DNA from: an uncultured delta proteobacterium
GTDB lineage: Bacteria > Myxococcota > Myxococcia > Myxococcales > Myxococcaceae
Direction of reading: 5' to 3'
DNA: 64,000 nt
Assembly: GCA_963796055.1 (NCBI GenBank)
Contig: CAWCKH010000003.1
Location: 704,001 to 768,000, forward strand
Part shown: piece by piece, positions 1 through 64,000 of the stretch
Position numbering within the stretch: position 1 is the stretch's first letter
Layout of the letters: every line of letters begins with the position of its first letter
Position numbers and translations under genes: made by a program
The notes under the pieces: model-generated
Databases searched by the model: none
Told to the model about the DNA's origin: nothing
The model's input: only the letters and a program-made list of their open reading frames with translations

Positions 1-182
1 GAGGAGCGCGAGCGCGGTCCAGGCCCCCCCGTCCCCGGTCCACGCTCCGAGTGCTTCCGCCATGCGCTCACTCTCCAGCACCGGACACCTCCGGCGCGCA
101 AATCAGCAGTGCACCTTCCGGCCCACTTCTGCTAACCCCCCGCCGCTGATTTCGATGCGCTGTCCAAGGAGGAGGAGCGCCG

Positions 183-1430
183 ATGAGACGCCAGTTTTCC
201 CTGTTGATCGCCACCGTGATCATGGCCTGCGCCGGAGGCCAGAGCACCGGGACCGCCGCCCCGGCCGAGCGCCAGCGGGTGCAGAACCTCGTTCCCTTCG
301 ACATCGGCAACTGCTTCCCCACCAGGCTCGATGTGGGCAAGACCGCGAACGAGTACACGCTGCAGGCCGCGTTCCGCGGCGCCCGCTCGGCCATCAACGA
401 GTGCCTGGTGGACGCCAAGGTGCAGAACCCGAACGTGGCCACCAAGGGCAAGGCCACCGTCTCCCTCGACTCCTCGGGCACGGCGGTCACCGTGAGCAGC
501 GACGGCCTCCAGCCCACGGCCGCCACCTGCATCGAGAGGGCCATCCGGTCGCGGCTGGAGGGGGTGGCCGTTCCCTCCGGCGGCAAGCCCCTCACCCTGG
601 AGGGCCCCTTCGAGCGCGAGCCGAGCACCATGGTCCGGATGGGGCTCAACGAGGCCTCGGACGTCCAGGGTGCCATCCGCCTGGCGATGCCGCAGTGGTG
701 CAGCTGCTTCGAGTCGGTCAAGGGCCAGGCTCCGCCCGAGCTCGTCGGCCCGGTGACCCTGACCCGCGAGGACGTGACCAAGTACGCCGACCGGCTGAAG
801 GCTCCCGACGGCGGCACCGTCGTCAACAAGGGAGTGGTCGCGGCGCTGCAGCCCTCCGACCCGTCCGGGGCGCAGCTGGCGAGCTGTCTGAACCAGCGCG
901 TCGAGTCGCTGCCTCTGAAGAGCAGCTCCGAGCAGCTCACGGTGCCGGCGCAGGTCCTGCTCGTCAACTCCAACGGCTCGGCCGCCATGCCCGCCGGCGT
1001 CCCGCCCCCGCTGCAGTTCGCCCAGCTGGACGCCGTTCGCGAGCTGCGCCAGGCCGAGGCGTTCGCCGCCCTCGCCCGCCGGCAGAACGTGGCCAACGCC
1101 TACGACGCGCAAGTCCAGGCGTACCAGGCGGCTGCCAACTCCAAGGACGCCAAGAAGCGCAAGGCGGCAGGCTCGATGGTCAAGGAGCTCAAGGCCGGCT
1201 GCGCCGGCCTGGTCAAGGCCGACGACGAGTACACCAAGGCGCTCGAGGGCGAGGCGGCGGTGGAGCAGCAGGCGCTGACCCTGGCCCAGTCGCTCAAGGC
1301 CAAGGAGCCGCAGTGGGCCGATGCGGAGAAGGCCTCCTCGGCTGCACTGGCCGACACCCAGAAGCAGATCGACGCCTCCAAGCAGCTCCGGGCGGCGAAC
1401 GAGAAGGCCTGTCCCAAGGAAAAGTTCTAG
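183..1430 (+). CDS. Hypothetical lipoprotein (415 aa), Cys-containing, with helical C-terminus
   Basis: Basic N-terminus, hydrophobic stretch and lipobox-like VIMAC; GC3-rich codons. The stop codon TAG is part of the IS insertion core. Confidence 0.75.
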   Translation: MRRQFSLLIATVIMACAGGQSTGTAAPAERQRVQNLVPFDIGNCFPTRLDVGKTANEYTLQAAFRGARSAINECLVDAKVQNPNVATKGKATVSLDSSGTAVTVSSDGLQPTAATCIERAIRSRLEGVAVPSGGKPLTLEGPFEREPSTMVRMGLNEASDVQGAIRLAMPQWCSCFESVKGQAPPELVGPVTLTREDVTKYADRLKAPDGGTVVNKGVVAALQPSDPSGAQLASCLNQRVESLPLKSSSEQLTVPAQVLLVNSNGSAAMPAGVPPPLQFAQLDAVRELRQAEAFAALARRQNVANAYDAQVQAYQAAANSKDAKKRKAAGSMVKELKAGCAGLVKADDEYTKALEGEAAVEQQALTLAQSLKAKEPQWADAEKASSAALADTQKQIDASKQLRAANEKACPKEKF

Positions 1431-1487
1431 GATGGAGCGACCCGTCAAGTCAGCTCTCTCGTTCGTTGGTGGCGATGCGTCTGTTCG

Positions 1488-1700
1488 CTTCGCAGCTCCT
1501 CGTGGTTCGTACTTCGAGGCCTTCAGGCAGGGGACGAGCGAGGGAGCTGCGACGGTTGATCACTCTAGGATTCGCGGGTCGGCGGAGCCGCCGCATGACC
1601 GTGATTCGTCGGGAGGCTTTCTCGCTCTAGCGGCGTGGGTCGGCGGGTCGAGCCCGCCGCCACTTAGAACTGTCGAGAGTCCCTCCTACGTTCCTGGCTC
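1488..1700 (-). ncRNA. Predicted bridge/seek RNA of the IS1111-type element
   Basis: Two stem-internal-loop-stem modules (~1551-1610 and ~1612-1686) plus a hairpin (1490-1552). Loop segments match the reconstructed donor junction and target site. Exact RNA ends are unknown. Confidence 0.75.
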
Positions 1701-1746
1701 ATCCACTGCCTGCCGGCTTCGAAGCGATGCACGTACGTTGCTCCTT

Positions 1747-2841
1747 TCAAGCGGCGCGGGCGATGGCCCAGACAAAGCCGCAGAGCTCGCGAGCCACGGC
1801 GACGGCCGCGACCTGCGAAGGTTTGCCGCGGGAGACGAAGCGGTGGAAGCGCCGGTGCAGCCGCTCCTGGGCTTTCCATGCGTGGGCTACGACCTTTGCA
1901 TCCTGGCCCTCCCAGCGCTGTTTGATGACGCCGCTCTGGCGTGGCGGGCGCCGGTAGTGCCAGGCGGCCTCGACCAGTACGCGCCGGGCGTGTCCGTTGC
2001 CCGTCTTGGTGATGCTGCCCCGCCGCTCCTTGGCTCCGCTCGAGCGCTCGCTCGGGACGAGGCCGACGAAAGCCATGAACTGGTCGGGGTGCTCGAACCG
2101 CTGGAAGTCGCAGATCTCGGCGATGAGGATGACGGCCGAGAGCGTGTCGATGCCGCGCAGGCAGCGGAGCTTCGCAACGGGAGTTTTATAGGGCTCCTTC
2201 TCGGCGGCTGTCGCGAGTTCCTGGTCGAGCGCCTTGAGACGTCCGAGCGTTCCCTCGAGGCGGGCCAAGTACTCGGTGAAGACCGTCTGTGCGATGGGGG
2301 CCTCGAACGTCTGTTTGCGAAGCCACTTCCAGTGCGGCATCGACCAGTTCTTCTTGCCCTCGGTAAAGCTGCGCCCGTGGCGCAGGAGGAACTTCAGGAG
2401 TCGGTCGCGCTCGCGGATGACGTCCTCGCGCGCATCCTCTCGGCAGCGAACGAGATCCCGCAGCGCCTCCTCGGCCTCGGAGGGGACACGAATCGAAGTG
2501 AGCTCGCCGGCGCGGTAGAGGCGAGCGAGCTTCTCGGCGTCGCGCCGGTCGGTCTTGACCCGATCGCCGGCGCGCACCGGGATGAGCGAGGGCGCGACCA
2601 CGTCGCATGGGATCTTCATCGCTGCGAGCTGCCGGTAGACCTCGTAGCCGCAACTCCCGGCCTCGTAGCAGGCGCGGACCGCCCCTTCCTTTTTGAGCCT
2701 GCCGAAGCAGCGCTTCAGCTCGAGCGCATCGTTCCGGATCTTCACCGTGGGCCGAGCGCCTCCCCGGTCACCGGCCAGCACCGAGAAGGAAATCGACTCC
2801 TTATGCACGTCCATTCCGACGGTCAGCGTTGTAGTTTTCAC
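1747..2841 (-). CDS. IS110-family DEDD transposase/recombinase (364 aa)
   Basis: Motifs VGMDVHK, CYEAG, KTDRRDA (D-E-D-D), LRGID, FVGLVPSERSSG (catalytic Ser), GNGHARRVLVEAAW. Confidence 0.96.
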   Translation of the reverse strand: MKTTTLTVGMDVHKESISFSVLAGDRGGARPTVKIRNDALELKRCFGRLKKEGAVRACYEAGSCGYEVYRQLAAMKIPCDVVAPSLIPVRAGDRVKTDRRDAEKLARLYRAGELTSIRVPSEAEEALRDLVRCREDAREDVIRERDRLLKFLLRHGRSFTEGKKNWSMPHWKWLRKQTFEAPIAQTVFTEYLARLEGTLGRLKALDQELATAAEKEPYKTPVAKLRCLRGIDTLSAVILIAEICDFQRFEHPDQFMAFVGLVPSERSSGAKERRGSITKTGNGHARRVLVEAAWHYRRPPRQSGVIKQRWEGQDAKVVAHAWKAQERLHRRFHRFVSRGKPSQVAAVAVARELCGFVWAIARAA

Positions 2842-2942
2842 TCGACCGGCTCCTCGTTTGCGGCTCTGGCCGCGGCGTTGCCGAGGCTAATCCGCGCTGA
2901 ACGAGCGAGCCGGTCGCTCCATACTGTCTAGCGCACCACCGC

Positions 2943-6536
<3,594 letters not shown>

Positions 6537-6653
6537 GGGTCGGGGGGACTCCTCCGCGAGGGGAACGGGCGTACGGGCTGCCCGCCACTGTTTACCGCTT
6601 CGGTGAACGTCCCGGCAAGCAGTGCATGACAATGCGTGACATTGCGTGAACTG

Positions 6654-7997
6654 TCATGCCGATGCAGCCGGGGGCGGGGGCGGCTGGGCAGCCGGTTTGG
6701 GCTCGATGCGGACCTTCAGGACGCGGGGGCCGTCGGTCTCGGCCACCCGGATCTCGAACTCGTCCACCTCGGTGTGGTCTCCGGGCTCCGGCACCCGTCC
6801 GAGCCGGGCCATGAGGAAGCCGGCGATGGTGCTCACCTCGGCGGGGTCCACGTCGAAGCGGACGTCGAGCCGGTCCTCCAGGTCCGACAGCTGGGTGGTG
6901 CCGGGCAGCTCCAGCCGTCCTCCGGGCAGGGTCTTCACCTCGGACACCCGGCGGCCCAGCTCGGCCACCTCCCCCACCACCTCGGCCACCAGGTCGGCCA
7001 GGGTCACGATGCCGCTCGTCCCGCCGTGCTCGTCCACCACCACCGCCAGCTGACGGCGACGCTTGCGAAACTCGATGAGCAGCTGCTCGAGGGTCACGTT
7101 CTCCGGGACGAAGAGCACCGGCCGCTGTACCTGGCCCAGGCTCTGGAGCTGAGCGTTGGCCAGGAGGAAAAACAGGTCCTTCACGTTCACCACGCCCTCC
7201 ACCTGGTCCAGGCTCCCGCGGGCCACGGGCATCCAGGTGTGGCCGGCGGCGCGGGCCTCGGCGATGTTGTGCTCGAGGGGCTCCTCCAGATCGAGGTAGC
7301 GGACCTGCTGGCGCGGCACGAGCACCTGCCGGGCGGTCTTCTCCGACACGGCGAACGCCCGGGCCAGAAGCTCGGCCCGTTCCTCGGTGATGCTGCCGGC
7401 GCGCGCCGAGCTGGCGACCAGCATTGCCAGCTCCTCGAGGTCGAGCACGCTGTCGTGGGAGGCCGCGGGCTTGAGCCCGAGGAGCCGGGACACCGCAGCG
7501 GCCATCCGGTTGATGACCGTCACCGCCGGGTAGCTGACGAGATAGATGGCCTGCATCGGCCCGGACACCGCCAGGGCCACCGACTCGGTCCGCTGGAGCC
7601 CCAGGTTCTTCGGCACCAGCTCGCCGATGACCAGGTGGAGGATGGTGATAATGGCAAAGCCCACGACGAAGGCGAGCGTGTGGGCCAGTGGCCAGAAGCT
7701 CCGCTGGGCGGGGAAGGCCGCGTGCAGGGTCCGCTCGATGAGCGCCGCAAACGCCGGCTCGCCCACCCAGCCAATGCCGAGCGAGGTGAGCGTCACGCCG
7801 AACTGCACCGTGCTCAGGTAGGGACCGAGGTTCCCGAGAATCTCGACCGTCCGCTCCGCGGCGCGGTTGCCGTTCGCAGCGAGGGCGCGGAAGCGCGTCG
7901 GCCGGGCCCGGACCAGCGCCATCTCCGAGCCGACGAAGAACGCATTGATCAGGACCAGCACCAACGCCACTGCGATGTGCCAGGCCTCGCTGCTCAA
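6654..7997 (-). CDS. Hemolysin/CNNM-family membrane protein (DUF21 + CBS pair + CorC/HlyC domain)
   Basis: NAFFVGSEMAL, GELVPK, CBS pair, VVDEHGGTSGIVT, TIAGF. Confidence 0.92.
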   Translation of the reverse strand: MSSEAWHIAVALVLVLINAFFVGSEMALVRARPTRFRALAANGNRAAERTVEILGNLGPYLSTVQFGVTLTSLGIGWVGEPAFAALIERTLHAAFPAQRSFWPLAHTLAFVVGFAIITILHLVIGELVPKNLGLQRTESVALAVSGPMQAIYLVSYPAVTVINRMAAAVSRLLGLKPAASHDSVLDLEELAMLVASSARAGSITEERAELLARAFAVSEKTARQVLVPRQQVRYLDLEEPLEHNIAEARAAGHTWMPVARGSLDQVEGVVNVKDLFFLLANAQLQSLGQVQRPVLFVPENVTLEQLLIEFRKRRRQLAVVVDEHGGTSGIVTLADLVAEVVGEVAELGRRVSEVKTLPGGRLELPGTTQLSDLEDRLDVRFDVDPAEVSTIAGFLMARLGRVPEPGDHTEVDEFEIRVAETDGPRVLKVRIEPKPAAQPPPPPAASA

Positions 7998-8007
7998 AGA
8001 GGGGGCC

Positions 8008-8823
8008 TCACAGCAGGCTCTCGTACTCCGGGTCGCCCTTCAGACCGTCGAACATCGGGTCGGTGGCGAGCCAGCCGGCCACCTTTTGCCGATCGGCCTC
8101 CAGCGCCTTCTTCAGCCATTCCAGCGCCTCGGGCTTCTTGGCCCACAGCGCGTACAGCGCGGCGAGGTTGTAGTGGAGGAGCAAGTCCTCGGCGTTGAGG
8201 GCCCGCGCCTTCTGGTAGGCGCGCTCGGCCTCGGCGTAGAACCCCTTCTGCGCGTAGCAAATGCCCAGGTCGAGGTGCGCCTCGAAGTCCTCCGGCTCGA
8301 GCCGGACGACCTCCTTCAGCTGTGCGATGGCCCCGCGGTAGTCGCCCTCGTCCATCAGCAGCGCGGCGAGCTCGTGGCGCGGGAAGCCGTCGGCCGGATC
8401 CAGCTCGATGGCGGTCTGCAGCTCGGCGATGGCCTCCTCGACCCGACCGTGATCGGCGTAGGTCAGGCCGAGGTTCAGGTGCGCGTCCGGGTATTCCGGA
8501 TCGAGCTCGATCGCCTGCTTGTAGGCAGCGACCGCGAACTCGGGCCCGTGGGTGGAGAGGAAGCAGGCGAGGTTGTAGTGGGCGGTGGCGCTGTCGGGCT
8601 CGAGCTTGAGCGCGGTGAGGTACTCGGCGAGCGCCTCGCGGTAGAGCTTCTTCTCGGCGTAGACGGTTGCGAGATTGTCGTGCGCGTGCGCCGAGTCCGG
8701 GTCGAGGTCGATCGCCTTGCGGAACTCGCGGATGGCCTCGTCCAGCCAGCCGCGATCGGCGAGCTCGATGCCACGGGAATTGTGCTCGTCCGAGAGCGCG
8801 ATGTTGTCCTTCTCGCGGGCCAT
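8008..8823 (-). CDS. Tetratricopeptide repeat protein
   Basis: About 7 TPR units (A..LDP..A.AH.NL). Confidence 0.9.
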   Translation of the reverse strand: MAREKDNIALSDEHNSRGIELADRGWLDEAIREFRKAIDLDPDSAHAHDNLATVYAEKKLYREALAEYLTALKLEPDSATAHYNLACFLSTHGPEFAVAAYKQAIELDPEYPDAHLNLGLTYADHGRVEEAIAELQTAIELDPADGFPRHELAALLMDEGDYRGAIAQLKEVVRLEPEDFEAHLDLGICYAQKGFYAEAERAYQKARALNAEDLLLHYNLAALYALWAKKPEALEWLKKALEADRQKVAGWLATDPMFDGLKGDPEYESLL

Positions 8824-8889
8824 GGAGGGGGTGCCGGGGCACTGTATTCAGCGGAAAACCGGCTCCGCAAGCTACACTCCTGACCCGAC

Positions 8890-10089
8890 GTGAACCCCGC
8901 TTCCCGCCACGATTTCCCCGCGCTCGCCCTCGGCTGCACGCTTGGCCTGGTCGCGGCGTGCGCCCCGCGGACGACGGTTCGCCCGGACGAGGTCGAGACC
9001 CGCCAGGGGCCGCCGCTGACCGTCGCTCCCGCGACCCCCACACCACGCCCCATCACCGTGGTGGCGGGCGGAGACGTAACGCTCGGGGGGCACTACGAGG
9101 AGTGGGTGGATGGCCTTCGCAGTAAAGGCCAGAGCGGTCCGTCGGTGGACGGCTGGGGCTTCGCCGAGGTGAAGCCGCTCTTCGCCGGCGCGGACCTGGT
9201 GGTGGTGAATCTCGAGTGCCCGTTCACCGTCGGCGGCGCGCCCATCCCCAAGAACTTCAACTTCCGCGCGCGGCCCTCCACCGTCCAGGCGCTGGTCGAC
9301 GCCGGTGTGCGGGCGGTCTCGCTGGCCAACAACCACCTGATGGACTACGGGCCGGACGGCGTCGCCGACACCATCGAGACACTCGATCGGGCGGGCATCG
9401 CTCACTTCGGCGCCGGGCGCACCCTGGCCGAGGCCCGGAAGCCGGCCATCGTCGAGGTGGGCGGACTCAAGATTGCCTTCCTCGGCTACCTCATCCTCGG
9501 AGCCGTGCATCCCGAGCCCGCAGTGGTCTGGGCCACCGAGACTACAGCCGGCGTCGCCGGACACCCGAGTGACTGGACCGTGGTGGAGAAGATGGTGCGA
9601 GAGGACGTGGCCGCGGCGCGGAAGGATGCGGATCTGGTGGTCCCCTTCTTCCACTGGGGACGCGAGGGCAGCAAGGGACCGGATGTGTATCAGCTGGCGC
9701 TGGCGAAGGCGGCGGTCGAGTCCGGCGCGGCGGCGGTGCTCGGCGCCCATCCACACGTGCTGCAGGGGATGGAGCGCATGGGATCAGTGCCCGTCTTCTA
9801 CTCGCTCGGCAACTTCGTCTTCGGCGGCAACTGGAATCCGCGGGACAAGGACTCGGTGCTGGTGAAGGCGCGCTTCGACCGGAGCGGGTACTTGGGGGCG
9901 GAGCTGTTCCCCCTGAAGACGGACCGGTACCCCGACCGGCCCATCCAGCCCTACCCGCTCACCGGCGCGGAGGCGGAGGCCGTGCTGCAGCGGCTCCGGA
10001 GCGCATCCTCCGCCTTCGTCACGCCGCTGCCGGAGCTCGGGCCGAAGCCTGCCGCGCCGGTGTCCGCGGCTGCCGCGCCGGGCTCGTAG
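8890..10089 (+). CDS. CapA-family (PGA_cap) metallophosphoesterase-like lipoprotein
   Basis: GGDV, NLECP, LANNHLMDYG, HWGRE, GAHPHV, YSLGNF; lipobox LVAAC. Confidence 0.9.
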   Translation: MNPASRHDFPALALGCTLGLVAACAPRTTVRPDEVETRQGPPLTVAPATPTPRPITVVAGGDVTLGGHYEEWVDGLRSKGQSGPSVDGWGFAEVKPLFAGADLVVVNLECPFTVGGAPIPKNFNFRARPSTVQALVDAGVRAVSLANNHLMDYGPDGVADTIETLDRAGIAHFGAGRTLAEARKPAIVEVGGLKIAFLGYLILGAVHPEPAVVWATETTAGVAGHPSDWTVVEKMVREDVAAARKDADLVVPFFHWGREGSKGPDVYQLALAKAAVESGAAAVLGAHPHVLQGMERMGSVPVFYSLGNFVFGGNWNPRDKDSVLVKARFDRSGYLGAELFPLKTDRYPDRPIQPYPLTGAEAEAVLQRLRSASSAFVTPLPELGPKPAAPVSAAAAPGS

Positions 10090-10204
10090 GAGAGCGGGGG
10101 GCCACGCTCCGGCCAGTGCCCCGAACGCCTTGGCCTCGTTCGGGCCAGGTTCCGGGCGGCCAGGCTTGGGTGGCCACCGGCGGACTCGCCCGCGCCGTCA
10201 GCCA

Positions 10205-11101
10205 CTATCCGTCGACGACCGCGTAGGCGCGGACAGGAAACGTCCCGAGCCCCCGGATCCGTGGCGGCACCGCCGAGAAGCGGAAGCCGGATGCCGGCAG
10301 CTGGTCGAGCCCGCGCAGGTGCTCGACGATGGGGATGCCCGCAGCGAGCAGCCGCGAGTGCGCCGGACGGGCGGCGTCGCCCATGTCGTCGATGTTGATG
10401 GAGTCGATGCCCACCAGCGCCGCGCCCTGCTCCACCAGCCACCCCGCGCCGGCGTCGGTGAGGAACGGCGCGTCCTTGCCATAGCTTCCCGTCCCGAAGT
10501 GCACGTCCCATCCGGTGTGGAGGAGCACGGCCTTGCCCCGCACCTCGAGCGGCGCCAGCGCCAGCACGTCGATGGCGCGGCGGCCCGTTCCAGTCGCCCG
10601 CAGCAGCACGCCCTCGAGCTCCACCAGGACCTCCAGCGGTAGCCCCGCCAGGTCCGCCCCGTCCGCATAGCGGTGCCAGGGGCTGTCCAGGTACGTGCCG
10701 GTGTTCGCCACCAGGCTGATGCGGCCGATCTGGAAGGTGACTCCGGGCGCGTACTTCCCGGCCGACGCCTCCCGCGACAGGTGCTCGGAGATCTCCGGAG
10801 CGGGCAGGCCCGGGTACGTCACCAGCCCGTGGTGGATGGGATGGCTCAGGTCGACCAGCCGTCGCCCGCCGCTCGAGGCACGCGGGACGCCCCGCGAGCC
10901 TCGGTGGGGCTCCTGGACCCGGCGCAGGTTCCGCAGCTCCACCCCGCCCACCATCAGCAGCCCGAGGTGCGCGACGAGCAGGGCGCCGATCTCCTCGTCC
11001 GAGGCGTCGGGCCGCGGCAGATCGAGCCGGAAGCCCTCACCCCGCAGGTGCCCACCGTTGGTGAAGGTGACGACGAAGTCGAAGATCGCGCGGGTGTCCA
11101 T
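10205..11101 (-). CDS. Cyclase family (kynurenine formamidase-like) hydrolase with extra N-terminal domain
   Basis: DLSHPI, NTGTYLDSPWH, LVGIDS, RPAH..LL...IPIVEHL, FPVRAYA. Confidence 0.85.
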   Translation of the reverse strand: MDTRAIFDFVVTFTNGGHLRGEGFRLDLPRPDASDEEIGALLVAHLGLLMVGGVELRNLRRVQEPHRGSRGVPRASSGGRRLVDLSHPIHHGLVTYPGLPAPEISEHLSREASAGKYAPGVTFQIGRISLVANTGTYLDSPWHRYADGADLAGLPLEVLVELEGVLLRATGTGRRAIDVLALAPLEVRGKAVLLHTGWDVHFGTGSYGKDAPFLTDAGAGWLVEQGAALVGIDSINIDDMGDAARPAHSRLLAAGIPIVEHLRGLDQLPASGFRFSAVPPRIRGLGTFPVRAYAVVDG

Positions 11102-11188
11102 GGATCCCACCGCTACCCCCGGTCACCTGGCCCGTGCCAGCACAGTCCGGCAGCGGCGGCACGGCGCGGGCGAGGAACCCCGTGCCTC

Positions 11189-11305
11189 CTACCGGCGCCC
11201 GGAGGCCCTCTGGTGGCGTACCCGGTGGCGCCGGAGAGCCTTCCGCTTCACCTTCGCCCGGTTCTTCACCTTCCGCTTGCTGCGGTTTCCGATCTTCTTG
11301 GCCAT
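11189..11305 (-). CDS. Very small, highly basic protein (38 aa) MAKKIGNRSKRKVKNRAKVKRKALRRHRVRHQRASGRR
   Basis: ATG to TAG ORF read by hand (below the track cut-off); GC3-biased codons (AAG, CGC, GTG). Confidence 0.6.
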   Translation of the reverse strand: MAKKIGNRSKRKVKNRAKVKRKALRRHRVRHQRASGRR

Positions 11306-11325
11306 GGGGCCGTGGCTCTTAGCAC

Positions 11326-11850
11326 CTAAGGCGCGGCGCATGCTCGCGCCGTCTCGTCGTCGAGCGGGAACCAGCTCTCGAGGTGCAGCTCCTCCACCGC
11401 CACGTTCTGGGGCGCGCTGAACGTCCTCACGGTGGTGAGGAACGAGGCCCGGGTCTCCCCGCGACGGAACCGCACGGTGAGCGTCGGCTCGGAGGGGAGC
11501 CCGACGTCGGGCTGCTTCCAGCTCGCGGGCACCCCGGGGAGCTCGAGCAGCCGGTGGAGCAGTGCTCCCAGCTCGGCATCTCCACCGCTGGCCAGCACCT
11601 CGCGGTGCCGTCTGGCGAGCATCGCGTGCGCCGCCTGCGGCCAGTCCTCGACGAAGGGCCGCACGCCCCGCGGGTCGAAGAGGAGCACCATCGCGTTGAC
11701 CGGCGGGGCGAGCGCGTCCGGCTCGGCGACGAAGCGGGGCAGCAGGCGGGACGCGCCCTCGTTGAGCCGGACGATGTCGTACTTCCGGTCGAACACCACC
11801 AGCGGGAACGGCTCGTGCTGGGCCATCATCCGCTCGATGGCCCGCTCCAC
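11326..11850 (-). pseudogene. MmyB-like ligand-binding domain, 5'-truncated (XRE HTH missing)
   Basis: HEPFPLVVFDRKYDIVRLN, NAMVLLFDP, FLTTVRTFSAPQNVAVEELHLESWFPLD. The upstream frame runs into the antisense of a hydrolase fragment. Confidence 0.7.
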
Positions 11851-12288
11851 GGGCCGCTGCTGCGCTGGCTCTCGCGGGGACCGCTCCGGAACACGAGCGT
11901 CGGCCTCGGCCCGCTGTTCACCGACCCCTCGTTCATCGACGGCGAGTTCGACGCGCTGTTCCTCGCTCCGCTCGAGGATCCAGACGTGCTCGAGGACCAG
12001 CTGAAGCTGCTCCGCGCGGTCGACTTCGACCAGGTCGACGCGCTGGCCGGGGTCCACCGGCGCATCCACGCTCCCACGCTCTGCATCTGGGGACCCGACG
12101 ATCCCTTCTTCCCGGTGGCGAAGGCCCGGCGGATGCTCCCTCAGTTCGGGGGCCGGGCGGAGCTGGTGGAGATCCCTCGCGCCAGGCTCTTCGCCCACGA
12201 GGACCACGCCGAGGAGTTCCTCGGGCACGCCCTCCCCTTCCTCGAGCGGACGCTGGGATCAGTGCAGGCCACCGTGCGGAGCGCCTGA
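11848..12288 (+). pseudogene. C-terminal fragment of an alpha/beta hydrolase
   Basis: IHAPTLCIWGPDDPFFP...IPRARLFAHEDHAEEF; no nucleophile elbow and no plausible start. Confidence 0.7.
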
Positions 12289-12311
12289 GCGACACCACAC
12301 GGCTCCCGAGC

Positions 12312-14144
12312 TCAGGGCGCGGCCGCGCACGCCGTCACGACCTGGTCCCGCGAAGCGCCGAAGGTCGACCCCTCGAAGAGGAACCGGGTGTTGGGCGGGA
12401 TGATCCCCGGCCCCTGCACCAGGATGTCACCGGAGACGTTGCCGCAGAACCCGTCGCCCGAGGTCGTCACCCCCTCCAGCCGGAAGCCGCGGAGGAGGAA
12501 GGTGATGTCCGCCCCTCCCGCCCCGGTGGTCCCCAGCGGGTAGGCCGCGAAGGGAATGACCGGGTCGCCGAAGTCGATGGTGAACCGCCCCTTTCCGTTC
12601 ACCGTCCCCGTGCCGACGAAAGGCTCGCCCACCGGGACCAGCTCACCCGTCCCGAGCAGCGCGTTCTGGTCCACCGCTTGGAGCCCGAGCGTCAGCTTCG
12701 GACCGCTGGTGGTGGCTTGGGCGAGAAACACCGCCGGCAGCTGGGGGAAGAAGGTCGGGCCGATGCTCAGGAGGAACGGCCCCTGCACGTCCGCCCGGGA
12801 GGCGGTGGGCAGCGGCTGGGAGGGGCACCGCGCGTCCTTTCCGACCTTGACCGCGATGTCCGGGTCGTACTTCCCGAAATCGAGCGTGGCGGCGAGGATC
12901 CAGCTCGGCCCGAACTGCGCGGGCAGCCAGGGGATGTCGACCCCGAGCGGGGTCGAGTACCAGGCCACGACGAACTGGCCGTGCTTTCCGGGAATCGGCG
13001 CCACCGCGGCGTAGGACGTGTCCCCGTTGGAGGGCAGCTCGGCCACCTCGAACAGCCGGATCTGGCTGTGCGGGTCCGCGAGGTCGCCCCGGATCTCGTA
13101 GATCGCGGTCCGCTTCAGGGTGCAGGCCAGGTGCTTGCGGGCCACGACGAACGTTCGCCCGTCCACCTCGAACACCCGCGACGGGCCGTCCAGGCGCTGC
13201 TCCAGGCGCCGGCTGCAGTCGAAGTTCCCGAAGAAGCCGAACCACGAGGCGTGCTTGACGCAGATGGCGGTCTGACCGTCCTCGACCAGGCCCTGGTTGT
13301 CCAGCCGCACCAGCGAGACCGCCACCTCGCCGTGCTCGCCGAGGAAGTTCAGCTCGGCCTCGCTGGGGACCTGCGCCGGGGCGTTCAGGATGCTGCCCAG
13401 CTTGACGAAGGTCTTCCCCCCGTCGAGCGAAGCGAAGTACGCAGCCTCCTGGTCACCGTCGTCGTAGCCCGTGGCGTAGAGCGTCTTGCCTCCGAAGGCC
13501 GAGTGGCGGACCACGTAGCGCCAGAACCCGAACGGCTTCTGGGTGAGCTTCAGTTCCGCCGGGGCCGGGACGTCGAAGGAGCTGCCCTCGTCGTGCGAGG
13601 TCGCGAAGACGGTCTGGGTATCGGCGAGCAGGTCGCGGATGGGGAATCCGGCGAGGCGGGAGATGGCCCCCAGCCGCAGCTCGCCGTTCCACTCGAAGAG
13701 CTTGGGGTCCCGGATCCCGCGCACCGGATCGCTCGGCGCCGGAGCAACGTCGGTGGCGAGCGTCCCGGCGTAGGTCAGAGGGTCGAAGCGGAAGATCCGG
13801 ATGTGCGCGCTGCCGGTCTCGGTCTGCCCCGTGCCGCCAGCCCGGAAGGCGAGGAGCATCTGCTTCGATGGAAGGAGGTGGAGCTCCACGTTCTCCGCGT
13901 GCTCGTCGCCGTTCTGGTAGACGACCGCGACGTCCCGGATGAACCCGCTGGCGTAAGCCGGGCCCTCGGGGGCCGGGACCGGGATCGGGGTGAGCACGTC
14001 GGGGGACGAGGTGGTGAGCGGGGCGGTGGCTCGTGTTTCAGGGTGGGCCGAGGGAGCGAACCCCGCCGGCCCGCAGGCGATCAGGGCAGCAGCGACGGAG
14101 GCGACCAACAGCAGCGAGGGGAAACGGTGGAGGTGCTGGCGCAT
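12312..14144 (-). CDS. Lipoprotein with Asp-box/BNR (sialidase-like) beta-propeller plus C-terminal domain
   Basis: GGAGG RBS before ATG 14144; lipobox ALIAC; Asp-boxes SHDEGSSF and [18 protein letters not shown]. Confidence 0.7.
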
Positions 14145-14607
14145 CTCGAGACCTCCTGTGAAGGTGACCCTGGGACTCGAGCAAGGACCGCGCCACTCCC
14201 GTCGCCCCGGATCGACCTGCGAACGCAAAGTCATGAAGTACAGCGCACGCACTGTTCGCGCGCCCACCTCCCTTCGGGCTCGGGCCCGCGCAACGGTTGC
14301 TGATTCGCATAGTCGTCCGCAGCCGGTCACGGGGCGGAGAACCGGTCCTCTTTGCCGGAGCCGCTCATGTCCCAGCGTGACCCACCGCCACCTCGCCGAG
14401 CTCGTGCCCTTCCCCGTCTTGCACCAGCCGCTCGCCTCCAGCGAAGGGGTCGGCATGCCTCCTCGGCGACCCGACCGGAGCCGCGACCACCGGGGCTCGG
14501 CCATCGCGAGGAGCTGCCCCCGGGTCCGGGCCGGGCTGCGGGGAGGAGCCGGGGGCTTCCCGGGTGGCGCAGGGCCACCCCGACGGGTTAGAGCCTCCCC
14601 CCGGCAG

Positions 14608-15693
14608 ATGATCGACAAGCTGGACGAAGTCGAGCGGCGCTACGACCGGCTCGAGGCAGACCTCGCGAATCCAGAGACGCTGGGGGACAGCACGCGCCTG
14701 ATGAAGGTGATGAAGGAACGCTCGTCACTCGAGTCGCTGGTCAACACCTACCGCACGTTCAAGAAGGTGCGAGAGGACCTGGCCGCCGCCGAGCAGATGC
14801 TGGAGAGCTCGGACCCGGAAGAACGCGCGCTGGGGAAGGAGGAGCTCCCGGCCCTGCGGGCGCGCCGCGACGCGCTCGAGGCCGAGCTCAAGCTCCTGCT
14901 CATCCCCAAGGACCCCAACGACGAGAAGAACGTCATCCTCGAGATTCGCGCCGGGGCGGGGGGAGACGAGGCCGGTCTCTTCGCCGAGGAGGTCCTCCAG
15001 ATGTACCTCCGCTACGCGGACCGCAAGGGCTGGAAGGCGGAGCTGGTGGACATGAGCGCGGGGAACGCAGGCGGAATCAAGGACGCCACCGTCACCCTCT
15101 CCGGCGACTCGGTGTACTCGTCGATGAAGTACGAGTCGGGCGTCCACCGGGTGCAGCGGGTGCCGGCCACCGAGGCCCAGGGCCGCATCCACACCTCCAC
15201 CATCACCGTGGCGGTCATGCCCGAGGCGGAGGACGTGGACGTGCAGGTCAAGGACTCGGACGTCGAGCGACAGGTGATGCGCTCCACCGGCGCGGGCGGT
15301 CAGAGCGTCAACACCACCGACTCGGCGGTGCGTCTCAAGCACGCCCCCACAGGCATCGTGGTGAAGTGCCAGCAGGAGAAGAGCCAGACGAAGAACTACA
15401 ACATGGCCATGCGCATGCTCCGGGCCAAGCTGTACGAGCTGGAGCAGGAGCGCATCACCAGCGAGCGCGACTCGCTCCGCCGTGGCCAGGTGGGCACCGG
15501 GGACCGCAGCGAGAAGATCCGGACCTACAACTTTCCTCAGGACAGGCTCACCGATCACCGCATCGGGATGACCTGGCACAACCTCCCGGCGCGGATGGCC
15601 GGGGACATCGAGGACATCGTCGTCGCCTGCCGCACCTACTTCCAGGCCGAGCAGCTCAAGGCCGAGTCGGCGCGCGCTCCGGCCCAGGCATGA
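14608..15693 (+). CDS. prfA: Peptide chain release factor 1
   Basis: [24 protein letters not shown] (PxT), [15 protein letters not shown]. Confidence 0.97.
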
Positions 15694-16604
15694 GCGAGCA
15701 GCCCTGGACGGTGCGCCGGGTCCTCGGATGGACGTCCCAGCACTTCGAGAAGCTGGGCCTGGACTCACCACGGCTCACCGCCGAGCTGCTACTGGCGCAC
15801 GTGCTCCACACCACCCGGGTCCGGCTGTACACCGACCTGGACCGGCCGCTCGAGGTCGGCGAGCTCGGTGTCTATCGCGCGCTCATCGCCCGGCGCGCCA
15901 CCGGCGAGCCCACGCACTACCTGACCGGCACCCGTGAGTTCTACGGGCGGCCCTTCGCCGTCGACGCCCGGGTCCTCGTTCCCCGCCCGGAGACCGAGCT
16001 GCTGGTCGAGGCCGTGCTCCAGGCCATCCCCCGGGACGCCGATGTCCGGCTCCTGGACCTCTGCACCGGGGCCGGCTGCGTCGGCATCACCCTGGCCCTG
16101 GAGCGGCCCCGGGCGCGGGTGGTGGCCACCGAGATCTCCCCCGAGGCAGCCGAGGTCGCGCTGGCCAATGCCACTACCCTCGGGGTGGGCGATCGGTTCG
16201 AGGTCCGGGTCGGAGACCTGTTCACCCCGGTCCAAAGCGAGCGTCCTTTCTCTGCCATCGCCGCCAATCCTCCGTACGTCCCGCGGGGGGAAATCCCCAC
16301 CCTCGCACCCGAGGTGCGGCATGAGCCGGCCCTGGCCCTCGACGGGGGTCCCGACGGGCTGGACCTCATCCGGCGCATCGTCGCCGAGGCCCCGCGCTGC
16401 CTCGTGCCGGGAGCGCTGCTGGCCATGGAGATCGGGGACCGCCAGGGGGTGGCGGTCCGGTCCTTGCTCGAGGCGGCCGGATATGGCTCCGTCCGCATCG
16501 AACGCGACCTCGCCCGACACGATCGACTGGCCCTCGGGACACACCCCCGCGGGCAGGCGGCCACGCACCCAGGAGAAGGAGCCCTTGGACCAGATCCACA
16601 TTGA
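15690..16604 (+). CDS. prmC: Release factor glutamine methyltransferase
   Basis: ATGA overlap with prf[29 protein letters not shown]. Confidence 0.95.
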
Positions 16605-17847
16605 AGGCGGCCCGCGGCTGGAGGGGGAGGTGCGGGTCTCGGGGAGCAAGAACGCCACCCTCCCCTTGATGGCCGCCGCGCTCCTCGGCGAGGGCCCGAC
16701 CACGCTCCGCAACGTTCCCGATCTCGCGGACGTGACGACCCTGCTCGAGCTGCTCCGCACGATGGGCGCCGAGGCCCAGCGGGTGCCGGGCGCGGAGCGC
16801 CACGTGGTCCGGGTGCACGCCGCGCCGAACGTGCTGCCCGAGGCGCCGTACGACCTGGTGCGGAAGATGCGCGCCTCGGTGCTGGTGCTCGGCCCGCTGC
16901 TCGGTCGGTTCGGCCGCGCCCGGGTCTCGCTGCCCGGGGGCTGCGCCATCGGCGCCCGCCCCATCGACCAGCATCTGAAGGCCTTCCGCGCGCTCGGGGC
17001 GGAGATCCTCCTCGAGGGCGGCTACGTCGAGGCGCGGGCGAAGCGGCTCCGGGGGGCCACGGTGCGGTTCGACAAGATCACCGTCACCGGCACCGAGAAC
17101 GCCCTGATGGCCGCGGTGCTCGCCGAGGGGACGACCGTGCTGGAGAACGCCGCCCGCGAGCCGGAGGTCGAGGACCTCGCCCGGGCCCTGAACGCCATGG
17201 GTGCCCGCATCCAGGGCGCGGGCACGGATCTGGTGGTCGTGGAGGGCGTCACCCGACTCGCCGGGGTCGAGCACACGGTCATCCCCGACCGCATCGAGGC
17301 AGGCACCCTCCTGGTGGCCGCGGCCATCAGCCGGGGCGATGTGCATGTCCAGGGCGCCGTCCCCACCCACCTCGACGCCGTGGTGGGCAAGCTGCGCGAG
17401 GCCGGCTGCTCGGTGGCGCCCACGCCCGAGGGGCTGCGCTGCAAGGGGCCCGAGGTGCCGGAGCCGGTGGACCTCCAGACGACGGAGCATCCGGGCTTCC
17501 CCACCGACATGCAGGCCCAGCTCATGGCCTTGCTCAGCGTGGCCGGGGGGACCAGCGTCCTCTCCGAGAACATCTTCGAGAACCGCTTCATGCATGTCGC
17601 CGAGCTGCGCCGGATGGGGGCGGACATCCGGGTGGAGGGCCACACCGCGGTGGTGAAGGGAGTCCACACCCTCTCCGGGGCCCCGGTGATGGCGACGGAC
17701 CTGCGCGCCTCGGCCTCGCTCATCCTCGCCGGGCTCCGGGCCGCCGGCACCACCCGGGTGGCACGCGTTTACCACCTGGACCGGGGCTACGAGGCGCTCG
17801 AGCGGAAGCTCCAGACCCTGGGCGCCCGGACCACCCGGGTGAAGTGA
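16585..17847 (+). CDS. murA: UDP-N-acetylglucosamine 1-carboxyvinyltransferase
   Basis: TTG start after [48 protein letters not shown]. Confidence 0.96.
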
Positions 17848-17969
17848 AGGCGGAAAAGCCGTTCAGCCCAGGTCACTGCCGGTTGCAGGATAAAAATTCC
17901 CGGCCTTAGACTCACCAGTGCAGCCGTTACCGGAGCACTGCTCCCCCTGCACGGAGAAGACGCGTTTTC

Positions 17970-18365
17970 ATGGATTGCCCCGGCTGCAACGTCGAGATGG
18001 CCGAGCTGGAGGGAGAAGAGACGACGTTGCGACGCTGCGGAGAGTGCGGCGGACTGTGGCTGGACGTGGCGGACCTGAACCGCCTGCTCCTCCACAACAA
18101 CCTCCCGGGGCTGGAAAGCCTCGGAGGGCGCGTCGACGCCGAGGCCCTCACCGGCCAGTGCCCCGAGTGCCAGGTCGACCTGGTCCGGGTCGATGGCGGT
18201 GATCGGCAGCACCCCCTGCACTACGACACCTGCGAGTCCTGTGGCGGCATCTTCCTCGAGTCGGAGTTCAAGGACGCGACCGACGCGAAGGTGGCGCAGC
18301 AGGAGATCGTGGACTTCTTCCAGCGGTTCTCGTCGCGGAAGAAGAAGAGCGCCGCCGGCCGCTGA
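17970..18365 (+). CDS. Double zinc-ribbon (zf-TFIIB-like) protein
   Basis: CPGC, CGECGGLW, CPEC, CESCGGIF. Confidence 0.85.
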   Translation: MDCPGCNVEMAELEGEETTLRRCGECGGLWLDVADLNRLLLHNNLPGLESLGGRVDAEALTGQCPECQVDLVRVDGGDRQHPLHYDTCESCGGIFLESEFKDATDAKVAQQEIVDFFQRFSSRKKKSAAGR

Positions 18366-18384
18366 GGCCGCGGACCCGGGGGAC

Positions 18385-19215
18385 TCACCTCCGGTCGCGA
18401 AACGGCACCCGCAGCGCTGCGGGGACGCCGCCCTTCAGGGTCAAGGTGGTGCGCCCCTTGCCGTGCGCGTCGGCCTTGGTCTCCATCGACGGGGTGACCC
18501 GGCCCTTCCCGGAGCCCGGGGCCTTCATCCACAGGCCCTTCTTGTCCAGGCCCCAGGTCCCGTTCACCGTCTTCGGCCGGGTGGGCGCGTCATAGACCAC
18601 CGTCCGGTGCTGCCAGGAACCGTCGAGGAAGAAGGACAGGCTCTGGTCGGGGTTGCCCTCGTCTCCGGCGTACCACGTGCCCAGCAGCCGGGCCCGCTCC
18701 GGGCTCCAGCGGAGCAGTGACTTCTTGGGGTGCGGCACCGGCTTGCCGTGGGAGACCAGCTGCACCTCCGAGAGGCAGGCCGGCGCGGCCGGGTCCTCTG
18801 CCGGCTCGACGTCGAGGACCTCCAGGGTGAACACCTGCCCTTGCAGCGGCGCGTCCAGCTTCACCGACTGCACGCCCTCGGTGTCCACCACCGAGAAGGT
18901 GCTCGCGCGCCCGTCGGTTCGCAGGACGAACTTCCGCGGGCGGGCGGAGGCGTGGAAGGCGGCGGTGTCTGCCTGGTTGCCGGTGGCGATGCGGACCTCG
19001 TCCACCACCACCATCGCCGGGACGCCGAAGCCCAGCGCGTCGGCCTGCGCGTCCCCGCTGGCCGAGCACCAGGCGGTCTTGAGGTTCCCGTCCACCAGCA
19101 GCAGGGGCTGGAAGTGGGCCGGGTTGCTCGCGTGTTCGTACCAGTCGGTGGCCTGCACGTAGCCGAGTCCGGGCACGGCCGAGAGGACGACTCCGAGGAG
19201 CGGGCTGAGGGTCAT
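18385..19215 (-). CDS. Secreted discoidin/galactose-binding-like domain protein
   Basis: Signal-like N-terminus; LVDGNLKTAWC, CLSEVQL. The start position is uncertain. Confidence 0.6.
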   Translation of the reverse strand: MTLSPLLGVVLSAVPGLGYVQATDWYEHASNPAHFQPLLLVDGNLKTAWCSASGDAQADALGFGVPAMVVVDEVRIATGNQADTAAFHASARPRKFVLRTDGRASTFSVVDTEGVQSVKLDAPLQGQVFTLEVLDVEPAEDPAAPACLSEVQLVSHGKPVPHPKKSLLRWSPERARLLGTWYAGDEGNPDQSLSFFLDGSWQHRTVVYDAPTRPKTVNGTWGLDKKGLWMKAPGSGKGRVTPSMETKADAHGKGRTTLTLKGGVPAALRVPFRDRR

Positions 19216-19303
19216 GTGGATGGGCGGACCGAGCATGGCGCAGAGAGGCGGTGCACTCCAGCGTCGCGAGGGGTGGGCCCGGCGTGTGGTAGGGCTGTGG
19301 CCC

Positions 19304-21136
19304 GTGAGCTCCGCGCGCGCCCTGGCCGCCCTGTCGCTGCTCGTCGTCACCGGATGTCCACGAAAGCAGGAGGCGCCACCGGCCGCACCACCGGACGCGG
19401 GCCCGGCGCAGCGGACCGAGGTGGAGCCGGACGATCGCCCCGAGCAGTCGATGCCCCTCGGGGAGAGCACCGACGTCGCGGCCAGCCTCTCCAGCACACC
19501 CGCCCGGGCCGACGAGGACTGGTACCTCCTCTTCGGAGAGAGGCCGCGCCTGGTGGATGCGACGGTGAGCGGCATTCCGGGCACGGTGGTGCTGCTCGAG
19601 GTCTACGACGAGACGCGCACCCGGCTCGCGGCGGTCAGCGCCGAGGCCGAGGGCCAGCCGGCCCGCTTCCCCAACCTCACCGTGCGCGGGAAGCTGCTCC
19701 TCCGGGTGGCGGCCGGTCGCAAGGGGGGTGGCGGCACCTACACCCTGTCGGTGCGCTACGGCGAGCCGAGACCGGGGATGGAGGTGGAGCCCAACGACCG
19801 GCACGCCGACGCGACCGAGCTCCAGCCTCAGAACGATGCCTGGACCATCCAGGGCCTCTACGGGTCCCCGGCGGACGAGGACCACTACCGGATCGTCCTC
19901 GACACTGCTGCCGATGCGGGCCCTCCCGAAGCGGTCGCCGCGCCCGACGCCGGCGCCACCGCCACCACCGCGGCGCCGTCTCCGCCGTCCGAGCCGCCGC
20001 GCCAGGAGGGGTTCCCGGCGCAGCCTCCGCCCCTCGGCGGAGCACGCGCCGAAGTCGACGCCGGGCCGGTGGTGCCAGAGCCGCCGCGGGTGGCGCTCCG
20101 CCTCGAGCTGAGCGGGGTGGCCGGGGTCCGTCCGGAGATCCAGGTGCTGTCCGAGGCGGAGGCGACGCTGTTCACCGCCCGCGGCACCGAGGGACAGCCG
20201 CTGTCGCAGCGCAACGTGGCGGTGCGGGCCACGGACCGGGTCATCGACGTGGTGGTGAAGAGCGCCTGGACCGGCACCGGCAAGGACGCCCGCCGGGGCT
20301 TCGACCCCGAGGCACCCTACACCTTGACCGTCTCCCGCGAGGCCGCCGGGGCCAACGCCGAGTACGAGCCCAACGACGACCTGGCGCACGCCACGCCGCT
20401 TCCGCTCGATGGCTACCGCGAGGGTTTCCTCACCCCCAAGACCGATGTCGACACCTACGTGGTGCGGCCACCCCAGCCTTCCCTGGTGCGCTTCGAGCTG
20501 AGCGGGGTGGAGAAGCTGGACCTCCAGCTCTCGCTGGTCGAGCCGGGCAGCAAGCCCGGGACGGAGAAGGTTCTCCAGCGCTCGAACGACGGGGCGGTGA
20601 AGGAGCCGGAGCGGCTGAACAGCGTGGCCTGCAACAAGGAGTGCTTCGTCAAGGTCGAGGGCGCTCTCCGCAAGGTGGACGGCAAATGGGTGCGCGAGTT
20701 CGAGAACCCCGACCAGCCGTACCGGCTGACCGCCCGTGCCATCCCCGACGACGGCAGCGAGGAGCGCGAGCCGAACGACACCGCGGACCAGGCCACCCCG
20801 CTCACCCTGGGCAAGCCCATCCGGGGCACCGTGTACCCGAAGAAGGACGTTGACTACTTCCGCCTCGACCTCTCGGACCGTCCGGTGAAGACGGCGCTCA
20901 AGGCGACGCTGACCGGCATCCTCAAGGTGAACGTGGCGCTCTTCCTCTACCAGCGGGCCGAGGACGGTTCGCTGTCGCTGGTCCAGACCGCGGACCGCGC
21001 CAAGGCAGACGCGCCGGAGGTCATCCGTTACGCCGCCGACCCGGGCATCTACCTCTTGAAGGTGCAGGATTCGAAGAACCGGGAGTCCAACTTCCAGGAC
21101 AGCTACCAGCTCACGGTGGAAGAAGACACGCAGTAG
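19304..21136 (+). CDS. Lipoprotein with repeated E-x-EPND / PPC-like beta-sandwich domains
   Basis: Lipobox VVTGC; four repeats (EVEPDD, EVEPND, EYEPND, EREPND), each followed by a D-x-D-x-[YF] motif. Confidence 0.75.
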   Translation: MSSARALAALSLLVVTGCPRKQEAPPAAPPDAGPAQRTEVEPDDRPEQSMPLGESTDVAASLSSTPARADEDWYLLFGERPRLVDATVSGIPGTVVLLEVYDETRTRLAAVSAEAEGQPARFPNLTVRGKLLLRVAAGRKGGGGTYTLSVRYGEPRPGMEVEPNDRHADATELQPQNDAWTIQGLYGSPADEDHYRIVLDTAADAGPPEAVAAPDAGATATTAAPSPPSEPPRQEGFPAQPPPLGGARAEVDAGPVVPEPPRVALRLELSGVAGVRPEIQVLSEAEATLFTARGTEGQPLSQRNVAVRATDRVIDVVVKSAWTGTGKDARRGFDPEAPYTLTVSREAAGANAEYEPNDDLAHATPLPLDGYREGFLTPKTDVDTYVVRPPQPSLVRFELSGVEKLDLQLSLVEPGSKPGTEKVLQRSNDGAVKEPERLNSVACNKECFVKVEGALRKVDGKWVREFENPDQPYRLTARAIPDDGSEEREPNDTADQATPLTLGKPIRGTVYPKKDVDYFRLDLSDRPVKTALKATLTGILKVNVALFLYQRAEDGSLSLVQTADRAKADAPEVIRYAADPGIYLLKVQDSKNRESNFQDSYQLTVEEDTQ

Positions 21137-21227
21137 GGCTGTTGCAGGGCCCCCGCCGGCCATGCCGATCCCCGGCGAGTGGCCGCGGCTCCAGCCCTTG
21201 CCCGCGCGCCCCTGACCTCGGCCTCGC

Positions 21228-22763
21228 TCAGTGGGGGGACGGGGCCTTGAGCACCGCGGGCGCTGCGGTGCGCGGTGGCGGTGAGCCGGCCGGGACCGTG
21301 GTCACCGGCGCGGGCTCAGGCGGCTTGAGCACGTCGGCCATGGCCATCGGGCTGTCGGTGCTCGAGGGCCCGAGCCGCCCGGCGAGCTCGAGCGCCGACT
21401 GGGCGAGGTCCTGGAGCCCGAGGCTGCTCCGGTCCAGCTCGCGCTGCAGTGCCGCGGCGGCCTCGAACTCCTCCCGGGTGGGGGTGGTCCGGCGGTCGGC
21501 GGCCCGGAGCGCGAAAGTGGTGGTGCTCTGCTTGCGAAAGGCGTCGAGCAGCCGCGGGAGCAGCGCCTGGCCGTCGGCGTCGAGCGCATCCTGGGTGTAG
21601 CCCTTGAGGCCACGGCGGTTTCCGAACCAGACCCGGCCCGCCGCCCCGAATCCACCGGCCGAGACAGAGGGGAGGTCCTCCACCACCAGCACCGGGTTCG
21701 CCCGGGCGGGGAACTCCGACGAGAGCAGTCCGTAGACCAGCGTGCCGTCGTCCCGGGGGCGAACCTCGGCGATCAGATTTCCGAAGGGGAAGTACGGGTC
21801 CACGGCGGTGCGCACCGCGGTGAGGAGCTGGGCCCGGCGGTCGGAGTCGAGCTGGGCGACCTCGGAGCGCGGCGGCCCCGCCTTGAGGGTGGTCATGAGC
21901 GCGGTGAGCTGGTCGATGCCCACCACTACGTTGAGCGCGCTGCCCCGGGTGTACCCGGCGTGGAACAGGCCCACCAGCTCGAACTCGCCGGTCTTGCACG
22001 AAACCGCGAGCACCGGCGAGCCGGAGTTGCCCTGCGAGAGCAGCGCGTCGATGACGAAATCGTCGTGGTTCCAGTCCTTGAAGCGGTCGTGGTCGTGCTC
22101 GGAGACGACCTTGCCCACGTTGGTGGCGCTGAACACCCCGAGCGGGAAGCCACGCACGTCCACCACGTTCCGGACCCGGAGCGCGCTGCTCCTCCCCATC
22201 TTCCAGGGGAGCACCGGCAGGGTCTTCGCCGAGCGGAGCACTGCGGCGTCGAGCGCCACGTCGGAGACCACCCGGGTGAGGGGCAAGTCGTCCGGGGTGT
22301 AGTTGTCCGCCTCGTTCTCCACGATGCGCAGAACGTCCGAGACCCGCTTGCAACCGGCAGGGACACCGTCGACCCGGTGGTCTTCGTCGGTGACCGCCGG
22401 CCACTCGGCGACGTGCTGGTTGGTGAGGAGCAGGGTCCCCTTGTCGTCGCGCCGGTAGGCGAAGGCCGTGCCGTGGGCGGTGGCGGTGCGGCGCTTCTTG
22501 CGGAGCGAACCGTCGGGCCCGTAGCTGGGGCACTCGTAGACTGCGGTGGTACGGACACAGAACGTATAGGCCTGCTGCTGCTGCTCGGCCCGGCGGGCCG
22601 CGGCCGAGAGCGCGGTCAGGTCGTCGGCGTACTCGCCGAGGCAGAACGAGGGCTCGGTGTGATCGGGAGCGACGGGAATCGGGCCGTCGGCAGCGGGTGC
22701 GGCAACCGAGAGCAGGGCGGCGAGCAGGGTCAGCGAACGGAGTGGAGGCGACACGACTTCCAT
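21228..22763 (-). CDS. Secreted trypsin-like (S1C) serine protease
   Basis: Triad motifs LLLTNQHV, DAAVLR, GNSGSP; signal peptide. Confidence 0.88.
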   Translation of the reverse strand: MEVVSPPLRSLTLLAALLSVAAPAADGPIPVAPDHTEPSFCLGEYADDLTALSAAARRAEQQQQAYTFCVRTTAVYECPSYGPDGSLRKKRRTATAHGTAFAYRRDDKGTLLLTNQHVAEWPAVTDEDHRVDGVPAGCKRVSDVLRIVENEADNYTPDDLPLTRVVSDVALDAAVLRSAKTLPVLPWKMGRSSALRVRNVVDVRGFPLGVFSATNVGKVVSEHDHDRFKDWNHDDFVIDALLSQGNSGSPVLAVSCKTGEFELVGLFHAGYTRGSALNVVVGIDQLTALMTTLKAGPPRSEVAQLDSDRRAQLLTAVRTAVDPYFPFGNLIAEVRPRDDGTLVYGLLSSEFPARANPVLVVEDLPSVSAGGFGAAGRVWFGNRRGLKGYTQDALDADGQALLPRLLDAFRKQSTTTFALRAADRRTTPTREEFEAAAALQRELDRSSLGLQDLAQSALELAGRLGPSSTDSPMAMADVLKPPEPAPVTTVPAGSPPPRTAAPAVLKAPSPH

Positions 22764-22842
22764 CTTTCTCCAGATTCCTTGATGTTTGTGTCCTCAACCA
22801 TCCCACATTGACGTTGGATTCCGGACTGAACGAGATCGACAC

Positions 22843-23376
22843 ATGAGGGACGTGAGACGACTGCTGCGCGACCTCGGGCGAGAGATCGAGCGACTTGCCC
22901 AGCGCAACGAGTTCCTCGAGCAGAAGCTGGAAAGCATCACCGGCGCGCTCCAGGGCGCAGTTCGGGTCGGCGCTGCGACTCCCCGCTCGGAACGGCGCCG
23001 ACGCCAGCGAACCGGGGGGCGGCGTGGCGCTCCGTCCAAGTTCGACGACGCTCAGGCTCGGAAACTCCGGAAGGAGTACGAGAAGGGCGCCACCAGCGCC
23101 CAGCTGGCGGAAAGGCACCAGGCCGCGCTCCCCACCATTCTCGGCACCCTCAGGCGAGCGGGGACCACGCTCCGCCGCGGCCGCCCGAGCAAGAAGCGCT
23201 CGCGGGGGCTCAGGGGGCCTCGTTCAGCGCGCCGCAGTGGGGGCAAGGGAACGAGTGCTCGAGGGCGAACTTCGGCGCAACCCGGGCGAGCACCACCCTC
23301 TCGCAGGCCCCGCAGAGGAAATCGAGCCCGGCGTGCGGTTCGAAAGCGAACGCCTCGAGCTCACCGCGGACGGTGA
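22843..23376 (+). CDS. Basic coiled-coil + HTH DNA-binding protein
   Basis: N-terminal heptad helix; KFDDAQARKLRKEYEKGATSAQLAERHQAALPTILGTLRRAG HTH. The 3' tail overlaps an antisense ORF. Confidence 0.65.
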   Translation: MRDVRRLLRDLGREIERLAQRNEFLEQKLESITGALQGAVRVGAATPRSERRRRQRTGGRRGAPSKFDDAQARKLRKEYEKGATSAQLAERHQAALPTILGTLRRAGTTLRRGRPSKKRSRGLRGPRSARRSGGKGTSARGRTSAQPGRAPPSRRPRRGNRARRAVRKRTPRAHRGR

Positions 23377-23425
23377 ACGGTGGGCGGTTCGACCGCGAGA
23401 CGACCGTCATCTGGATCGCTGCCAC
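23210..23425 (-). CDS. Small zinc-ribbon protein (71 aa)
   Basis: AGGAG RBS before GTG; CGAC...CPHCGALN. Confidence 0.55.
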   Translation of the reverse strand: MAAIQMTVVSRSNRPPFTVRGELEAFAFEPHAGLDFLCGACERVVLARVAPKFALEHSFPCPHCGALNEAP

Positions 23426-23549
23426 GGCACGGACTCCTGAGGGTGACATTGCCCCTCGCCCCTCTGACATCGAGGGCACCGGGGCCGGACTCTGCCCGTG
23501 CTTCCGCGGGGTTTGGCGGTCGGAGCTGGTCCGGTTACCGTCCGCATCC

Positions 23550-24071
23550 GTGAAATCGCTCCCGCTACTGACCCTGCTCCTCGCCACTGCGGTCCTCGCC
23601 AGCACCGCCGTCCAGATGGACCTCCCGGCCCTCACCGCCGCCGCCTCCGACGTCGTGGAGGCGCGCGTCGTCTCCTCCACCGCCTCCTGGACCGGCGACC
23701 ATCGGCGGATCGTCACCCACGTCGTGGTCGAGGTGGGCGAGGCCTGGAAGGGCACAGCCAGCGGCCGCATCACGGTGGTCCAGCCGGGCGGCGAGCGTGA
23801 CGGTATCGGCCAGCACGTCTCGGGCGTGGCTCGTCTCGCCAGCGGGGAGAGGGTGGTGCTGTTCCTCGAGCGCTCCGGGCCGTACCACCGCGTCGTGGGG
23901 CTGGCCCAGGGCGTGTACCGGATCGTCTCCACCCAGAGCACGGCCGAGCTGCGGGCGGTCCCGGCCGCGCTGGAGGGACTTGATCTCGTACCGCCTCCAG
24001 GGGGCGCGCCGGCGGTCCGGGTCGCCCTGCCCCTGTCCGAGCTCCGCGGCCAGGTGCAGGCGGCGCGATGA
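23550..24071 (+). CDS. Secreted protein, partner of the downstream metalloprotease
   Basis: Signal peptide; ASDVVEARV, PGG, GERVVLFL, GLAQG; ATGA overlap with next gene. Confidence 0.75.
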   Translation: MKSLPLLTLLLATAVLASTAVQMDLPALTAAASDVVEARVVSSTASWTGDHRRIVTHVVVEVGEAWKGTASGRITVVQPGGERDGIGQHVSGVARLASGERVVLFLERSGPYHRVVGLAQGVYRIVSTQSTAELRAVPAALEGLDLVPPPGGAPAVRVALPLSELRGQVQAAR

Positions 24072-24952
24072 AGGCGTCGGTCGCCGTTCTCCTCTCCGGG
24101 CTGCTCCTCGGCCAGTCCATGCTGCAGTACGTCCGGACCAAGACCGAGGACGGACAGCACTGCTTCCGCTGGGCGGTCGCCGCCGGCGCGCGCGGCACGG
24201 TGGCCTTCGTCCAGAGCACCGAGGGACTTCCCAGCCTGGGCGCCGGCGTGTTCGATGCCGTCTCCCGCTCCGCGCAACCCTGGCAGGCGCAGCTCCAGGC
24301 GTGCGGCAACCTCGACCTGGCCGAGGGGAACCGCTCGAGCTCACGGACCATCGGCTACGCCCAGAGTGGCCCGAACGAAAATCTCATCCTGTTCCGCACC
24401 CGTCCCTGCTCCGCAGTGGTGCCGGCAGGAGACCCGTGCGTGGCCGCGGGCAGCTGCGGCAACGCCTACGACTGCTGGGACCACTCGAGCAGCATCGTCG
24501 CGCTCACCACCTCGAGTTACGTGACGACCACCGGGGTGGTGCTCGACGCCGACGTGGAGCTCAACGCCGCCACCGCCTACCCCACGATCGTCGACTCACC
24601 TCCCTGCGCTCCCGGGGCCATCTCCACGGGCTGCGTGGCGAACGACGTCCAGAACGCGATGACCCACGAGCTGGGGCACGTGCTGGGGCTGGCCCACGCC
24701 CCGGACTCGAGCTCGACCATGTACGCCAACGAGCCGCTGGGCGAGACCTCGAAGCGGGTGCTCGACTCGGGAAGCAAGCAGTTCGTCTGCGACGTGTACC
24801 CGGCCGGCCGCGCCTCCAACGACTGCGCGTCGAGCTCGGCGGGAAGCACCTCCTCGGGCTGCAGCGGCGCCCCGGACGGGGGCAGCGTGACCCCGCTGCT
24901 CGCGCTCTTGCTCGGCGTATTCGCCCTGCGCCCTCGTCGGCGAGGCGTCTGA
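24068..24952 (+). CDS. Matrixin-like (M10) zinc metalloprotease with MYXO-CTERM-type sorting tail
   Basis: THELGHVLGLAH, Met-turn STMY; C-terminal GCS...hydrophobic helix...RPRRR. Confidence 0.88.
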   Translation: MKASVAVLLSGLLLGQSMLQYVRTKTEDGQHCFRWAVAAGARGTVAFVQSTEGLPSLGAGVFDAVSRSAQPWQAQLQACGNLDLAEGNRSSSRTIGYAQSGPNENLILFRTRPCSAVVPAGDPCVAAGSCGNAYDCWDHSSSIVALTTSSYVTTTGVVLDADVELNAATAYPTIVDSPPCAPGAISTGCVANDVQNAMTHELGHVLGLAHAPDSSSTMYANEPLGETSKRVLDSGSKQFVCDVYPAGRASNDCASSSAGSTSSGCSGAPDGGSVTPLLALLLGVFALRPRRRGV

Positions 24953-25107
24953 CCCCCGCGCGTCCGGAGGCCGGGCGCACGTTGTCCGTTTCTGGGATTC
25001 GCCGTGCCGCGTGCGCTGCCCCGGCAGCGCCTCCCGAGGGCCGTCAGAGGTGTCTGACACCTCGAAAAGCCCCGTGATTTCAGGGGGGTGGTCCTTCGGA
25101 CCCCGGA

Positions 25108-25123
25108 TGGCACGACGCTCGCT
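25108..25123 (+). promoter_or_regulatory. Putative sigma54 (-24/-12) promoter of the efflux operon
   Basis: TGGCACG-ACGC-TCGCT (GG-N10-GC); perfect palindrome GAGGTGTC-T-GACACCTC at 25047-25063 upstream; the operon encodes a sigma54 activator. Confidence 0.65.
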
Positions 25124-25145
25124 ATCGGCTGCGGCCAGCCTCCCC

Positions 25146-26390
25146 GTGGACATCCCTCGCGAAAGAGTTCGAAACCTCCGTCCGGTTTACCTCGCCGGCG
25201 GGGCCACCGTGCTGGTGGCCCTGCTCGCCCTGGGCCTCACCCGGGTCAAGCCGGCAGCCCCGTCGGTGGAGAAGAGCGGCGTGTGGATCGACACCGTCCA
25301 CCGGGGGGCGATGCTCCGGGCGGTCAAGGGGCCGGGCACCCTGGTCCCCGAGCACATCCGGTGGATCACCGCCGACACCGCCGGCCGCGTGGAGCGCATC
25401 CACCTCCGCCCCGGCGCCGCGGTGAAGGCGGACACCCCGCTGGTCGAGCTCTCCAACCCCGACGTGATGCTCCAGTCGCTCGAGGCCGAGCGTCAGGTCT
25501 CCTCCGCCGAGGCGGATCTGCTGGCGCTCAAGAGCAACCTGGCCACCGATCGGCTCCGGCAGGAGTCCACCGTGGCACAGCTGGAGACCGACACCGCCGA
25601 CGCGCGGCGACGGGCCGAAGCCGACCGGAAGCTCCACGCCAAGGCCATGCTCTCGGACATCGACACCGGCCTGAGCAGCGACCGGGCGAACGACCTCTCC
25701 GAGCGGCTCAAGCTCGGGAAGGACACGGTGCAGGTGCTGCAGCGCAGCCTGGCGGACCGCACCCGCGCCGTCACCGACCAGCTGGAGAAGCTCCGGGCTG
25801 TGGCCCGCTTCAGAAAGCAGCTGGTGGACTCGATGAACGTCCGCGCCGGCGACGACGGCATCCTCCAGGACCTGCCGCTCGAGCTCGGCCAGTGGGTCAC
25901 CCCCGGCACGTTGCTCGCCAAGGTGGTCCAGCCCGGCGAGCTCAAGGCCGAGCTGCGCATTCCCGAGACACAGGCCCGTGACGTCGCGCTCGGCCAGCAC
26001 GTCGAGGTCGATACCCGGAACGGCATCGTCCCCGGCCACGTGCGCCGGGTGAACCCTGCTGCCTCCCAGGGCACGGTGCTGGTGGAGGTGGAGCTGGAAG
26101 GTGCGCTGCCCAAGGGCGCCCGGCCGGACCTGACCGTCGAGGGCACCATCGAGATCGAGAAGCTCCCCGACGTGCTCTACGTGGGCCGCCCCGCCGGCGC
26201 GCAGCCCGAGAGCACGGTGGAGCTGTACCGCCTGGCCCCAGGAAGCGACACCGCGCAGCGCACCCGCGTGGCCCTGGGACGCAGCAGCGTGAACACCATC
26301 GAGGTGAAGAGCGGGCTGTCCGAGGGAGACCGGGTGGTGCTCTCGGACATGTCCGCGTGGGACGCCAGCGAGACCGTGAGGCTCCGATGA
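25146..26390 (+). CDS. Efflux periplasmic adaptor subunit (HlyD/MacA-like)
   Basis: N-terminal TM segment, GRVERI..PG, coiled hairpin, SGLSEGDRVV. Confidence 0.9.
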   Translation: MDIPRERVRNLRPVYLAGGATVLVALLALGLTRVKPAAPSVEKSGVWIDTVHRGAMLRAVKGPGTLVPEHIRWITADTAGRVERIHLRPGAAVKADTPLVELSNPDVMLQSLEAERQVSSAEADLLALKSNLATDRLRQESTVAQLETDTADARRRAEADRKLHAKAMLSDIDTGLSSDRANDLSERLKLGKDTVQVLQRSLADRTRAVTDQLEKLRAVARFRKQLVDSMNVRAGDDGILQDLPLELGQWVTPGTLLAKVVQPGELKAELRIPETQARDVALGQHVEVDTRNGIVPGHVRRVNPAASQGTVLVEVELEGALPKGARPDLTVEGTIEIEKLPDVLYVGRPAGAQPESTVELYRLAPGSDTAQRTRVALGRSSVNTIEVKSGLSEGDRVVLSDMSAWDASETVRLR

Positions 26391-27133
26391 ACGACACTGC
26401 AGTCCAGGCCGTAGCTCGAGACGCTCGCCCCGCCGCCGGACAGCGGCTGCTCCATCTGGAGGGCGTGACCAAGGTCTTCCTCACTGACGAGGTGGAGACC
26501 CACGCGCTTTCCAACGTGCACATGACGGTGCACCAGGGCGAGTGGGTGGCCATCGTCGGCCCCTCGGGCTCGGGCAAGACGACCTTGCTCGCCATCCTCG
26601 GGCTGCTCGACACGCCGACGTCGGGGAACTACCTGCTCGACGGCCGTCCGGTGTCCGGGCTGAGCGCGTCCCAGCGGGCCTGGGTCCGGAATCGGCAGAT
26701 CGGCTTCATCTTCCAGAGCTTCAACCTCATCGGCGACCTGACGGTGTTCGAGAACGTGGAGCTCCCCTTGACCTACCGGGGCATGCCCGCGGCGGAGCGG
26801 AAGCGGCGGGTGGAGAGCGCGCTGGAGCGGGTGGGCATGGCCCATCGCCGCAAGCACCTCCCGGGGCAGCTCTCGGGCGGTCAGCAGCAGCGCGTGGCGG
26901 TGGCCCGGGCTGTGGCCGGCGACCCGCTGCTCCTGCTCGCCGACGAGCCCACCGGAAACCTCGACTCGAAGAACGGCCAGGCGGTGATGGAGCTGCTGCG
27001 CGAGCTGCACGCCGGCGGGGCCACCCTCTGCATGGTCACCCACGACCTCGGTCACGCCAAGCTCGCCACCCGCACGGTGAGCCTCTTCGACGGCCGGGTG
27101 GTGGAGGACGACACCGCGGGCGCGCTGGGGTGA
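26387..27133 (+). CDS. ABC transporter ATP-binding protein (LolD/MacB-like)
   Basis: GPSGSGKTT, FQSFNL, LSGGQQQRVA, ADEPTGNLD. Confidence 0.95.
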   Translation: MNDTAVQAVARDARPAAGQRLLHLEGVTKVFLTDEVETHALSNVHMTVHQGEWVAIVGPSGSGKTTLLAILGLLDTPTSGNYLLDGRPVSGLSASQRAWVRNRQIGFIFQSFNLIGDLTVFENVELPLTYRGMPAAERKRRVESALERVGMAHRRKHLPGQLSGGQQQRVAVARAVAGDPLLLLADEPTGNLDSKNGQAVMELLRELHAGGATLCMVTHDLGHAKLATRTVSLFDGRVVEDDTAGALG

Positions 27134-27141
27134 TCGGGGCG

Positions 27142-27381
27142 ATGGACGCCAGAGCAGAGCATCGGGCTGCGATCCTGCTGCTGCTCGCCACCGTGCTGCT
27201 CGCGGTGGGCGTCCGCCTCTCCGAGGATCCGGCGGTCGCCGCCGCGGCGCGCACGGTGCGCACCCGCCCCCTCGAGCACGCCGCCGCCGCGGCGGACTGG
27301 GCGGCGCAGGTGCTGTGGAGCCAGCAGCCGCGCCCGGAGCGCGTGGCCCACATGGGCTGCCAGGGGAGGCGCTGGGAATGA
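27142..27381 (+). CDS. Small single-TM hypothetical protein
   Basis: Fills the operon gap; hydrophobic ILLLLATVLLAVGV; ATGA overlap with next gene. Confidence 0.45.
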   Translation: MDARAEHRAAILLLLATVLLAVGVRLSEDPAVAAAARTVRTRPLEHAAAAADWAAQVLWSQQPRPERVAHMGCQGRRWE

Positions 27382-28040
27382 TCCGAGTGAAGAACCTCGA
27401 GAAGTCGGTGCGCTCCGGCACGGGCGCGCTGTTCCTGCTCCGGAACGTGAACCTCGCGGTGGAGAAGGGAGACTTCCTCACCCTGATGGGCCCGTCGGGC
27501 GCGGGGAAGAGCACCCTGCTGGCGGTGCTGGGGATGCTCGACGCCGACTGGACCGGCGAGTACGAGCTGGACGGAAACCAGGTTCACCGGTTGCCGCCGC
27601 GTGACCGTCAGGCGCTCGCCCGGCGCCACGTGGGGTTCGTCTTCCAGCGCTACCACCTGCTCGACGACCTGACCGTGGCCGAGAACCTCGAGGTCCCGCT
27701 GGGATACCGGGGGTTCTCGCGCAAGGAGATCCAGGCCCGGGTGGCGGACACGCTCGACCGCTTCCGCATCGTGGGAAAGAAGGACCTCTACCCTTCCCAG
27801 CTCTCGGGCGGCCAGCAGCAGCTGGTGGGGGTGGCCCGGGCCATCATCCACGAGCCCAGCCTGCTGCTGGCCGACGAACCCACCGGAAATCTGCACTCGG
27901 AGCAGGCCACGGAAATCATGGCGCTGTTCCGGCGTCTCAACGCCGAAGGCACCACCATCGTCCAGGTGACCCACAGTGCAGACAACGCCAGTTACGGAAG
28001 ACGCACCCTCCACATGGCCGACGGCTGGCTCCGGGACTAG
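27378..28040 (+). CDS. Second ABC transporter ATP-binding protein
   Basis: GPSGAGKST, LSGGQQQLVG, ADEPTGNLH. Confidence 0.93.
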   Translation: MIRVKNLEKSVRSGTGALFLLRNVNLAVEKGDFLTLMGPSGAGKSTLLAVLGMLDADWTGEYELDGNQVHRLPPRDRQALARRHVGFVFQRYHLLDDLTVAENLEVPLGYRGFSRKEIQARVADTLDRFRIVGKKDLYPSQLSGGQQQLVGVARAIIHEPSLLLADEPTGNLHSEQATEIMALFRRLNAEGTTIVQVTHSADNASYGRRTLHMADGWLRD

Positions 28041-28053
28041 GAGGAAACGCACC

Positions 28054-29418
28054 GTGTCCCTGGCCCAGCCCCGCATCCTGGTCGCGGACGACCAGCCGGA
28101 CGTGGTGGAGGCCCTCCGGCTCCTCCTCAAGGCCAACGGCTTCAGCGTGGTGCCCACCAGCTCTCCCTCCGGCGTCCTGGGCGCGGTGGAGACCGAGGAC
28201 GTGGACGTGGTGCTGATGGACCTCAACTACACCCGCGACACCACCTCGGGCCGCGAGGGCCTGGAGCTGCTGGCCAGGCTGCAGCAGCTCGACCCGCAGC
28301 TGCCGGTGGTGGTGATGACCGCCTGGGGCAGCGTGGAGGGCGCGGTGGACGCGATCCGCGGCGGGGCCCGCGACTACGTCACCAAGCCCTGGGACAACAC
28401 CCGGCTGGTCACCACCTTGCGGAGCCAGGTCGAGCTGGGGGACGCGCTGCGGCGCAGCCGCCGGCTGTCGGCGGAGAACGAGCGGCTGCAGACCCGCGCC
28501 CCGGGGATGGTCGCCGAGTCGCGGGCGATGAAGGCGGTGCTGGAGCTGGTGGACCGCATCGCCCCCTCGGACGCCAACGTGCTCATCACCGGCGAGCACG
28601 GGACGGGCAAGGAGGTGGTGGCCCGGCGCATCCACGCCATGAGCCACCGCGCCGGCAAGCCGTTCGTCCCGGTCAACGCCGGGGCGGTGAGCGAGGGCGT
28701 GTTCGAGAGCGAGCTCTTCGGACACGTCAAGGGCGCCTTCACCGACGCCAAGGCGGACCGGACCGGCTGCTTCGAGCTCGCCGACCAGGGCACGCTCTTC
28801 ATGGACGAAGTGGCGAACATGCCGCTGGGACAGCAGGCCAAGCTGCTCCGGGTGCTGCAGACCGGCGAGTTCCACCCGGTGGGGAGCAGCCGCGTCCGCC
28901 GGGCAGACACCCGGGTGCTCGCCGCGACCAACGCCGACCTGCACGCCGGGGTGAAGTCCGGCGCCTTCCGCGAGGACCTCCTGTACCGGCTGAACACGGT
29001 GGAGGTGGTGCTCCCGCCGCTCCGCGACCGCCGGGAGGACATTCCCGTACTGGCCAGCGCCTTCCTCGCCGCGCAGGCCGCCCGCTACCGCAAGCCGGTG
29101 CAGCGCTTCGGCGCCGCGGCGCTCAAGGCGCTGCTCGAGTACCCCTGGCCGGGCAACGTCCGTGAGCTGGAGCACTGCGTGGAGCGGGCGGTGCTGATGG
29201 CCCGCGGCGCCGAGCTCACCCCGGAGGACCTGGTCCTCCGTCCGCGCGACGGCGGGGCCCGGGTCGAGGACATGACCCTGGAGGACTCCGAGCGGTACCT
29301 CATCCAGCGGGCGCTCGGGCGTACCGACGGCAGCGTGAGCGATGCGGCGAGGCTGCTCGGCCTGTCGCGCAGCGCGCTGTACCGTCGGCTCCAGCAGTAC
29401 GGGCTGAAGGCCAGCTGA
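28054..29418 (+). CDS. Sigma54-dependent response regulator (REC-AAA+-Fis HTH)
   Basis: VADD..MD receiver, GEHGTGKE, ESELFGHVKGAFTDA, WPGNVREL, LGLSRSALYRRL. Confidence 0.95.
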   Translation: MSLAQPRILVADDQPDVVEALRLLLKANGFSVVPTSSPSGVLGAVETEDVDVVLMDLNYTRDTTSGREGLELLARLQQLDPQLPVVVMTAWGSVEGAVDAIRGGARDYVTKPWDNTRLVTTLRSQVELGDALRRSRRLSAENERLQTRAPGMVAESRAMKAVLELVDRIAPSDANVLITGEHGTGKEVVARRIHAMSHRAGKPFVPVNAGAVSEGVFESELFGHVKGAFTDAKADRTGCFELADQGTLFMDEVANMPLGQQAKLLRVLQTGEFHPVGSSRVRRADTRVLAATNADLHAGVKSGAFREDLLYRLNTVEVVLPPLRDRREDIPVLASAFLAAQAARYRKPVQRFGAAALKALLEYPWPGNVRELEHCVERAVLMARGAELTPEDLVLRPRDGGARVEDMTLEDSERYLIQRALGRTDGSVSDAARLLGLSRSALYRRLQQYGLKAS

Positions 29419-29444
29419 CCTGGCATTCTCGGCCCTGGTCGGAC

Positions 29445-30794
29445 ATGGGTCGATTCCTCACCTTCGAGCGGAGGCTCGCCCTCGGCGCAGCATTGGCGGT
29501 GCTGCCGGGGCTGGTGCTGGCCGCGGTGCTCGCCTTCCACGCCCTGCCCCCGGGCTGGCTCCGCTGGGCACTGGTGGGCGGGGCGCTCGCGGCCTCGCTG
29601 GTGGTGGTCGCACAGCTCCGGGCCCGGCTGGTCCTCCGGCTCAAGACGCTGAGCAACCTGGTCTCCGCGCTCCGTGAGGGTGACTACTCCGTCCGGGGGC
29701 GCGACGCGGACCGCGACGACCCGCTGGGCGAGGTCGTCTGGGAGGTGAACGCGCTGGGCGACCAGCTCCGCACCCAGCGTCTCGGGGAGCTGGAGGCCAG
29801 CGCCCTGCTCGGGCAGGTGCTGGAGGAGATCGACGTCGGCATCTTCGCCTTCGACGACGTCCCCGCGCTCCGGCTGGTCAACCGGGCCGGAGCCAGGCTG
29901 CTGCAGCGAGCGCCCTCGCACCTGCTGGGCCGCGACGCGGAATCGCTGGGAATGGCCGGCCTGCTGGAGGGCGACACGCCGCGACGGGTGGACACCGACT
30001 TCGGCGGACAGGGCGGCCCATACGAGCTGCGCCGCTCGCAGTTCCGCCGTGAGGGGCTGCCCCACACCCTGGTGGTGCTGGCCGACCTCCGGCGGGTGGT
30101 GCGTGAGGAGGAGCGTGCGGCGTGGCAGCGCATCGTCCGGGTGCTCAGCCACGAGATCAACAACTCGCTCGCCCCCATCCAGAGCATCGCCGCCAGTCTC
30201 CAGGGGGTACTGGGCAAGGGAGAGCCCTCGGAGTGGGTGCCGGACGTGCGCTCCGGACTGACGGTGGTCGCCCGGCGGAGCGAGGCGCTCTCGCGGTTCC
30301 TCGCCGCCTACGCCCGGCTGGCGAAGCTGCCGCCGCCGAGCCTGACAGCGGTGAGCGTGCCGGCGCTGGTGCAGCGGGTGACTGCGCTCGACCGCACCCC
30401 CGGAGTGCGGGTGGTGCCGGGACCGCCGGCGTGGGTCCGCGGCGATGCCGACCAGCTGGAGCAGCTGCTGATCAATCTCATCAAGAACGCCGTCGAGGCG
30501 GCGAGCACCACCGGGGGCGGGGTCAGCATCGGCTGGCAGGAGGCGCCCGGCGAGGTGGAGCTGGTGGTCTCGGACGAAGGACCGGGGCTGCTGGACTCGC
30601 GCAACCTCTTCGTCCCCTTCTACACCACCAAGCCCGAGGGCTCGGGCATCGGGCTGGTGCTGTGCAGACAGATCGCCGAGGCGCACCGGGGGACGCTCAG
30701 CCTGCGCAACGCGGAGGGTCGCCGGGGGTGTGACGCCCGGCTCCGGCTCCCCCGGGTGGCGCCGCCACAGGAGGCACAGCTTCCATCGGCCTGA
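29445..30794 (+). CDS. Sensor histidine kinase
   Basis: Two TM helices, HAMP, LSHEINNSL H-box, NLIKNA, DEGPG, FYTTK..GSGIGL. Confidence 0.93.
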   Translation: MGRFLTFERRLALGAALAVLPGLVLAAVLAFHALPPGWLRWALVGGALAASLVVVAQLRARLVLRLKTLSNLVSALREGDYSVRGRDADRDDPLGEVVWEVNALGDQLRTQRLGELEASALLGQVLEEIDVGIFAFDDVPALRLVNRAGARLLQRAPSHLLGRDAESLGMAGLLEGDTPRRVDTDFGGQGGPYELRRSQFRREGLPHTLVVLADLRRVVREEERAAWQRIVRVLSHEINNSLAPIQSIAASLQGVLGKGEPSEWVPDVRSGLTVVARRSEALSRFLAAYARLAKLPPPSLTAVSVPALVQRVTALDRTPGVRVVPGPPAWVRGDADQLEQLLINLIKNAVEAASTTGGGVSIGWQEAPGEVELVVSDEGPGLLDSRNLFVPFYTTKPEGSGIGLVLCRQIAEAHRGTLSLRNAEGRRGCDARLRLPRVAPPQEAQLPSA

Positions 30795-30874
30795 GAGGTG
30801 CGGGCTCGGGACGCCCGGTCCCAGAACCGCACACCCCTCCGGCGCCCAGCCCGGGTCGGAGCGGGAGTGTTCCA

Positions 30875-30890
30875 CGGCCCACCGCTTGCT
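30875..30890 (+). promoter_or_regulatory. Second putative sigma54 promoter, before the permease
   Basis: CGGCCCA-CCGC-TTGCT (GG-N10-GC); upstream dyad GTGCGG..GGGAC/GTCCC..CCGCAC at ~30798-30832. Confidence 0.55.
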
Positions 30891-30927
30891 CAGGGACGTG
30901 GCGCTGCGGTGTCGTCGGGAGGCATCG

Positions 30928-33350
30928 ATGTCGCCCCTCGGGCTGGGAGTCCGTCATGCACTGCGCCGGACCGCGCGCGCCCCGGCCTTCTCCGCGGGGG
31001 TCGTCCTCACGCTCGGGCTGTGCATCGCAGCCAACGCGATCATCGCCACCGGCATCGAGGGGGTGCTCCTCCGCGCACTGCCGTTCCGGGACCCCTCGCG
31101 CCTGGTGTGGATCTGGTCCACGCGGACCGACCGCGACCGCGCCTTCTTCTCGGTCCCCAACTTCGAGGACACCCGCGCCCGGACCACCCGCCTGGACGCG
31201 CTGGTGGGCCTGGCGACCTGGGGGGTGAACCTGAGCGGTGACGGACCCCCGGTGCGCCTCACCGGCATCCGTGCCTCGGGCGAGCTGGGGGCCTTGCTCG
31301 GCGTCGTCCCGGTGCTGGGCCGGATGCTCGAGCGCGGCGACGACGACCCTTCCCGCCCGGCGGTGGTTCTGCTCGGGCACCGGCTCTGGGTCGACCGCTT
31401 CGGGCGCTCGCCGTCGGTGCTGGGGGCGACGCTCATCCTGGACGGTGAGCCCACCACGGTGGTGGGTGTGTTGCCCGAGACGTTCTCGCTCCCCAACCTC
31501 TCCACCGAGCTGCTCGCTCCGCTGCGGGCCGCTGCGGACCCTCGTCGCCACGAGCGCGGCTCCAATTTCCTGCGGGTCATCGCCCATCTCGCGCCTGGGG
31601 CCACCGTGGCCCAGGTGCGCCAGGAGCTGGCGGACATCACCGCCGACCTGGCGGTGCGCTACCCCGAGGAGGACGCCAAGCTCGCCGCGCCGCGCGTGCG
31701 AACCCTCCAGGACGAGTGGGTGGGCGCGTACCGGACGGGATTTCTCTTGCTCGGCGCGGCCGGAATCCTGTTGTTGCTCATCGCCACCGCGAACCTCTCC
31801 AGCCTCTTTCTCGCCCGGGTGGCCGCGCGCCGCTCCGAGCTCGCCGTGCGCTGGGCCCTGGGAGCGAGCCGGGGCGCGCTGCTGACCGACCTGGCCGCGG
31901 AGGCCACGCTCCTCACCGGGACGGGAACCGCTCTGGGTCTGCTGCTGGCCTGGCTGGGGCAGGACGTCCTGCGGCGGCTCGCGCCGGCCGATCTGCCCCG
32001 CCTCGCCGAGCTGGGGCTCGACTGGCGCATCGCGCTCTACGCCGCGGGCCTGCTGGTGGCGGTGACCGCGCTGCTGGTGGCCGGGGCGGCGGCGGCCTCC
32101 TCCGCCCCTCGCACCGCGGCGGAGCTGACCACGCATGCGACCGCGGGACGCTCCGCGCTCCAGCTCCGGGCGGTGCTGGTGGCGACGGAGGCGGCTCTGG
32201 CCGGCGTGCTGCTGGTGGCGGTGGGCCTCCTCTGGAGGAGCGAGTCGGCGCTGCTCCGCGTCGACCCCGGCGTGCGTCTGGCCGGGCTGTCGGTCACCCG
32301 GATCTCGCTGCCCGCCGCGCGCTACCGGACCCCGGCCGCGCTGCGTGGCTTCCACGATGTGCTGGAAGAAAGGGTGGCGGAGGACGCCCGGATCGCGCTG
32401 GTCAACGTGCTTCCGCTGAGCGGGGTGAACAGCCGCACCGACTTCGACATCGTCGACCGTCCGGCGCCCTCGCGGACGGCGCAGCCCGGCGCCCAGACCC
32501 GCTGGGTGAGCCCGGCGTACTTCGAGACGGCGGGTATCCGGGTGCGGGAGGGGCGCGGGTTCGGACCCGAGGACGATGCGGAGCACCCGCGGGTGGTGGT
32601 GGTGGACGAGGCGCTGGCCCGTGCCTTCTGGCCGGGCACGAGCCCGCTCGGGGCGACGCTCCACGTGAGCTTCACCGCCGAGCCCGCGGCCGACTACCGG
32701 GTGGTGGGCGTGGTGGCCAGCGTGAAGCACGAGGCGCTGGACGAGGCCCCCGCCGGTACGCTCTACGCCCCGCTGTACCAGGTCCCCGGGCCGGTGGTGC
32801 CGTACCTCCGGACCGGCCTGTCGGTGCTGGTACGGCCGGAGCGGACCGGGCCCGCGCTTGCCCGGCGGATGGTCGATGCCATTCACGCGGTCGACCCGGA
32901 GATTCCCGTCTCCGCGGTCCAGTCCGGCGAGTCGCTGCTCGGCGGCGTGCTGTCGGCGCGCCGATCGGCGGTGCGACTCCTCGAGCTGTTTGCCATCGCC
33001 GCGCTCGCGCTCTGCCTCTCGGGGCTGTACGCGGTGCTGGCCTACGCGCAGGTGCAGCGGCGCCGGGAGCTGGCCATCCGCAGCGCGCTCGGGGCCACAC
33101 CGCTCACCCAGGCAGGCTCGGTGCTGCGTGCCGGGGTGCGCTGGGTGGGCGCCGGCGGCCTGCTCGGAACCACGCTGGGTACGCTGGGCGCCTCCGCCTT
33201 CACCAGGCTCCTCTTCGGCGTCCACCCGCTCGACCTGCCCACCCTCGGTGGTGTCCTCGCGGTGCTGGTGCTCACCGCCGTTCTGGCGAGCATCTGGCCG
33301 GCGCTGCAAGCGGCGCGCACCTGCCCGGACCGGCGCTGGCCGCCGACTAG
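30928..33350 (+). CDS. Duplicated MacB/FtsX-type ABC permease (ADOP-like); apparent frameshift in the last ~10 codons
   Basis: Two MacB_PCD+FtsX halves (ELAVRWALGASR, ELAIRSALGA). A plausible C-terminus (PALAAD*) ends at 33350 in another frame, while the in-frame ORF runs to 33840. Confidence 0.85.
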
Positions 33351-33409
33351 AGGCGACTCGAGGGCAGCGCTCGGCTGCCGAGAATCCGCGTGCGGCCGCT
33401 CCGTACGGC

Positions 33410-33796
33410 TCAGGACATCGATGCCCCTCGCTCCAGAAGCAGCGCGCGGAGGAGCGAGCGGTGGCAGCGGGTCTCGTCCTCGCAGTAGCAGCCGACGGAG
33501 AAGTCGGTGCGGTGGGAGAGCGCAGCCAGGAGGTCGAGCACGTGGCTCGCCTCCGGCCGCGCCATCTCCTTCCGGTATGCGCGGACGAACCTCTTCCAGG
33601 CCGGATCGCTCATCTCCCCGCGGAACGCGGTCATCGTCTCCGCCGATGGCGCGAGAAGCGGGAACCACAGGTCGTAGAAGTCACGGGCGGCGATCTGCTC
33701 CTTGCGGACCCCGCGGGGCGGACGGCGCACGGTGCCGATCCGCAACCCCTCCCCGGGTGCGCGCCCCGTTCCCAGCCGGACCACTCGCATGCTCAC
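33410..33796 (-). CDS. DUF488/YeaO-like protein
   Basis: TVRRPPRGV, WFPLLAPS, F...YRKEM, CYCEDETRCHRS. Confidence 0.8.
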   Translation of the reverse strand: MSMRVVRLGTGRAPGEGLRIGTVRRPPRGVRKEQIAARDFYDLWFPLLAPSAETMTAFRGEMSDPAWKRFVRAYRKEMARPEASHVLDLLAALSHRTDFSVGCYCEDETRCHRSLLRALLLERGASMS

Positions 33797-34032
33797 GACG
33801 CGGAAGCTGTCTAGCGACGGGGCGTCCCGGGAGGCAATGAAATCTTGAAACCCCGGTGGAGGTCGCGCCCGAGCGAGTCGGCGGCCTGGGTCGAAGACGC
33901 CCGCAGCCCTCGCTCCGCCTCGGAGCCGGATGAGCCGATTTAGATTCCCATCCCCGCGTCCACGAGTTCATCATGGATCACCGGGTGCTGTTGGCCTGAC
34001 GAGGACCTCTCTGTCGAGGTGGAAAGGGCCTC

Positions 34033-35796
34033 TTGCTGGAGCGAGCAGCAACGCGTGCGGTCGCCCGCATCGCGGTTGTGCTGGCCGTGGTCCCGCTGGC
34101 CGGCGCCCCGGGCGTAGCGAGGGCCGCCCCGAACGGCTGCGATCTACCACTGACGGTGACACCGACGACCATCCCCGCCGGCTCCCGCGAGGCCCGGGTC
34201 CGGATTCCCGCGAGGCTTCCCGCGAGCCTCTCCGGCATCCAGGTCCGCAGCAGCAGCGGAACGGTCAGCCCGCCGGTCGCCGTCAGGGCGAACGTGGTCA
34301 CGGCGGACTACACGGTCGACCCCGCTTCCCCGCAGCTCGTCATCGTCGCTGCGGTGAGCCAGAGAGCGTGCGGATTCTCGGTGGTTCGGGTCGCCGCGGC
34401 CTCTGACGCCGCCGTCCCCGCGCACCCCGCGACCGTGGCGGTGGTCGAGCCCGCAGCTGCGCCCGCCGAGCGCGAGGCCGAGGTAATGGTCTACGTCTTC
34501 GCCGTCGACGCGCGCGGCGCGGCCCGACGCGGAAGCGCCCCGACGTTCCGACCGGCCGCCGGGGTCATTACCCGCGTCGATCCACTCGGGCCCGGAGTCT
34601 GGCGTGGGCGCTGGAGCGTGCCGTCCGGGGACGCCAGGGCCAGCGCGGTGGAGGTCGCCTTCGGGTCGGAGTCGCCCGTTTCGGGTTCCCTGGCCCGGAC
34701 GGCCGGCACGCCAGCGAGCATCGAGATCACCCCGGACCCGGACCGCCCCACGGTCGTCACCGGAACTCCGACTTCCGTGACCGTCCGTCTTCGGGATTCC
34801 GTCGGCAATCCGACCGATGCGGCCCTGCAGGTGGAGTCCGACGTGGGGACGATCGACGAGCCGGTCCGCCTCGAGCCCGGCGTCTACCGGGTGCCGATCA
34901 CCGCGCCTCCGGGCACACTGCAGAGCTCGATGACGCTCACCGTCATCGCGGGCCGGGCAGTCGCCAGCGCTACCCTCCCCGTCACGCCCGCGACTGCGGC
35001 GAAGATCACCATCGAACCGCACGCACCGATCAGCGCGGACGAGCACGCCCCGGGAGAGCTGGTGGTCCTCGCGGTCGAGGTGGTCGACGCCTTCGGCAAC
35101 CCCGCGAGCGACGTTCCGGTGGGCTCGGCGGAACGCGGTGAGTTCCGGGAGGCCATGGCCGTCAGACCGGGTCGCTGGGCCTTGCCCTACCTCCCACCCC
35201 GGCTCTCGGAGGATACCGTCGACCCGGTTGTCATCCGGGCGGGTGCCACCTCCACCACGCTGAACCTGGAGCTGCTGGCGAAACGCCTCTTTTTTTCCCT
35301 GGGGCTGAAGGCCGCGGTGGCGGTGGGAGGGAGTGTGGGACCCGCCGTGGGGGTCGAGGGCGGGGTGTGGAGGCGCTTCGGCCGCACGCAGCTTGGCCTG
35401 GTGCTCGACGTGAGCTGGTGGACGCTCTCGCAGTCGAACAGCACGACAATCGGCGGCGCAGCCGCGACCTACGACGCGACGCAGAACCATCTCCCCTTCC
35501 TTCTCTCGCTGGCCTGGCGGCTGCCGTTCGCAGGCCACTGGATGCTCTGGGCGAGCACCGGCGCCGGGGGCAGCTTGGTCTCCAACAGCGCCCGGCTGGA
35601 GGGTCAGCCCTCGGTCAACGAGAGCGGGCTTGCCCCGGCGGCGACTCTCTCAATCTCCGCGGGTCCGCGGCTCGGGCCGGGAGCCCTGTTCCTCGAGCTC
35701 CGCGTCACCTGGATCGGCGATCCGGGGCTCTCGACGCTGAGCGGGTCCAGCACCACATTCCTCGGTCTGCTCGGGTATCGCTTCGATGTCGACTAG
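34033..35796 (+). CDS. Secreted protein with Ig-like (invasin/Big-like) domains and a probable C-terminal outer-membrane beta-barrel
   Basis: Signal peptide; RDSVGNP and VDAFGNP Ig motifs; amphipathic strands ending LGLLGYRF. The start position is uncertain. Confidence 0.65.
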   Translation: MLERAATRAVARIAVVLAVVPLAGAPGVARAAPNGCDLPLTVTPTTIPAGSREARVRIPARLPASLSGIQVRSSSGTVSPPVAVRANVVTADYTVDPASPQLVIVAAVSQRACGFSVVRVAAASDAAVPAHPATVAVVEPAAAPAEREAEVMVYVFAVDARGAARRGSAPTFRPAAGVITRVDPLGPGVWRGRWSVPSGDARASAVEVAFGSESPVSGSLARTAGTPASIEITPDPDRPTVVTGTPTSVTVRLRDSVGNPTDAALQVESDVGTIDEPVRLEPGVYRVPITAPPGTLQSSMTLTVIAGRAVASATLPVTPATAAKITIEPHAPISADEHAPGELVVLAVEVVDAFGNPASDVPVGSAERGEFREAMAVRPGRWALPYLPPRLSEDTVDPVVIRAGATSTTLNLELLAKRLFFSLGLKAAVAVGGSVGPAVGVEGGVWRRFGRTQLGLVLDVSWWTLSQSNSTTIGGAAATYDATQNHLPFLLSLAWRLPFAGHWMLWASTGAGGSLVSNSARLEGQPSVNESGLAPAATLSISAGPRLGPGALFLELRVTWIGDPGLSTLSGSSTTFLGLLGYRFDVD

Positions 35797-38700
35797 GAGC
35801 AGACTTCCCTTGATTCTCGCAGTCGTCGCCCTCGTCAGGTGTGGGGACACCGAGCTCCCCAGCCCCGCGCCCACGTCGGTCAGCCCCGGCCGCGGCTTCG
35901 CGGGCAACGCCACGCCGGTCGTGATCCAGGGCAACGGCTTCTCCGTCCGCACCGTCCAGTCGGCGTCGGGCGGTGCACCCACGGTGGACGAGACCTTCCA
36001 GGCATGGATGGGAGACCAGGCGCTGCTCGACGTTCACCGGGTCGACCAGCAGACGCTCACCGCCACCGTTCCGGCCGGGCTCTCCCCCGGGGTCAAGACC
36101 CTGCGCGTCCAGGGGCCGTTCGGCACCTCCGGTGAGCTTCCCAATGCCTTCACGGTCGAGGGCACTGCCCTGGCTTCGATCTCCGCCACCATCGCCGCCG
36201 CGCCGCCAACGGTCAGCATCGGCCAGGTGATCACGGTCACGGCGACGGTCACCAACACCGGGACGACCTCGGCCACCGGCGCCGCACCCACCCCTCCCAC
36301 GGTGAGCGGGACTGGCGCGGCGGACCCGTCCAGCGGGCCCGATCCAGCCTCGATCGCCACGTTGGGCCCGGGTGAATCGGAAACCTTCACCTGGACCTAC
36401 TCCGCCACCGGCGCGGGAACGCTCGCCTTCGCATCCTCGGTCCACGCCACCGACAGCTTCTCCGGCACCACGATCACCGCGGTGACCGATCCGGCCAGCC
36501 CGGCGACGGTCACGGTGGTGCGCCCGGCGGCGCTGACCGCGAGCCTTCCCTCTTCCGGGGCTGCCGCGTTCGGCCGCGAGTTCACGGTCATGATGACGGT
36601 GAACAACACCGGCGGGGCGGCGGTGAAGAACCTGGTGCCGGCTGTGCCCACGGTGGCTCCGAGCGGACTTGCGGCCCTGAAGGCCGGCACCGGGCCGGTC
36701 CCGGTCTCCGTCGACTCGCTCCTCCCGGGGGCGAGCGCCACCTTCACCTGGACATTCGTGGCCGGCAACACCCCCGGCAAGGTGCAGTTCTCCTCGAGCG
36801 CAAGCGGGAACGACGACAACTCCGGGGCGCCGGTGGCTTCCCCCGTCGCCACCTCGGGTGACTTCACCGTCGGCGCGGCGGGGCTGAACGCCTCGCTGTC
36901 CGCCGCGCCGGCGACGGCCAGCGTCGGGCAGCCCCTCACCTTGACGCTGACGGCGACCAACCCCGGGCTCGCGGACGTCCGGAACTTCGCCGTGAGCACC
37001 CCCAGCGTCGACTCCACCGATGGCGCCAACGCCGCGCTGGCCACGGGCCCCACTCCGGCGCCGCCCGCGGTGCTCGCCGCCGGACAGACCGTCAACATCG
37101 CCTGGACCTACGACCCGGCGTTGACCCCGGGCCTCTCCTCGGGGCACCTCGCCTTCGGGGTCATTGCGAGCGGCACCGACGGGTTCTCCGGCGATCCGAT
37201 CACCGCGCAGCCCGCGGCGTCGTCCACCGTCCAGTCCCCGCCGACGCTGGTTGCCAGCCTCACCGCGGCGCGGACGCCACCGGTTCCCACCGGCCAGCCC
37301 TTCACCGTGAACACCGGCCAGGCATTCACCTTGAGCCTCGCGGTGAGCAACACCGGAGGGGCGTCGGCGGTGGCGGTCACCGCCACGCCGATTGCCGGGT
37401 GCGCGGCGCCCTCTCCCGCCTCGTCCACAGTCACGCCCGGGAATCCGGTGGTCTTCCTCTACGCGAGCTGCTCCTCGGCCGCGGCGGGGACGCTCACCCC
37501 CTCGGCCTCCGCGTCGGGCATGGACGCCAATAGCCCCTCGACGGCGGTGACGTCGAATCCATCGAGCGTCACAGTGGTCGTGCAAACCCCGGCGGCGGTC
37601 ACCGCCACCGTGCTGGCAACGTCGCCGTCGACTCTCAGCGTCGGGCAGGCATTCACCGTCACCCTGACCCTGACAAAGACCGGAACGGCCGCGGCCAACG
37701 TCACCGGCGTGTCGCTCACCGGCACGACCTGCGCCACCGGCCCCGCGATGCCGGTGAACGCCATCGGCGCAACCCTGAACCTCACCTGGTCCGGGTGCAC
37801 GGCGCCCGCGACCCCGCAGACGCTCACCTTGGCGGGCTCCGTGACGTGGGTGGACACCAACACCGGGACGGTCCGGACGGCAGGCCCCGTCTCGGCCTCC
37901 GTTCCGGTCGTCGCCGCCGCCTTGGTGGCCGCCACGAACATCACCACGACCCCGGCCACCCTGAGCACGGGACAGACCTTCTCCATCACCCTGACCCTCA
38001 CCAAGTCGGGCGGGGCTGCGGCGAACGTGACCGTCGCCACGACGAGCTACTCCCCGCCCTGCCTGAGCCCGCCGGCGTTCCCGATCAACAACATCGCGGC
38101 GACCCAGGCCCTCGTCTGGAGCAATTGCACCGCGCCGTCGACCGCGGGGGCCTTGGCCCTGGCCGGCTCGGCGACCTGGGAGGACGCCAACGTGCCGGGG
38201 GTCTTCAACACCACGAACCTGACGGCAACCTCGATTGTCGTGCAGCAGGCCGCCGCGCTGTCGGCCAGCTTCGCGGCCCAGCCGCCTCCCACCGCCAGCG
38301 TCGGGCAACCCCTGGCGCTCACGGTCGCGGTGTCGAACACCGCCGGCGCCGGGGGAGCGACCGCGAACAACGTGACCGTCACCGCTTCCGTCACCGGGAC
38401 GCTCGGCGCGACCGCCTCCTGCACCGGGGCCAGTCCGGGCGCCTCGTCCATCGCCGGGGGTGCGTCGCTGCCGTTCACCTTCACCTGCACCCCACTCACC
38501 ACAGGCACGCTCACCTTCACCGCCACGGTGAACGGCACGGCGGCGAACAGCGGAACCGCGCTGACCGCGGCCGCCACCACATCGCCGGCGACGACGATCC
38601 AGACACCGGCGGCCCTGGCCGTGACCTTCGCCTCGCAGCCCCCGTCCCCGGTCAACGCCGGACAGGTGGTCTCCCTGACCGCGAACGTCCGCAACACCGC

Positions 38701-39907
38701 TGGGGCGGGCGGGGCGGCGGCGACTACGGTCTCGGTGACCCCGAGCTTCTCGACGGTGACGGGAACAGCGGCCGCCTCCTGCTCCACGGCCTCCCCGGCC
38801 TCCTCGACCATCGCCGCCAACTCCACCGTGCCGTTCACCTTCACCTGTACACCCTGGGGGGCGGGAACCCTCACCTTCACCGCGACCGCGAACGGCACCG
38901 CAGCAAACACCGGCAACGCGCTCACCGCTGCGGCCACCACCTCGCCGGCGACGATCGTGCTCGCCCCGGTCGTCATCGCCCCCGCGACGGCAAGCGTTCC
39001 CCCGAGGGGAGTCCTGACCTTCATCGCCAGCGGCGGAAGTGGATCTGGCTTCACCTGGTCGCTGTCCACCAACGCCTCGGGCGGATCCGTCAACGCCAGC
39101 ACCGGCGCCTACACCGCCGGCGCGACGGGGAGTGTCACCGATGTGGTCCGGGTCGTCGACTCGCTCGGCAACGCCGCGACCCGCACCGTCGCGGTCGGAC
39201 CCGGAGTCTCCATCTCCGGAGTGACGGCGGTCGCCCCTCGCGGGTCGGCGACCTTCACCGCGAGCGGCGGCAGCGGCTCGGGCTACGCCTGGTCGCTGTC
39301 CACCAACGTCTCGGGCGGGTCCATCAATGCCAGCACCGGCGTCTACACCGCCGGCGCCACACCCAACGTCACCGACGTGGTCCGGGTCGTCGACTCGCTC
39401 GGCAACGGTGCCAACCAGAACGTGACGGTCGGGGCGGGCGTCTCCATCTCCGGAGTGACGGCGGTCGCCCCTCGCGGGTCGGCGACCTTCACCGCCAGCG
39501 GCGGCAGCGGCTCGGGCTACGCCTGGTCGCTGTCCACCAACGTGTCGGGCGGGTCCATCAATGCCAGCACCGGCGTCTACACCGCCGGCGCCACACCCAA
39601 CGTCACCGACGTGGTCCGGGTCGTCGACTCCCTCGGCAACGCGGCCACCCAGAACGTGGCGGTCGGGCCTGGCGTCTCGATCAGCGGTCCGGCCACGGTC
39701 CCGGTCTCAGGCTCGGCGACCTTCACCGCCAGCGGCGGCAGCGGCTCGGGCTACACCTGGGCGCTGTCCACCAACGCCTCGGGCGGGACCATCAATGCCA
39801 GCACCGGCGTCTACACGGCCGGCGCCACACCCAACGTCACCGACGTCGTGAGCGTCCAGGATTCCGTGGGGAATTCAGCCAGCGCCACCGTGTCGGTGAC
39901 CCCCTAG
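35786..39907 (+). CDS. Giant Ala/Thr/Ser-rich surface lipoprotein (1373 aa) with IPT/TIG and tandem Ig-like repeats
   Basis: Lipobox LVRC; SVSP..G..V.IQG.GF IPT start; many beta-sandwich repeats. Confidence 0.85.
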   Translation: MSTRSRLPLILAVVALVRCGDTELPSPAPTSVSPGRGFAGNATPVVIQGNGFSVRTVQSASGGAPTVDETFQAWMGDQALLDVHRVDQQTLTATVPAGLSPGVKTLRVQGPFGTSGELPNAFTVEGTALASISATIAAAPPTVSIGQVITVTATVTNTGTTSATGAAPTPPTVSGTGAADPSSGPDPASIATLGPGESETFTWTYSATGAGTLAFASSVHATDSFSGTTITAVTDPASPATVTVVRPAALTASLPSSGAAAFGREFTVMMTVNNTGGAAVKNLVPAVPTVAPSGLAALKAGTGPVPVSVDSLLPGASATFTWTFVAGNTPGKVQFSSSASGNDDNSGAPVASPVATSGDFTVGAAGLNASLSAAPATASVGQPLTLTLTATNPGLADVRNFAVSTPSVDSTDGANAALATGPTPAPPAVLAAGQTVNIAWTYDPALTPGLSSGHLAFGVIASGTDGFSGDPITAQPAASSTVQSPPTLVASLTAARTPPVPTGQPFTVNTGQAFTLSLAVSNTGGASAVAVTATPIAGCAAPSPASSTVTPGNPVVFLYASCSSAAAGTLTPSASASGMDANSPSTAVTSNPSSVTVVVQTPAAVTATVLATSPSTLSVGQAFTVTLTLTKTGTAAANVTGVSLTGTTCATGPAMPVNAIGATLNLTWSGCTAPATPQTLTLAGSVTWVDTNTGTVRTAGPVSASVPVVAAALVAATNITTTPATLSTGQTFSITLTLTKSGGAAANVTVATTSYSPPCLSPPAFPINNIAATQALVWSNCTAPSTAGALALAGSATWEDANVPGVFNTTNLTATSIVVQQAAALSASFAAQPPPTASVGQPLALTVAVSNTAGAGGATANNVTVTASVTGTLGATASCTGASPGASSIAGGASLPFTFTCTPLTTGTLTFTATVNGTAANSGTALTAAATTSPATTIQTPAALAVTFASQPPSPVNAGQVVSLTANVRNTAGAGGAAATTVSVTPSFSTVTGTAAASCSTASPASSTIAANSTVPFTFTCTPWGAGTLTFTATANGTAANTGNALTAAATTSPATIVLAPVVIAPATASVPPRGVLTFIASGGSGSGFTWSLSTNASGGSVNASTGAYTAGATGSVTDVVRVVDSLGNAATRTVAVGPGVSISGVTAVAPRGSATFTASGGSGSGYAWSLSTNVSGGSINASTGVYTAGATPNVTDVVRVVDSLGNGANQNVTVGAGVSISGVTAVAPRGSATFTASGGSGSGYAWSLSTNVSGGSINASTGVYTAGATPNVTDVVRVVDSLGNAATQNVAVGPGVSISGPATVPVSGSATFTASGGSGSGYTWALSTNASGGTINASTGVYTAGATPNVTDVVSVQDSVGNSASATVSVTP
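38970..39904 (+). repeat. Four intragenic tandem repeats, 234-bp (78-aa) period
   Basis: Unit starts at ~38972, 39206, 39440, 39674; units 2 and 3 nearly identical. A 360-bp duplicated module also lies at ~38250-38960. Confidence 0.92.
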
Positions 39908-40126
39908 CCAGCAAGTCCAGGTGTCCATGGGCCGAACCGGGTCGGGCCGCGCCATCTCCGATCGGTAGCGCCGGACGAGTCGCTTCCCAACCTGTCCAGG
40001 GTCGGACGCGAGCCTCGGCGGTCAAACTTGAGAATGGAGCCGCTCGCCACCTATTAATTCCTGTCAAACGTATAGTGGCGAGGATTTCTTTTCTACCACC
40101 TACCGATTCAGTGTAGTGTCCACCGC

Positions 40127-40897
40127 ATGCCAAGAACGCTCGATCCGATGAGGGCGATCACCGGCGCCCTCCGAGGCCTGGAAGGCGCGATGCGCGCGCT
40201 GGTGGAGGAAAACACCCATCTCAGGAAGCAGGTGCTCCTCGACGGGCGGAGCGGGAGAGGTCGGATCGCCCGCGTTGGCCGGGCTGGTGATGGAGTGCCC
40301 CGCAAGCGGGGCCGTGCCTTCAAGTTCACCGATGATCAGGCGAACGAGTTCCGCAAGCAGGTCGAGGGTGGCAAGAGCGCCGCCTCCCTGGCCAAGGAGC
40401 TGAAGGTCTCGCTCCCCACCATGTACAACACCCTCAAGCGCGCAGGCTGGAAGCCGCGCACCGGGCGCGGGCGAGGATCCGCCGGCCGCACCGTCCGGGT
40501 GTCCGACGGGGTCCCGCGCAAGCGGGGGCGGGCCTTCAAGTTCACGGCCAATCAGGCGAGCGAGTTCCGCAAGCAGGTCGAGGGTGGCAAGAGCGCCGTC
40601 TCCCTGGCCAGGGAGCTGAAGGTCTCGCTCCCCACCATGTACAACACCCTCAAGCGCGCAGGCTGGAAGCCGCGCACCGGGCGCGGACGAAACCCCACCC
40701 GGCGCGCGGCCAGGATGCGCGACGGGGCTCCGCGCAAGCGCGGGCGGGCGTTCAAGTTCACCGTGGATCAGGCGGGCGAGTTCCGCAAACAGGTCGAGGG
40801 TGGCAAGAGCGCCGCCTCCATGGCCAAGGAGCTGAAGGTCTCGCTCCCCACCATGTACAACACCCTCCGGCGCGCAGGCTGGAAGGGCCGCAGGTAG
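40127..40897 (+). CDS. Basic DNA-binding protein: coiled coil plus three tandem RGR-HTH repeats
   Basis: Three copies of RKRGRAFKFT..QA.EFRKQVEGGKSA.S.A.ELKVSLPTMYNTL.RAGW with a 216-bp period (40319, 40535, 40751). Confidence 0.85.
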   Translation: MPRTLDPMRAITGALRGLEGAMRALVEENTHLRKQVLLDGRSGRGRIARVGRAGDGVPRKRGRAFKFTDDQANEFRKQVEGGKSAASLAKELKVSLPTMYNTLKRAGWKPRTGRGRGSAGRTVRVSDGVPRKRGRAFKFTANQASEFRKQVEGGKSAVSLARELKVSLPTMYNTLKRAGWKPRTGRGRNPTRRAARMRDGAPRKRGRAFKFTVDQAGEFRKQVEGGKSAASMAKELKVSLPTMYNTLRRAGWKGRR

Positions 40898-41036
40898 CGC
40901 AGGGGCTGGCAGGTGGGCGACCGCCCCTGTTCTCTGGAGAACGGGGCCTCCTGGACCCGGTGATGGGTGCGGACGCACGCGTTCCTTGAAGCCGCGCCTC
41001 GACCGGTGTCTCATCGGCACCGAGGGGAGCGGGCAG

Positions 41037-41387
41037 ATGCGGCGAAGAGCGTTGCTGATGCTACCTGCGGCGGCGTTCCTGGCAGCGACGACGTTCACCA
41101 CCACCACGCTCCACCCTCGCCGCTCCGAGGCAGCTCGAGACGAGATTTCACCGATTGCACCTTCACCACCGCGGTGGGCGAGAAGGACCTCCAGTGCGAA
41201 GGGCTCACCGAGACCTTTGGAGACGTCTCGGGAGATACCTTCATCCGCCTGTATTACGACTGCAGAGTTCCTTTCCTGCATCTCCACCTGCGGGTTTGTG
41301 GATGGGCAGTACGCCGGCTGCGATGGCTACCCCGGCGCGCACAAGGCAATGGGCTGCTCGACCGTGGGCTCGAACATGCCGAGGTAG
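41037..41387 (+). CDS. Small secreted Cys-rich protein, possibly frameshifted
   Basis: Signal-like MRRRALLMLPAAAFLA; Cys-rich segments split across two frames. Confidence 0.35.
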   Translation: MRRRALLMLPAAAFLAATTFTTTTLHPRRSEAARDEISPIAPSPPRWARRTSSAKGSPRPLETSREIPSSACITTAEFLSCISTCGFVDGQYAGCDGYPGAHKAMGCSTVGSNMPR

Positions 41388-43538
41388 CTCGCGGGCGCGC
41401 TCCGCTCGTCCTCCGGACCGGACAGAGGCGGAGGACTCTCCGCCAGCGCTTCCGGAGACTCCGAAGAGCGGGAGACGGGGGTCGAAGCCGCGACCCTCGC
41501 TTGGGAAGCGCATCCGCGGCGATTCCGCCGCTTCCACCGGTTCACACCCGTTGGGCCAGAGTCGTAGTTCCGAGGGCTTGGCCGAGGCGGAGGAGGCCGG
41601 GCCCCTTCCATCCGCTCCATCGATTCCACCGGTTCCGCTCCCGCTTGTTTCACCGCTTGCTTCAGGGGTCCGGGGGCAAACCACCGTGCGGACCCAGGGG
41701 ACCAGTCTGGACCCGAGCGAAGCCACCGCGCCCGTCACCGCCGGAGCCGCCTCCTCGGTCAGCATCTGCTTGATCTGCCGCTCCGCGAGCCTATGGATGC
41801 GGCGCATCCACCGCGAGGGCTCGAGCTTCAGCGAGGCCAGCTCCCTCGGCCGAACTACTTGCGGCTGACCGAGGAAGTCGACGTGGAGCTCCTCGGGTCG
41901 GACCGGGAGGCCAGGAGCCAGCGCCGACATCTTCTCCAGAAGGTGCCGCAGGCGATCGCGGCTGCCGAGGAGCTCGGCCCGGAGGCGGTCCAGGACCTCG
42001 CCCACGACTTCGGCCAGAACGTCACCGACCACCGCTCCGACGGGACTCTCGGCCGAGTCGGCCAACATCCGCGTGAGCTCGCCTGCCGCGCGATCGAGAG
42101 CACGAGGGGTGGCAGCCTCGAGCGCCTGGACCAGCGTGCCGCAGCGGCGCTCCGCCTCCCGGAGCACCTGCTCGGCATCCAGCGCGAGCTGCTCGAGTTC
42201 CTTCCGTCCGGCATCGCCGGAGGTGGTCGGGCCGCTGGTGATGACTGCGAGGCGGGCCTTCAACGTCGCCGCCACGCCCTGCTGGAGAGCCGCGAGCTTG
42301 CGCTCTGCCGACGTCCGGCTCAGGGTGGCCACCTGCGAGACGAGGGGGCCGACCTCCCGCTCGAACCAATCCTCGGCCAGCTGTCGCTCCGTGCCCACCG
42401 TGCTCACCAGACCGACCGGAATGTCGACGCCGAGGTGCGAGTGGAGCTGCCCGGCGAGGTAATCGCGGACACGCTCCCGATCCGAGCCCGACAGCAGGTC
42501 GACTTTGCTCAGGGCGACCTTGACCGGAATCCCCGATTCGTACAGCAGCCGGACGATGTCCAGGTCCTCCCGTCCCGGGGCGCTCGCCCCATCGACCAGG
42601 AGGACTCCAAGGTCGCACCTGGGGAGGTAGGCATAGGAGGCGCGGGCTCCGGAGGTGGCGAGCGAGCCGACGCCAGGAGTGTCGACCAGCGCGACGTCGC
42701 CCCGGAGTCGATGCGAAGGGACATGGGCCACCACCCGCACGACGCGCCTGGCATTGCCCGGGTTCCGCTGCTCCGAGACGTACTCCCCGAGCTGCTCGAG
42801 GCCCACCTCCATGGGCTCGCGCTCCGCGAGATGAATCTCCGCCTTCGGGACCTCGCCCAGGACGATCCGGGTGGGAACCGCGGTGACCGGGGTCACGCCC
42901 ACTGGCAGGACGTTCGTGCCGAGAACGGCGTTGAGAAGGGAAGACTTGCCCGAGCTGACCCGCCCGAACACCGCGATGTCGAACGTCTTTGTCTCGAGCC
43001 GCTCGAGGAGGGCCTCGAGCAATCCGCGGAACTCGACCAATCCCTGTTCGCGGATGACGCGCTCCAGAACCGCCACCCGCCGGACGTCAAACGGTACGCC
43101 CTCCAGGCGCTGCAGCCTGGTGCCGAGGTCCCGCCCGAGCCCCTCGACGATGTACGCGTGGAGCCGGCGGACGATCCGGTCAAGGGCGCGCTGGATCAAG
43201 CGCTGATCCTCCTCGCTCAGCAGGCCGTACCCTCGCAGGCGAGAGGGTGAGGTCTCCTCGATGGTGATCTCCGCGAAGGTCAGCGAGGTCTGGATCGCCC
43301 AGGTTGCCGTCACCCGGGGCTTCGCGAGCTGAAGCCCCAGCCCCTGGTATGCCTCGAGCAGTCGCTCGTGGAGGCGTTCCAGATAGTCGGCCACCACCTG
43401 CTGCTGCGCGGGCTGGAGGTCCGGAGAAATCTCCGAGAACGCGGACTGCCGGGACGAGGCCGCCCGCTCGACCTCCCGGATCAGGCGATCCAGCTGGACG
43501 AAGGTTGCGGTCAGCACGCGGCGGTGGTTGTCGTTCAA
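41241..43538 (-). CDS. Bacterial dynamin-like GTPase B (C-terminus probably truncated near 41680)
   Basis: G1 GRVSSGKS, G2 PVTAVP, G3 VDTPG, G4 SKVD; TTG start overlapping the upstream stop. The tail after ~41680 is low-complexity and reads through the att copy. Confidence 0.85.
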   Translation of the reverse strand: MNDNHRRVLTATFVQLDRLIREVERAASSRQSAFSEISPDLQPAQQQVVADYLERLHERLLEAYQGLGLQLAKPRVTATWAIQTSLTFAEITIEETSPSRLRGYGLLSEEDQRLIQRALDRIVRRLHAYIVEGLGRDLGTRLQRLEGVPFDVRRVAVLERVIREQGLVEFRGLLEALLERLETKTFDIAVFGRVSSGKSSLLNAVLGTNVLPVGVTPVTAVPTRIVLGEVPKAEIHLAEREPMEVGLEQLGEYVSEQRNPGNARRVVRVVAHVPSHRLRGDVALVDTPGVGSLATSGARASYAYLPRCDLGVLLVDGASAPGREDLDIVRLLYESGIPVKVALSKVDLLSGSDRERVRDYLAGQLHSHLGVDIPVGLVSTVGTERQLAEDWFEREVGPLVSQVATLSRTSAERKLAALQQGVAATLKARLAVITSGPTTSGDAGRKELEQLALDAEQVLREAERRCGTLVQALEAATPRALDRAAGELTRMLADSAESPVGAVVGDVLAEVVGEVLDRLRAELLGSRDRLRHLLEKMSALAPGLPVRPEELHVDFLGQPQVVRPRELASLKLEPSRWMRRIHRLAERQIKQMLTEEAAPAVTGAVASLGSRLVPWVRTVVCPRTPEASGETSGSGTGGIDGADGRGPASSASAKPSELRLWPNGCEPVEAAESPRMRFPSEGRGFDPRLPLFGVSGSAGGESSASVRSGGRAERARELPRHVRAHGRAAHCLVRAGVAIAAGVLPIHKPAGGDAGKELCSRNTGG
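41466..41507 (-). repeat. att-like repeat: degenerate 3' half of tRNA-Gly(CCC)
   Basis: Minus strand TTCCCAAGCGAGGGTCGCGGCTTCGACCCCCGTCTCCCGCTC; matches 55401-55443 with one substitution and one deletion. Confidence 0.85.
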
Positions 43539-44290
43539 CCTCCACCCCCGGAGGCACGCGAAGCGCTCGGCGTGAGGTACTGCCGCGCGACGGCGACCGC
43601 ACGCTCGGTCCGCAGCCGCTCGCCGCGGATCCGGCCCTCCCTCCACGACTGCGGATCCTCGAGTGCCTGAACGAGCACCGACAGGATGCCCGGCCGTCCA
43701 GCGGCGATCTCGAGCAACAGCGCCCGATCCTCCACCCCAGGAGCTCGAGGCAGGCGCGCAGCTTCGAGCCGCCTCTCGAGCAGCGCTCGCATCTGGCGCG
43801 ACCCGAGCGGCGGAACCGCAACTTCCAGATACGCAAGGCGAAGCGCCCGAACACCAGCGTGATCCCGTGCGTGCTCGACGTCCGCAGCGAGAGCGACTCC
43901 GAGCCCGGTACCTCGAAGCGAGCGCAGGTATCCCTTCAGCGCGGTCCCGGCAGCACGCACTCCGTCCAGGAGCAACGTTCCCCGCTGGCGCTCGACGGCG
44001 AGCCGAAGCAGGCCGCGCACGTGGGACTGCCGTCCCTGTGCACTCGTCGCGGGGTAGGCGCGGAGCAGGGCCTGGGTGACGTCGGAGAGGTGCTCCGTCC
44101 GGCGGGCGTACCCGCACGGACACCCGGACGCGAGGGCGCGTCGTCGGAGTTCGAGGAGCAGCGCGGTCTTTCCCACCCCCAGTGGTCCATGGAGCAGGAG
44201 CGTTTGCCCCTCCGCGACCTGCCGCTCCAGCGAGTCCAGCAGGGCCGCCCGGCCGAGAAGCCCGGCTGAATGCGTGCCCTCGCCCATCAC
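43535..44290 (-). CDS. P-loop (AAA+-like) ATP-binding protein
   Basis: LLGR, Walker A GPLGVGKT, Walker B LLLD, AAGRPG; coupled to both neighbours. Confidence 0.75.
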   Translation of the reverse strand: MMGEGTHSAGLLGRAALLDSLERQVAEGQTLLLHGPLGVGKTALLLELRRRALASGCPCGYARRTEHLSDVTQALLRAYPATSAQGRQSHVRGLLRLAVERQRGTLLLDGVRAAGTALKGYLRSLRGTGLGVALAADVEHARDHAGVRALRLAYLEVAVPPLGSRQMRALLERRLEAARLPRAPGVEDRALLLEIAAGRPGILSVLVQALEDPQSWREGRIRGERLRTERAVAVARQYLTPSASRASGGGG

Positions 44291-44769
44291 GGCCTCAAGG
44301 TCGCGGTCAGCCGCCGCGGCTCAAGCAGGAGGTCCAGTGCGTCGGTGACGCTGCCCACCACGACGTCCGCGGCGCGCAGAAGCTCAGACGAGAGCCCTTC
44401 CGGCCCGAGGACCGCGATCGCCAGCGTGGCCGAGCGCATCATCGGCACGTCGTTCCGTCCGTTCCCCACGGCCACGACACCACGCCGAGCATTGACGAAC
44501 AGGCCCTTCTCGGCTCCGGTCTCCACGGTGTGGACCCGCAGGGGCAGCCCGCGAAGCGCGGCCCTCGCGCTCCCGAAGGTGTCGGCGGTCAGGACGTGGA
44601 CCTCGAGCCGGCGCGAGAGCCGGACGAGTCGCTTCCGGAGGCCCGGCAGCAGCTCGCCGTCGCGCGCCAGGGTGCCGTTGAAGTCGAGGACGAGGTGCGA
44701 GAGGCGCAGTGGGGGCGCGAGCCCCAGCTCGACGGTGAGTGGCTCGACTCGATCGGCGGGCGGGACCAT
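44287..44769 (-). CDS. HAD-superfamily hydrolase ('soluble P-type ATPase'-like)
   Basis: LDFNGTLA (motif I), TADTFG, K, VGNGRND (motif IV). Confidence 0.85.
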   Translation of the reverse strand: MVPPADRVEPLTVELGLAPPLRLSHLVLDFNGTLARDGELLPGLRKRLVRLSRRLEVHVLTADTFGSARAALRGLPLRVHTVETGAEKGLFVNARRGVVAVGNGRNDVPMMRSATLAIAVLGPEGLSSELLRAADVVVGSVTDALDLLLEPRRLTATLRP

Positions 44770-44824
44770 GAACACTCCCGAGGGCTGCGAACTCCGGGGC
44801 CATCCCACCCGAAGCTCAGCAGCG

Positions 44825-45205
44825 TCACCCGACCTCCTCACCAGCCCTGAGCAGGAGCCTCCGGATTCCTCCCCTGGGCTCCGCGACGTCTCCCCAGCGC
44901 CGGGGGATGACGTGGAAGTGCAGATGGGAAACGGTCTGCCCCGCCGCCTCGCCGACATTGACCCCCACGGTGAACCCATCCGCCCGGTGGCGGTCCAAGA
45001 TGCTGGCCCGGACCGGAACGGTCGCCTCGGCAAGCGCTCCCCGCTCCGAGTCGGACGCGTCGAACCAGGTCAGGACGTGCCGCCGGGTGATGATCAGGGC
45101 GTGCCCCGGCGCGGCGGGATGCAGGTCCCAGAGCGCGAGGACCTCCGGTCCTTCCCAGAAGACCAGCCGCGGGTCGGGCGGACAGAATGGGCAGGAGGTG
45201 CTCAT
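44825..45205 (-). CDS. HIT-family nucleotide hydrolase
   Basis: [26 protein letters not shown]. Confidence 0.92.
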
Positions 45206-46500
45206 CGGTGCTGCGGGACCCTGGGGAACGCCCGCATCCCGATGTAGCGGGCGTGGGTTCCGAGCTCTCGCTCGATGCGGAGCAGCTGGTTGTACTTCGC
45301 GAGCCGCTCTCCCCGGCACGGCGCCCCGGTCTTGATCTGCTGGGCCCCAGTGGCCACCGCGAGGTCGGCGATGAAGTCGTCCGTCGTCTCTCCCGAGCGG
45401 TGGCTGACCACCAGCGACATCCCCGCCGAGCGAGCCACTTGCATCGTCTCCAGCGTCTCGCTCAGCGTGCCGATCTGGTTGGGCTTGATCAGCACCGAGT
45501 TGGTCACCTTCTCCTCGATGGCCCGCCGCACCCGTGTGACGTTGGTCACCAGGAGGTCGTCACCGACCAGCTGGATGCGCTCACCGAGCGCCCGGGTGAG
45601 GAGCTTCCATCCCTCCCAGTCGTCCTCGGCCAGGCCGTCCTCGATTGACCAGATCGGGAACTGGCGAACCCAGTTCTCGTAGAAGGCGACCATCTCCTCC
45701 GAGCTCCGGCGCCGCCCGTCCGACTTCCGGAACACGTAGGCGCTCCCATCGTGGAACTCGCTTGCCGCCGGGTCGAGCGCGATGCCCACGTCCTTTCCAG
45801 GCTTGTACCCGGCGCGGACGATCGACTCGAGCAGCAGCTCCACGGCCTCCTCGTTCGACTTGAGGTTGGGCGCGAACCCGCCCTCGTCGCCGACGTTGGT
45901 CCCGTACCCGCGCTGCTTCAGGAGCGCCTTCAGCGCCTGGTAGCACTCAACCGCGACCTGCATGGCGCTCTGGAAGCTGATCGCCCCGGCGGGAACGAGC
46001 ATGAACTCCTGGAGGTCGACGCTGTTGTCGGCGTGGACGCCCCCGTTGAGGACGTTCAGCAGCGGGACCGGGAGCACCTCGCCGGGCGGCTCGACGATGG
46101 CCCGGTAGAGCGGCAGCCCGCGGCTTGCGGCGTTGGCCCGGGCGACCGCGAGCGAGACGCCCAGGATGGCGTTGGCTCCAAGGCGGGACTTGTTCGGCGT
46201 TCCGTCCAGCGCCAGCAGCTTGGCGTCGACCTGTCGGAAGTCTGCCGGCGCACCCGCCAGCGCGGCGGAGATCTCTCCGTTGACGTGCCCCACCGCGAGG
46301 AGGACGCCCCGGCCGCCGTAGCGCTTCGGCTCGTGGGTGTCCCGCAGCTCGACGGCCTCGCCGCTGCCGGTGGAGGCGCCGGAAGGCACGCTCGCCCGCC
46401 CCAGGTGCCCGTCCCGCAGCTCGACGTCGACCTCCACCGTGGGATTCCCTCGGGAGTCGAGGATCTCCCGAGCGCAAACCCGTGCAATCTCCGCCGTCAT
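45202..46500 (-). CDS. eno: Enolase (accessory copy)
   Basis: [61 protein letters not shown]. Confidence 0.97.
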
Positions 46501-48278
46501 GTGACCTCCGATGCAGTCGGTGCGACGACGAGCAGTCCTGTTTGCCGGGTGAGCTCGTCGAGATGCTCCAGCTCCGTTCTGACCTGACCTGCTCCCAGCG
46601 CCTGGGCCCGGCGCGCCTCCTCCACCGCATCGCGGGAACGAGCACGCACGACGCCCAGCTTCCGGCGCAGCTCTTCCCTGAGCAGCCGGGCGCTCTCCTC
46701 GGCTCTCTCCGCGAGATCGAACTGGACGCGCGAGCTGTTGGCCTCGAGGAGGCGAAGGAAGTAGTGCCGCGCATGGCGCAGGATCGACCCCCGGCGCCAA
46801 GAGACGGGGAAGAGCTGGTCGAGGACCCACGACCACGGTGGCTCCCCGGTCAGCTGCATCAGGGAGGCGAAGCGCCTCTGGCTGGGGACCCGGAATCCGA
46901 GGTCGAGGTCCATGTCGGCCAGGCCCGGGGCCTCGAGCGCCCTGGCGGCACGGCCGAGGAATTCGCTCGCGATGCGGGTCAGTCGCTCGGATGCGGCCCG
47001 GTGTAGCTCCTCGGCCCGAGATCCCTCCTCGCGCAGCCAACCCTCGGTGACTTCCCGGGCGGTGCTCTCGGCCAGGTCGAGACTCTGCGCGCGGACGGCA
47101 TGGGGACGGCCGCCCAGGCCCGCGATTCGGCCCTGTAGCGCGGAGACACCTGCCGGCGCAGCGCTGGCCAGGAACTCCTGCCGCTGCTCCTCCAGCGCCG
47201 AGCGGAGCCGTTCCACCTCGACGCGGAAGGCGACGTCGAGCAACCGGAGCGACTGCTCCAGCCCATCCACCGCCGCGAGGAGCGCCTTCATCCGCCGCTC
47301 CGATTCCTCGAGCGGAACAGTGAGCGCCAGCCTGCGCTCCTCGAGCACCCCCAAAAGCTCACCCCGCAGTCGCATCAGGCCGCGCCAGGCGGCCCCCGAG
47401 GCCAGCCGGGTGCCCTCGTTGGCCGAGAGCTCCTCCAGGGCCGTCACCAGAGCTTTCCAGTCGCGTCCTCCGCTGCCGCCAGCGAGACGCTCCTGGGCGC
47501 TGACCTCGAAGTGGCGCGAACCATCGGGCACTCCGGCCTCGATGAGCACCGAGGTGGTGAAGGTCCGGGCCTCCTCGAGCGCGGCCGTGTCCATCCGATC
47601 CGCCTTGTTGAGGACGAAGAGGAAATGCTCCACGCGCCGGGACAGCTCGATGACCAGCTCGAGCTCGCGTGCCGCGATGGGAGGATCCCCTCCCAGGACG
47701 ATGAGGGCAGCGTCCACCTGCGGCAGGAAGGCGAGCGTGGTCCGGGTGTTCTCCAGGTAGGTGGACTCGATTCCTGGGGTATCGACCAGGCACATCCCGT
47801 GCGCGAGGATGGGAGCTGGAAGGAGCACCTCTGCCGCATCCAGCCGCTTGCGGTTGCGGGGGTTCTGCTCCTCGGTCACGTACGCGGCGAGCTCGGCGCG
47901 CGGAATCTCCTCCCAGTCGCCGCCGCCCACGCGGATCCGGATGGTCTCGCGCGGTCCATGCCGAACGACGACGGCCGCCGAGGTCATCGGCCGGACCCCC
48001 ACTGGGAGCACCGGGGTTCCGAGAAGCGCGTTGATGAGCGTCGACTTCCCTCGTTTGAACTGACCCAGGCAGGCCACGAAATACCGGCCGGCCACGGTGC
48101 GCTCGCGAAGCCGGTCCGCCTCGTCGGCGAGGTCGGCCATGCGGGCCCGCCGGCCCAGCGCAGAGAGCTGGGACAGGGAGGCAGCCACCTCCGGTTCCCC
48201 CGTCTGTTCCACCAGTGCAGTCATCGTCCGCTCCAGGACCGGAACAAGGGTGTCCTGAAGACGTCGAGCGGTGCCCAT
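46497..48278 (-). CDS. Bacterial dynamin-like GTPase A
   Basis: G1 [22 protein letters not shown]; helical C-terminus; GAGGAG RBS. Confidence 0.9.
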
Positions 48279-48329
48279 CGCGGTCTCCTCGTGGCGTCAC
48301 GCATGCCCCGCGGACGCGTCGTTGCGTTC

Positions 48330-48379
48330 GCAGGAGTCATTGGCTCGCTCCGAGCAGTTCCGGCGGACTCCACCGCCTC
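48330..48379 (-). promoter_or_regulatory. Fluoride riboswitch (crcB motif) before the dynamin-enolase operon
   Basis: GAGGCGGTGGAGTCCGCC-GGAACTGC...GCCAATGACTCCTG: P1 GGCGG/CCGCC and pseudoknot GGAGT/ACTCC. Confidence 0.85.
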
Positions 48380-48497
48380 TGTGTCAACCTTTACATCTAC
48401 GCAGTCGAGGCTGACTTCTCAAGGGGTGAGAGCAGCCCTGGGTGGACCGATGGGCCTGGCGGAGCGGCGTCGGTCCCGGTACGGTTGGTGACCAGTC

Positions 48498-48558
48498 GAG
48501 GCGGTGGAGTCCGCCATGAACCGCCGGTCGGCGTGTCCGAGCGGCCAATGACTCCTGT
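48498..48558 (+). promoter_or_regulatory. Fluoride riboswitch (crcB motif) before the antiporter operon
   Basis: GAGGCGGTGGAGTCCGCCATGAACCGCC...GGCCAATGACTCCTG, with the same P1 and pseudoknot. Confidence 0.88.
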
Positions 48559-48606
48559 GAGCGTGGGGAGACCGCAACGGTTCCCCCGGTTTCACGGGAG
48601 GCGTCC

Positions 48607-48687
48607 ATGGCCAAGGTCCTCGAGAAGCGCAAGGCACCCACGGAAGTCAACCGCTGGCTTTCCGCACGTCGCGGTGTCTGGCCGTGA
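48607..48687 (+). CDS. 26-aa leader ORF MAKVLEKRKAPTEVNRWLSARRGVWP
   Basis: GGGAGG RBS; its TGA overlaps the antiporter GTG (GTGA). Confidence 0.55.
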   Translation: MAKVLEKRKAPTEVNRWLSARRGVWP

Positions 48688-49886
48688 CTCAGGTCTGGAC
48701 GCTCGCCGCACTATGGCTCGGGCTGGCGCTGCTGGCCACTCTGCTCTCCATCTGGTTCCGGGTGGCGACGGCCCTGTCGGAGATCGTCGTGGGCACGGTC
48801 GCCCAGTTGGTCATCGGAGCGCTGATCGGCGGTGCGGTGCTCGGAACGGACCAGGGCTGGATCAAGTTCCTCTCCGGCACCGGGGCCATCGTCCTCACCT
48901 TCCTCGCCGGCGCAGAGCTCGATCCGGTGGTGTTCCGAGCGCGCTGGAAAGAGGCCACGCTGATCGGGGCGGTCGGGTTCTTCGCACCGTTCCTCGGCTG
49001 CGCGTTCATCGCCCACTGGGTGCTGCACTGGGGTTGGAGGCCCAGCTGGCTCGCCGGTGTCGCTCTGTCCACGACCTCGGTGGCGGTGGTCTATGCGGTG
49101 ATGCTCGAGCTCGGCCTGAACAAGACCACCTTCGGGAAGGCGGTCCTCGCGGCCTGCTTTGTCAACGACCTGGGCACGGTCATCGCCCTGGGGTTGATCT
49201 TCGCTCCGTTCGGCTCCCGGACCCTGGCCTTCGTGGGAGTGGGCATCGCGGTCTTTGCCGTGCTCCCCTGGCTCACCCCGCGCTTCTTTCGCCGCTACGG
49301 TGGGAGACCCTCCGAGCTGGAGGCGAAGTATCTCCTGTTCCTGCTGTTCGCACTGGGAGCCCTCGCGTCCTGGGCCGACAGCGAGGCCGTCCTTCCCGCC
49401 TACGTCGTGGGGATGGTCCTGGCCGGAACGGTGGGAAAGGACCACGTGCTGGTCGCCCGTCTCCGGACCCTGACCTTCGGACTGCTCACTCCGTTCTACT
49501 TCATCCGCGCCGGGTCGTTCGTCTCGGTCCCGGCGCTGCTCGCCGCCCCGCTGGTCTTCCTCGTGCTCTTCCTGGCGAAGATGGTGACCAAGACCGTCGG
49601 GGTGTTTCCGGCCACCAAGGCGGTCGGCTACCCCCGGCTGGAGGCGCGTTACACCACCCTGCTCATGTCCACCGGTCTGACGTTCGGGAGCATCTCCGCC
49701 CTTTTCGGCCTCAATCACGGCATCATCGACCAGGCCCAGTACTCGCACCTGGTGGCGACGGTCATCATGAGCGCGGTCGCCCCGACGGTCATCGCCAATG
49801 CCTTCTTCCTCCCTAGACATCTACTCCCGAGCGCTCCACCGGCGGGCCTCGTCGCGGCTGGGCCGGCGAAGCAGGCGGAGCTCTGA
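48684..49886 (+). CDS. Cation:proton antiporter (Na+/H+ exchanger/CPA family)
   Basis: About 12 TM helices; FLAGAELD, LSTTSVAVV, FVNDLG, PFYF. Confidence 0.88.
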   Translation: MTQVWTLAALWLGLALLATLLSIWFRVATALSEIVVGTVAQLVIGALIGGAVLGTDQGWIKFLSGTGAIVLTFLAGAELDPVVFRARWKEATLIGAVGFFAPFLGCAFIAHWVLHWGWRPSWLAGVALSTTSVAVVYAVMLELGLNKTTFGKAVLAACFVNDLGTVIALGLIFAPFGSRTLAFVGVGIAVFAVLPWLTPRFFRRYGGRPSELEAKYLLFLLFALGALASWADSEAVLPAYVVGMVLAGTVGKDHVLVARLRTLTFGLLTPFYFIRAGSFVSVPALLAAPLVFLVLFLAKMVTKTVGVFPATKAVGYPRLEARYTTLLMSTGLTFGSISALFGLNHGIIDQAQYSHLVATVIMSAVAPTVIANAFFLPRHLLPSAPPAGLVAAGPAKQAEL

Positions 49887-49915
49887 GATGGTGGAATGAG
49901 GAGCAGGAGGAAACC

Positions 49916-51208
49916 ATGGCGCTCGAGGGTCGAGGGAAGCGGGTGCGCATCTACGTGAACGAGGGTGCCCGGGTCGGCCACCAGTCGGCAGACATCGCGA
50001 TCCTCACCTTCCTTCGTCGCGAGAACGCGGCCGGAGCCACCGTCTTCCGCGCCATCGAGGGCTTCGGCGGGCACGGCGAGATCCACACCGCGCGCCTGGT
50101 GGACGTGGCCCAGGCGCTGCCGATGGTCATCGAGTGGGTCGACTCGGAGGAGCGCGTCGAGCGCCTGCTGCCCCGGGTCAAGGAGCTCGTCCCGCGCGGG
50201 CTCATCACCGTCGATCCGACCGAGATCGTCCTTTACGAGCCCTATCCTGTTCGCCGCGTCTCGAGTCATCTGACCGCCGCCAACGTCATGTCCCACGACG
50301 TCACCGCCGTCGGGCCCCAGGTGCCGGTTCGCCAGGTCGTGGAGCTGCTTCTCGGGCGGGTCTACCGGGCCGTTCCCGTCATCGACGGAACGGTTCCGGT
50401 CGGGATCATCAGCAACTCCGACCTGGTCACCCGCGGAGGCCTCACCGTCCGGATGGAGCTGTTACCCAGCCTCGAGGGCCCCGAGCTCCACGACGTGCTC
50501 GAGCGGCTCGCCAGGCAACAGAAGACCGCCGGCGAGATCATGACCCCGCACCCGGTGACCGTGCTCGCCACGACGCCACTCCCAGAGGTCGCGCAGATCA
50601 TGGCTCGGCGCCATCTCAAGCGGCTGCCGGTGGTGGGCCCAGGGGGTGGGCTGGTCGGGATCGTCAGTCGTCTCGATCTGCTCCGCACGGTCGCCGAGGG
50701 CTTCTCGCGAAACCAGCCCGAGCCCGACCAGGTCGGGCTGAACGGCGACGCGCCGATCGGGAAGGTGATGCGTCGCGACGTCCCGACCGTCTTCCCGGAG
50801 ACCTCGGTCCCGGAGGTGATGCAGGCCGTGTTCTCCACCCGGCTGAATCGCGCGGTGGTGGTGGATGCCGAGCGCCATGTCCTGGGCCTGGTCACGGACG
50901 CCGAGCTCCTGGAACGGGTCACCCCGTCGTTGAAGCCGAGCGCGCTCCAGTCACTGATGCACCGCCTGCCGCTCCTTCCTCGGCGTCAGGATGCCCGAGG
51001 AGTCGAGCAGCACGCGCTCGCCCATACTGCCCGGGAGCTGATGGTGCGGGCAATCCCGACTGCGGAGGAGAGCACCCCGCTCCGCCAGGCGCTCCGCTCC
51101 ATGCTCGAAGGCAAGGAGAAGCTCATTGCAGTCGTCGACGGTCAGCGCAAGCTGGTGGGCGTCGTCGACCGCGCGGACATTCTCCGGGGTCTGGCGGCGC
51201 CCGGATAG
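49916..51208 (+). CDS. DUF190 (PII-like) domain fused to four CBS domains
   Basis: AGATVFRAIEGFG, LPMVIEWVD (DUF190); four CBS repeats (VMSHDV, IMTPHP, VMRRDV, LMVRAI). Confidence 0.88.
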   Translation: MALEGRGKRVRIYVNEGARVGHQSADIAILTFLRRENAAGATVFRAIEGFGGHGEIHTARLVDVAQALPMVIEWVDSEERVERLLPRVKELVPRGLITVDPTEIVLYEPYPVRRVSSHLTAANVMSHDVTAVGPQVPVRQVVELLLGRVYRAVPVIDGTVPVGIISNSDLVTRGGLTVRMELLPSLEGPELHDVLERLARQQKTAGEIMTPHPVTVLATTPLPEVAQIMARRHLKRLPVVGPGGGLVGIVSRLDLLRTVAEGFSRNQPEPDQVGLNGDAPIGKVMRRDVPTVFPETSVPEVMQAVFSTRLNRAVVVDAERHVLGLVTDAELLERVTPSLKPSALQSLMHRLPLLPRRQDARGVEQHALAHTARELMVRAIPTAEESTPLRQALRSMLEGKEKLIAVVDGQRKLVGVVDRADILRGLAAPG

Positions 51209-51217
51209 GAGAGACCC

Positions 51218-51643
51218 ATGTTCTCCAGGATCCTCGTGGGGGTCGACGGCTCGTCCCCGAGTCAGCGCGCCTTCGCGGTCGCGCTCGACCTGGCAAAGCA
51301 CTACCGCGCCCCGCTCCACGTCTGCTCGGTCATCGAAGACGTGCCTAAATATGACGGCGAGTCGATCGCCGACGTCGACGAGGCGGTGGAGCGAGCGCAG
51401 AAGGCGTTCGATCGGGTCTACGAATCACTCGCCGGGGAGGCCAAGCGCGAGAAGGTCAAGCTCGTCCGCCACGTGATGCCCGGTCACCCAGTGGAGGTCC
51501 TCGTACACCTGGCCGAGCAGGAGGGCATCGAGTGCATCGTCCTCGGGGGGCTGGGCCACTCGCGCGTCCTGCGACGGGCTGCCGGGGGGATGGGAACGCA
51601 GGTCGCTTACCACGCACACTGCTCCGTGCTCATCGTGCGCTGA
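51218..51643 (+). CDS. Universal stress protein
   Basis: ILVGVDGS, GHP, IVLG..G, AHCSVLIVR. Confidence 0.92.
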   Translation: MFSRILVGVDGSSPSQRAFAVALDLAKHYRAPLHVCSVIEDVPKYDGESIADVDEAVERAQKAFDRVYESLAGEAKREKVKLVRHVMPGHPVEVLVHLAEQEGIECIVLGGLGHSRVLRRAAGGMGTQVAYHAHCSVLIVR

Positions 51644-51679
51644 GACCCGCCGGCCGCCCTTGCAGGGGCAGTGCTCTAC

Positions 51680-51745
51680 CCTCGATCGGGACTTCCTGGC
51701 ACACTTGCCGAACCGCGTCTGGAGCACCGACATCACCTACGTCGC
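51680..51745 (+). pseudogene. Tiny IS3-family transposase remnant
   Basis: LDRDFLAHLPNRVWSTDITYV resembles the start of the IS3 rve core. Confidence 0.6.
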
Positions 51746-51820
51746 TGGCCCTCCGCGTTCCTGCCGCGGGCCTGGTCCACCACTCCGACCGGGGAAGCTC
51801 AGGATCGCCAAGGGACTTTC

Positions 51821-52264
51821 CTACTGGAGGACGGCCCGCATGGCGACGGCGCTCCTGGGGCACGCTCCATGCAGCTCCTCGGAGGCGTTCAGGACCTCCG
51901 GTAACTCCTCGCGTCGAGCCACGGTGAAGCCGAACCGAGGAAACCAGTCGGGCGCAGTGGTCGTCAGGAGAAAGACGTCGCGGACGCCACCTTCGCGAGC
52001 CCGCTCCAGGAGCGCTCGGACCAGAGCGGTTCCGAGCCCGTTGCCCGCCAAGTTGTCGGCGACTGCCACCGACCGGAGCAGCCCAACGTTCCCGTAGCGC
52101 TCGAGTCCGGCAACTCCGAGCACCGCCCCGTTCGTCTCGCTCGTTGCCACGATGAAATCCGGGAGATGAATGTCCGCGCCCTCGGTCGGCAGATGACGTG
52201 CCTCAAGCAACGCCCGGATCCTGGGCCAGTCGCTCGCGCGTGCCAGGCGGATGGACGGGGTCAC
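51821..52264 (-). CDS. arsN2: Arsenic-resistance GNAT acetyltransferase (ArsN2-like)
   Basis: LLRSVAV, GNGLGTALV, LLTTTA..WF.RFGF, CPRSA; located in the ars operon. Confidence 0.8.
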   Translation of the reverse strand: MTPSIRLARASDWPRIRALLEARHLPTEGADIHLPDFIVATSETNGAVLGVAGLERYGNVGLLRSVAVADNLAGNGLGTALVRALLERAREGGVRDVFLLTTTAPDWFPRFGFTVARREELPEVLNASEELHGACPRSAVAMRAVLQ

Positions 52265-52782
52265 GCGGCAGAGTCCGGGGACTTCAGTCGCTCGAGGCCG
52301 ATGTCCTTCGTCAGCTTCTCCACCTTGAGCCTTTCGAGCTGCTCAAGAGGGAGCGAGGTGAAGATCTGCAAGCGCCGGTACAGGGTGAGAGCGACGCTGT
52401 GGAAGAAGCGTTCCTTTTCGCTCTCGGACCCAACGAAGGCAGCCGGGTCGTCCACGCCCCAATGCGCCACGATCGGCTGTCCCGGCCAGACAGGGCACGT
52501 CTCGCGTGCGTTGTCGCAGACGGTGATCACGAAGTCGAAGTTGGTCCTCCGGAATTCGTCCCACGACTTGCTGCGAGCATCGCTTGCGTCGATCGCAAAA
52601 CGTTCACGGAGCACCTTCACCGCAAGCGGATTCACGACGCCGGTTGGCATGGCCCCGGCGCTGTAGGACTCGAATCGCGCTCCTCCAAGCCGCTTCAGGA
52701 AGTACTCGGCGAAGACGCTCCGGGCCGAGTTGCCGGTGCAGAGGAAGAGCACCCGAAATGGACGACGCTGGTCGGTCTTCAT
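52261..52782 (-). CDS. arsC: Arsenate reductase (LMW-PTPase/thioredoxin type)
   Basis: LFLCTGNSARS, ITVCDNARETCPVWPG, HWGVDDP. Confidence 0.92.
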   Translation of the reverse strand: MKTDQRRPFRVLFLCTGNSARSVFAEYFLKRLGGARFESYSAGAMPTGVVNPLAVKVLRERFAIDASDARSKSWDEFRRTNFDFVITVCDNARETCPVWPGQPIVAHWGVDDPAAFVGSESEKERFFHSVALTLYRRLQIFTSLPLEQLERLKVEKLTKDIGLERLKSPDSAA

Positions 52783-52807
52783 GCGACGGCTCCTGGGGTA
52801 CCGAGGG

Positions 52808-53959
52808 TCAGGAAACGCTGGCGGTCGGGTCGCCAGCACCGCTGCTCTGATCGCCGCCGACGCGGCGCGGGAGGACCGGGGCACCCGAGCCCCGAAAGAG
52901 ACGTTTCTTGAGCCAGAGCGACAGGTACACGAGCGCGATCAGCGCGGGCACCTCGATGAGCGGCCCGACCACGCCGGCGAGAGCCTCGCCGGAGGAGATT
53001 CCAAACACACCGACGGCCACCGCGATGGCCAGCTCGAAGTTGTTGCCGGCGGCGGTGAACGAGAGGCTCGCGGTTTCCTCGTAGGTGAAGCCAAGACGCC
53101 GCGCGAGGAAGAAGGCACTCGTGAACATCACCCCGAAGTAGACCAAGAGCGGGATCGCGATCCGCACCACATCGACCGGCAAGCGCGTGATCTTGTCTCC
53201 CTGCATCGCGAACATGAGGACGATGGTGTAGAGCAGGCCGACCAGCGCGGTGGGGCCGAGGCGCGGCAGGAATTTCTCCTCGTACCAGGCTGACCCCTTC
53301 AGCCTGACCAGGGAGTAGCGCGTGAACGCACCGGCCACGAGGGGGACGCCGAGGAAGATCAGCACGCTCTTGGCGATGGCCCACACCGAGACGTCGAACG
53401 AGCTACCTGACTGCCCGAGCCAGCCGGGCACGACGGTGATGAAGAGCCATCCGAGGAAGGAGTAGCAGAGGATCTGAAACAGCGAGTTGAGGGCGACCAG
53501 CACCGCCGCGAGCTCATTGCTGCCACGGGCGAGCATGTTCCAGATCAGCACCATCGCGATGCAGCGGGCCAGGCCGATGAGGACGAGCCCGGTGCGGTAG
53601 TGCGGCAGGTCGGGCAGGAACACCCAGGCCAGCGCGAACATCAGCACGGGTCCGGCGATCCAGTTCAGGACCAGGGAGGTCGCGAAGAGCTTCCCGCGCG
53701 TCCGCAGCCCATGGACCTCGCCGTAACGCACTTTCGCGAGCACCGGATACATCATCCAGAGCAGGCCGACCGCGATCGGCAACGAAACGGTGTCGAGCTT
53801 CACCGAGTCCAGCCGCGCCCCGAGATCCGGAAACAGACGGCCGAGCAGGAGCCCGAGCGCCATGGCTCCCCCGATCCAGACCGGAAGGAGGCGGTCAACG
53901 ACCGAGAGGCGCTGGATGACGCGAGGAGCAGCGGGCTGCGCGATAGCAGTCGCGGTCAT
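52808..53959 (-). CDS. acr3: ACR3-family arsenite efflux transporter
   Basis: MMYPVLAKV, LARCIAMV, GNNFELAIAVA, GPLIEVP. Confidence 0.95.
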   Translation of the reverse strand: MTATAIAQPAAPRVIQRLSVVDRLLPVWIGGAMALGLLLGRLFPDLGARLDSVKLDTVSLPIAVGLLWMMYPVLAKVRYGEVHGLRTRGKLFATSLVLNWIAGPVLMFALAWVFLPDLPHYRTGLVLIGLARCIAMVLIWNMLARGSNELAAVLVALNSLFQILCYSFLGWLFITVVPGWLGQSGSSFDVSVWAIAKSVLIFLGVPLVAGAFTRYSLVRLKGSAWYEEKFLPRLGPTALVGLLYTIVLMFAMQGDKITRLPVDVVRIAIPLLVYFGVMFTSAFFLARRLGFTYEETASLSFTAAGNNFELAIAVAVGVFGISSGEALAGVVGPLIEVPALIALVYLSLWLKKRLFRGSGAPVLPRRVGGDQSSGAGDPTASVS

Positions 53960-53971
53960 CGGGTCGAACCC

Positions 53972-54430
53972 TCAGCCGCCGCAGCCTGCCGTGCCGCGCA
54001 CTATCGCGGGGGTGCAGCAAGCTGCCGATTGAGCACCCTGGCCCTCCGCCGGCGCCTCCCCGTACGTCGTGCTCTCTCCGGTCGTGAGGAACGTCTCCCA
54101 CGAGACTCCCGAGGGATCCAGCACCCATGCCTTCTCGGACTTCGCGTAGCAGCAGGTGGTCGCACCCTCGTCGAAAAGGGCCCTGCCCGCGGCCTGGAGT
54201 CGGTGAGCCACCTGGCTCAACTCCGCTTTCTCCTCGACCTGGATCCCGAGATGGTCAATCCCGGCCGCGCGACCCCGTGCAGAGATGGCGAAGTTGACGC
54301 GTGGGTCGTCGAGCATCCACTTCGCGTAATCGGGCTTGAGCACCGTGGGCGCTGTCGCGAAGAGCGCCGAGTAGAACTCCACAGACTGCTCGACGTTTTC
54401 AACGGCGACGTGTACGTGCAGACGCTTCAC
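53972..54430 (-). CDS. ArsI/CadI-family glyoxalase-like metalloenzyme
   Basis: RLHVHV, YAKWMLDDP..NFAIS, HLGIQV, TCCYAKSEKAW..DP, C-terminal CC. Confidence 0.9.
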   Translation of the reverse strand: MKRLHVHVAVENVEQSVEFYSALFATAPTVLKPDYAKWMLDDPRVNFAISARGRAAGIDHLGIQVEEKAELSQVAHRLQAAGRALFDEGATTCCYAKSEKAWVLDPSGVSWETFLTTGESTTYGEAPAEGQGAQSAACCTPAIVRGTAGCGG

Positions 54431-54764
54431 GCTTCACTCCTTCGTCCCGCTCGGGGACTTCACACACGGGAGCGCAGCCCGCTCCCCCGCAGCAGTTCTC
54501 GGTCAGGTACGCCACCAGGGCGTTCATCCGGTCGAAGTTGGCCGAGTAGATGAGCTGCCGGCTCTGGCGCTCCTGAGTGGTGAGACCGGCGTGCATCAGT
54601 TGATGAAGGTGGAACGACAGGGAAGACGCCGGCACCCCGAGCGCCTCGCCGATGGCACCCGCCGCCATCCCCTCTGGGCCCTTCTGCACGAGCAGTCGAT
54701 AGATGGCGAGCCTGGTCTCCTGCGCCAGCGAGCCGAGACCAGCGATGACCTCGCGCGTCTTCAT
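54399..54764 (-). CDS. arsR: ArsR/SmtB repressor with C-terminal Cys cluster
   Basis: ALAQETRL-like SLAQETRL, SSLSFHL, YLTENCCGGAGC. Confidence 0.92.
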   Translation of the reverse strand: MKTREVIAGLGSLAQETRLAIYRLLVQKGPEGMAAGAIGEALGVPASSLSFHLHQLMHAGLTTQERQSRQLIYSANFDRMNALVAYLTENCCGGAGCAPVCEVPERDEGVKREASARTRRR

Positions 54765-54770
54765 GCGATC

Positions 54771-54823
54771 CTTCTAGGACTGTCGAAGGACTCCTGTCAA
54801 CCATATTTCGAGAACCATCGAAA
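54771..54823 (-). promoter_or_regulatory. ars promoter/operator, probably leaderless
   Basis: TTGACA (54795-54800), 18-nt spacer, TAGAAG, then 6 nt to the ATG; dyad TTTCGA-N6-TCGAAA at 54806-54823. Confidence 0.55.
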
Positions 54824-54984
54824 GTTGCTCGACGTTCTTCGGGAGCCGGTCTGCACATGCTGCGCTCGCCCGCGCGGCCAGACGAGGAGCTCGAGCACCG
54901 CGGACGACACCACGCGGGGCGGAACTTCCGCCTTCCCCGGTATGTCGTCGACGTTCTCGAGCCGAGATGAACCCCAAGAGGCTC

Positions 54985-55300
54985 AACATCCTGGGCTATG
55001 TCCAGGAGCTTCTTCTCCGCCGATACGAGGCGCTTCACGAGCAGAGCCCGCTTCCGACGCCTCCCTCCGGCGCTGCCCCAGGTGCAACATGCGGCTCTGG
55101 CCCAAGCCGGTCGTCCGCCCCATTCGGTTCCACGACCTCCATCGCACGACGGCGACGCTGCTTCTCCGCGAGAAGGTGCTCCGACACCGAGACCCGAAGC
55201 TGACCGAGCAGGTCTACGGACATCTCGCCGATGACTTCCTCAGAGACGGCGTCGACCGGCTCCACTTCGAGGGGATGCCCGAGCCTGCATCGGTTCCGTC
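54985..55300 (+). pseudogene. Degraded C-terminal fragment of a tyrosine integrase
   Basis: CPRCNMRLWP, IRFHDL(HR)TTATLLL, LRHRDP.LT..VYGHL; N-terminus absent and HxxR box scrambled. Confidence 0.75.
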
Positions 55301-55400
55301 CATCGCGTTTGCGAGCGGGAGCGGGACCCAACCGGGCGTTGATGCTCAAAGGGCCGGAGTCCCGAGACGAAAACCCGAGGACGTCCGGCCCTTTTGACTT

Positions 55401-55443
55401 GAGCGGGAGACGGGGGTCGAACCCGCGACCCTCGGCTTGGGAA
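55401..55443 (-). repeat. att-like repeat: 3' half of tRNA-Gly(CCC)
   Basis: Minus strand TTCCCAAGCCGAGGGTCGCGGGTTCGACCCCCGTCTCCCGCTC (anticodon loop, T-arm, acceptor 3' strand); no 5' half. Confidence 0.88.
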
Positions 55444-55574
55444 TTGGCTCTCCGAGCCTCCAGGTGCGTCCCGCGGTGTCCAACGCCGCGAAACCTCTCC
55501 AGCACCCTGGAGCCGTTGGACGCCCAGAGAGTGCGTGGACGGCCTCCCGCACGGCACCCGCACGGCAGAAACCG

Positions 55575-55763
55575 ATGGCCGTGGGTCTGGTCCGCGGTCT
55601 GGCACTGCTGACGGTACGCGAGGCGGCCGAGCTGCTCCGCGTCCGCCCGGTGACGGTGTACCGCCTGTGCGCCCGCGGCGCCCTGCTCCACTCCCGGGTG
55701 TCGAACGCTATCCGGATCCGCGCCGACGACCTCGAGCGCCTCCTCGCCGGAAACGAGGGGTAG
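55575..55763 (+). CDS. Excisionase-like HTH (HTH_17) protein
   Basis: LLTVREAAELLRV...TVYRL...G.L...RV..AIRI...DLE. Confidence 0.75.
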   Translation: MAVGLVRGLALLTVREAAELLRVRPVTVYRLCARGALLHSRVSNAIRIRADDLERLLAGNEG

Positions 55764-56029
55764 GCCCACGGCGCCGATGCCTCCAGAACGGCCGGATCAG
55801 GCTCACGGTGCAAAGAAGCAGGCCATGCCCATCCCCGGCGTCCCCCAGAATCGGGCGAGGCGCTCCTGGCTCGGGCCTTCGGGCAAGGTGGCCACCGAGC
55901 TCGAGCTCCTGAGGCCGACGGCCCGTCGCGGGCCGGGGTTGAGCAGAACTCGAGGACCTGATGAAGGCCGTGGACCGGGCGATGCACTCCGCTCTGAATC
56001 AGCAACCCCCGTCCTGCTAGGCCACGACC

Positions 56030-56259
56030 AGAGGGGGCGGCGCGGTGCGCCTGGGCGTCATCCAGGGCCGCAAGAAGACCCGGGCGGTCGGCGAGCTCGA
56101 CTGCCCCGCTGACCCCCAGGTCCTCGCGGCAGCAGACGACCTCGAAGCAGCTGGCCTTCGCCCATCTCTGATGGCCGTTCGCTGTGCCTCGGGACCGAAG
56201 TGCTGCTCCTCGGTGGAGACACGGAGGTAGGCCACCGTCGTGCGTCTCTGCACCTGCAT
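56030..56259 (-). pseudogene. Frameshifted N-terminal fragment of a serine recombinase
   Basis: AYLRVSTEEQ...Q, then in another frame EDLGVSG..DRPGL..AL. Confidence 0.7.
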
Positions 56260-56585
56260 CCGCCTGGCTACCAACACGCCTCGGACCGAACTCGGCGCTC
56301 CACGATCCGATGGGTCTCGCTCCCGAAGTTCCACTCCGCAAGGCTACCCCTCGGCGATGCTCTCCCGCGCCTTCCGTCTTGAGCTCCAATTCGGAGCTCG
56401 ATGACTCCATCCCTCCGGTCCAAGTTCCTCCGGTCGGCGTGCTCCATCGCAGCGCACCCGTGTCTCGCTCTACCCAATGCTCTCCTCCACCTCGCTTTGT
56501 CTCTCCATCTCCTTCCCATCGGATCGTTCAGGACTGGCTTCATGACCCTGGACCCCGTTGCCCACCCCGTTGGTTCTCAGGGGGT

Positions 56586-56649
56586 CCCCAAGTTTTCCGT
56601 CCACGCCCTCAGTTTCATGGTTGCGAGGGCGTGGACGGGAAACTTGGGG
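56586..56649. repeat. 25-bp inverted repeat with 14-nt loop
   Basis: CCCCAAGTTTTCCGTCCACGCCCTC / GAGGGCGTGGACGGGAAACTTGGGG, with one G-T pair. Confidence 0.85.
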
Positions 56650-57052
56650 GGCTTCCGGCGCTGCATCCGATGTCGGGTGGGCGAGGGCACAAGGGCGCGG
56701 AATCCAGAACAAGCCGCGTCCGATTCCACCCCCGCTTCCGCCCCGAAGTGGCCCGGAAACACGCCCGATCCAGGAGCGCATTCTCGGGCGTATTCGCGGG
56801 CGAATTGGAGGGCCACTTAGAGCCTCAAAAGGGCGATCCCGCAATCGATTGCGGGGCCGAGGATCTCCGGGCGAACCGGACGAAGGCCCAGCTCGTCGCG
56901 GACCACTGGCTCGTGACTGATCGCTGCGCCGTGGAGCGCACTCGACGAGCACCTCGGGGATGGCCAGGTGGATGGACAGCGCCCAGAGTCGTGGGTCCGC
57001 TGCGGCGCCTAGCTTGCGGTCCGAGCGACTTGCGAAGTAGACATGCGCCCCG

Positions 57053-57458
57053 ATGCGCGCCGCGAGTGCAGCGCCAGGGACCCCGAAGACCGTCCTTCTG
57101 ACGGCGCTGGCGCTCGTTGCGCTCCACGCCGCCCAGCTCGGCCATCTCGTGGTCGGTCGGCACGGGATCTGCCCCGAGCACGGCGAGATCATCGAGCTGC
57201 CCCCAGCGGCCCAGACCCCAGTAGCGCTTCCACCGGCCGGTGAGTCGGCGGTGGCCGCCGGTCGGTCGGATGCCCTCGAGCACGTCCCCTGCCCCGTCTT
57301 CTATGGAAGACGCGACTCGCTTGTTTCGAGTCCGCCCGTGGTGCGGGTGCTCGCGCTCCATCCACCTCCGGCGGATTCTGAAGGCGCCCGAGGTCTGGCC
57401 GTCCGACGACTCGGGGCGCATCGACGTCGCGCCCAAGCAGTCGCCCCCAGTGGTCTAG
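57053..57458 (+). CDS. His/Cys-rich DUF2946-like leader protein, apparently frameshifted
   Basis: TM/signal segment, then H..LGH..RHGICPEHG...EHVPCP; the ending APKQSPPVV* (57458) is in an adjacent frame. Confidence 0.5.
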
Positions 57459-57681
57459 GCGCCCTCCTTCGCTGGACGCCGGCGCTCGCGCGGATCTCGG
57501 TTCGCGCCGGGCGCGAGTGGCGCTTCGCGGCAGGAGGCGGCGCCTGCGGTCGGCGTAGCGCCCGTCCGACATCGTCGGGCAGGAGCTGCACGCGACCGTC
57601 AACTGCGTTCTCCCGCGCGGGTCGTCTGCGCGCGGGCGGTCCCTTCGTTGACACCACTCCTGCCTCTCGAGGTCTCACACC

Positions 57682-58938
57682 ATGCGTCGTTCACTTGTCC
57701 CCGTCCTGGGGACCGTCGTCCTGGCTCTCTCCGCCTGTGGAAGTAGCTCCGGTAACCCAAACGGAGGCACGGACGGGGGTATCAGCAGAACCTTCACTCC
57801 TCCCTTCACTCCCAACTCGCAGCAGCTCGACAAGTCCATCCGGGTGACCTTTTCCGGAGAGACTTTCGGGGTCGACGGGTTGCCGTATCCCGGAAACTGC
57901 AACGGCGGGCCGGATGCCTTGTTCTTCGTCGACGGCTGGAGCGTCAGCTTCGACGAGTACCTGGTCGTGGTGGACAACATCCGGCTGAACGCCACGGCCG
58001 GGAACGCGATCCAGACCGACGTGGGTTCGCTGGTCGCGAGCTCCACGGGCGGACCCTGGATCCTCGACATGCACAAACCCTCCGGGTTCGTCGGAGCGGA
58101 TGGCGAGGAACCGGCCGGAGCGCTCTACCTCTTCACGGGTCCCAACAGCGGCGGGAGCTTCGATCCGGCCGTCAAGTACGCGTTCAGCTACGACGTGGTC
58201 CAGGCCAAGGCGGGGATCGTCAACGTGAATCTCTCCGACTCCCAGGTGAGCAACGAGGTCGCCCAGATGATCAGCAAGGGCTGGAGCAAGTTCGTGAAGG
58301 GCAAGGCGGTCTTCGCCGGAACCGCGGGCTACCCGGGCGATGCGACGCTCGACGCCAAGTTCAAGGCTTTTCCCCAGACGGTCTATTTCAGCTTTGGCTG
58401 GGACGATCACGACAGCGCCATCAACTGCAACAACCCCGACTTCAACCTTGCCGAGGACGATCCGGCGGGTCGGGGCGTCCAAGTCACGCCCACCGGCGCG
58501 GTCTACGCGCAGGTCACCCTGCACACCGACCACATCTTCTGGGACCAGCTGATCATCCACGGCACTCCCCTGCACTTCGACCAGATCGCCGCCTGGGCCA
58601 CTGCTGCCAACTCCAACCCGAGCACCCCGCTGGCGATCGACCAGGTTCTCGGGAAGCCGCTGGCAGCGACCTTCGCCGACGGCACGCCGCTGCCTGACCG
58701 GGGCCCCACGCAACCGACGGCCGCCTGCTACGACAGCTCGTTCCAGCCCAACCCGGCGCAGCTGACGTTCCACCTCTCGGGAAGCGCGGGATCAGTTCCT
58801 TCCTCGGTGGTGAAGAACTTGGCTGACTTCATGGCCTTCAGCGGCCAGTCGCAGATGCACCTGAACGCCGACGGCCTCTGTTACAACACCGGCCAGCACG
58901 CCAGCGACCCGTTCTACGTGCCGGGGCTTCCAAAGTAA
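57682..58938 (+). CDS. Lipoprotein of the TonB-dependent uptake locus
   Basis: Lipobox LSAC; His motifs TLHTDH, LHFD, MHLNAD. Confidence 0.8.
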   Translation: MRRSLVPVLGTVVLALSACGSSSGNPNGGTDGGISRTFTPPFTPNSQQLDKSIRVTFSGETFGVDGLPYPGNCNGGPDALFFVDGWSVSFDEYLVVVDNIRLNATAGNAIQTDVGSLVASSTGGPWILDMHKPSGFVGADGEEPAGALYLFTGPNSGGSFDPAVKYAFSYDVVQAKAGIVNVNLSDSQVSNEVAQMISKGWSKFVKGKAVFAGTAGYPGDATLDAKFKAFPQTVYFSFGWDDHDSAINCNNPDFNLAEDDPAGRGVQVTPTGAVYAQVTLHTDHIFWDQLIIHGTPLHFDQIAAWATAANSNPSTPLAIDQVLGKPLAATFADGTPLPDRGPTQPTAACYDSSFQPNPAQLTFHLSGSAGSVPSSVVKNLADFMAFSGQSQMHLNADGLCYNTGQHASDPFYVPGLPK

Positions 58939-59049
58939 TCGTGCGCACTGTGGACGGCCGACCTCCTCACCGGTCGGCCGTCCTCGCCCGAGAGCCCAGG
59001 TCGCTGCACGGCCCCGAGCGCTCGAACGATTCCCAATGCAAGGACCGAC

Positions 59050-59748
59050 ATGTCCCTGACCGAGCACCTCAAGCACGTCCTCCTGGACCTTCACGCGTCC
59101 TGGGTGATGTGGATCCTCATCGTCCTCTCTCTGGCCAGCGTCCTGGTCACCGTGGAGAGGGCGCTCTTCTTCCGGAGCATCCGGGACGACATCCGTGGGC
59201 TCTCCGGTGAGCTGGACGGGCTCCTCCGGGCGGGCCGCCATCGAGAGGCGCTCGAGCGGCTGAGCCGCTCTCCCTCCGCCGAGGCTGCGGCTGCCGCCGC
59301 GGGGCTGCGAAGCGCGGACCTCGGCCCGGTCGCTGCGGAGAAGTCCGTGGCCGGTGCGCTGGCTCTGGAACGGAGCCGGATGGAACGCGGGCTGGCCTTC
59401 CTCGGGACGCTGGGGAACAACGCCCCCTTCATCGGGCTGCTGGGCACGGTCATCGGCATCGTGGAGGCCTTCGACGTCCTTGGACGTCCCGAGGCGCTCT
59501 CCGCGACGGGCTCGCTGGCCCCGCAGGGGATCATGAGCAGCATCGCCGAGGCGCTGGTGGCGACCGCGGTCGGCCTCTTCGTGGCCATTCCCGCGGTCGC
59601 CGCCTTCAACTACTTCCAGCGTCGCATCGCCACCATCATGGCCAGGAGCGAGGCGCTGACGAACGTGGTCCTGGCCCACCTCAATGCCGAGGCTCCTCCC
59701 GGGACGCCGAACGTCGAGGTCCGCCCGGCCGCGCGGAGGGCCGAGTGA
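59050..59748 (+). CDS. exbB: MotA/TolQ/ExbB proton channel
   Basis: LGTLGNNAPFIGLLGTVIGI, IAEALVATAVGLFVAIPA. Confidence 0.88.
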   Translation: MSLTEHLKHVLLDLHASWVMWILIVLSLASVLVTVERALFFRSIRDDIRGLSGELDGLLRAGRHREALERLSRSPSAEAAAAAAGLRSADLGPVAAEKSVAGALALERSRMERGLAFLGTLGNNAPFIGLLGTVIGIVEAFDVLGRPEALSATGSLAPQGIMSSIAEALVATAVGLFVAIPAVAAFNYFQRRIATIMARSEALTNVVLAHLNAEAPPGTPNVEVRPAARRAE

Positions 59749-60176
59749 TGGCCGCGTCCTCGCCAGACCAGAACACCATCAGCAGCATCAACGTCACCCC
59801 GCTGGTCGACATCACGCTGGTGCTGCTGATCATCTTCATGGTCACCGCCAAGCTGGTGGTGGCTCCCAACGCCGCGTTGAAGCTCACCCTCCCCAGGAGC
59901 AGCACCGGCGAGCAGGTCAGCCCCGTCTTCGCGGTGACCATGCCCCGGGACGGGACGGTCCGGGTGAATGGCCAGCCGGTCGTGGACGACGCCCAGTTCC
60001 TCCAGAGGGCGACCGCGGAGCGACAGGCCCATCCTGACCTGCGCGCGGTGATCCAGGCCGATGGAGAGGTGACTCACGCCCGGGTGGTCCACGTGATGGA
60101 CCTGCTGGGTCGTGCAGGAGTGACCCAGATCGCCTTCGCGGTCACGCTCGAGCGCGGGGCAGCGGGCGCCCGATGA
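59745..60176 (+). CDS. exbD: ExbD/TolR protein
   Basis: INVTPLVDITLVLLIIFMV, IQADG. Confidence 0.9.
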   Translation: MMAASSPDQNTISSINVTPLVDITLVLLIIFMVTAKLVVAPNAALKLTLPRSSTGEQVSPVFAVTMPRDGTVRVNGQPVVDDAQFLQRATAERQAHPDLRAVIQADGEVTHARVVHVMDLLGRAGVTQIAFAVTLERGAAGAR

Positions 60177-60976
60177 GCGGTCGCCCTCGGCGGCGAAGGA
60201 GCCTGCTCCACCGGGTGGTCCTGCTCCCGGGGCCACCTGGGGCCGCATACGAGGCCGCGGAGGCGCTCGGGAGCGCCGAGCTCCGCAGACGGGTAGGTCT
60301 CGCCCTGGCAGGAACGCTGCTCTTCCACGCAGCCCTGGCCGGTCTGGCCGTCTGGGGCGACATCGCCCACGACAGGCGGCCCCCGCCGCCGACCACCACC
60401 ACGGCGGTGACGCTGGAGCGGATCCCGCCGGCTCCGGCCCGGGAGTCCCCGCCACCGCCGCCTCCGCCCGCTCGCCCGATCCATAGGGCACCACCGGCGG
60501 CGGCCCGGGCCGGAGGGGTGGTGACCGCACCCGAGGATCCGAACAAGCCGCTGGATCTCACGCAGTTCGACATGCCGGTGGGGAGGAGCGAGAGCTATGC
60601 CGGTGGCTTCACCGCGCCCAGCGGGACCAGCCAGGTGGCGGTGAACGATCCTCGCGCCCGGCCGCACGGGGTGGTCGGCGGGACTCCGGGCGGAAGTCTG
60701 GCCCGTCAAGCCAGTCCTGCCCGGAAAGACTGGGCCTGCCCCTGGCCGGACGAGGAACAATCGTCGGATCTGCGCGAGGCGCGGGTGTCGGTCCGCATCC
60801 AGGTGGATCGCGACGGCGCTGCACAGAACATCCAGGTGCTGCAGAGCCCCACTCCGGCCTTCGCCGTGGCTGCCCGGGTCTGCGCCCGCTCGGAACGGTT
60901 CTCTCCGGCACGTGATGATGCCGGGCAGTCCATTCCCGGGACGATTACCTCGCTGTCCATCCACTTCGTTCGATGA
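60173..60976 (+). CDS. TonB-like energy transducer
   Basis: TM helix with His (LLFHAAL), Pro-rich linker, C-terminal TonB_C (RFSPARD). Confidence 0.8.
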   Translation: MSGRPRRRRSLLHRVVLLPGPPGAAYEAAEALGSAELRRRVGLALAGTLLFHAALAGLAVWGDIAHDRRPPPPTTTTAVTLERIPPAPARESPPPPPPPARPIHRAPPAAARAGGVVTAPEDPNKPLDLTQFDMPVGRSESYAGGFTAPSGTSQVAVNDPRARPHGVVGGTPGGSLARQASPARKDWACPWPDEEQSSDLREARVSVRIQVDRDGAAQNIQVLQSPTPAFAVAARVCARSERFSPARDDAGQSIPGTITSLSIHFVR

Positions 60977-63483
60977 CCCGAGCCATCCTGCTGTTGAGCA
61001 GCGTGCTGGGTACCGCCGTCCTGGCACAGTCGGTCACCCCGCCCCAGGTGGTGGAATCTCCACCGGCCGAGTACCCGATCGGAGCGAACACGAGCGCGAC
61101 GGTCGTGACCCAGGTGACGGTCGACGCGACCGGACACGTGACCAGCGCCGAGATCGCCGAATCGGCCGGCAAGGCCTTCGACGACGCGGCGCTGGCCGCA
61201 GTTCGGAGATGGACGTTCCGGCCCGCGCTTCGCGACGGGCAGCCCTTCGCCGCGCGGATCCGGATCCCGTTCCGCTTCGAGCCTCCGGTGGCTTCGACGC
61301 CCCCGGCGCAGACCGATGCGGGAACACCGTCTCTCCCAGGCGGCGCCGAGGCTGCACCGGTGGTGACTCCCGTGACGTCGCCCGCAGAAGGTCCCGCCAC
61401 TCCTCCCCCGTCCGGCGAGGTCACGGTGCGCGGGACCCGCCGAGTGGAGCGGGGCGGAAGCGACTTCCAGATCGAGATCGGCAAGCTGTCGGTCGTGACC
61501 AGGAGCGGAACGGCCAGCGATGTGCTCCTTCTCGCCCCCGGCATCTTCATCGCCAACGAGGGCGGGGAAGGACATGCGGACCAGGTCTTCCTTCGTGGCT
61601 TCAACCTCGAGCAGGGTCAGAGCCTCGAGTTCACCGTCAACGGCGTTCCGATCAACGACGTCGACAACCCGGACGGCCACGGCTACGCCGACTACCACTT
61701 CATCATCCCCGAGCTGGTGAAGAACCTCCGGGTGATCGAGGGCCCATTCGATCCCCACCAGGGCGACTTCGCCGTGGCCGGAAGCGCGGACTACCAGCTG
61801 GGGGTGGTCGAGCGCGGCATCCGACTGCAGGGAGGGCTGGGGAACTACGGAACGAAGCAGGCCCTGGGCATCGTCGCTCCCCCTGGTGAGCGAGAAGGAA
61901 CGTTCCTCGGGGTGAAGTACGAGAGCAGCGACGGCTGGGGGTCGAACCGCGCCTACTCGTACCTGAGCGCGATGGGCCAGTACGAAGGCGAGCTGGGCGA
62001 GCGCGGGCTCTGGCATCTGCTGGCGACCGCTTACTCCGACCACTACCGGAGCGCCGGCGTGGTCCGGCGGGACGCCCTCGACACCGTCGGCTTCTACGGC
62101 ACGTTCGATCCGAGCCAGGGAGGCGATGCCCAGCGCTACACGCTCGCCGCGGACATCCTCTCGCCGGTGGGCGGGGGAACGTTGACCCAGCAAGTTTTCC
62201 TCACCTACCGCTCCCACCGGCTGGTGGAGAACTTCACCGGATTTCTCGAGGACGTTCAGGAGATCGGCCAGAGCCTGCACGATCAGCGAGGCGATGCGCG
62301 CCAGCAGGCCTACAACGCCATCGTCGCCGGCGCGCGGGGGAGCTATCGCGCTTCCACCACCCTGCTCGGGCAGGAGCAATCGCTCGAGGTCGGCTACTAC
62401 GCGCGCTACGACCACGTCACGCCGCAAGCTCAGCGTCTTCGCTTCGGAACGCAGATTCCGTACAAGACGGAGGACGACTTCGTCGACGACATCTTCAACC
62501 TCGCCGGCTATCTCGACCTTGACCTCCGGCCGGTGTCCTGGTTCTCGCTCCGCGGCGGGCTCCGCCAGGAATACTTCTCGTACAACGTCCTCAACCAGTG
62601 CGCGACCTCGGGCAACTACACCCGCGGCCAGCCTCTGGACGTGGACTGTCCGCCCTACGACCGCGCCGGACCGCGCCTCCCGGAGACGCGGGTCTCGGCG
62701 AGCGGCAGCGTCCTCGAGCCGAAGCTCACCGCCTTGGCCCGGGTCCACCCGTGGATCACCCTGACCGCGAGCTACGGCATCGGCGCGGCCTCGTCGGACG
62801 CCCGGTACGTCTTCCAGAACAGCGAGTCGCCGTTCTCGAAGCTCCAGGCGGCGGAGGGTGGGGTGCTCTTCCACCACCAGTGGACCGATCTCGACCTCTC
62901 GGCGCGGGCGGTGGGGTTCTGGACCCACGTCGACCACGATCTCATCTTCGATCCCCAGCTCGGTCGTCTGGATCAGACCAACGGGACGACCCGGAAAGGC
63001 TTCGTGGGCGCCCTGCGAGCCACCGGCCGGTTCATCGACGAGAGCGCCTCTGTCACCTACGCCTACGCGACCTACGACGACACGGGCCTTCTGGTCCCGT
63101 ACGTGCCTGCCTGGGTCGCGCGCTCGGACACGTCGCTCTTCGGGCCGTTCTTCGGGCTGCGGATCCGCGACCAGCCCATCACCGGGACGCTGGGAGTGCG
63201 CCTCAGCTACATCGGCTCGCGAGCGTTGCCCTTCAGCCAGACTGCACCCGGGAACTTCGTCGTCGACCTTCACGCCACGCTCCGGTGGAGCTTGCTGGAG
63301 CTGGGGGTGAACGTCTGGAACCTCTTCAACCGGCAGTACGCGCAGAGCGAGTTCTTCTATGCCTCGGATTTCCACACGCGGCAGTACGCGACCCTCGCTC
63401 CGGCGTCTCACTTCACTGCCGCGGCCCCGCGCACGTATCTACTGACTCTGGCCCTGATCTTCGACCAGGAGACTCGCCGATGA
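60973..63483 (+). CDS. TonB-dependent receptor with N-terminal TonB_C domain
   Basis: Signal peptide; FDDAALAAVRRWTFRPA; plug GGEGHADQVFLRGF, GHGYAD; barrel with NLFN. Confidence 0.9.
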   Translation: MTRAILLLSSVLGTAVLAQSVTPPQVVESPPAEYPIGANTSATVVTQVTVDATGHVTSAEIAESAGKAFDDAALAAVRRWTFRPALRDGQPFAARIRIPFRFEPPVASTPPAQTDAGTPSLPGGAEAAPVVTPVTSPAEGPATPPPSGEVTVRGTRRVERGGSDFQIEIGKLSVVTRSGTASDVLLLAPGIFIANEGGEGHADQVFLRGFNLEQGQSLEFTVNGVPINDVDNPDGHGYADYHFIIPELVKNLRVIEGPFDPHQGDFAVAGSADYQLGVVERGIRLQGGLGNYGTKQALGIVAPPGEREGTFLGVKYESSDGWGSNRAYSYLSAMGQYEGELGERGLWHLLATAYSDHYRSAGVVRRDALDTVGFYGTFDPSQGGDAQRYTLAADILSPVGGGTLTQQVFLTYRSHRLVENFTGFLEDVQEIGQSLHDQRGDARQQAYNAIVAGARGSYRASTTLLGQEQSLEVGYYARYDHVTPQAQRLRFGTQIPYKTEDDFVDDIFNLAGYLDLDLRPVSWFSLRGGLRQEYFSYNVLNQCATSGNYTRGQPLDVDCPPYDRAGPRLPETRVSASGSVLEPKLTALARVHPWITLTASYGIGAASSDARYVFQNSESPFSKLQAAEGGVLFHHQWTDLDLSARAVGFWTHVDHDLIFDPQLGRLDQTNGTTRKGFVGALRATGRFIDESASVTYAYATYDDTGLLVPYVPAWVARSDTSLFGPFFGLRIRDQPITGTLGVRLSYIGSRALPFSQTAPGNFVVDLHATLRWSLLELGVNVWNLFNRQYAQSEFFYASDFHTRQYATLAPASHFTAAAPRTYLLTLALIFDQETRR

Positions 63484-64000
63484 AGCGGTCCCTGCTCAGC
63501 AGTGCCCTGCTGCTTCTCGTGTCTTGTGGAAACACCACCGGCGGCGCACTCATTCACCTCCCGTTCACGGTCGGTGGACTGGAGCGGCCTGCGGCCGGGC
63601 CCCTGTCATTTGCCACGCCACTTGGATGGACGGTGACGCTCGACGAGGCGCGGATCTCCCTCGGCCCCTATTACTTCAACGTCAGTCCGCCCTCCGGCGC
63701 CGAGATCCGGACCGGAATCGTGATCGTCCAGGCGACGCAGCAGCTGGTGGTGGATCCCCTCGACCCGACGCTGGTCCCGATCTCGGATGGTGCCGACGGC
63801 CAGACCGGCACTGCGGTGGCGGTGGAGATGGGCCTCCTTCCCCCCGATCCCAGCCAGTCCCAGGACGCGCAAGATCTGCTCGGTCAGTCGGAGGCCTACG
63901 TGCGCGGGACCGCCACCAGGGCGGGGGTGACGGTGCCGTTCGCCGGGTTCGTGACCATCGACATCAGTCAGGCCAGCCCGCAGAAGCCCCCCGAGGCGCT
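63480..64000 (+). CDS. Lipoprotein, running off the window
   Basis: ATGA overlap; MKRSLLSSALLLLVSC lipobox; open to the window end. Confidence 0.75.
   Translation, partial: MKRSLLSSALLLLVSCGNTTGGALIHLPFTVGGLERPAAGPLSFATPLGWTVTLDEARISLGPYYFNVSPPSGAEIRTGIVIVQATQQLVVDPLDPTLVPISDGADGQTGTAVAVEMGLLPPDPSQSQDAQDLLGQSEAYVRGTATRAGVTVPFAGFVTIDISQASPQKPPEA

Follow-up and report, generated by a model that had tools for sequence, protein, structure and literature searches.

Two fluoride riboswitches stand back to back in this myxobacterial locus, and one of them heads an operon with two genes for dynamin-like GTPases (DLPs). The question raised is what such proteins could contribute to the response of a bacterium to fluoride. 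The window, that is, the whole 64,000-nucleotide stretch of DNA that was analysed, comes from the 5.5-Mb genome of a Myxococcaceae-like soil myxobacterium, and its relevant features are collected in the table.

Features of the two divergent operons, with positions in the window
Feature	Position	Strand	Basis
DLP-B, second dynamin-like GTPase	41241..43538 (frame open to 41241)	-	Dynamin_N 81.1 bits
Minimal AAA+ (AAA_16/STAND-like) ATPase	43535..44290	-	AAA_16 25.5 bits, below cut-off
Small HAD-like protein, ~160 aa, start uncertain 44769-44841	44287..44769	-	Hydrolase_3 17.2 bits, below cut-off
HIT-family nucleotide hydrolase/transferase, 126 aa	44825..45205	-	Pfam HIT 79.3 bits
Second enolase (eno), 432 aa	45202..46500	-	TIGR01060 600.8 bits
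DLP-A, dynamin-like GTPase, 593 aa	46497..48278	-	Pfam Dynamin_N 82.7 bits
Left expression platform: linker and Shine-Dalgarno GAGGAG (48285-48290), 6 nt before DLP-A ATG	48279..48323	-	Sequence
Left fluoride riboswitch aptamer (crcB motif)	48324..48386	-	RF01734 42.2 bits, full model 1-64
Right fluoride riboswitch aptamer	48491..48564	+	RF01734 39.0 bits, full model 1-64
Right expression platform: hairpin, then UCACGGGAG stretch including Shine-Dalgarno	48565..48606	+	Sequence, fold
Leader ORF, 26 codons	48607..48687	+	Stop overlaps CPA start (GTGA), four-base overlap
Cation/proton antiporter (CPA), 400 aa	48684..49886	+	Na_H_Exchanger 129.7 bits
DUF190 fused to four CBS domains, 430 aa	49916..51208	+	DUF190 109 bits; CBS 147.8 bits in 4 stretches
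Universal stress protein (USP), 141 aa	51218..51643	+	Usp 95 bits

The presence of two outward-facing aptamers, claimed in an earlier reading made from the letters of the DNA (the sequence-only reading), was borne out with the Rfam model of the crcB motif (RF01734; Weinberg 2010, PMC2864571), both scores exceeding its gathering cut-off of 34 bits. The aptamers are separated by 104 nt (48387-48490) and are the sole RF01734 matches in the whole genome. The two have the same P1 and the same two pseudoknot strands and differ in P3. In an alignment of 15 Myxococcales aptamers, standard pairs occupy 97.1% of cells, the six pseudoknot pairs are 100% paired, with compensatory changes in three of them, and the observed covariation was reached by none of 500 shuffles. 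At the level of sequence, both RNAs are confirmed as genuine fluoride-riboswitch aptamers, which would act as ON switches of two divergent operons. No other fluoride genes of the genome are under riboswitch control. Each heads the operon that the sequence-only reading had assigned to it, the gene content having been confirmed with Pfam, and the twin divergent layout recurs in metagenomic locus L121.

All six genes predicted for the left operon were recovered, with the scores of the HAD-like protein and the ATPase below cut-off, and their mostly coupled arrangement also held, four-base stop/start overlaps joining DLP-A to eno, eno to HIT, HAD to AAA and AAA to DLP-B. The end proposed for DLP-B, at 41680, had to be abandoned, as the frame has no stop there; at ~41,670-41,700 the codon-position GC signal weakens, as does the homology to the G161 orthologue, and the conserved part of the protein ends near 41,700. 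Residues 1-620 share 75% identity with this 678-aa orthologue, and the N-terminal helical domain of 175 aa matched no Pfam family. The enolase is 57.7% identical to the only other copy in the genome, and in an enolase tree that splits 6 housekeeping from 18 DLP-linked copies with 100/100 support it falls on the DLP-linked side. It would represent a separate old paralogue that may replace or supplement the fluoride-inhibited housekeeping enzyme. Among the relatives examined, the HIT gene is confined to the same genus. The HAD-like protein, homologues of which are present in L025 and L049, weakly resembles the soluble domain of P-type ATPases (~20 bits with P-type ATPase models). The AF2 model of the AAA+ ATPase (pLDDT 91.1) folds like ORC/Cdc6, MuB, TnsC and clamp loaders, and a profile search placed this protein in 35 of 80 metagenomic DLP loci, directly upstream of the DLP in 24; as judged from gene neighbourhoods, it is a conserved partner of the DLP.

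The content foreseen for the right operon likewise stood, and only the leader ORF, previously placed at 48608-48688, required a shift of its coordinates to those in the table. This leader matched no Pfam family; leaders of comparable length (26-30 codons), which show this 4-nt overlap too, accompany five of 15 riboswitch-CPA pairs, their sequence not being conserved. The antiporter scores 110.8 bits with the CPA2 subfamily model, below the cut-off of that model (238.3), and copies 42-86% identical to it are found in 17 of the 80 metagenomic DLP loci. It may counter the acid load arising from HF entry.

No terminator-like site was found in 48250-48700. On the right, the UCACGGGAG stretch pairs, in the minimum-free-energy fold, with CUCCUGUGA of the aptamer 3' strand, a contiguous complement of 9 nt that was matched in 6 of 200 shuffles. 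The probability that the Shine-Dalgarno is unpaired rises from 0.09 to 0.38 with the pseudoknot strands withheld, and only from 0.09 to 0.14 with the whole aptamer withheld. Fluoride binding would take the 3' strand into the pseudoknot and set free the Shine-Dalgarno otherwise paired with it, whereupon the leader ORF would be translated, followed by the antiporter through the stop/start overlap and next by DUF190-CBS and USP. Folding thus gives good support to this predicted release on the right. On the left, no complement to the 3' pseudoknot strand exceeds 7 nt, a length that 49 of 200 shuffles equalled or surpassed, and the platform fold has a z-score of -1.35; release of the DLP-A ribosome site most likely follows the logic of the other side, although less certainly than on the right, and the coupled genes from DLP-A to DLP-B would then be translated. 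Across the 15 aptamers, a downstream complement matched by at most 9 of 200 shuffles was present in only six.

The sequence-only reading had described a locus with no canonical fluoride exporter, which is correct for the window and incorrect for the genome, since crcB followed by a stand-alone DUF190 gene is located on a separate contig (G000:C4:358581-358919), the start of this crcB overlapping the end of an M64 peptidase gene. The genome-wide RF01734 search placed no riboswitch at this pair. Three CLC genes, which may or may not be of the fluoride type, are also present. In relatives, genes in the order crcB-DLP-eno or crcB-DUF190-DLP are under the control of this type of riboswitch. The proposal of a complete fluoride regulon lacking Fluc and CLC-F is therefore withdrawn, and the window is seen instead as carrying the accessory genes of a fluoride island, the exporter gene being located elsewhere. 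Fluoride export would be left to the unlinked crcB-DUF190 pair.

The G1-G4 motifs of DLP-A are intact, with G1, G3 and G4 invariant in 88 relatives. The best Foldseek matches of its AF2 model (pLDDT 87.4) are IniA (6j72, E 7.7e-18), BDLP (2j69) and the Cj-DLP pair, and a low-confidence part of the model contains a candidate membrane loop (residues 449-482). As modelled, DLP-A is a dynamin of the IniA/BDLP class whose GTPase motifs are intact. Only two Dynamin_N matches of the genome are strong (86.3 and 84.9 bits), both in this operon, and the four others score 21-25 bits.

A neighbourhood survey substantiated the connection between dynamins and the fluoride riboswitch that had been drawn from this one locus. 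A DLP-A homologue occurs in 12 of 301 genomes of the order, and in 10 of the 11 DLP-A-positive Myxococcales genomes searched with RF01734, which span several families, a riboswitch lies upstream of the DLP operon on the same strand. All five DLP-positive genomes in a sample of 151 are riboswitch-positive and, if this sample is part of the 301, as handle numbers suggest, a DLP is found in none of the 138 genomes without an above-cut-off riboswitch match. Eight of the 13 riboswitch-positive genomes in the order sample have no DLP-A homologue, and the DLP is therefore an optional member of the regulon. A metagenomic set comprised 80 DLP relatives of 35-49% identity, with markers counted within 3 kb. 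A riboswitch match, called by a custom model trained on Myxococcales aptamers, accompanies 39 of these (29 upstream on the same strand), and an Rfam spot check of such calls confirmed 8 of 10 positive loci and none of 10 negative loci. Either a riboswitch or crcB/DUF190 is found at 61 of the 80 and no fluoride marker at 15; a frequent gene order is crcB, an unknown gene, three DUF190 genes, AAA+ and DLP. The association with dynamins is genuine, and its conservation extends far outside the source genome.

What, then, do the DLPs do? On balance we hold it moderately probable that the riboswitches are ON switches of divergent operons, that the AAA+/DLP module is directed to the membrane and that export is left to the unlinked crcB-DUF190 pair. 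Because the DLPs have the IniA/BDLP fold, a role in membrane repair or remodelling is proposed; by this analogy, our best guess and the most likely function is that the module, as a conserved member of the fluoride island, would spend GTP on repairing or remodelling the cytoplasmic membrane of fluoride-stressed cells. A different target is conceivable, albeit unlikely, in that DLP and AAA+ proteins could operate with DUF190 proteins to insert, assemble, cluster or regulate Fluc (CrcB). Between riboswitch and DLP, crcB is found in L026, L029, L031, L032 and L033, directly upstream of the DLP in all of these except L031, where a DUF190 gene intervenes, and 26 of the 80 metagenomic loci have crcB, and 39 DUF190, within 3 kb. 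However, the crcB-DUF190 pair of the source genome is unlinked and has no riboswitch, whereas the DLPs are riboswitch-controlled; in many loci the DLP lies directly behind the riboswitch with crcB out of reach, and we know of no dynamin that acts on a channel.

For G domains of the dynamin family, complexes of fluoride with metals serve as standard mimics of the transition state, and papers on BDLP and mitofusins mention fluoride. Two further explanations draw on this chemistry. If Mg/Al fluoride-GDP complexes trap the GTPases, more of a fluoride-sensitive enzyme might be made, as for enolase, and extra copies of fluoride-inhibited enzymes do belong to the riboswitch regulon (PMC5533749). Nevertheless, a constitutive copy in need of backing up is absent, both strong Dynamin_N genes being in the operon, and 289 of the 301 genomes of the order are without a DLP-A homologue, so the DLP is not a housekeeping activity; compensation of this kind is improbable. 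Alternatively, GDP with magnesium-fluoride might lock the G-domain dimer and switch on membrane tethering or sealing, fluoride then acting at both the protein and RNA level. The intact G1-G4 motifs of these dynamin-class proteins and the strict coupling of their expression to fluoride sensing are consistent with this speculative scheme, but fluoride and Mg2+ may not reach sufficient levels inside the cell and the same chemistry equally predicts inhibition, and we accord it little probability. That chance or the history of a mobile island brought the DLP genes into the operon, with no role in fluoride tolerance, is disfavoured and highly improbable. The island has a patchy distribution (12 of 301 genomes) and its accessory HIT and HAD-like genes vary. 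Yet 61 of 80 independent metagenomic loci retain the linkage although protein identity has dropped to 35-49%, as do 10 of 11 genomes from several families, and the riboswitch keeps its upstream place whilst gene orders vary.

Amongst known dynamins, IniA is the best structural match of DLP-A, although the two are only 17% identical. The ini operon of mycobacteria is induced by drug stress, and IniA/IniC form a stress-induced bacterial DLP pair from one operon, as is proposed for DLP-A/DLP-B; the inducer and the mode of regulation (here a riboswitch) differ, an AAA+ partner is present here and an IniB-like gene is not. BDLP of Nostoc punctiforme and the Campylobacter Cj-DLP1/2 pair (5owv) have in common with the window DLPs the G domain with helical neck and trunk, as well as the two-gene arrangement of a DLP pair, at 13-16% identity. 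To our knowledge these have no known inducer or physiological trigger, whereas that of the window DLPs is indicated by the riboswitch. DynA of Bacillus subtilis (NCBIfam NF052648), which protects against membrane stress and phage, likewise has a dynamin G domain and a proposed membrane-protective role, but it is a fusion of two dynamins in one protein (1187 positions). The similarity of DLP-A and DLP-B to it is confined to the G domains, with 42.9 and 48.2 bits where the cut-off is 1600, and they are thus not members of that family.

The fluoride riboswitch regulon was reportedly the subject of a study by Baker in 2012. The window has in common with known regulons of this type the same aptamer and ON-switch logic, together with an enolase, a USP, a cation/proton antiporter and a small HAD/P-type-ATPase-like protein. 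Genes of these four kinds, which the sequence-only reading had listed as also found with fluoride riboswitches, are classical companions of this RNA; one example is the FRM operon of E. cloacae (ppaC-uspA-eno-gpmA-crcB; PMC5533749), which sets a precedent for eno and usp under a fluoride riboswitch. Literature searches found no paper linking dynamin-like GTPases to fluoride, its riboswitch or crcB, in agreement with the earlier statement that no characterised link was known. In contrast to known fluoride regulons, the window has as its lead genes dynamin-like GTPases with an AAA+ partner, a combination found in no paper; its two aptamers are divergent, its right-hand switch would act through a coupled leader ORF and the exporter gene of its genome is outside riboswitch control. 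The recurring dynamin link suggests that the fluoride stress response has a component not yet described.

Two aptamers of the fluoride riboswitch class (Rfam RF01734, the crcB motif) face outward across a 104-nt gap, each in the 5' leader and on the sense strand of an operon, at 45 nt from the ATG of the dynamin-like GTPase gene DLP-A on the left (minus strand) and 42 nt from that of a leader ORF on the right (plus strand). No other Rfam match occurs in the 64-kb window, and RF01734 has no further match anywhere in the assembly (5.53 Mb, 98.5% complete). The twin divergent arrangement had been proposed from the sequence alone, and is confirmed by the covariance-model search suggested at that time as a check, both copies exceeding the 34-bit gathering score (see table). 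In an alignment of 15 aptamers, comprising the two window copies, whose P1 and pseudoknot strands are identical, and 13 from related loci, the P1/P3/pseudoknot structure is formed by standard pairs in 97.1% of cells, with both-sided changes at six pairs. The six pseudoknot pairs are paired in every aptamer and three of them carry compensatory changes. The observed covariation was reached by none of 500 column shuffles, and sliding the pairing partners as a control lowered pairing to 30-52%. On the strength of the RF01734 scores, the pairing and the covariation relative to these controls, we are confident that both window RNAs belong genuinely to the class.

Positions of the two aptamers and of the operon genes behind them in the window
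Feature	Position	Strand	Basis
Left aptamer	48386..48324	-	RF01734, 42.2 bits, model positions 1-64 of 64
DLP-A	46497-48278	-	Dynamin_N 82.7 bits
Enolase (eno)	45202-46500	-	TIGR01060 600.8 bits
HIT	44825-45205	-	Pfam
Small HAD-like protein	44287-44769	-	Weak matches only
AAA_16-type ATPase	43535-44290	-	Pfam, below cut-off
DLP-B	from 43538, frame open to 41241	-	Dynamin_N 81.1 bits
Right aptamer	48491..48564	+	RF01734, 39.0 bits, model positions 1-64 of 64
Leader ORF, 26 codons	48607-48687	+	Stop overlaps antiporter GTG
CPA antiporter	48684-49886	+	Na_H_Exchanger 129.7 bits
DUF190 fused to four CBS domains	49916-51208	+	Pfam
USP	51218-51643	+	Pfam

Stop and start codons in the left operon overlap by four bases at DLP-A/eno, eno/HIT, HAD/AAA and AAA/DLP-B. 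Both DLPs score above the Pfam Dynamin_N cut-off of 27 bits, and the enolase lies well above the TIGR01060 equivalog threshold of 300 bits. The antiporter reaches 110.8 bits with the CPA2 model TIGR00932, short of its 238.3-bit threshold, and is assigned only at the level of the Pfam Na_H_Exchanger family. DLP-B had been read as ending at 41680, where no stop codon exists; the first stop in the frame is at 41241. Since both its likeness to a 678-aa orthologue in G161, another sampled genome of the order, and the codon-position GC signal fade near 41,700, the last ~150 codons are either a tail of divergent, low-complexity sequence or due to a frameshift that went unnoticed. Immediately behind the USP gene, an arsenic-resistance-like cluster (51821-54430, minus strand; Pfam) encodes a GNAT acetyltransferase, a low-molecular-weight phosphatase/ArsC-like protein, an ACR3-type SBF transporter and a glyoxalase-fold protein, and two anion or metalloid stress loci therefore stand side by side. 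On the other flank, 40127-40897 (plus strand) encodes a 256-aa protein of three near-identical ~75-aa repeats, each with a helix-turn-helix and together giving many weak HTH Pfam matches, and 35786-39907 (plus strand) encodes a probable surface protein of 1373 aa, highly repetitive, rich in Thr, Ala and Ser and starting with a signal-like segment.

Neither a terminator-like site at 48250-48700 nor a sigma-70 promoter in the 450-nt control region was found, and no promoter match was expected by chance. On the right, the 3' strand of the aptamer and the stretch containing the leader Shine-Dalgarno sequence could form a 9-nt helix, which is part of the minimum-free-energy fold; a complement of equal length arose in just 6 of 200 shuffles. 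The unpaired probability of this Shine-Dalgarno rises from 0.09 to 0.38 when the pseudoknot strands are withheld from pairing, but only to 0.14 when the whole aptamer is withheld. A leader ORF of 26-30 codons that overlaps the CPA start by 4 nt is present in five of 15 riboswitch-CPA pairs (those of the window, of the related genomes G102, G161 and G143, and of the metagenomic locus L121). Its peptide is not conserved in sequence among these five, and that of the window matches no Pfam family; lower-GC riboswitch-CPA loci have short leaders with U-tracts in its place. The helix, the opening of the Shine-Dalgarno and the ORF overlaps fit a right switch that would control translation of the leader ORF and, by coupling, of the antiporter. 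On the left, the best complement to the aptamer 3' strand is 7 nt, equalled or exceeded in 49 of 200 shuffles, so that no competing partner rises above chance in this search; the leader fold is no better than that of shuffled sequence (z = -1.35), and the unpaired probability of the Shine-Dalgarno goes from 0.17 to 0.59 with the aptamer withheld. The riboswitches of the related genomes G143 and G187, where a 10-nt complement is followed by a U-tract, clearly work through a terminator.

The sequence-only reading had also described an organism without a Fluc exporter, and in this it was wrong. No CRCB or CLC domain was found with Pfam among the ten operon genes behind either aptamer, and the absence holds for these operons only: a crcB gene is located on another contig of this genome (G000:C4:358581-358919, CRCB about 92.4-92.9 bits); its start overlaps an M64 peptidase gene that ends there, and a stand-alone DUF190 gene follows. 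No riboswitch was detected at this crcB-DUF190 pair, even at E <= 1. Three CLC genes elsewhere in the genome are 27-31% identical to the riboswitch-linked CLC of G004, a relative. Because crcB-DUF190 sits elsewhere without a riboswitch, the window holds the riboswitch-controlled accessory genes, with export apparently constitutive or otherwise regulated. Of that earlier interpretation, the riboswitches and, from the loci of relatives, the undescribed link to dynamins have stood.

The survey of DLP-A neighbourhoods that had been suggested bears out this link. A DLP-A homologue (E <= 1e-20) occurs in 12 of 301 sampled genomes of the order. The RF01734 search covered 11 of these (G243 was left out) and found the riboswitch in 10, each time upstream of the DLP operon on the same strand; the exception is G279, with no RF01734 match. 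Across a sample of 151 genomes of the order, 13 have RF01734 above cut-off, including all five that are DLP-positive and eight without DLP. These order-level counts overstate independence, because the genomes are related. The gene layouts obtained by homology mapping are riboswitch-crcB-DLP-eno in G161 (second locus), G213 and G233; riboswitch-crcB-DUF190-DLP in G018; riboswitch-PP2C-CLC/CBS-DUF190-crcB-DLP-eno-AAA in G004; riboswitch-DLP-eno in G143 and G161; and riboswitch-DLP at a contig end in G187. G252 has a divergent twin, with one riboswitch leading a DLP-B-like gene and the other a DUF6062 protein, CPA, USP, DLP-A and eno. The DLP operon keeps its riboswitch even where crcB has left. 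The first genes behind the riboswitch in two relatives, encoding a 475-aa protein with a DUF6062 region (L027:7409-8836, plus strand) and a PP2C phosphatase (L033:12791-13669, minus strand), are further members of fluoride islands. One relative locus (L025, G161:C54:31146-45130) contains six RF01734 matches in 14 kb, three of them above cut-off; a sub-threshold copy (31.1 bits) beside a 41-residue enolase fragment, between a HAD-like gene and eno, looks like a rearrangement scar.

Beyond the order, the DLP-A family is a large one of ~575-aa proteins, 1688 of 8000 scored candidates falling at E <= 1e-10. An alignment of 88 members served to collect 80 metagenomic loci in which the DLP-A relative shows 35-49% identity, with flanks of at most 3 kb. 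Searched with a covariance model made from the 15 Myxococcales aptamers, 39 of the 80 gave 48 riboswitch matches in all, and a second RNA model (R2), rebuilt from these matches, gave no more. The Rfam model, applied as a spot check, confirmed eight of 10 positive loci and none of 10 negative ones. The riboswitch lies upstream on the DLP strand in 29 loci (within 400 nt in 14), just downstream of the DLP in 10 and divergently upstream in five. Searches by tblastn with window proteins (E <= 1e-6) placed crcB in 26 loci, DUF190 in 39, CPA in 17, enolase in 15 and USP in 11; a riboswitch or crcB/DUF190 is present in 61 of the 80 and some marker in 65. The 39 riboswitch-positive loci are a lower bound, since in many loci without a match the retrieved flank stops right at crcB. 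L121 reproduces the window layout, one riboswitch leading CPA-USP-DUF190/CBS and a divergent one leading DLP-eno. In seven loci (L047, L056, L063, L069, L088, L098, L121) the antiporter is 71-76% identical to that of the window and the DLP 37-44%; being far better conserved than the DLP of the same loci, the riboswitch-linked antiporter may be a tightly constrained, specialised transporter.

A family profile of the small ATPase encoded next to DLP-B matches 35 of the 80 loci, seven of which contributed to the profile and so match necessarily; in 24 the gene immediately precedes the DLP in the same orientation. The minimal AAA+ ATPase is a regular partner of the DLP. Its AF2 model (pLDDT 91.1) has a minimal AAA+ base-and-lid fold whose closest counterparts are ORC/Cdc6, MuB, TnsC and clamp-loader subunits, which points to no specific function, and the Walker B region has a single invariant Asp, D109. 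One order recurs in the metagenomic loci (L045, L050, L073, L075, L087, L092, L100, L102, L106, L109, L120 and others): crcB, a 200-aa gene without a Pfam family, three tandem DUF190 genes, an AAA_16 ATPase and the DLP, the ATPase directly upstream of the DLP resembling that at 43535-44290. The 200-aa product was considered as kin of the DLP-B N-terminal domain and rejected as unrelated. That domain itself has no usable ESM Atlas match and no Pfam family. Only the first 105-159 residues of DLP-B are matched in five loci (L063:6713-7162, L093:75-392, L097:783-1265, L104:774-1178, L107:931-1341), next to riboswitch, AAA+, crcB and DLP genes, and in L097, L104 and L107 the matches are covered by ORFs of 151-198 aa. 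Because this region occurs alone in these five loci, DLP-B looks like an N-terminal domain fused to a dynamin. We are confident in assigning the DLP/AAA+ module to the fluoride regulon.

The G1 (G72-S79), G3 (D166-G169) and G4 (K225, D227) motifs of DLP-A are invariant in the 88 sequences, and the DLP-B translation shows the P-loop, DTPG and SKVD. The AF2 model of DLP-A (pLDDT 87.4) has a G domain followed by long helices at 274-581, with a lower-confidence loop at 449-482 (pLDDT 59-68), a candidate for membrane binding, that carries Trp and Phe residues. Its best structural matches are IniA (6j72, E 7.7e-18), BDLP (2j69), the Cj-DLP1/2 pair, SynDLP and mitofusins, those of the DLP-A model to IniA and BDLP by Foldseek being full-length. 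The linked genes could be regarded as extra copies of enzymes that fluoride inhibits. This logic fits the enolase, which has a counterpart elsewhere in the genome, but not the DLPs, because the DLP-A and DLP-B genes are the only strong Dynamin_N matches in it. A role of the DLPs in membrane maintenance, for which we have only moderate confidence, would rest on analogy with their structural relatives.

The two enolases of this genome are 57.7% identical, and five relatives each have one housekeeping enolase and one or more linked copies. An unrooted maximum-likelihood tree of 24 sequences, from which the L035 enolase was excluded for its internal stop, places a split supported at 100/100 between the six housekeeping enolases, which group together, and all 18 DLP-linked copies. 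We are confident that the linked enolase is a dedicated paralogue and, given this split, it is an old lineage of its own that moves together with the island. Many positions are invariant across the DLP-linked copies (19 sequences), including those that, by enolase numbering, we take to be catalytic. Seven columns part the linked from the housekeeping enolases, such as F versus Y after DEGG, and give no mechanistic hint. In L033 (6777-8038, minus strand; G004) the DLP-linked enolase runs over two frames, and in L035 (1288-2556, minus strand; G243) it has the internal stop; either the sequences are in error or the copies are decaying. At L029:7313-10390 (minus strand; G213), DLP and enolase form a single open frame of 1025 codons. 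Whether a natural fusion or the loss of a stop codon, this single case comes from a MAG of 72% completeness and is treated here as a curiosity. A complex of DLP-A residues 30-593 with the operon enolase, modelled because the two genes often neighbour each other and form one frame in G213, scored 0.13 (mark 0.32) and supports no conclusion either way. No longer, fused relatives of DLP-A appeared at E <= 1e-30, though this evidence is weak.

The current picture of the fluoride response combines export, by Fluc and CLC-F, with back-up enzymes such as enolase and pyrophosphatase. To our knowledge the natural triggers of bacterial dynamins are mostly unknown, and their physiological roles are for this reason poorly defined. 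A conserved, riboswitch-controlled dynamin/AAA+ module implies that fluoride also has a target at the membrane or that part of the defence is located there. It is conceivable, although we rate it as rather unlikely, that the AAA+/dynamin pair is a dedicated third arm of this defence: induced by fluoride and driven by GTP, it would keep the cytoplasmic membrane tight or reshape it during HF/F- influx, and it might be triggered by fluoride itself through a G-domain dimer locked by GDP-magnesium-fluoride. If so, bacterial dynamins would gain a defined and cheap chemical inducer. With the trigger written in the leader RNA, the function of these DLPs becomes directly testable.

No literature was found that links the fluoride riboswitch or crcB with dynamin; the gene lists of Baker et al. 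2012 could bear on priority. Among the matches listed, work on bacterial dynamins and fluoride deals with structures or unrelated topics only, and none of that on fluoride riboswitches and GTPases concerns DLPs. The HIT gene, found at the island in the same genus only among the relatives examined, might, speculatively, be explained by phosphorofluoridate chemistry: according to sections of PMC4613722, Fhit-type HIT proteins act on adenosine 5'-phosphorofluoridate, and formation of such compounds by fluorolysis, involving HIT proteins, was reported in work cited there. Fluoride riboswitches ahead of enolase, USP, antiporter and small HAD-like genes are already known. Passages of PMC2864571 describe the crcB motif and its varied genes, passages of PMC5533749 a fluoride-induced ppaC-uspA-eno-gpmA-crcB operon with knock-out evidence, and passages of PMC12700350 make general statements on antiporters and riboswitches. 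The window adds a DLP operon that remains under a riboswitch without crcB, a minimal AAA+ partner for the dynamin and an antiporter apparently gated via a leader ORF.

Follow-up and report, generated by a model that had tools for sequence, protein, structure and literature searches.

The locus described here raises the question of what joins two dynamin-like GTPases, DLP-A and DLP-B, to the enzymes encoded between them. In the window, i.e., the whole stretch of 64,000 nucleotides that was analyzed, the minus-strand gene order is DLP-A, eno, HIT, crcB remnant, HAD, ATPase, and DLP-B (Table 1). The initial annotation had read these genes as two DLPs bracketing four enzymes in one membrane-associated stress complex, and a link to fluoride was the last of its suggestions. 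Its six genes, GTPase motifs, and stop/start overlaps stood, while its end of DLP-B and its head of the operon had to be revised. The overlaps are 4 nt for DLP-A/eno, eno/HIT, and ATPase/DLP-B and 1 nt (TGATG) for HAD/ATPase. The gap between HIT and HAD is 55 nt and contains the start of the apparently deleted crcB.

Table 1 Features of the fluoride-switch locus and its flanks (positions in the window).
Feature	Position	Strand	Evidence or remark
DLP-B read-through tail, foreign, about 150 codons	41241..41691	-	unrelated att-arm DNA
att-like repeat, left	41466-41507		within DLP-B read-through tail; tRNA-Gly(CCC) 3'-half
DLP-B, homologous part, residues 1 to about 616	41691..43538	-	PF00350, 81.1 bits vs 27
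STAND/AAA-like P-loop ATPase, 250 aa	43535..44287	-	AAA_16/AAA_22/nSTAND6, all below cut-off
HAD-superfamily phosphatase, small (DFNGT ... GNGRND)	44287..44769	-	weak TIGR01512/01494 matches
Putative crcB (Fluc) start remnant, 19 nt	44810..44828	-	overlaps HIT stop (GTGA); has RBS
HIT-family nucleotide hydrolase (HLHFHVI)	44825..45205	-	PF01230
Enolase, second genome copy	45202..46500	-	TIGR01060, 600.8 bits vs equivalog cut-off 300
DLP-A, 593 aa, BDLP/IniA-type dynamin-like GTPase	46497..48278	-	PF00350, 82.7 bits vs 27
Fluoride riboswitch (RF01734), DLP-A operon head	48324..48386	-	Rfam, 42.2 bits, cut-off 34
Fluoride riboswitch 2, head of divergent operon	48491..48564	+	Rfam, 39.0 bits, cut-off 34
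Leader ORF, 26 codons	48607..48687	+	stop overlaps antiporter start
CPA2-type Na+/H+ antiporter	48684..49886	+	PF00999
DUF190 + 4 CBS domain protein	49916..51208	+	
Universal stress protein (USP)	51218..51643	+	PF00582
Arsenic-resistance-type operon: ArsR-like HTH, glyoxalase-fold, SBF/Acr3-like, LMW phosphatase/ArsC-like, GNAT	51821..54764	-	Pfam families
Integrase C-terminal remnant, then att-like repeat 55401-55443; right border	55044..55443	+	tblastn with C3:770120 integrase, E 8e-21

The Pfam scores and the fold and sequence matches place both GTPases, as had been proposed, in the dynamin class (BDLP/IniA/mitofusin type) and not in another GTPase class, and G1–G4 are present as claimed: [12 protein letters not shown] at residue 72, T99, DTPG at 166, and NKAD at 224 in DLP-A, and GRVSSGKS at 192, T219, DTPG at 286, and SKVD at 344 in DLP-B. 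The AF2 model of DLP-A (pLDDT 89.5) has a helical neck and trunk, and its top Foldseek matches were IniA (E 2e-17), BDLP (E 4e-17), and Cj-DLP. The modeled tip (about residues 465–495) is amphipathic with conserved hydrophobic residues and is a candidate lipid-binding tip; DLP-A has no segment of transmembrane strength (hydropathy maximum 1.36), and residues 1–25 are not conserved in an alignment of 112 rows. DLP-B (AF2 model, pLDDT 88.7) consists of an N-terminal 140-aa helical domain designated as Bn, a dynamin G domain, and a stalk, and it matches Fzo1/IniA from residue 144 onward (VIA Z 23). Bn is an uncatalogued domain of ~140 residues with a conserved RGYG motif; by sequence it matched none of the PDB chains, Cj-DLP1 included. 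DLP-B is 75% identical to orthologues of 675–678 aa, which are complete. Its homology to them stops near residue 616 (about 41691, with the frame reading on to 41241, and not at 41680 as initially given), and the last ~60 conserved residues are replaced by foreign DNA; tblastn found no match to these residues anywhere in the genome. Having lost the last helix of its neck, DLP-B in this locus probably contributes no more than Bn.

A fluoride riboswitch lies 46 nt upstream of the DLP-A ATG and heads the operon, which bore out the fluoride link. A second copy heads the divergent plus-strand operon (leader ORF, Na+/H+ antiporter, DUF190-CBS, and USP), and an RF01734 search of the whole 5.5-Mb genome found these two copies only. 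Neither riboswitch had been mentioned in the initial annotation. P1, P2, and the GGAGU/ACUCC pseudoknot are intact in both. In an alignment of 37 RF01734 hits, 96% of cells were paired and the covariation was 0.278 versus 0.113 after shuffling, statistics that lean toward this structure because the hits were picked by the Rfam model. The minus-strand leader contains no intrinsic terminator and gave a weak signal of Shine-Dalgarno (SD) occlusion (SD unpaired, 0.17 free versus 0.66 with the aptamer forced). In the plus-strand copy, the 3' strand of the pseudoknot is able to pair with the downstream SD, and this anti-SD hairpin recurs with changed sequence in loci L118 and L101, i.e., it is kept in three lineages; the plus switch is predicted to be a translational ON switch. 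The length and overlap of the leader ORF are conserved (26 codons in L001, L118, and L101; 22 in L104), but its amino acids are not.

The genes 3' of the switches include known fluoride-response types, namely eno and HAD on the minus strand and the Na+/H+ antiporter and USP on the plus strand. The operon enolase is 58% identical to the other eno (C3:201948-203222) and has all ten catalytic and metal motifs of enolases. The HAD protein resembles the soluble domain of P-type ATPases; its family HMM gave E 1e-74, and one relative exceeds the PF08282 cut-off. The ATPase is a member of a recurrent DLP-A neighbor family (E 3e-14), and its Atlas matches are AAA_22/AAA_16 clusters. Walker A (GPLGVGKT) and GxP are present, Walker B is degenerate (LLLDG; LDH in the family) and without the catalytic Glu, and no effector domain was found in the 250 aa, where the Pfam matches are below cut-off. 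The remnant was assigned to crcB by an unscored by-eye reading of the N-terminal sequence: a 36-bp stretch matches L118 (89%), where the frame runs on as a crcB-like N-terminus, and L001 carries the same remnant. The crcB of this genome sits elsewhere, and no fluoride switch was found there. Fluoride is known to inhibit enolase and phosphoryl-transfer enzymes, and its switch to induce exporters, antiporters, and back-up enzymes; according to sections of a review (PMC11139923), eno, HAD, and the Na+/H+ antiporter are known regulon members. Since a switch known to induce such genes heads the operon, the enolase and phosphatases it encodes are the usual cargo of fluoride stress, and eno, HAD, and the antiporter are explained without a complex. 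On sequence evidence, the common feature of the genes is the fluoride riboswitch and not a physical enzyme complex.

The locus is probably a horizontally carried fluoride-stress island, and this copy is a decaying piece of mobile cargo. The island (~14 kb) lies between att-like tRNA-Gly(CCC) 3'-half repeats. Segment 41449-41691 has a counterpart of 83% identity beside an integrase, C3:771422-771666 at its end, and the 43-bp repeat core recurs at 55401-55443 and C3:771439-771482. In the present copy DLP-B is truncated and crcB deleted, and DLP-A is intact. The homologous island L118 (75–83% DNA identity) is the only other locus with the full gene order, and its HIT has decayed. The arsenic-resistance-type operon, whose ars gene names we presume, shares the island with the fluoride genes.

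The association of DLP-A with fluoride switches extends to other genomes. In a metagenome set of 79 DLP-A loci, taken from the best 80 of 571 matches, a same-strand switch was found upstream in 47 of 79 loci, in 34 of the 39 loci that have 3 kb or more of upstream DNA (none in the other 5), in 29 of the 32 that have 5 kb or more, and in 26 of 29 never used in model building; because the best 80 were taken and 28 of the 39 loci fall in one 60%-identity cluster, these counts are not independent events. By cluster, the switch is present in 17 of 18 at 70% protein identity and in 10 of 10 at 60%, and DLP-A is the first gene behind it in 13 of the 79 loci (all from the best 80 matches). DLP-A lies behind a switch in 11 of 13 testable Myxococcia genomes, and in G028 and G278, two DLP-A-bearing genomes of one genus, no switch was found within the 4.0 and 1.9 kb that precede DLP-A. 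As background, any fluoride switch occurs in 12 of 101 related genomes and in 0 of 7 with other full PF00350 domains (other dynamins). DLP-A itself is patchy (15 of 368 genomes of the class).

Its neighbors in the same 79 loci (best 80 of 571) were DUF190/CBS (42), ATPase (37), crcB (29), antiporter (25), eno (21), USP (16), HAD (3), and HIT (0); the identified recurrent ones are fluoride or stress genes and none are defence genes, and HIT is a sporadic passenger of the operon. Gene order, which the initial annotation had offered as a check, is largely not conserved, although eno immediately follows DLP-A in most Myxococcia loci. Nor do the DLPs form a side-by-side pair: four genes separate them here, and among 18 loci with a full DLP-B the two adjoin directly in 3 (L037, L052, and L072) and are on opposite strands in 4. 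Across the 79 loci (best 80 of 571), Bn is fused to DLP-B in 18 and free-standing in 18, and in most DLP-B is absent, swapped for free Bn, or on the opposite strand. The durable signal in these sequences is DLP-A behind a fluoride switch, in many gene orders, and the DLP-A family seems to be a so far undescribed component of how bacteria respond to fluoride. We found no paper tying DLP-A-type dynamins to fluoride switches.

Sections of the review cited above state that fluoride gets into the cell as HF, makes the cytoplasm more acidic, and lowers the proton-motive force (PMC11139923), and stress-linked roles in membrane remodelling or repair are described for bacterial dynamin-like proteins in parts of another article (PMC6104087). 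By analogy, we infer a membrane-protection role: as fluoride rises, DLP-A would bind the inner membrane via its amphipathic tip and seal or remodel it, like DynA, IniA, or BDLP, limiting the leak of protons or HF. The membrane potential needed by Fluc and the antiporter would thereby be kept, and Bn and the ATPase may be accessory factors for DLP-A assembly and recycling. We consider it fairly probable that the locus is a horizontally carried fluoride-stress island in which DLP-A, with Bn and the ATPase, protects the membrane. More tentative, and in our judgement rather apt to fail, is the proposal that DLP-A, the minimal STAND-like ATPase, and Bn constitute a widespread and undescribed fluoride-response module that remodels the inner membrane, possibly through assembly triggered by GDP-Mg-fluoride. 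If true, fluoride defence would have a membrane-remodelling arm beside export and enzyme back-up, and a bacterial dynamin family would gain a defined small-molecule inducer.

DLP-A could itself be a fluoride effector or sensor, with fluoride driving its assembly directly since GDP and Mg-fluoride mimic the transition state and lock G-domain dimers, or it could soak up metal-fluoride; we regard this as unlikely. The intact G1–G4 motifs agree with it, as do the operon enzymes, all of which we take to be fluoride-sensitive metal or phosphoryl-transfer types, but transition-state trapping usually inactivates GTPases. The Cj-DLP1 structure was solved with GDP.AlF4, as given in parts of PMC6104087, while as a sink DLP-A would be stoichiometrically small against a channel moving 10^6 ions/s (section of PMC11139923). 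An effector or sensor role is compatible with membrane protection. Also doubtful, and somewhat more so, is that DLP-A serves export by inserting or clustering the dual-topology Fluc or by budding vesicles with fluoride or metal-fluoride precipitates. crcB lies directly upstream of DLP-A in L005, L113, L115, and L116 and is among the neighbors in 29 of the 79 loci, but it was not seen in the other 50 (best 80 of 571), DLP-A is intact here despite the deletion of crcB, and the switchless crcB of this genome lies elsewhere. Moreover, Fluc works alone in E. coli.

It is improbable that DLP-A is an anti-phage passenger, an Eleos- or DynA-like defence dynamin on a mobile island and under switch control by position only. 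The att-like repeats, integrase remnants, weak PADLOC matches, and patchy distribution would fit such cargo, but the link to the switch recurs in many different gene orders and clusters of sequence, DLP-A comes first in 13 of the 79 loci (best 80 of 571), the recurrent neighbors identified are not defence genes, and no switch accompanies the other dynamins of this order. Eleos comprises LeoA, LeoB, and LeoC (or LeoBC) and shares the dynamin G domain; as an identity for this locus, whose context is a fluoride regulon, it was rejected, as the weak PADLOC matches (LeoA, 47.9 bits; LeoBC, 29.9 bits) cover profile parts only and no LeoC-type match was found. Least credible of all, the scaffolding of eno, HIT, HAD, and the ATPase by both DLPs fits the overlaps, the order in L118, and the frequent DLP-A/eno adjacency but fails on the known fluoride-regulon membership of enolase, HAD, and the antiporter, the rarity of HIT, HAD, and eno in the 79 loci (best 80 of 571), the inconstant and here truncated DLP-B, and the descent of L118 from the same island with HIT lost.

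Membrane protection by a switch-controlled dynamin can be set against known systems. Mycobacterial IniA, Nostoc BDLP1, Bacillus DynA, and mitofusin/Fzo1 have a fold in common with DLP-A and DLP-B at only 16–20% identity, and their inducing signals and partners differ. The Campylobacter jejuni pair Cj-DLP1/Cj-DLP2 (PMC6104087; PDB 5owv), the top sequence match, likewise has two DLPs per operon, and in sections of that article one partner carries an extra N-terminal domain (119 aa; about 140 aa in DLP-B) and fluoride-switch control is not reported. In contrast to that pair, the DLP genes here are separated, Bn is in other loci a protein of its own, and the DLP-A family has nothing conserved that corresponds to the N-terminal tether helix of Cj-DLP2. 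Fluoride riboswitch regulons (crcB motif, RF01734; PMC2864571, PMC11139923) use the same RNA and, in the sections of the review covering them, share enolase, HAD phosphatase, and the Na+/H+ antiporter, with crcB in relatives of the present locus, whereas no exporter lies under the present switches. Dynamin-like GTPases, a small STAND-like ATPase, and a Bn domain are not named in described regulons: the review (PMC11139923) does not mention "GTPase", the main text and 8 supplements of Weinberg 2010 (PMC2864571) do not mention "dynamin", and neither does the report on Enterobacter cloacae FRM GI3 (PMC5533749). Parts of that report describe an operon, ppaC-uspA-eno-gpmA-crcB-orf5249, in which all six genes aid resistance. 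The present island differs in its two divergent switches, the lack of ppaC and gpmA, and the deleted crcB, and resembles GI3, as described there, in its fluoride-riboswitch operon, its spare enolase and USP, and its horizontal acquisition.

Two fluoride riboswitches (RF01734), detected with Rfam and missed in the initial annotation, are arranged divergently, one next to the other, in the 400-bp intergenic region ahead of DLP-A, the leading gene of the minus-strand operon. They are the only ones found in a search of the whole genome. The coordinates of the main features are listed in the table.

Features of the fluoride operons and the adjoining operon (window coordinates)
Feature	Position	Strand	Remarks
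DLP-A	48278-46497	minus	Dynamin_N above cut-off, 82.7 bits
DLP-B	starts 43538	minus	Dynamin_N above cut-off, 81.1 bits
Fluoride riboswitch	48324-48386	minus	46 nt ahead of DLP-A; Rfam
Fluoride riboswitch	48491-48564	plus	heads Na+/H+ antiporter, DUF190-CBS protein and USP; Rfam
Leader ORF	48607-48687	plus	26 codons; stop overlaps antiporter start
Arsenic-resistance-type operon	51821-54764	minus	directly adjoins the fluoride operons, same island

The six ORFs of the operon (DLP-A, eno, HIT, HAD, ATPase and DLP-B) are all on the minus strand as originally described, and the intact G1-G4 motifs of both GTPases and all four claimed stop/start overlaps were confirmed in the sequence. The assignment of DLP-A and DLP-B to the dynamins was borne out by the Dynamin_N scores and by AlphaFold models (pLDDT of 89.5 and 88.7, respectively). 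The best structural matches of both models are IniA, BDLP, Cj-DLP1/2 and mitofusin/Fzo1, by which the models identify both as dynamin-class proteins. Among the other products, eno scored above the TIGR01060 cut-off (58% identity to the housekeeping enolase copy by tblastn) and HIT above that of PF01230; the family matches of HAD and ATPase in the profile search were all sub-threshold. DLP-A alone as a query in a scan of genome contigs returned only one close locus and one weak match, and a plasmid search gave 21 records with matches at the level of the G-domain, none covering 80%.

The association of DLP-A with the riboswitch was examined in the best 80 of 571 metagenome loci for DLP-A alignment, from which L031, a duplicate of L029, was excluded in every count, leaving 79. 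Rfam was run on 34 metagenome loci, and a model made from 37 hits (R1) was applied to all; its matches below 33 bits (L033 and one in L028) were left uncounted. A same-strand switch was found upstream of DLP-A in 47 of these 79 loci. Upstream switches were present in 34 of the 39 loci with at least 3 kb of upstream DNA, 28 of which belong to one 60% identity cluster, in 29 of the 32 with at least 5 kb, and in 26 of the 29 outside the model-building set. Counted by protein cluster, the switch was found in 17/18 clusters at 70% identity and 10/10 at 60%. DLP-A is the first gene after the switch in 13 of the 79 loci, and no opposite-strand gene recurs between the two.

DLP-A occurs in 15 of 368 Myxococcia genomes, and a same-strand upstream switch is present in 11 of the 13 with upstream DNA, including the genome of the window (G171 and G200, which have no such DNA, were left out). 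At full length, DLP-A was found only in the window's genome and 1 of 12 congeners. Both Myxococcia negatives belong to a single genus (G028 and G278), in which neither a fluoride switch nor a known regulon gene was found near DLP-A (L007 and L119; 35% identity). This genus is a natural control for the regulation of DLP-A. As a further control, any switch was detected in 12 of 101 related genomes (a tally including the unpublished G060, below cut-off), and in none of the 7 genomes that encode full-length dynamin domains of other kinds.

The six-gene order, which the initial annotation had taken as a meaningful unit, was not conserved: neighbours vary, many orders occur, and the full order recurs only in L118, whose island shares its descent with that of the window (75-83% DNA identity). 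The genes found near DLP-A in the 79 loci were DUF190/CBS (42), ATPase (37), crcB (29), antiporter (25), eno (21), USP (16), metallophosphoesterase (14), HAD (3) and HIT (0). HIT is decayed in L118, where HAD is preceded by a fragment of crcB and another switch-eno fragment; in the window, a crcB start remnant (19 nt of the crcB seen in L118) remains behind HIT. The commonest core in Myxococcia is switch-(crcB)-DLP-A-eno, and the arrangement noticed initially is ordinary operon shuffling. The L118 island carries five switch copies, and an ATPase that by eye appears MutS domain-V-like (3700-4250) runs from a further fluoride switch convergently on DLP-B. A third dynamin-like type of 530-650 aa was seen within the same fluoride clusters (L027, L029, L036, L046, L069, L085 and L089). 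A Cys/His-containing protein of ~200 aa without Pfam hits at E 0.001 is encoded in 15 of the 79 loci (L075:1323-1901 and 14 others), mostly between the crcB and DUF190 genes.

A clear mechanism is predicted for the plus-strand switch, in which the 3' strand of the pseudoknot pairs with the Shine-Dalgarno sequence of the leader ORF. L118 and L101 share the anti-Shine-Dalgarno hairpin, the leader length and the stop/start overlap with the window, but not the sequence; the ORF has 26 codons in the window and these two loci and 22 in L104, its sequence being free. The leader ORF apparently relays riboswitch control to the antiporter through translational coupling. Neither a sigma-70-type promoter nor an intrinsic terminator was found in 48200-48750. 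A crcB-DUF190 pair on another contig of the genome (C4) is probably its working fluoride exporter. In the stretches translated, none of the three CLC genes of the genome carries the CLC-F signature motifs given in PMC11139923.

The DLP-B copy in the window is incomplete. It matches its orthologues only as far as about residue 616 and lacks the ~60 conserved C-terminal residues that contain the terminal helix; these were found nowhere else in the genome. From 41691 onward, the DNA shares 83% identity with C3:771422-771666 (C3, a contig of the same genome), where an integrase region ends. Within this stretch is a 43-bp repeat of the 3' half of tRNA-Gly(CCC), with another copy at 55401-55443 that follows an integrase remnant; the att-like repeats, with integrase remnants alongside, are located at 41466-41507 and 55401-55443 of the window and at C3:771439-771482. 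Among the tRNA genes called by ARAGORN in the assembly, there is no intact copy of tRNA-Gly(CCC). An IS insertion in DLP-B was also considered and was dropped for the att/integrase reading. None of the listed contigs of four sequencing runs, compared with 39500-56500, spans the DLP-B junction, which may thus be an assembly artefact. The three repeats and the integrase remnants represent a tandemly accreted island. The fluoride and arsenic-type operons are thereby placed within ~14 kb flanked by att-like direct repeats, with a GC content of 68.5% (genome, 70.7%). Fluoride and arsenic are geogenic toxins that occur together. To the left of the island, 34033-39907 (plus strand) encodes two large secreted Ig/CARDB-repeat proteins of 587 and 1373 aa. 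A 256-aa protein (40127-40897, plus strand) consists of three near-identical 72-aa repeats, each with a basic stretch (RKRGRAFKF) and a resolvase-type HTH (PF02796 among the HTH matches); it may bind DNA at several sites or act as a nucleoid protein, and a weaker paralogue is present at C3:727038. A small, possibly frameshifted ORF (40986-41387, plus strand) has a signal-like N-terminus, a Cys-rich tail and no Pfam hits.

The switch, its cargo, their recurrence and the dynamin fold are established, and a mechanism can be proposed. Fluoride would enter as HF and impose stress on pH and the proton-motive force. DLP-A would bind the inner membrane through an amphipathic tip and then stabilise or remodel it, and the ATPase and Bn, the N-terminal domain of DLP-B, would act as accessories. 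Alternatively, GDP-Mg-fluoride may directly activate DLP-A, or DLP-A may serve Fluc or vesicle export. The initial annotation proposed a membrane-associated complex of the two GTPases and the enzymes between them. In the accessible text of PMC11139923, common riboswitch-controlled genes include those of enolase, HAD phosphatases and Na+/H+ antiporters, and in that of PMC5533749, fluoride induces an operon on the E. cloacae FRM island that contains eno, uspA and crcB and is required for resistance. The enolase, HAD and antiporter are therefore accounted for as fluoride-regulon cargo, and no complex is needed to explain them. The dynamins might also be defence cargo, a reading for which there are weak Eleos matches.

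No paper in the searchable literature joins "fluoride riboswitch" with "dynamin", and none was found combining "fluoride", "dynamin-like" and "crcB"; the gene tables of Baker et al. 2012 (Science), which lie outside this search, may list the DLP-A family. "Dynamin" is absent from the main text and 8 supplements (possibly incomplete) of Weinberg 2010. Little is settled about what bacterial dynamin-like proteins do in the cell, and one reason is that it is not known under which conditions they are induced. For the DLP-A family, the riboswitch provides such a condition, NaF, since its ligand is known, and expression, localisation and phenotype are therefore directly testable. If membrane remodelling by DLP-A is true, it would add a component to microbial fluoride tolerance, which, according to PMC11139923, limits the engineering of organofluorine degradation and synthesis.

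The ATPase and Bn recur as uncharacterised partners of DLP-A in the core module. The window ATPase belongs to a DLP-A neighbour family (E 3e-14) found in 37 of the 79 loci, often immediately ahead of DLP-A, with Walker A and GxP present and a degenerate Walker B. Bn (residues 1 to ~140) falls outside the segment of DLP-B that aligns with known dynamins. Full DLP-B was found in 18 loci, and a further 18 encode a free Bn that ends at a stop codon of its own (L081, in which the contig end cuts the gene, was left out); the two never occurred together in one fetched locus, an absence of limited force as the contigs are short. An unrooted FastTree tree shows the free Bn proteins as several truncations nested among DLP-Bs and as two divergent clades, and an RGYG-like motif is kept in all of them. 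The Bn profile gave 2,621 representatives at 50% identity. The top 150 comprise 64 of no more than 210 aa (some of the short ones may be contig fragments), 25 of intermediate length, and 61 of 600 aa or longer, all of these long ones with a P-loop. Bn matched no Pfam family (two single-member hits near E 0.007 were disregarded), no PDB sequence below E 0.1, and nothing usable in the Atlas; with so many representatives and no Pfam family, it is therefore a ready target. It is tempting to liken Bn to the assembly domain of Cj-DLP1, as described in the accessible text of PMC6104087. Against this analogy, DLP-A does not have a conserved N-terminal tether helix.
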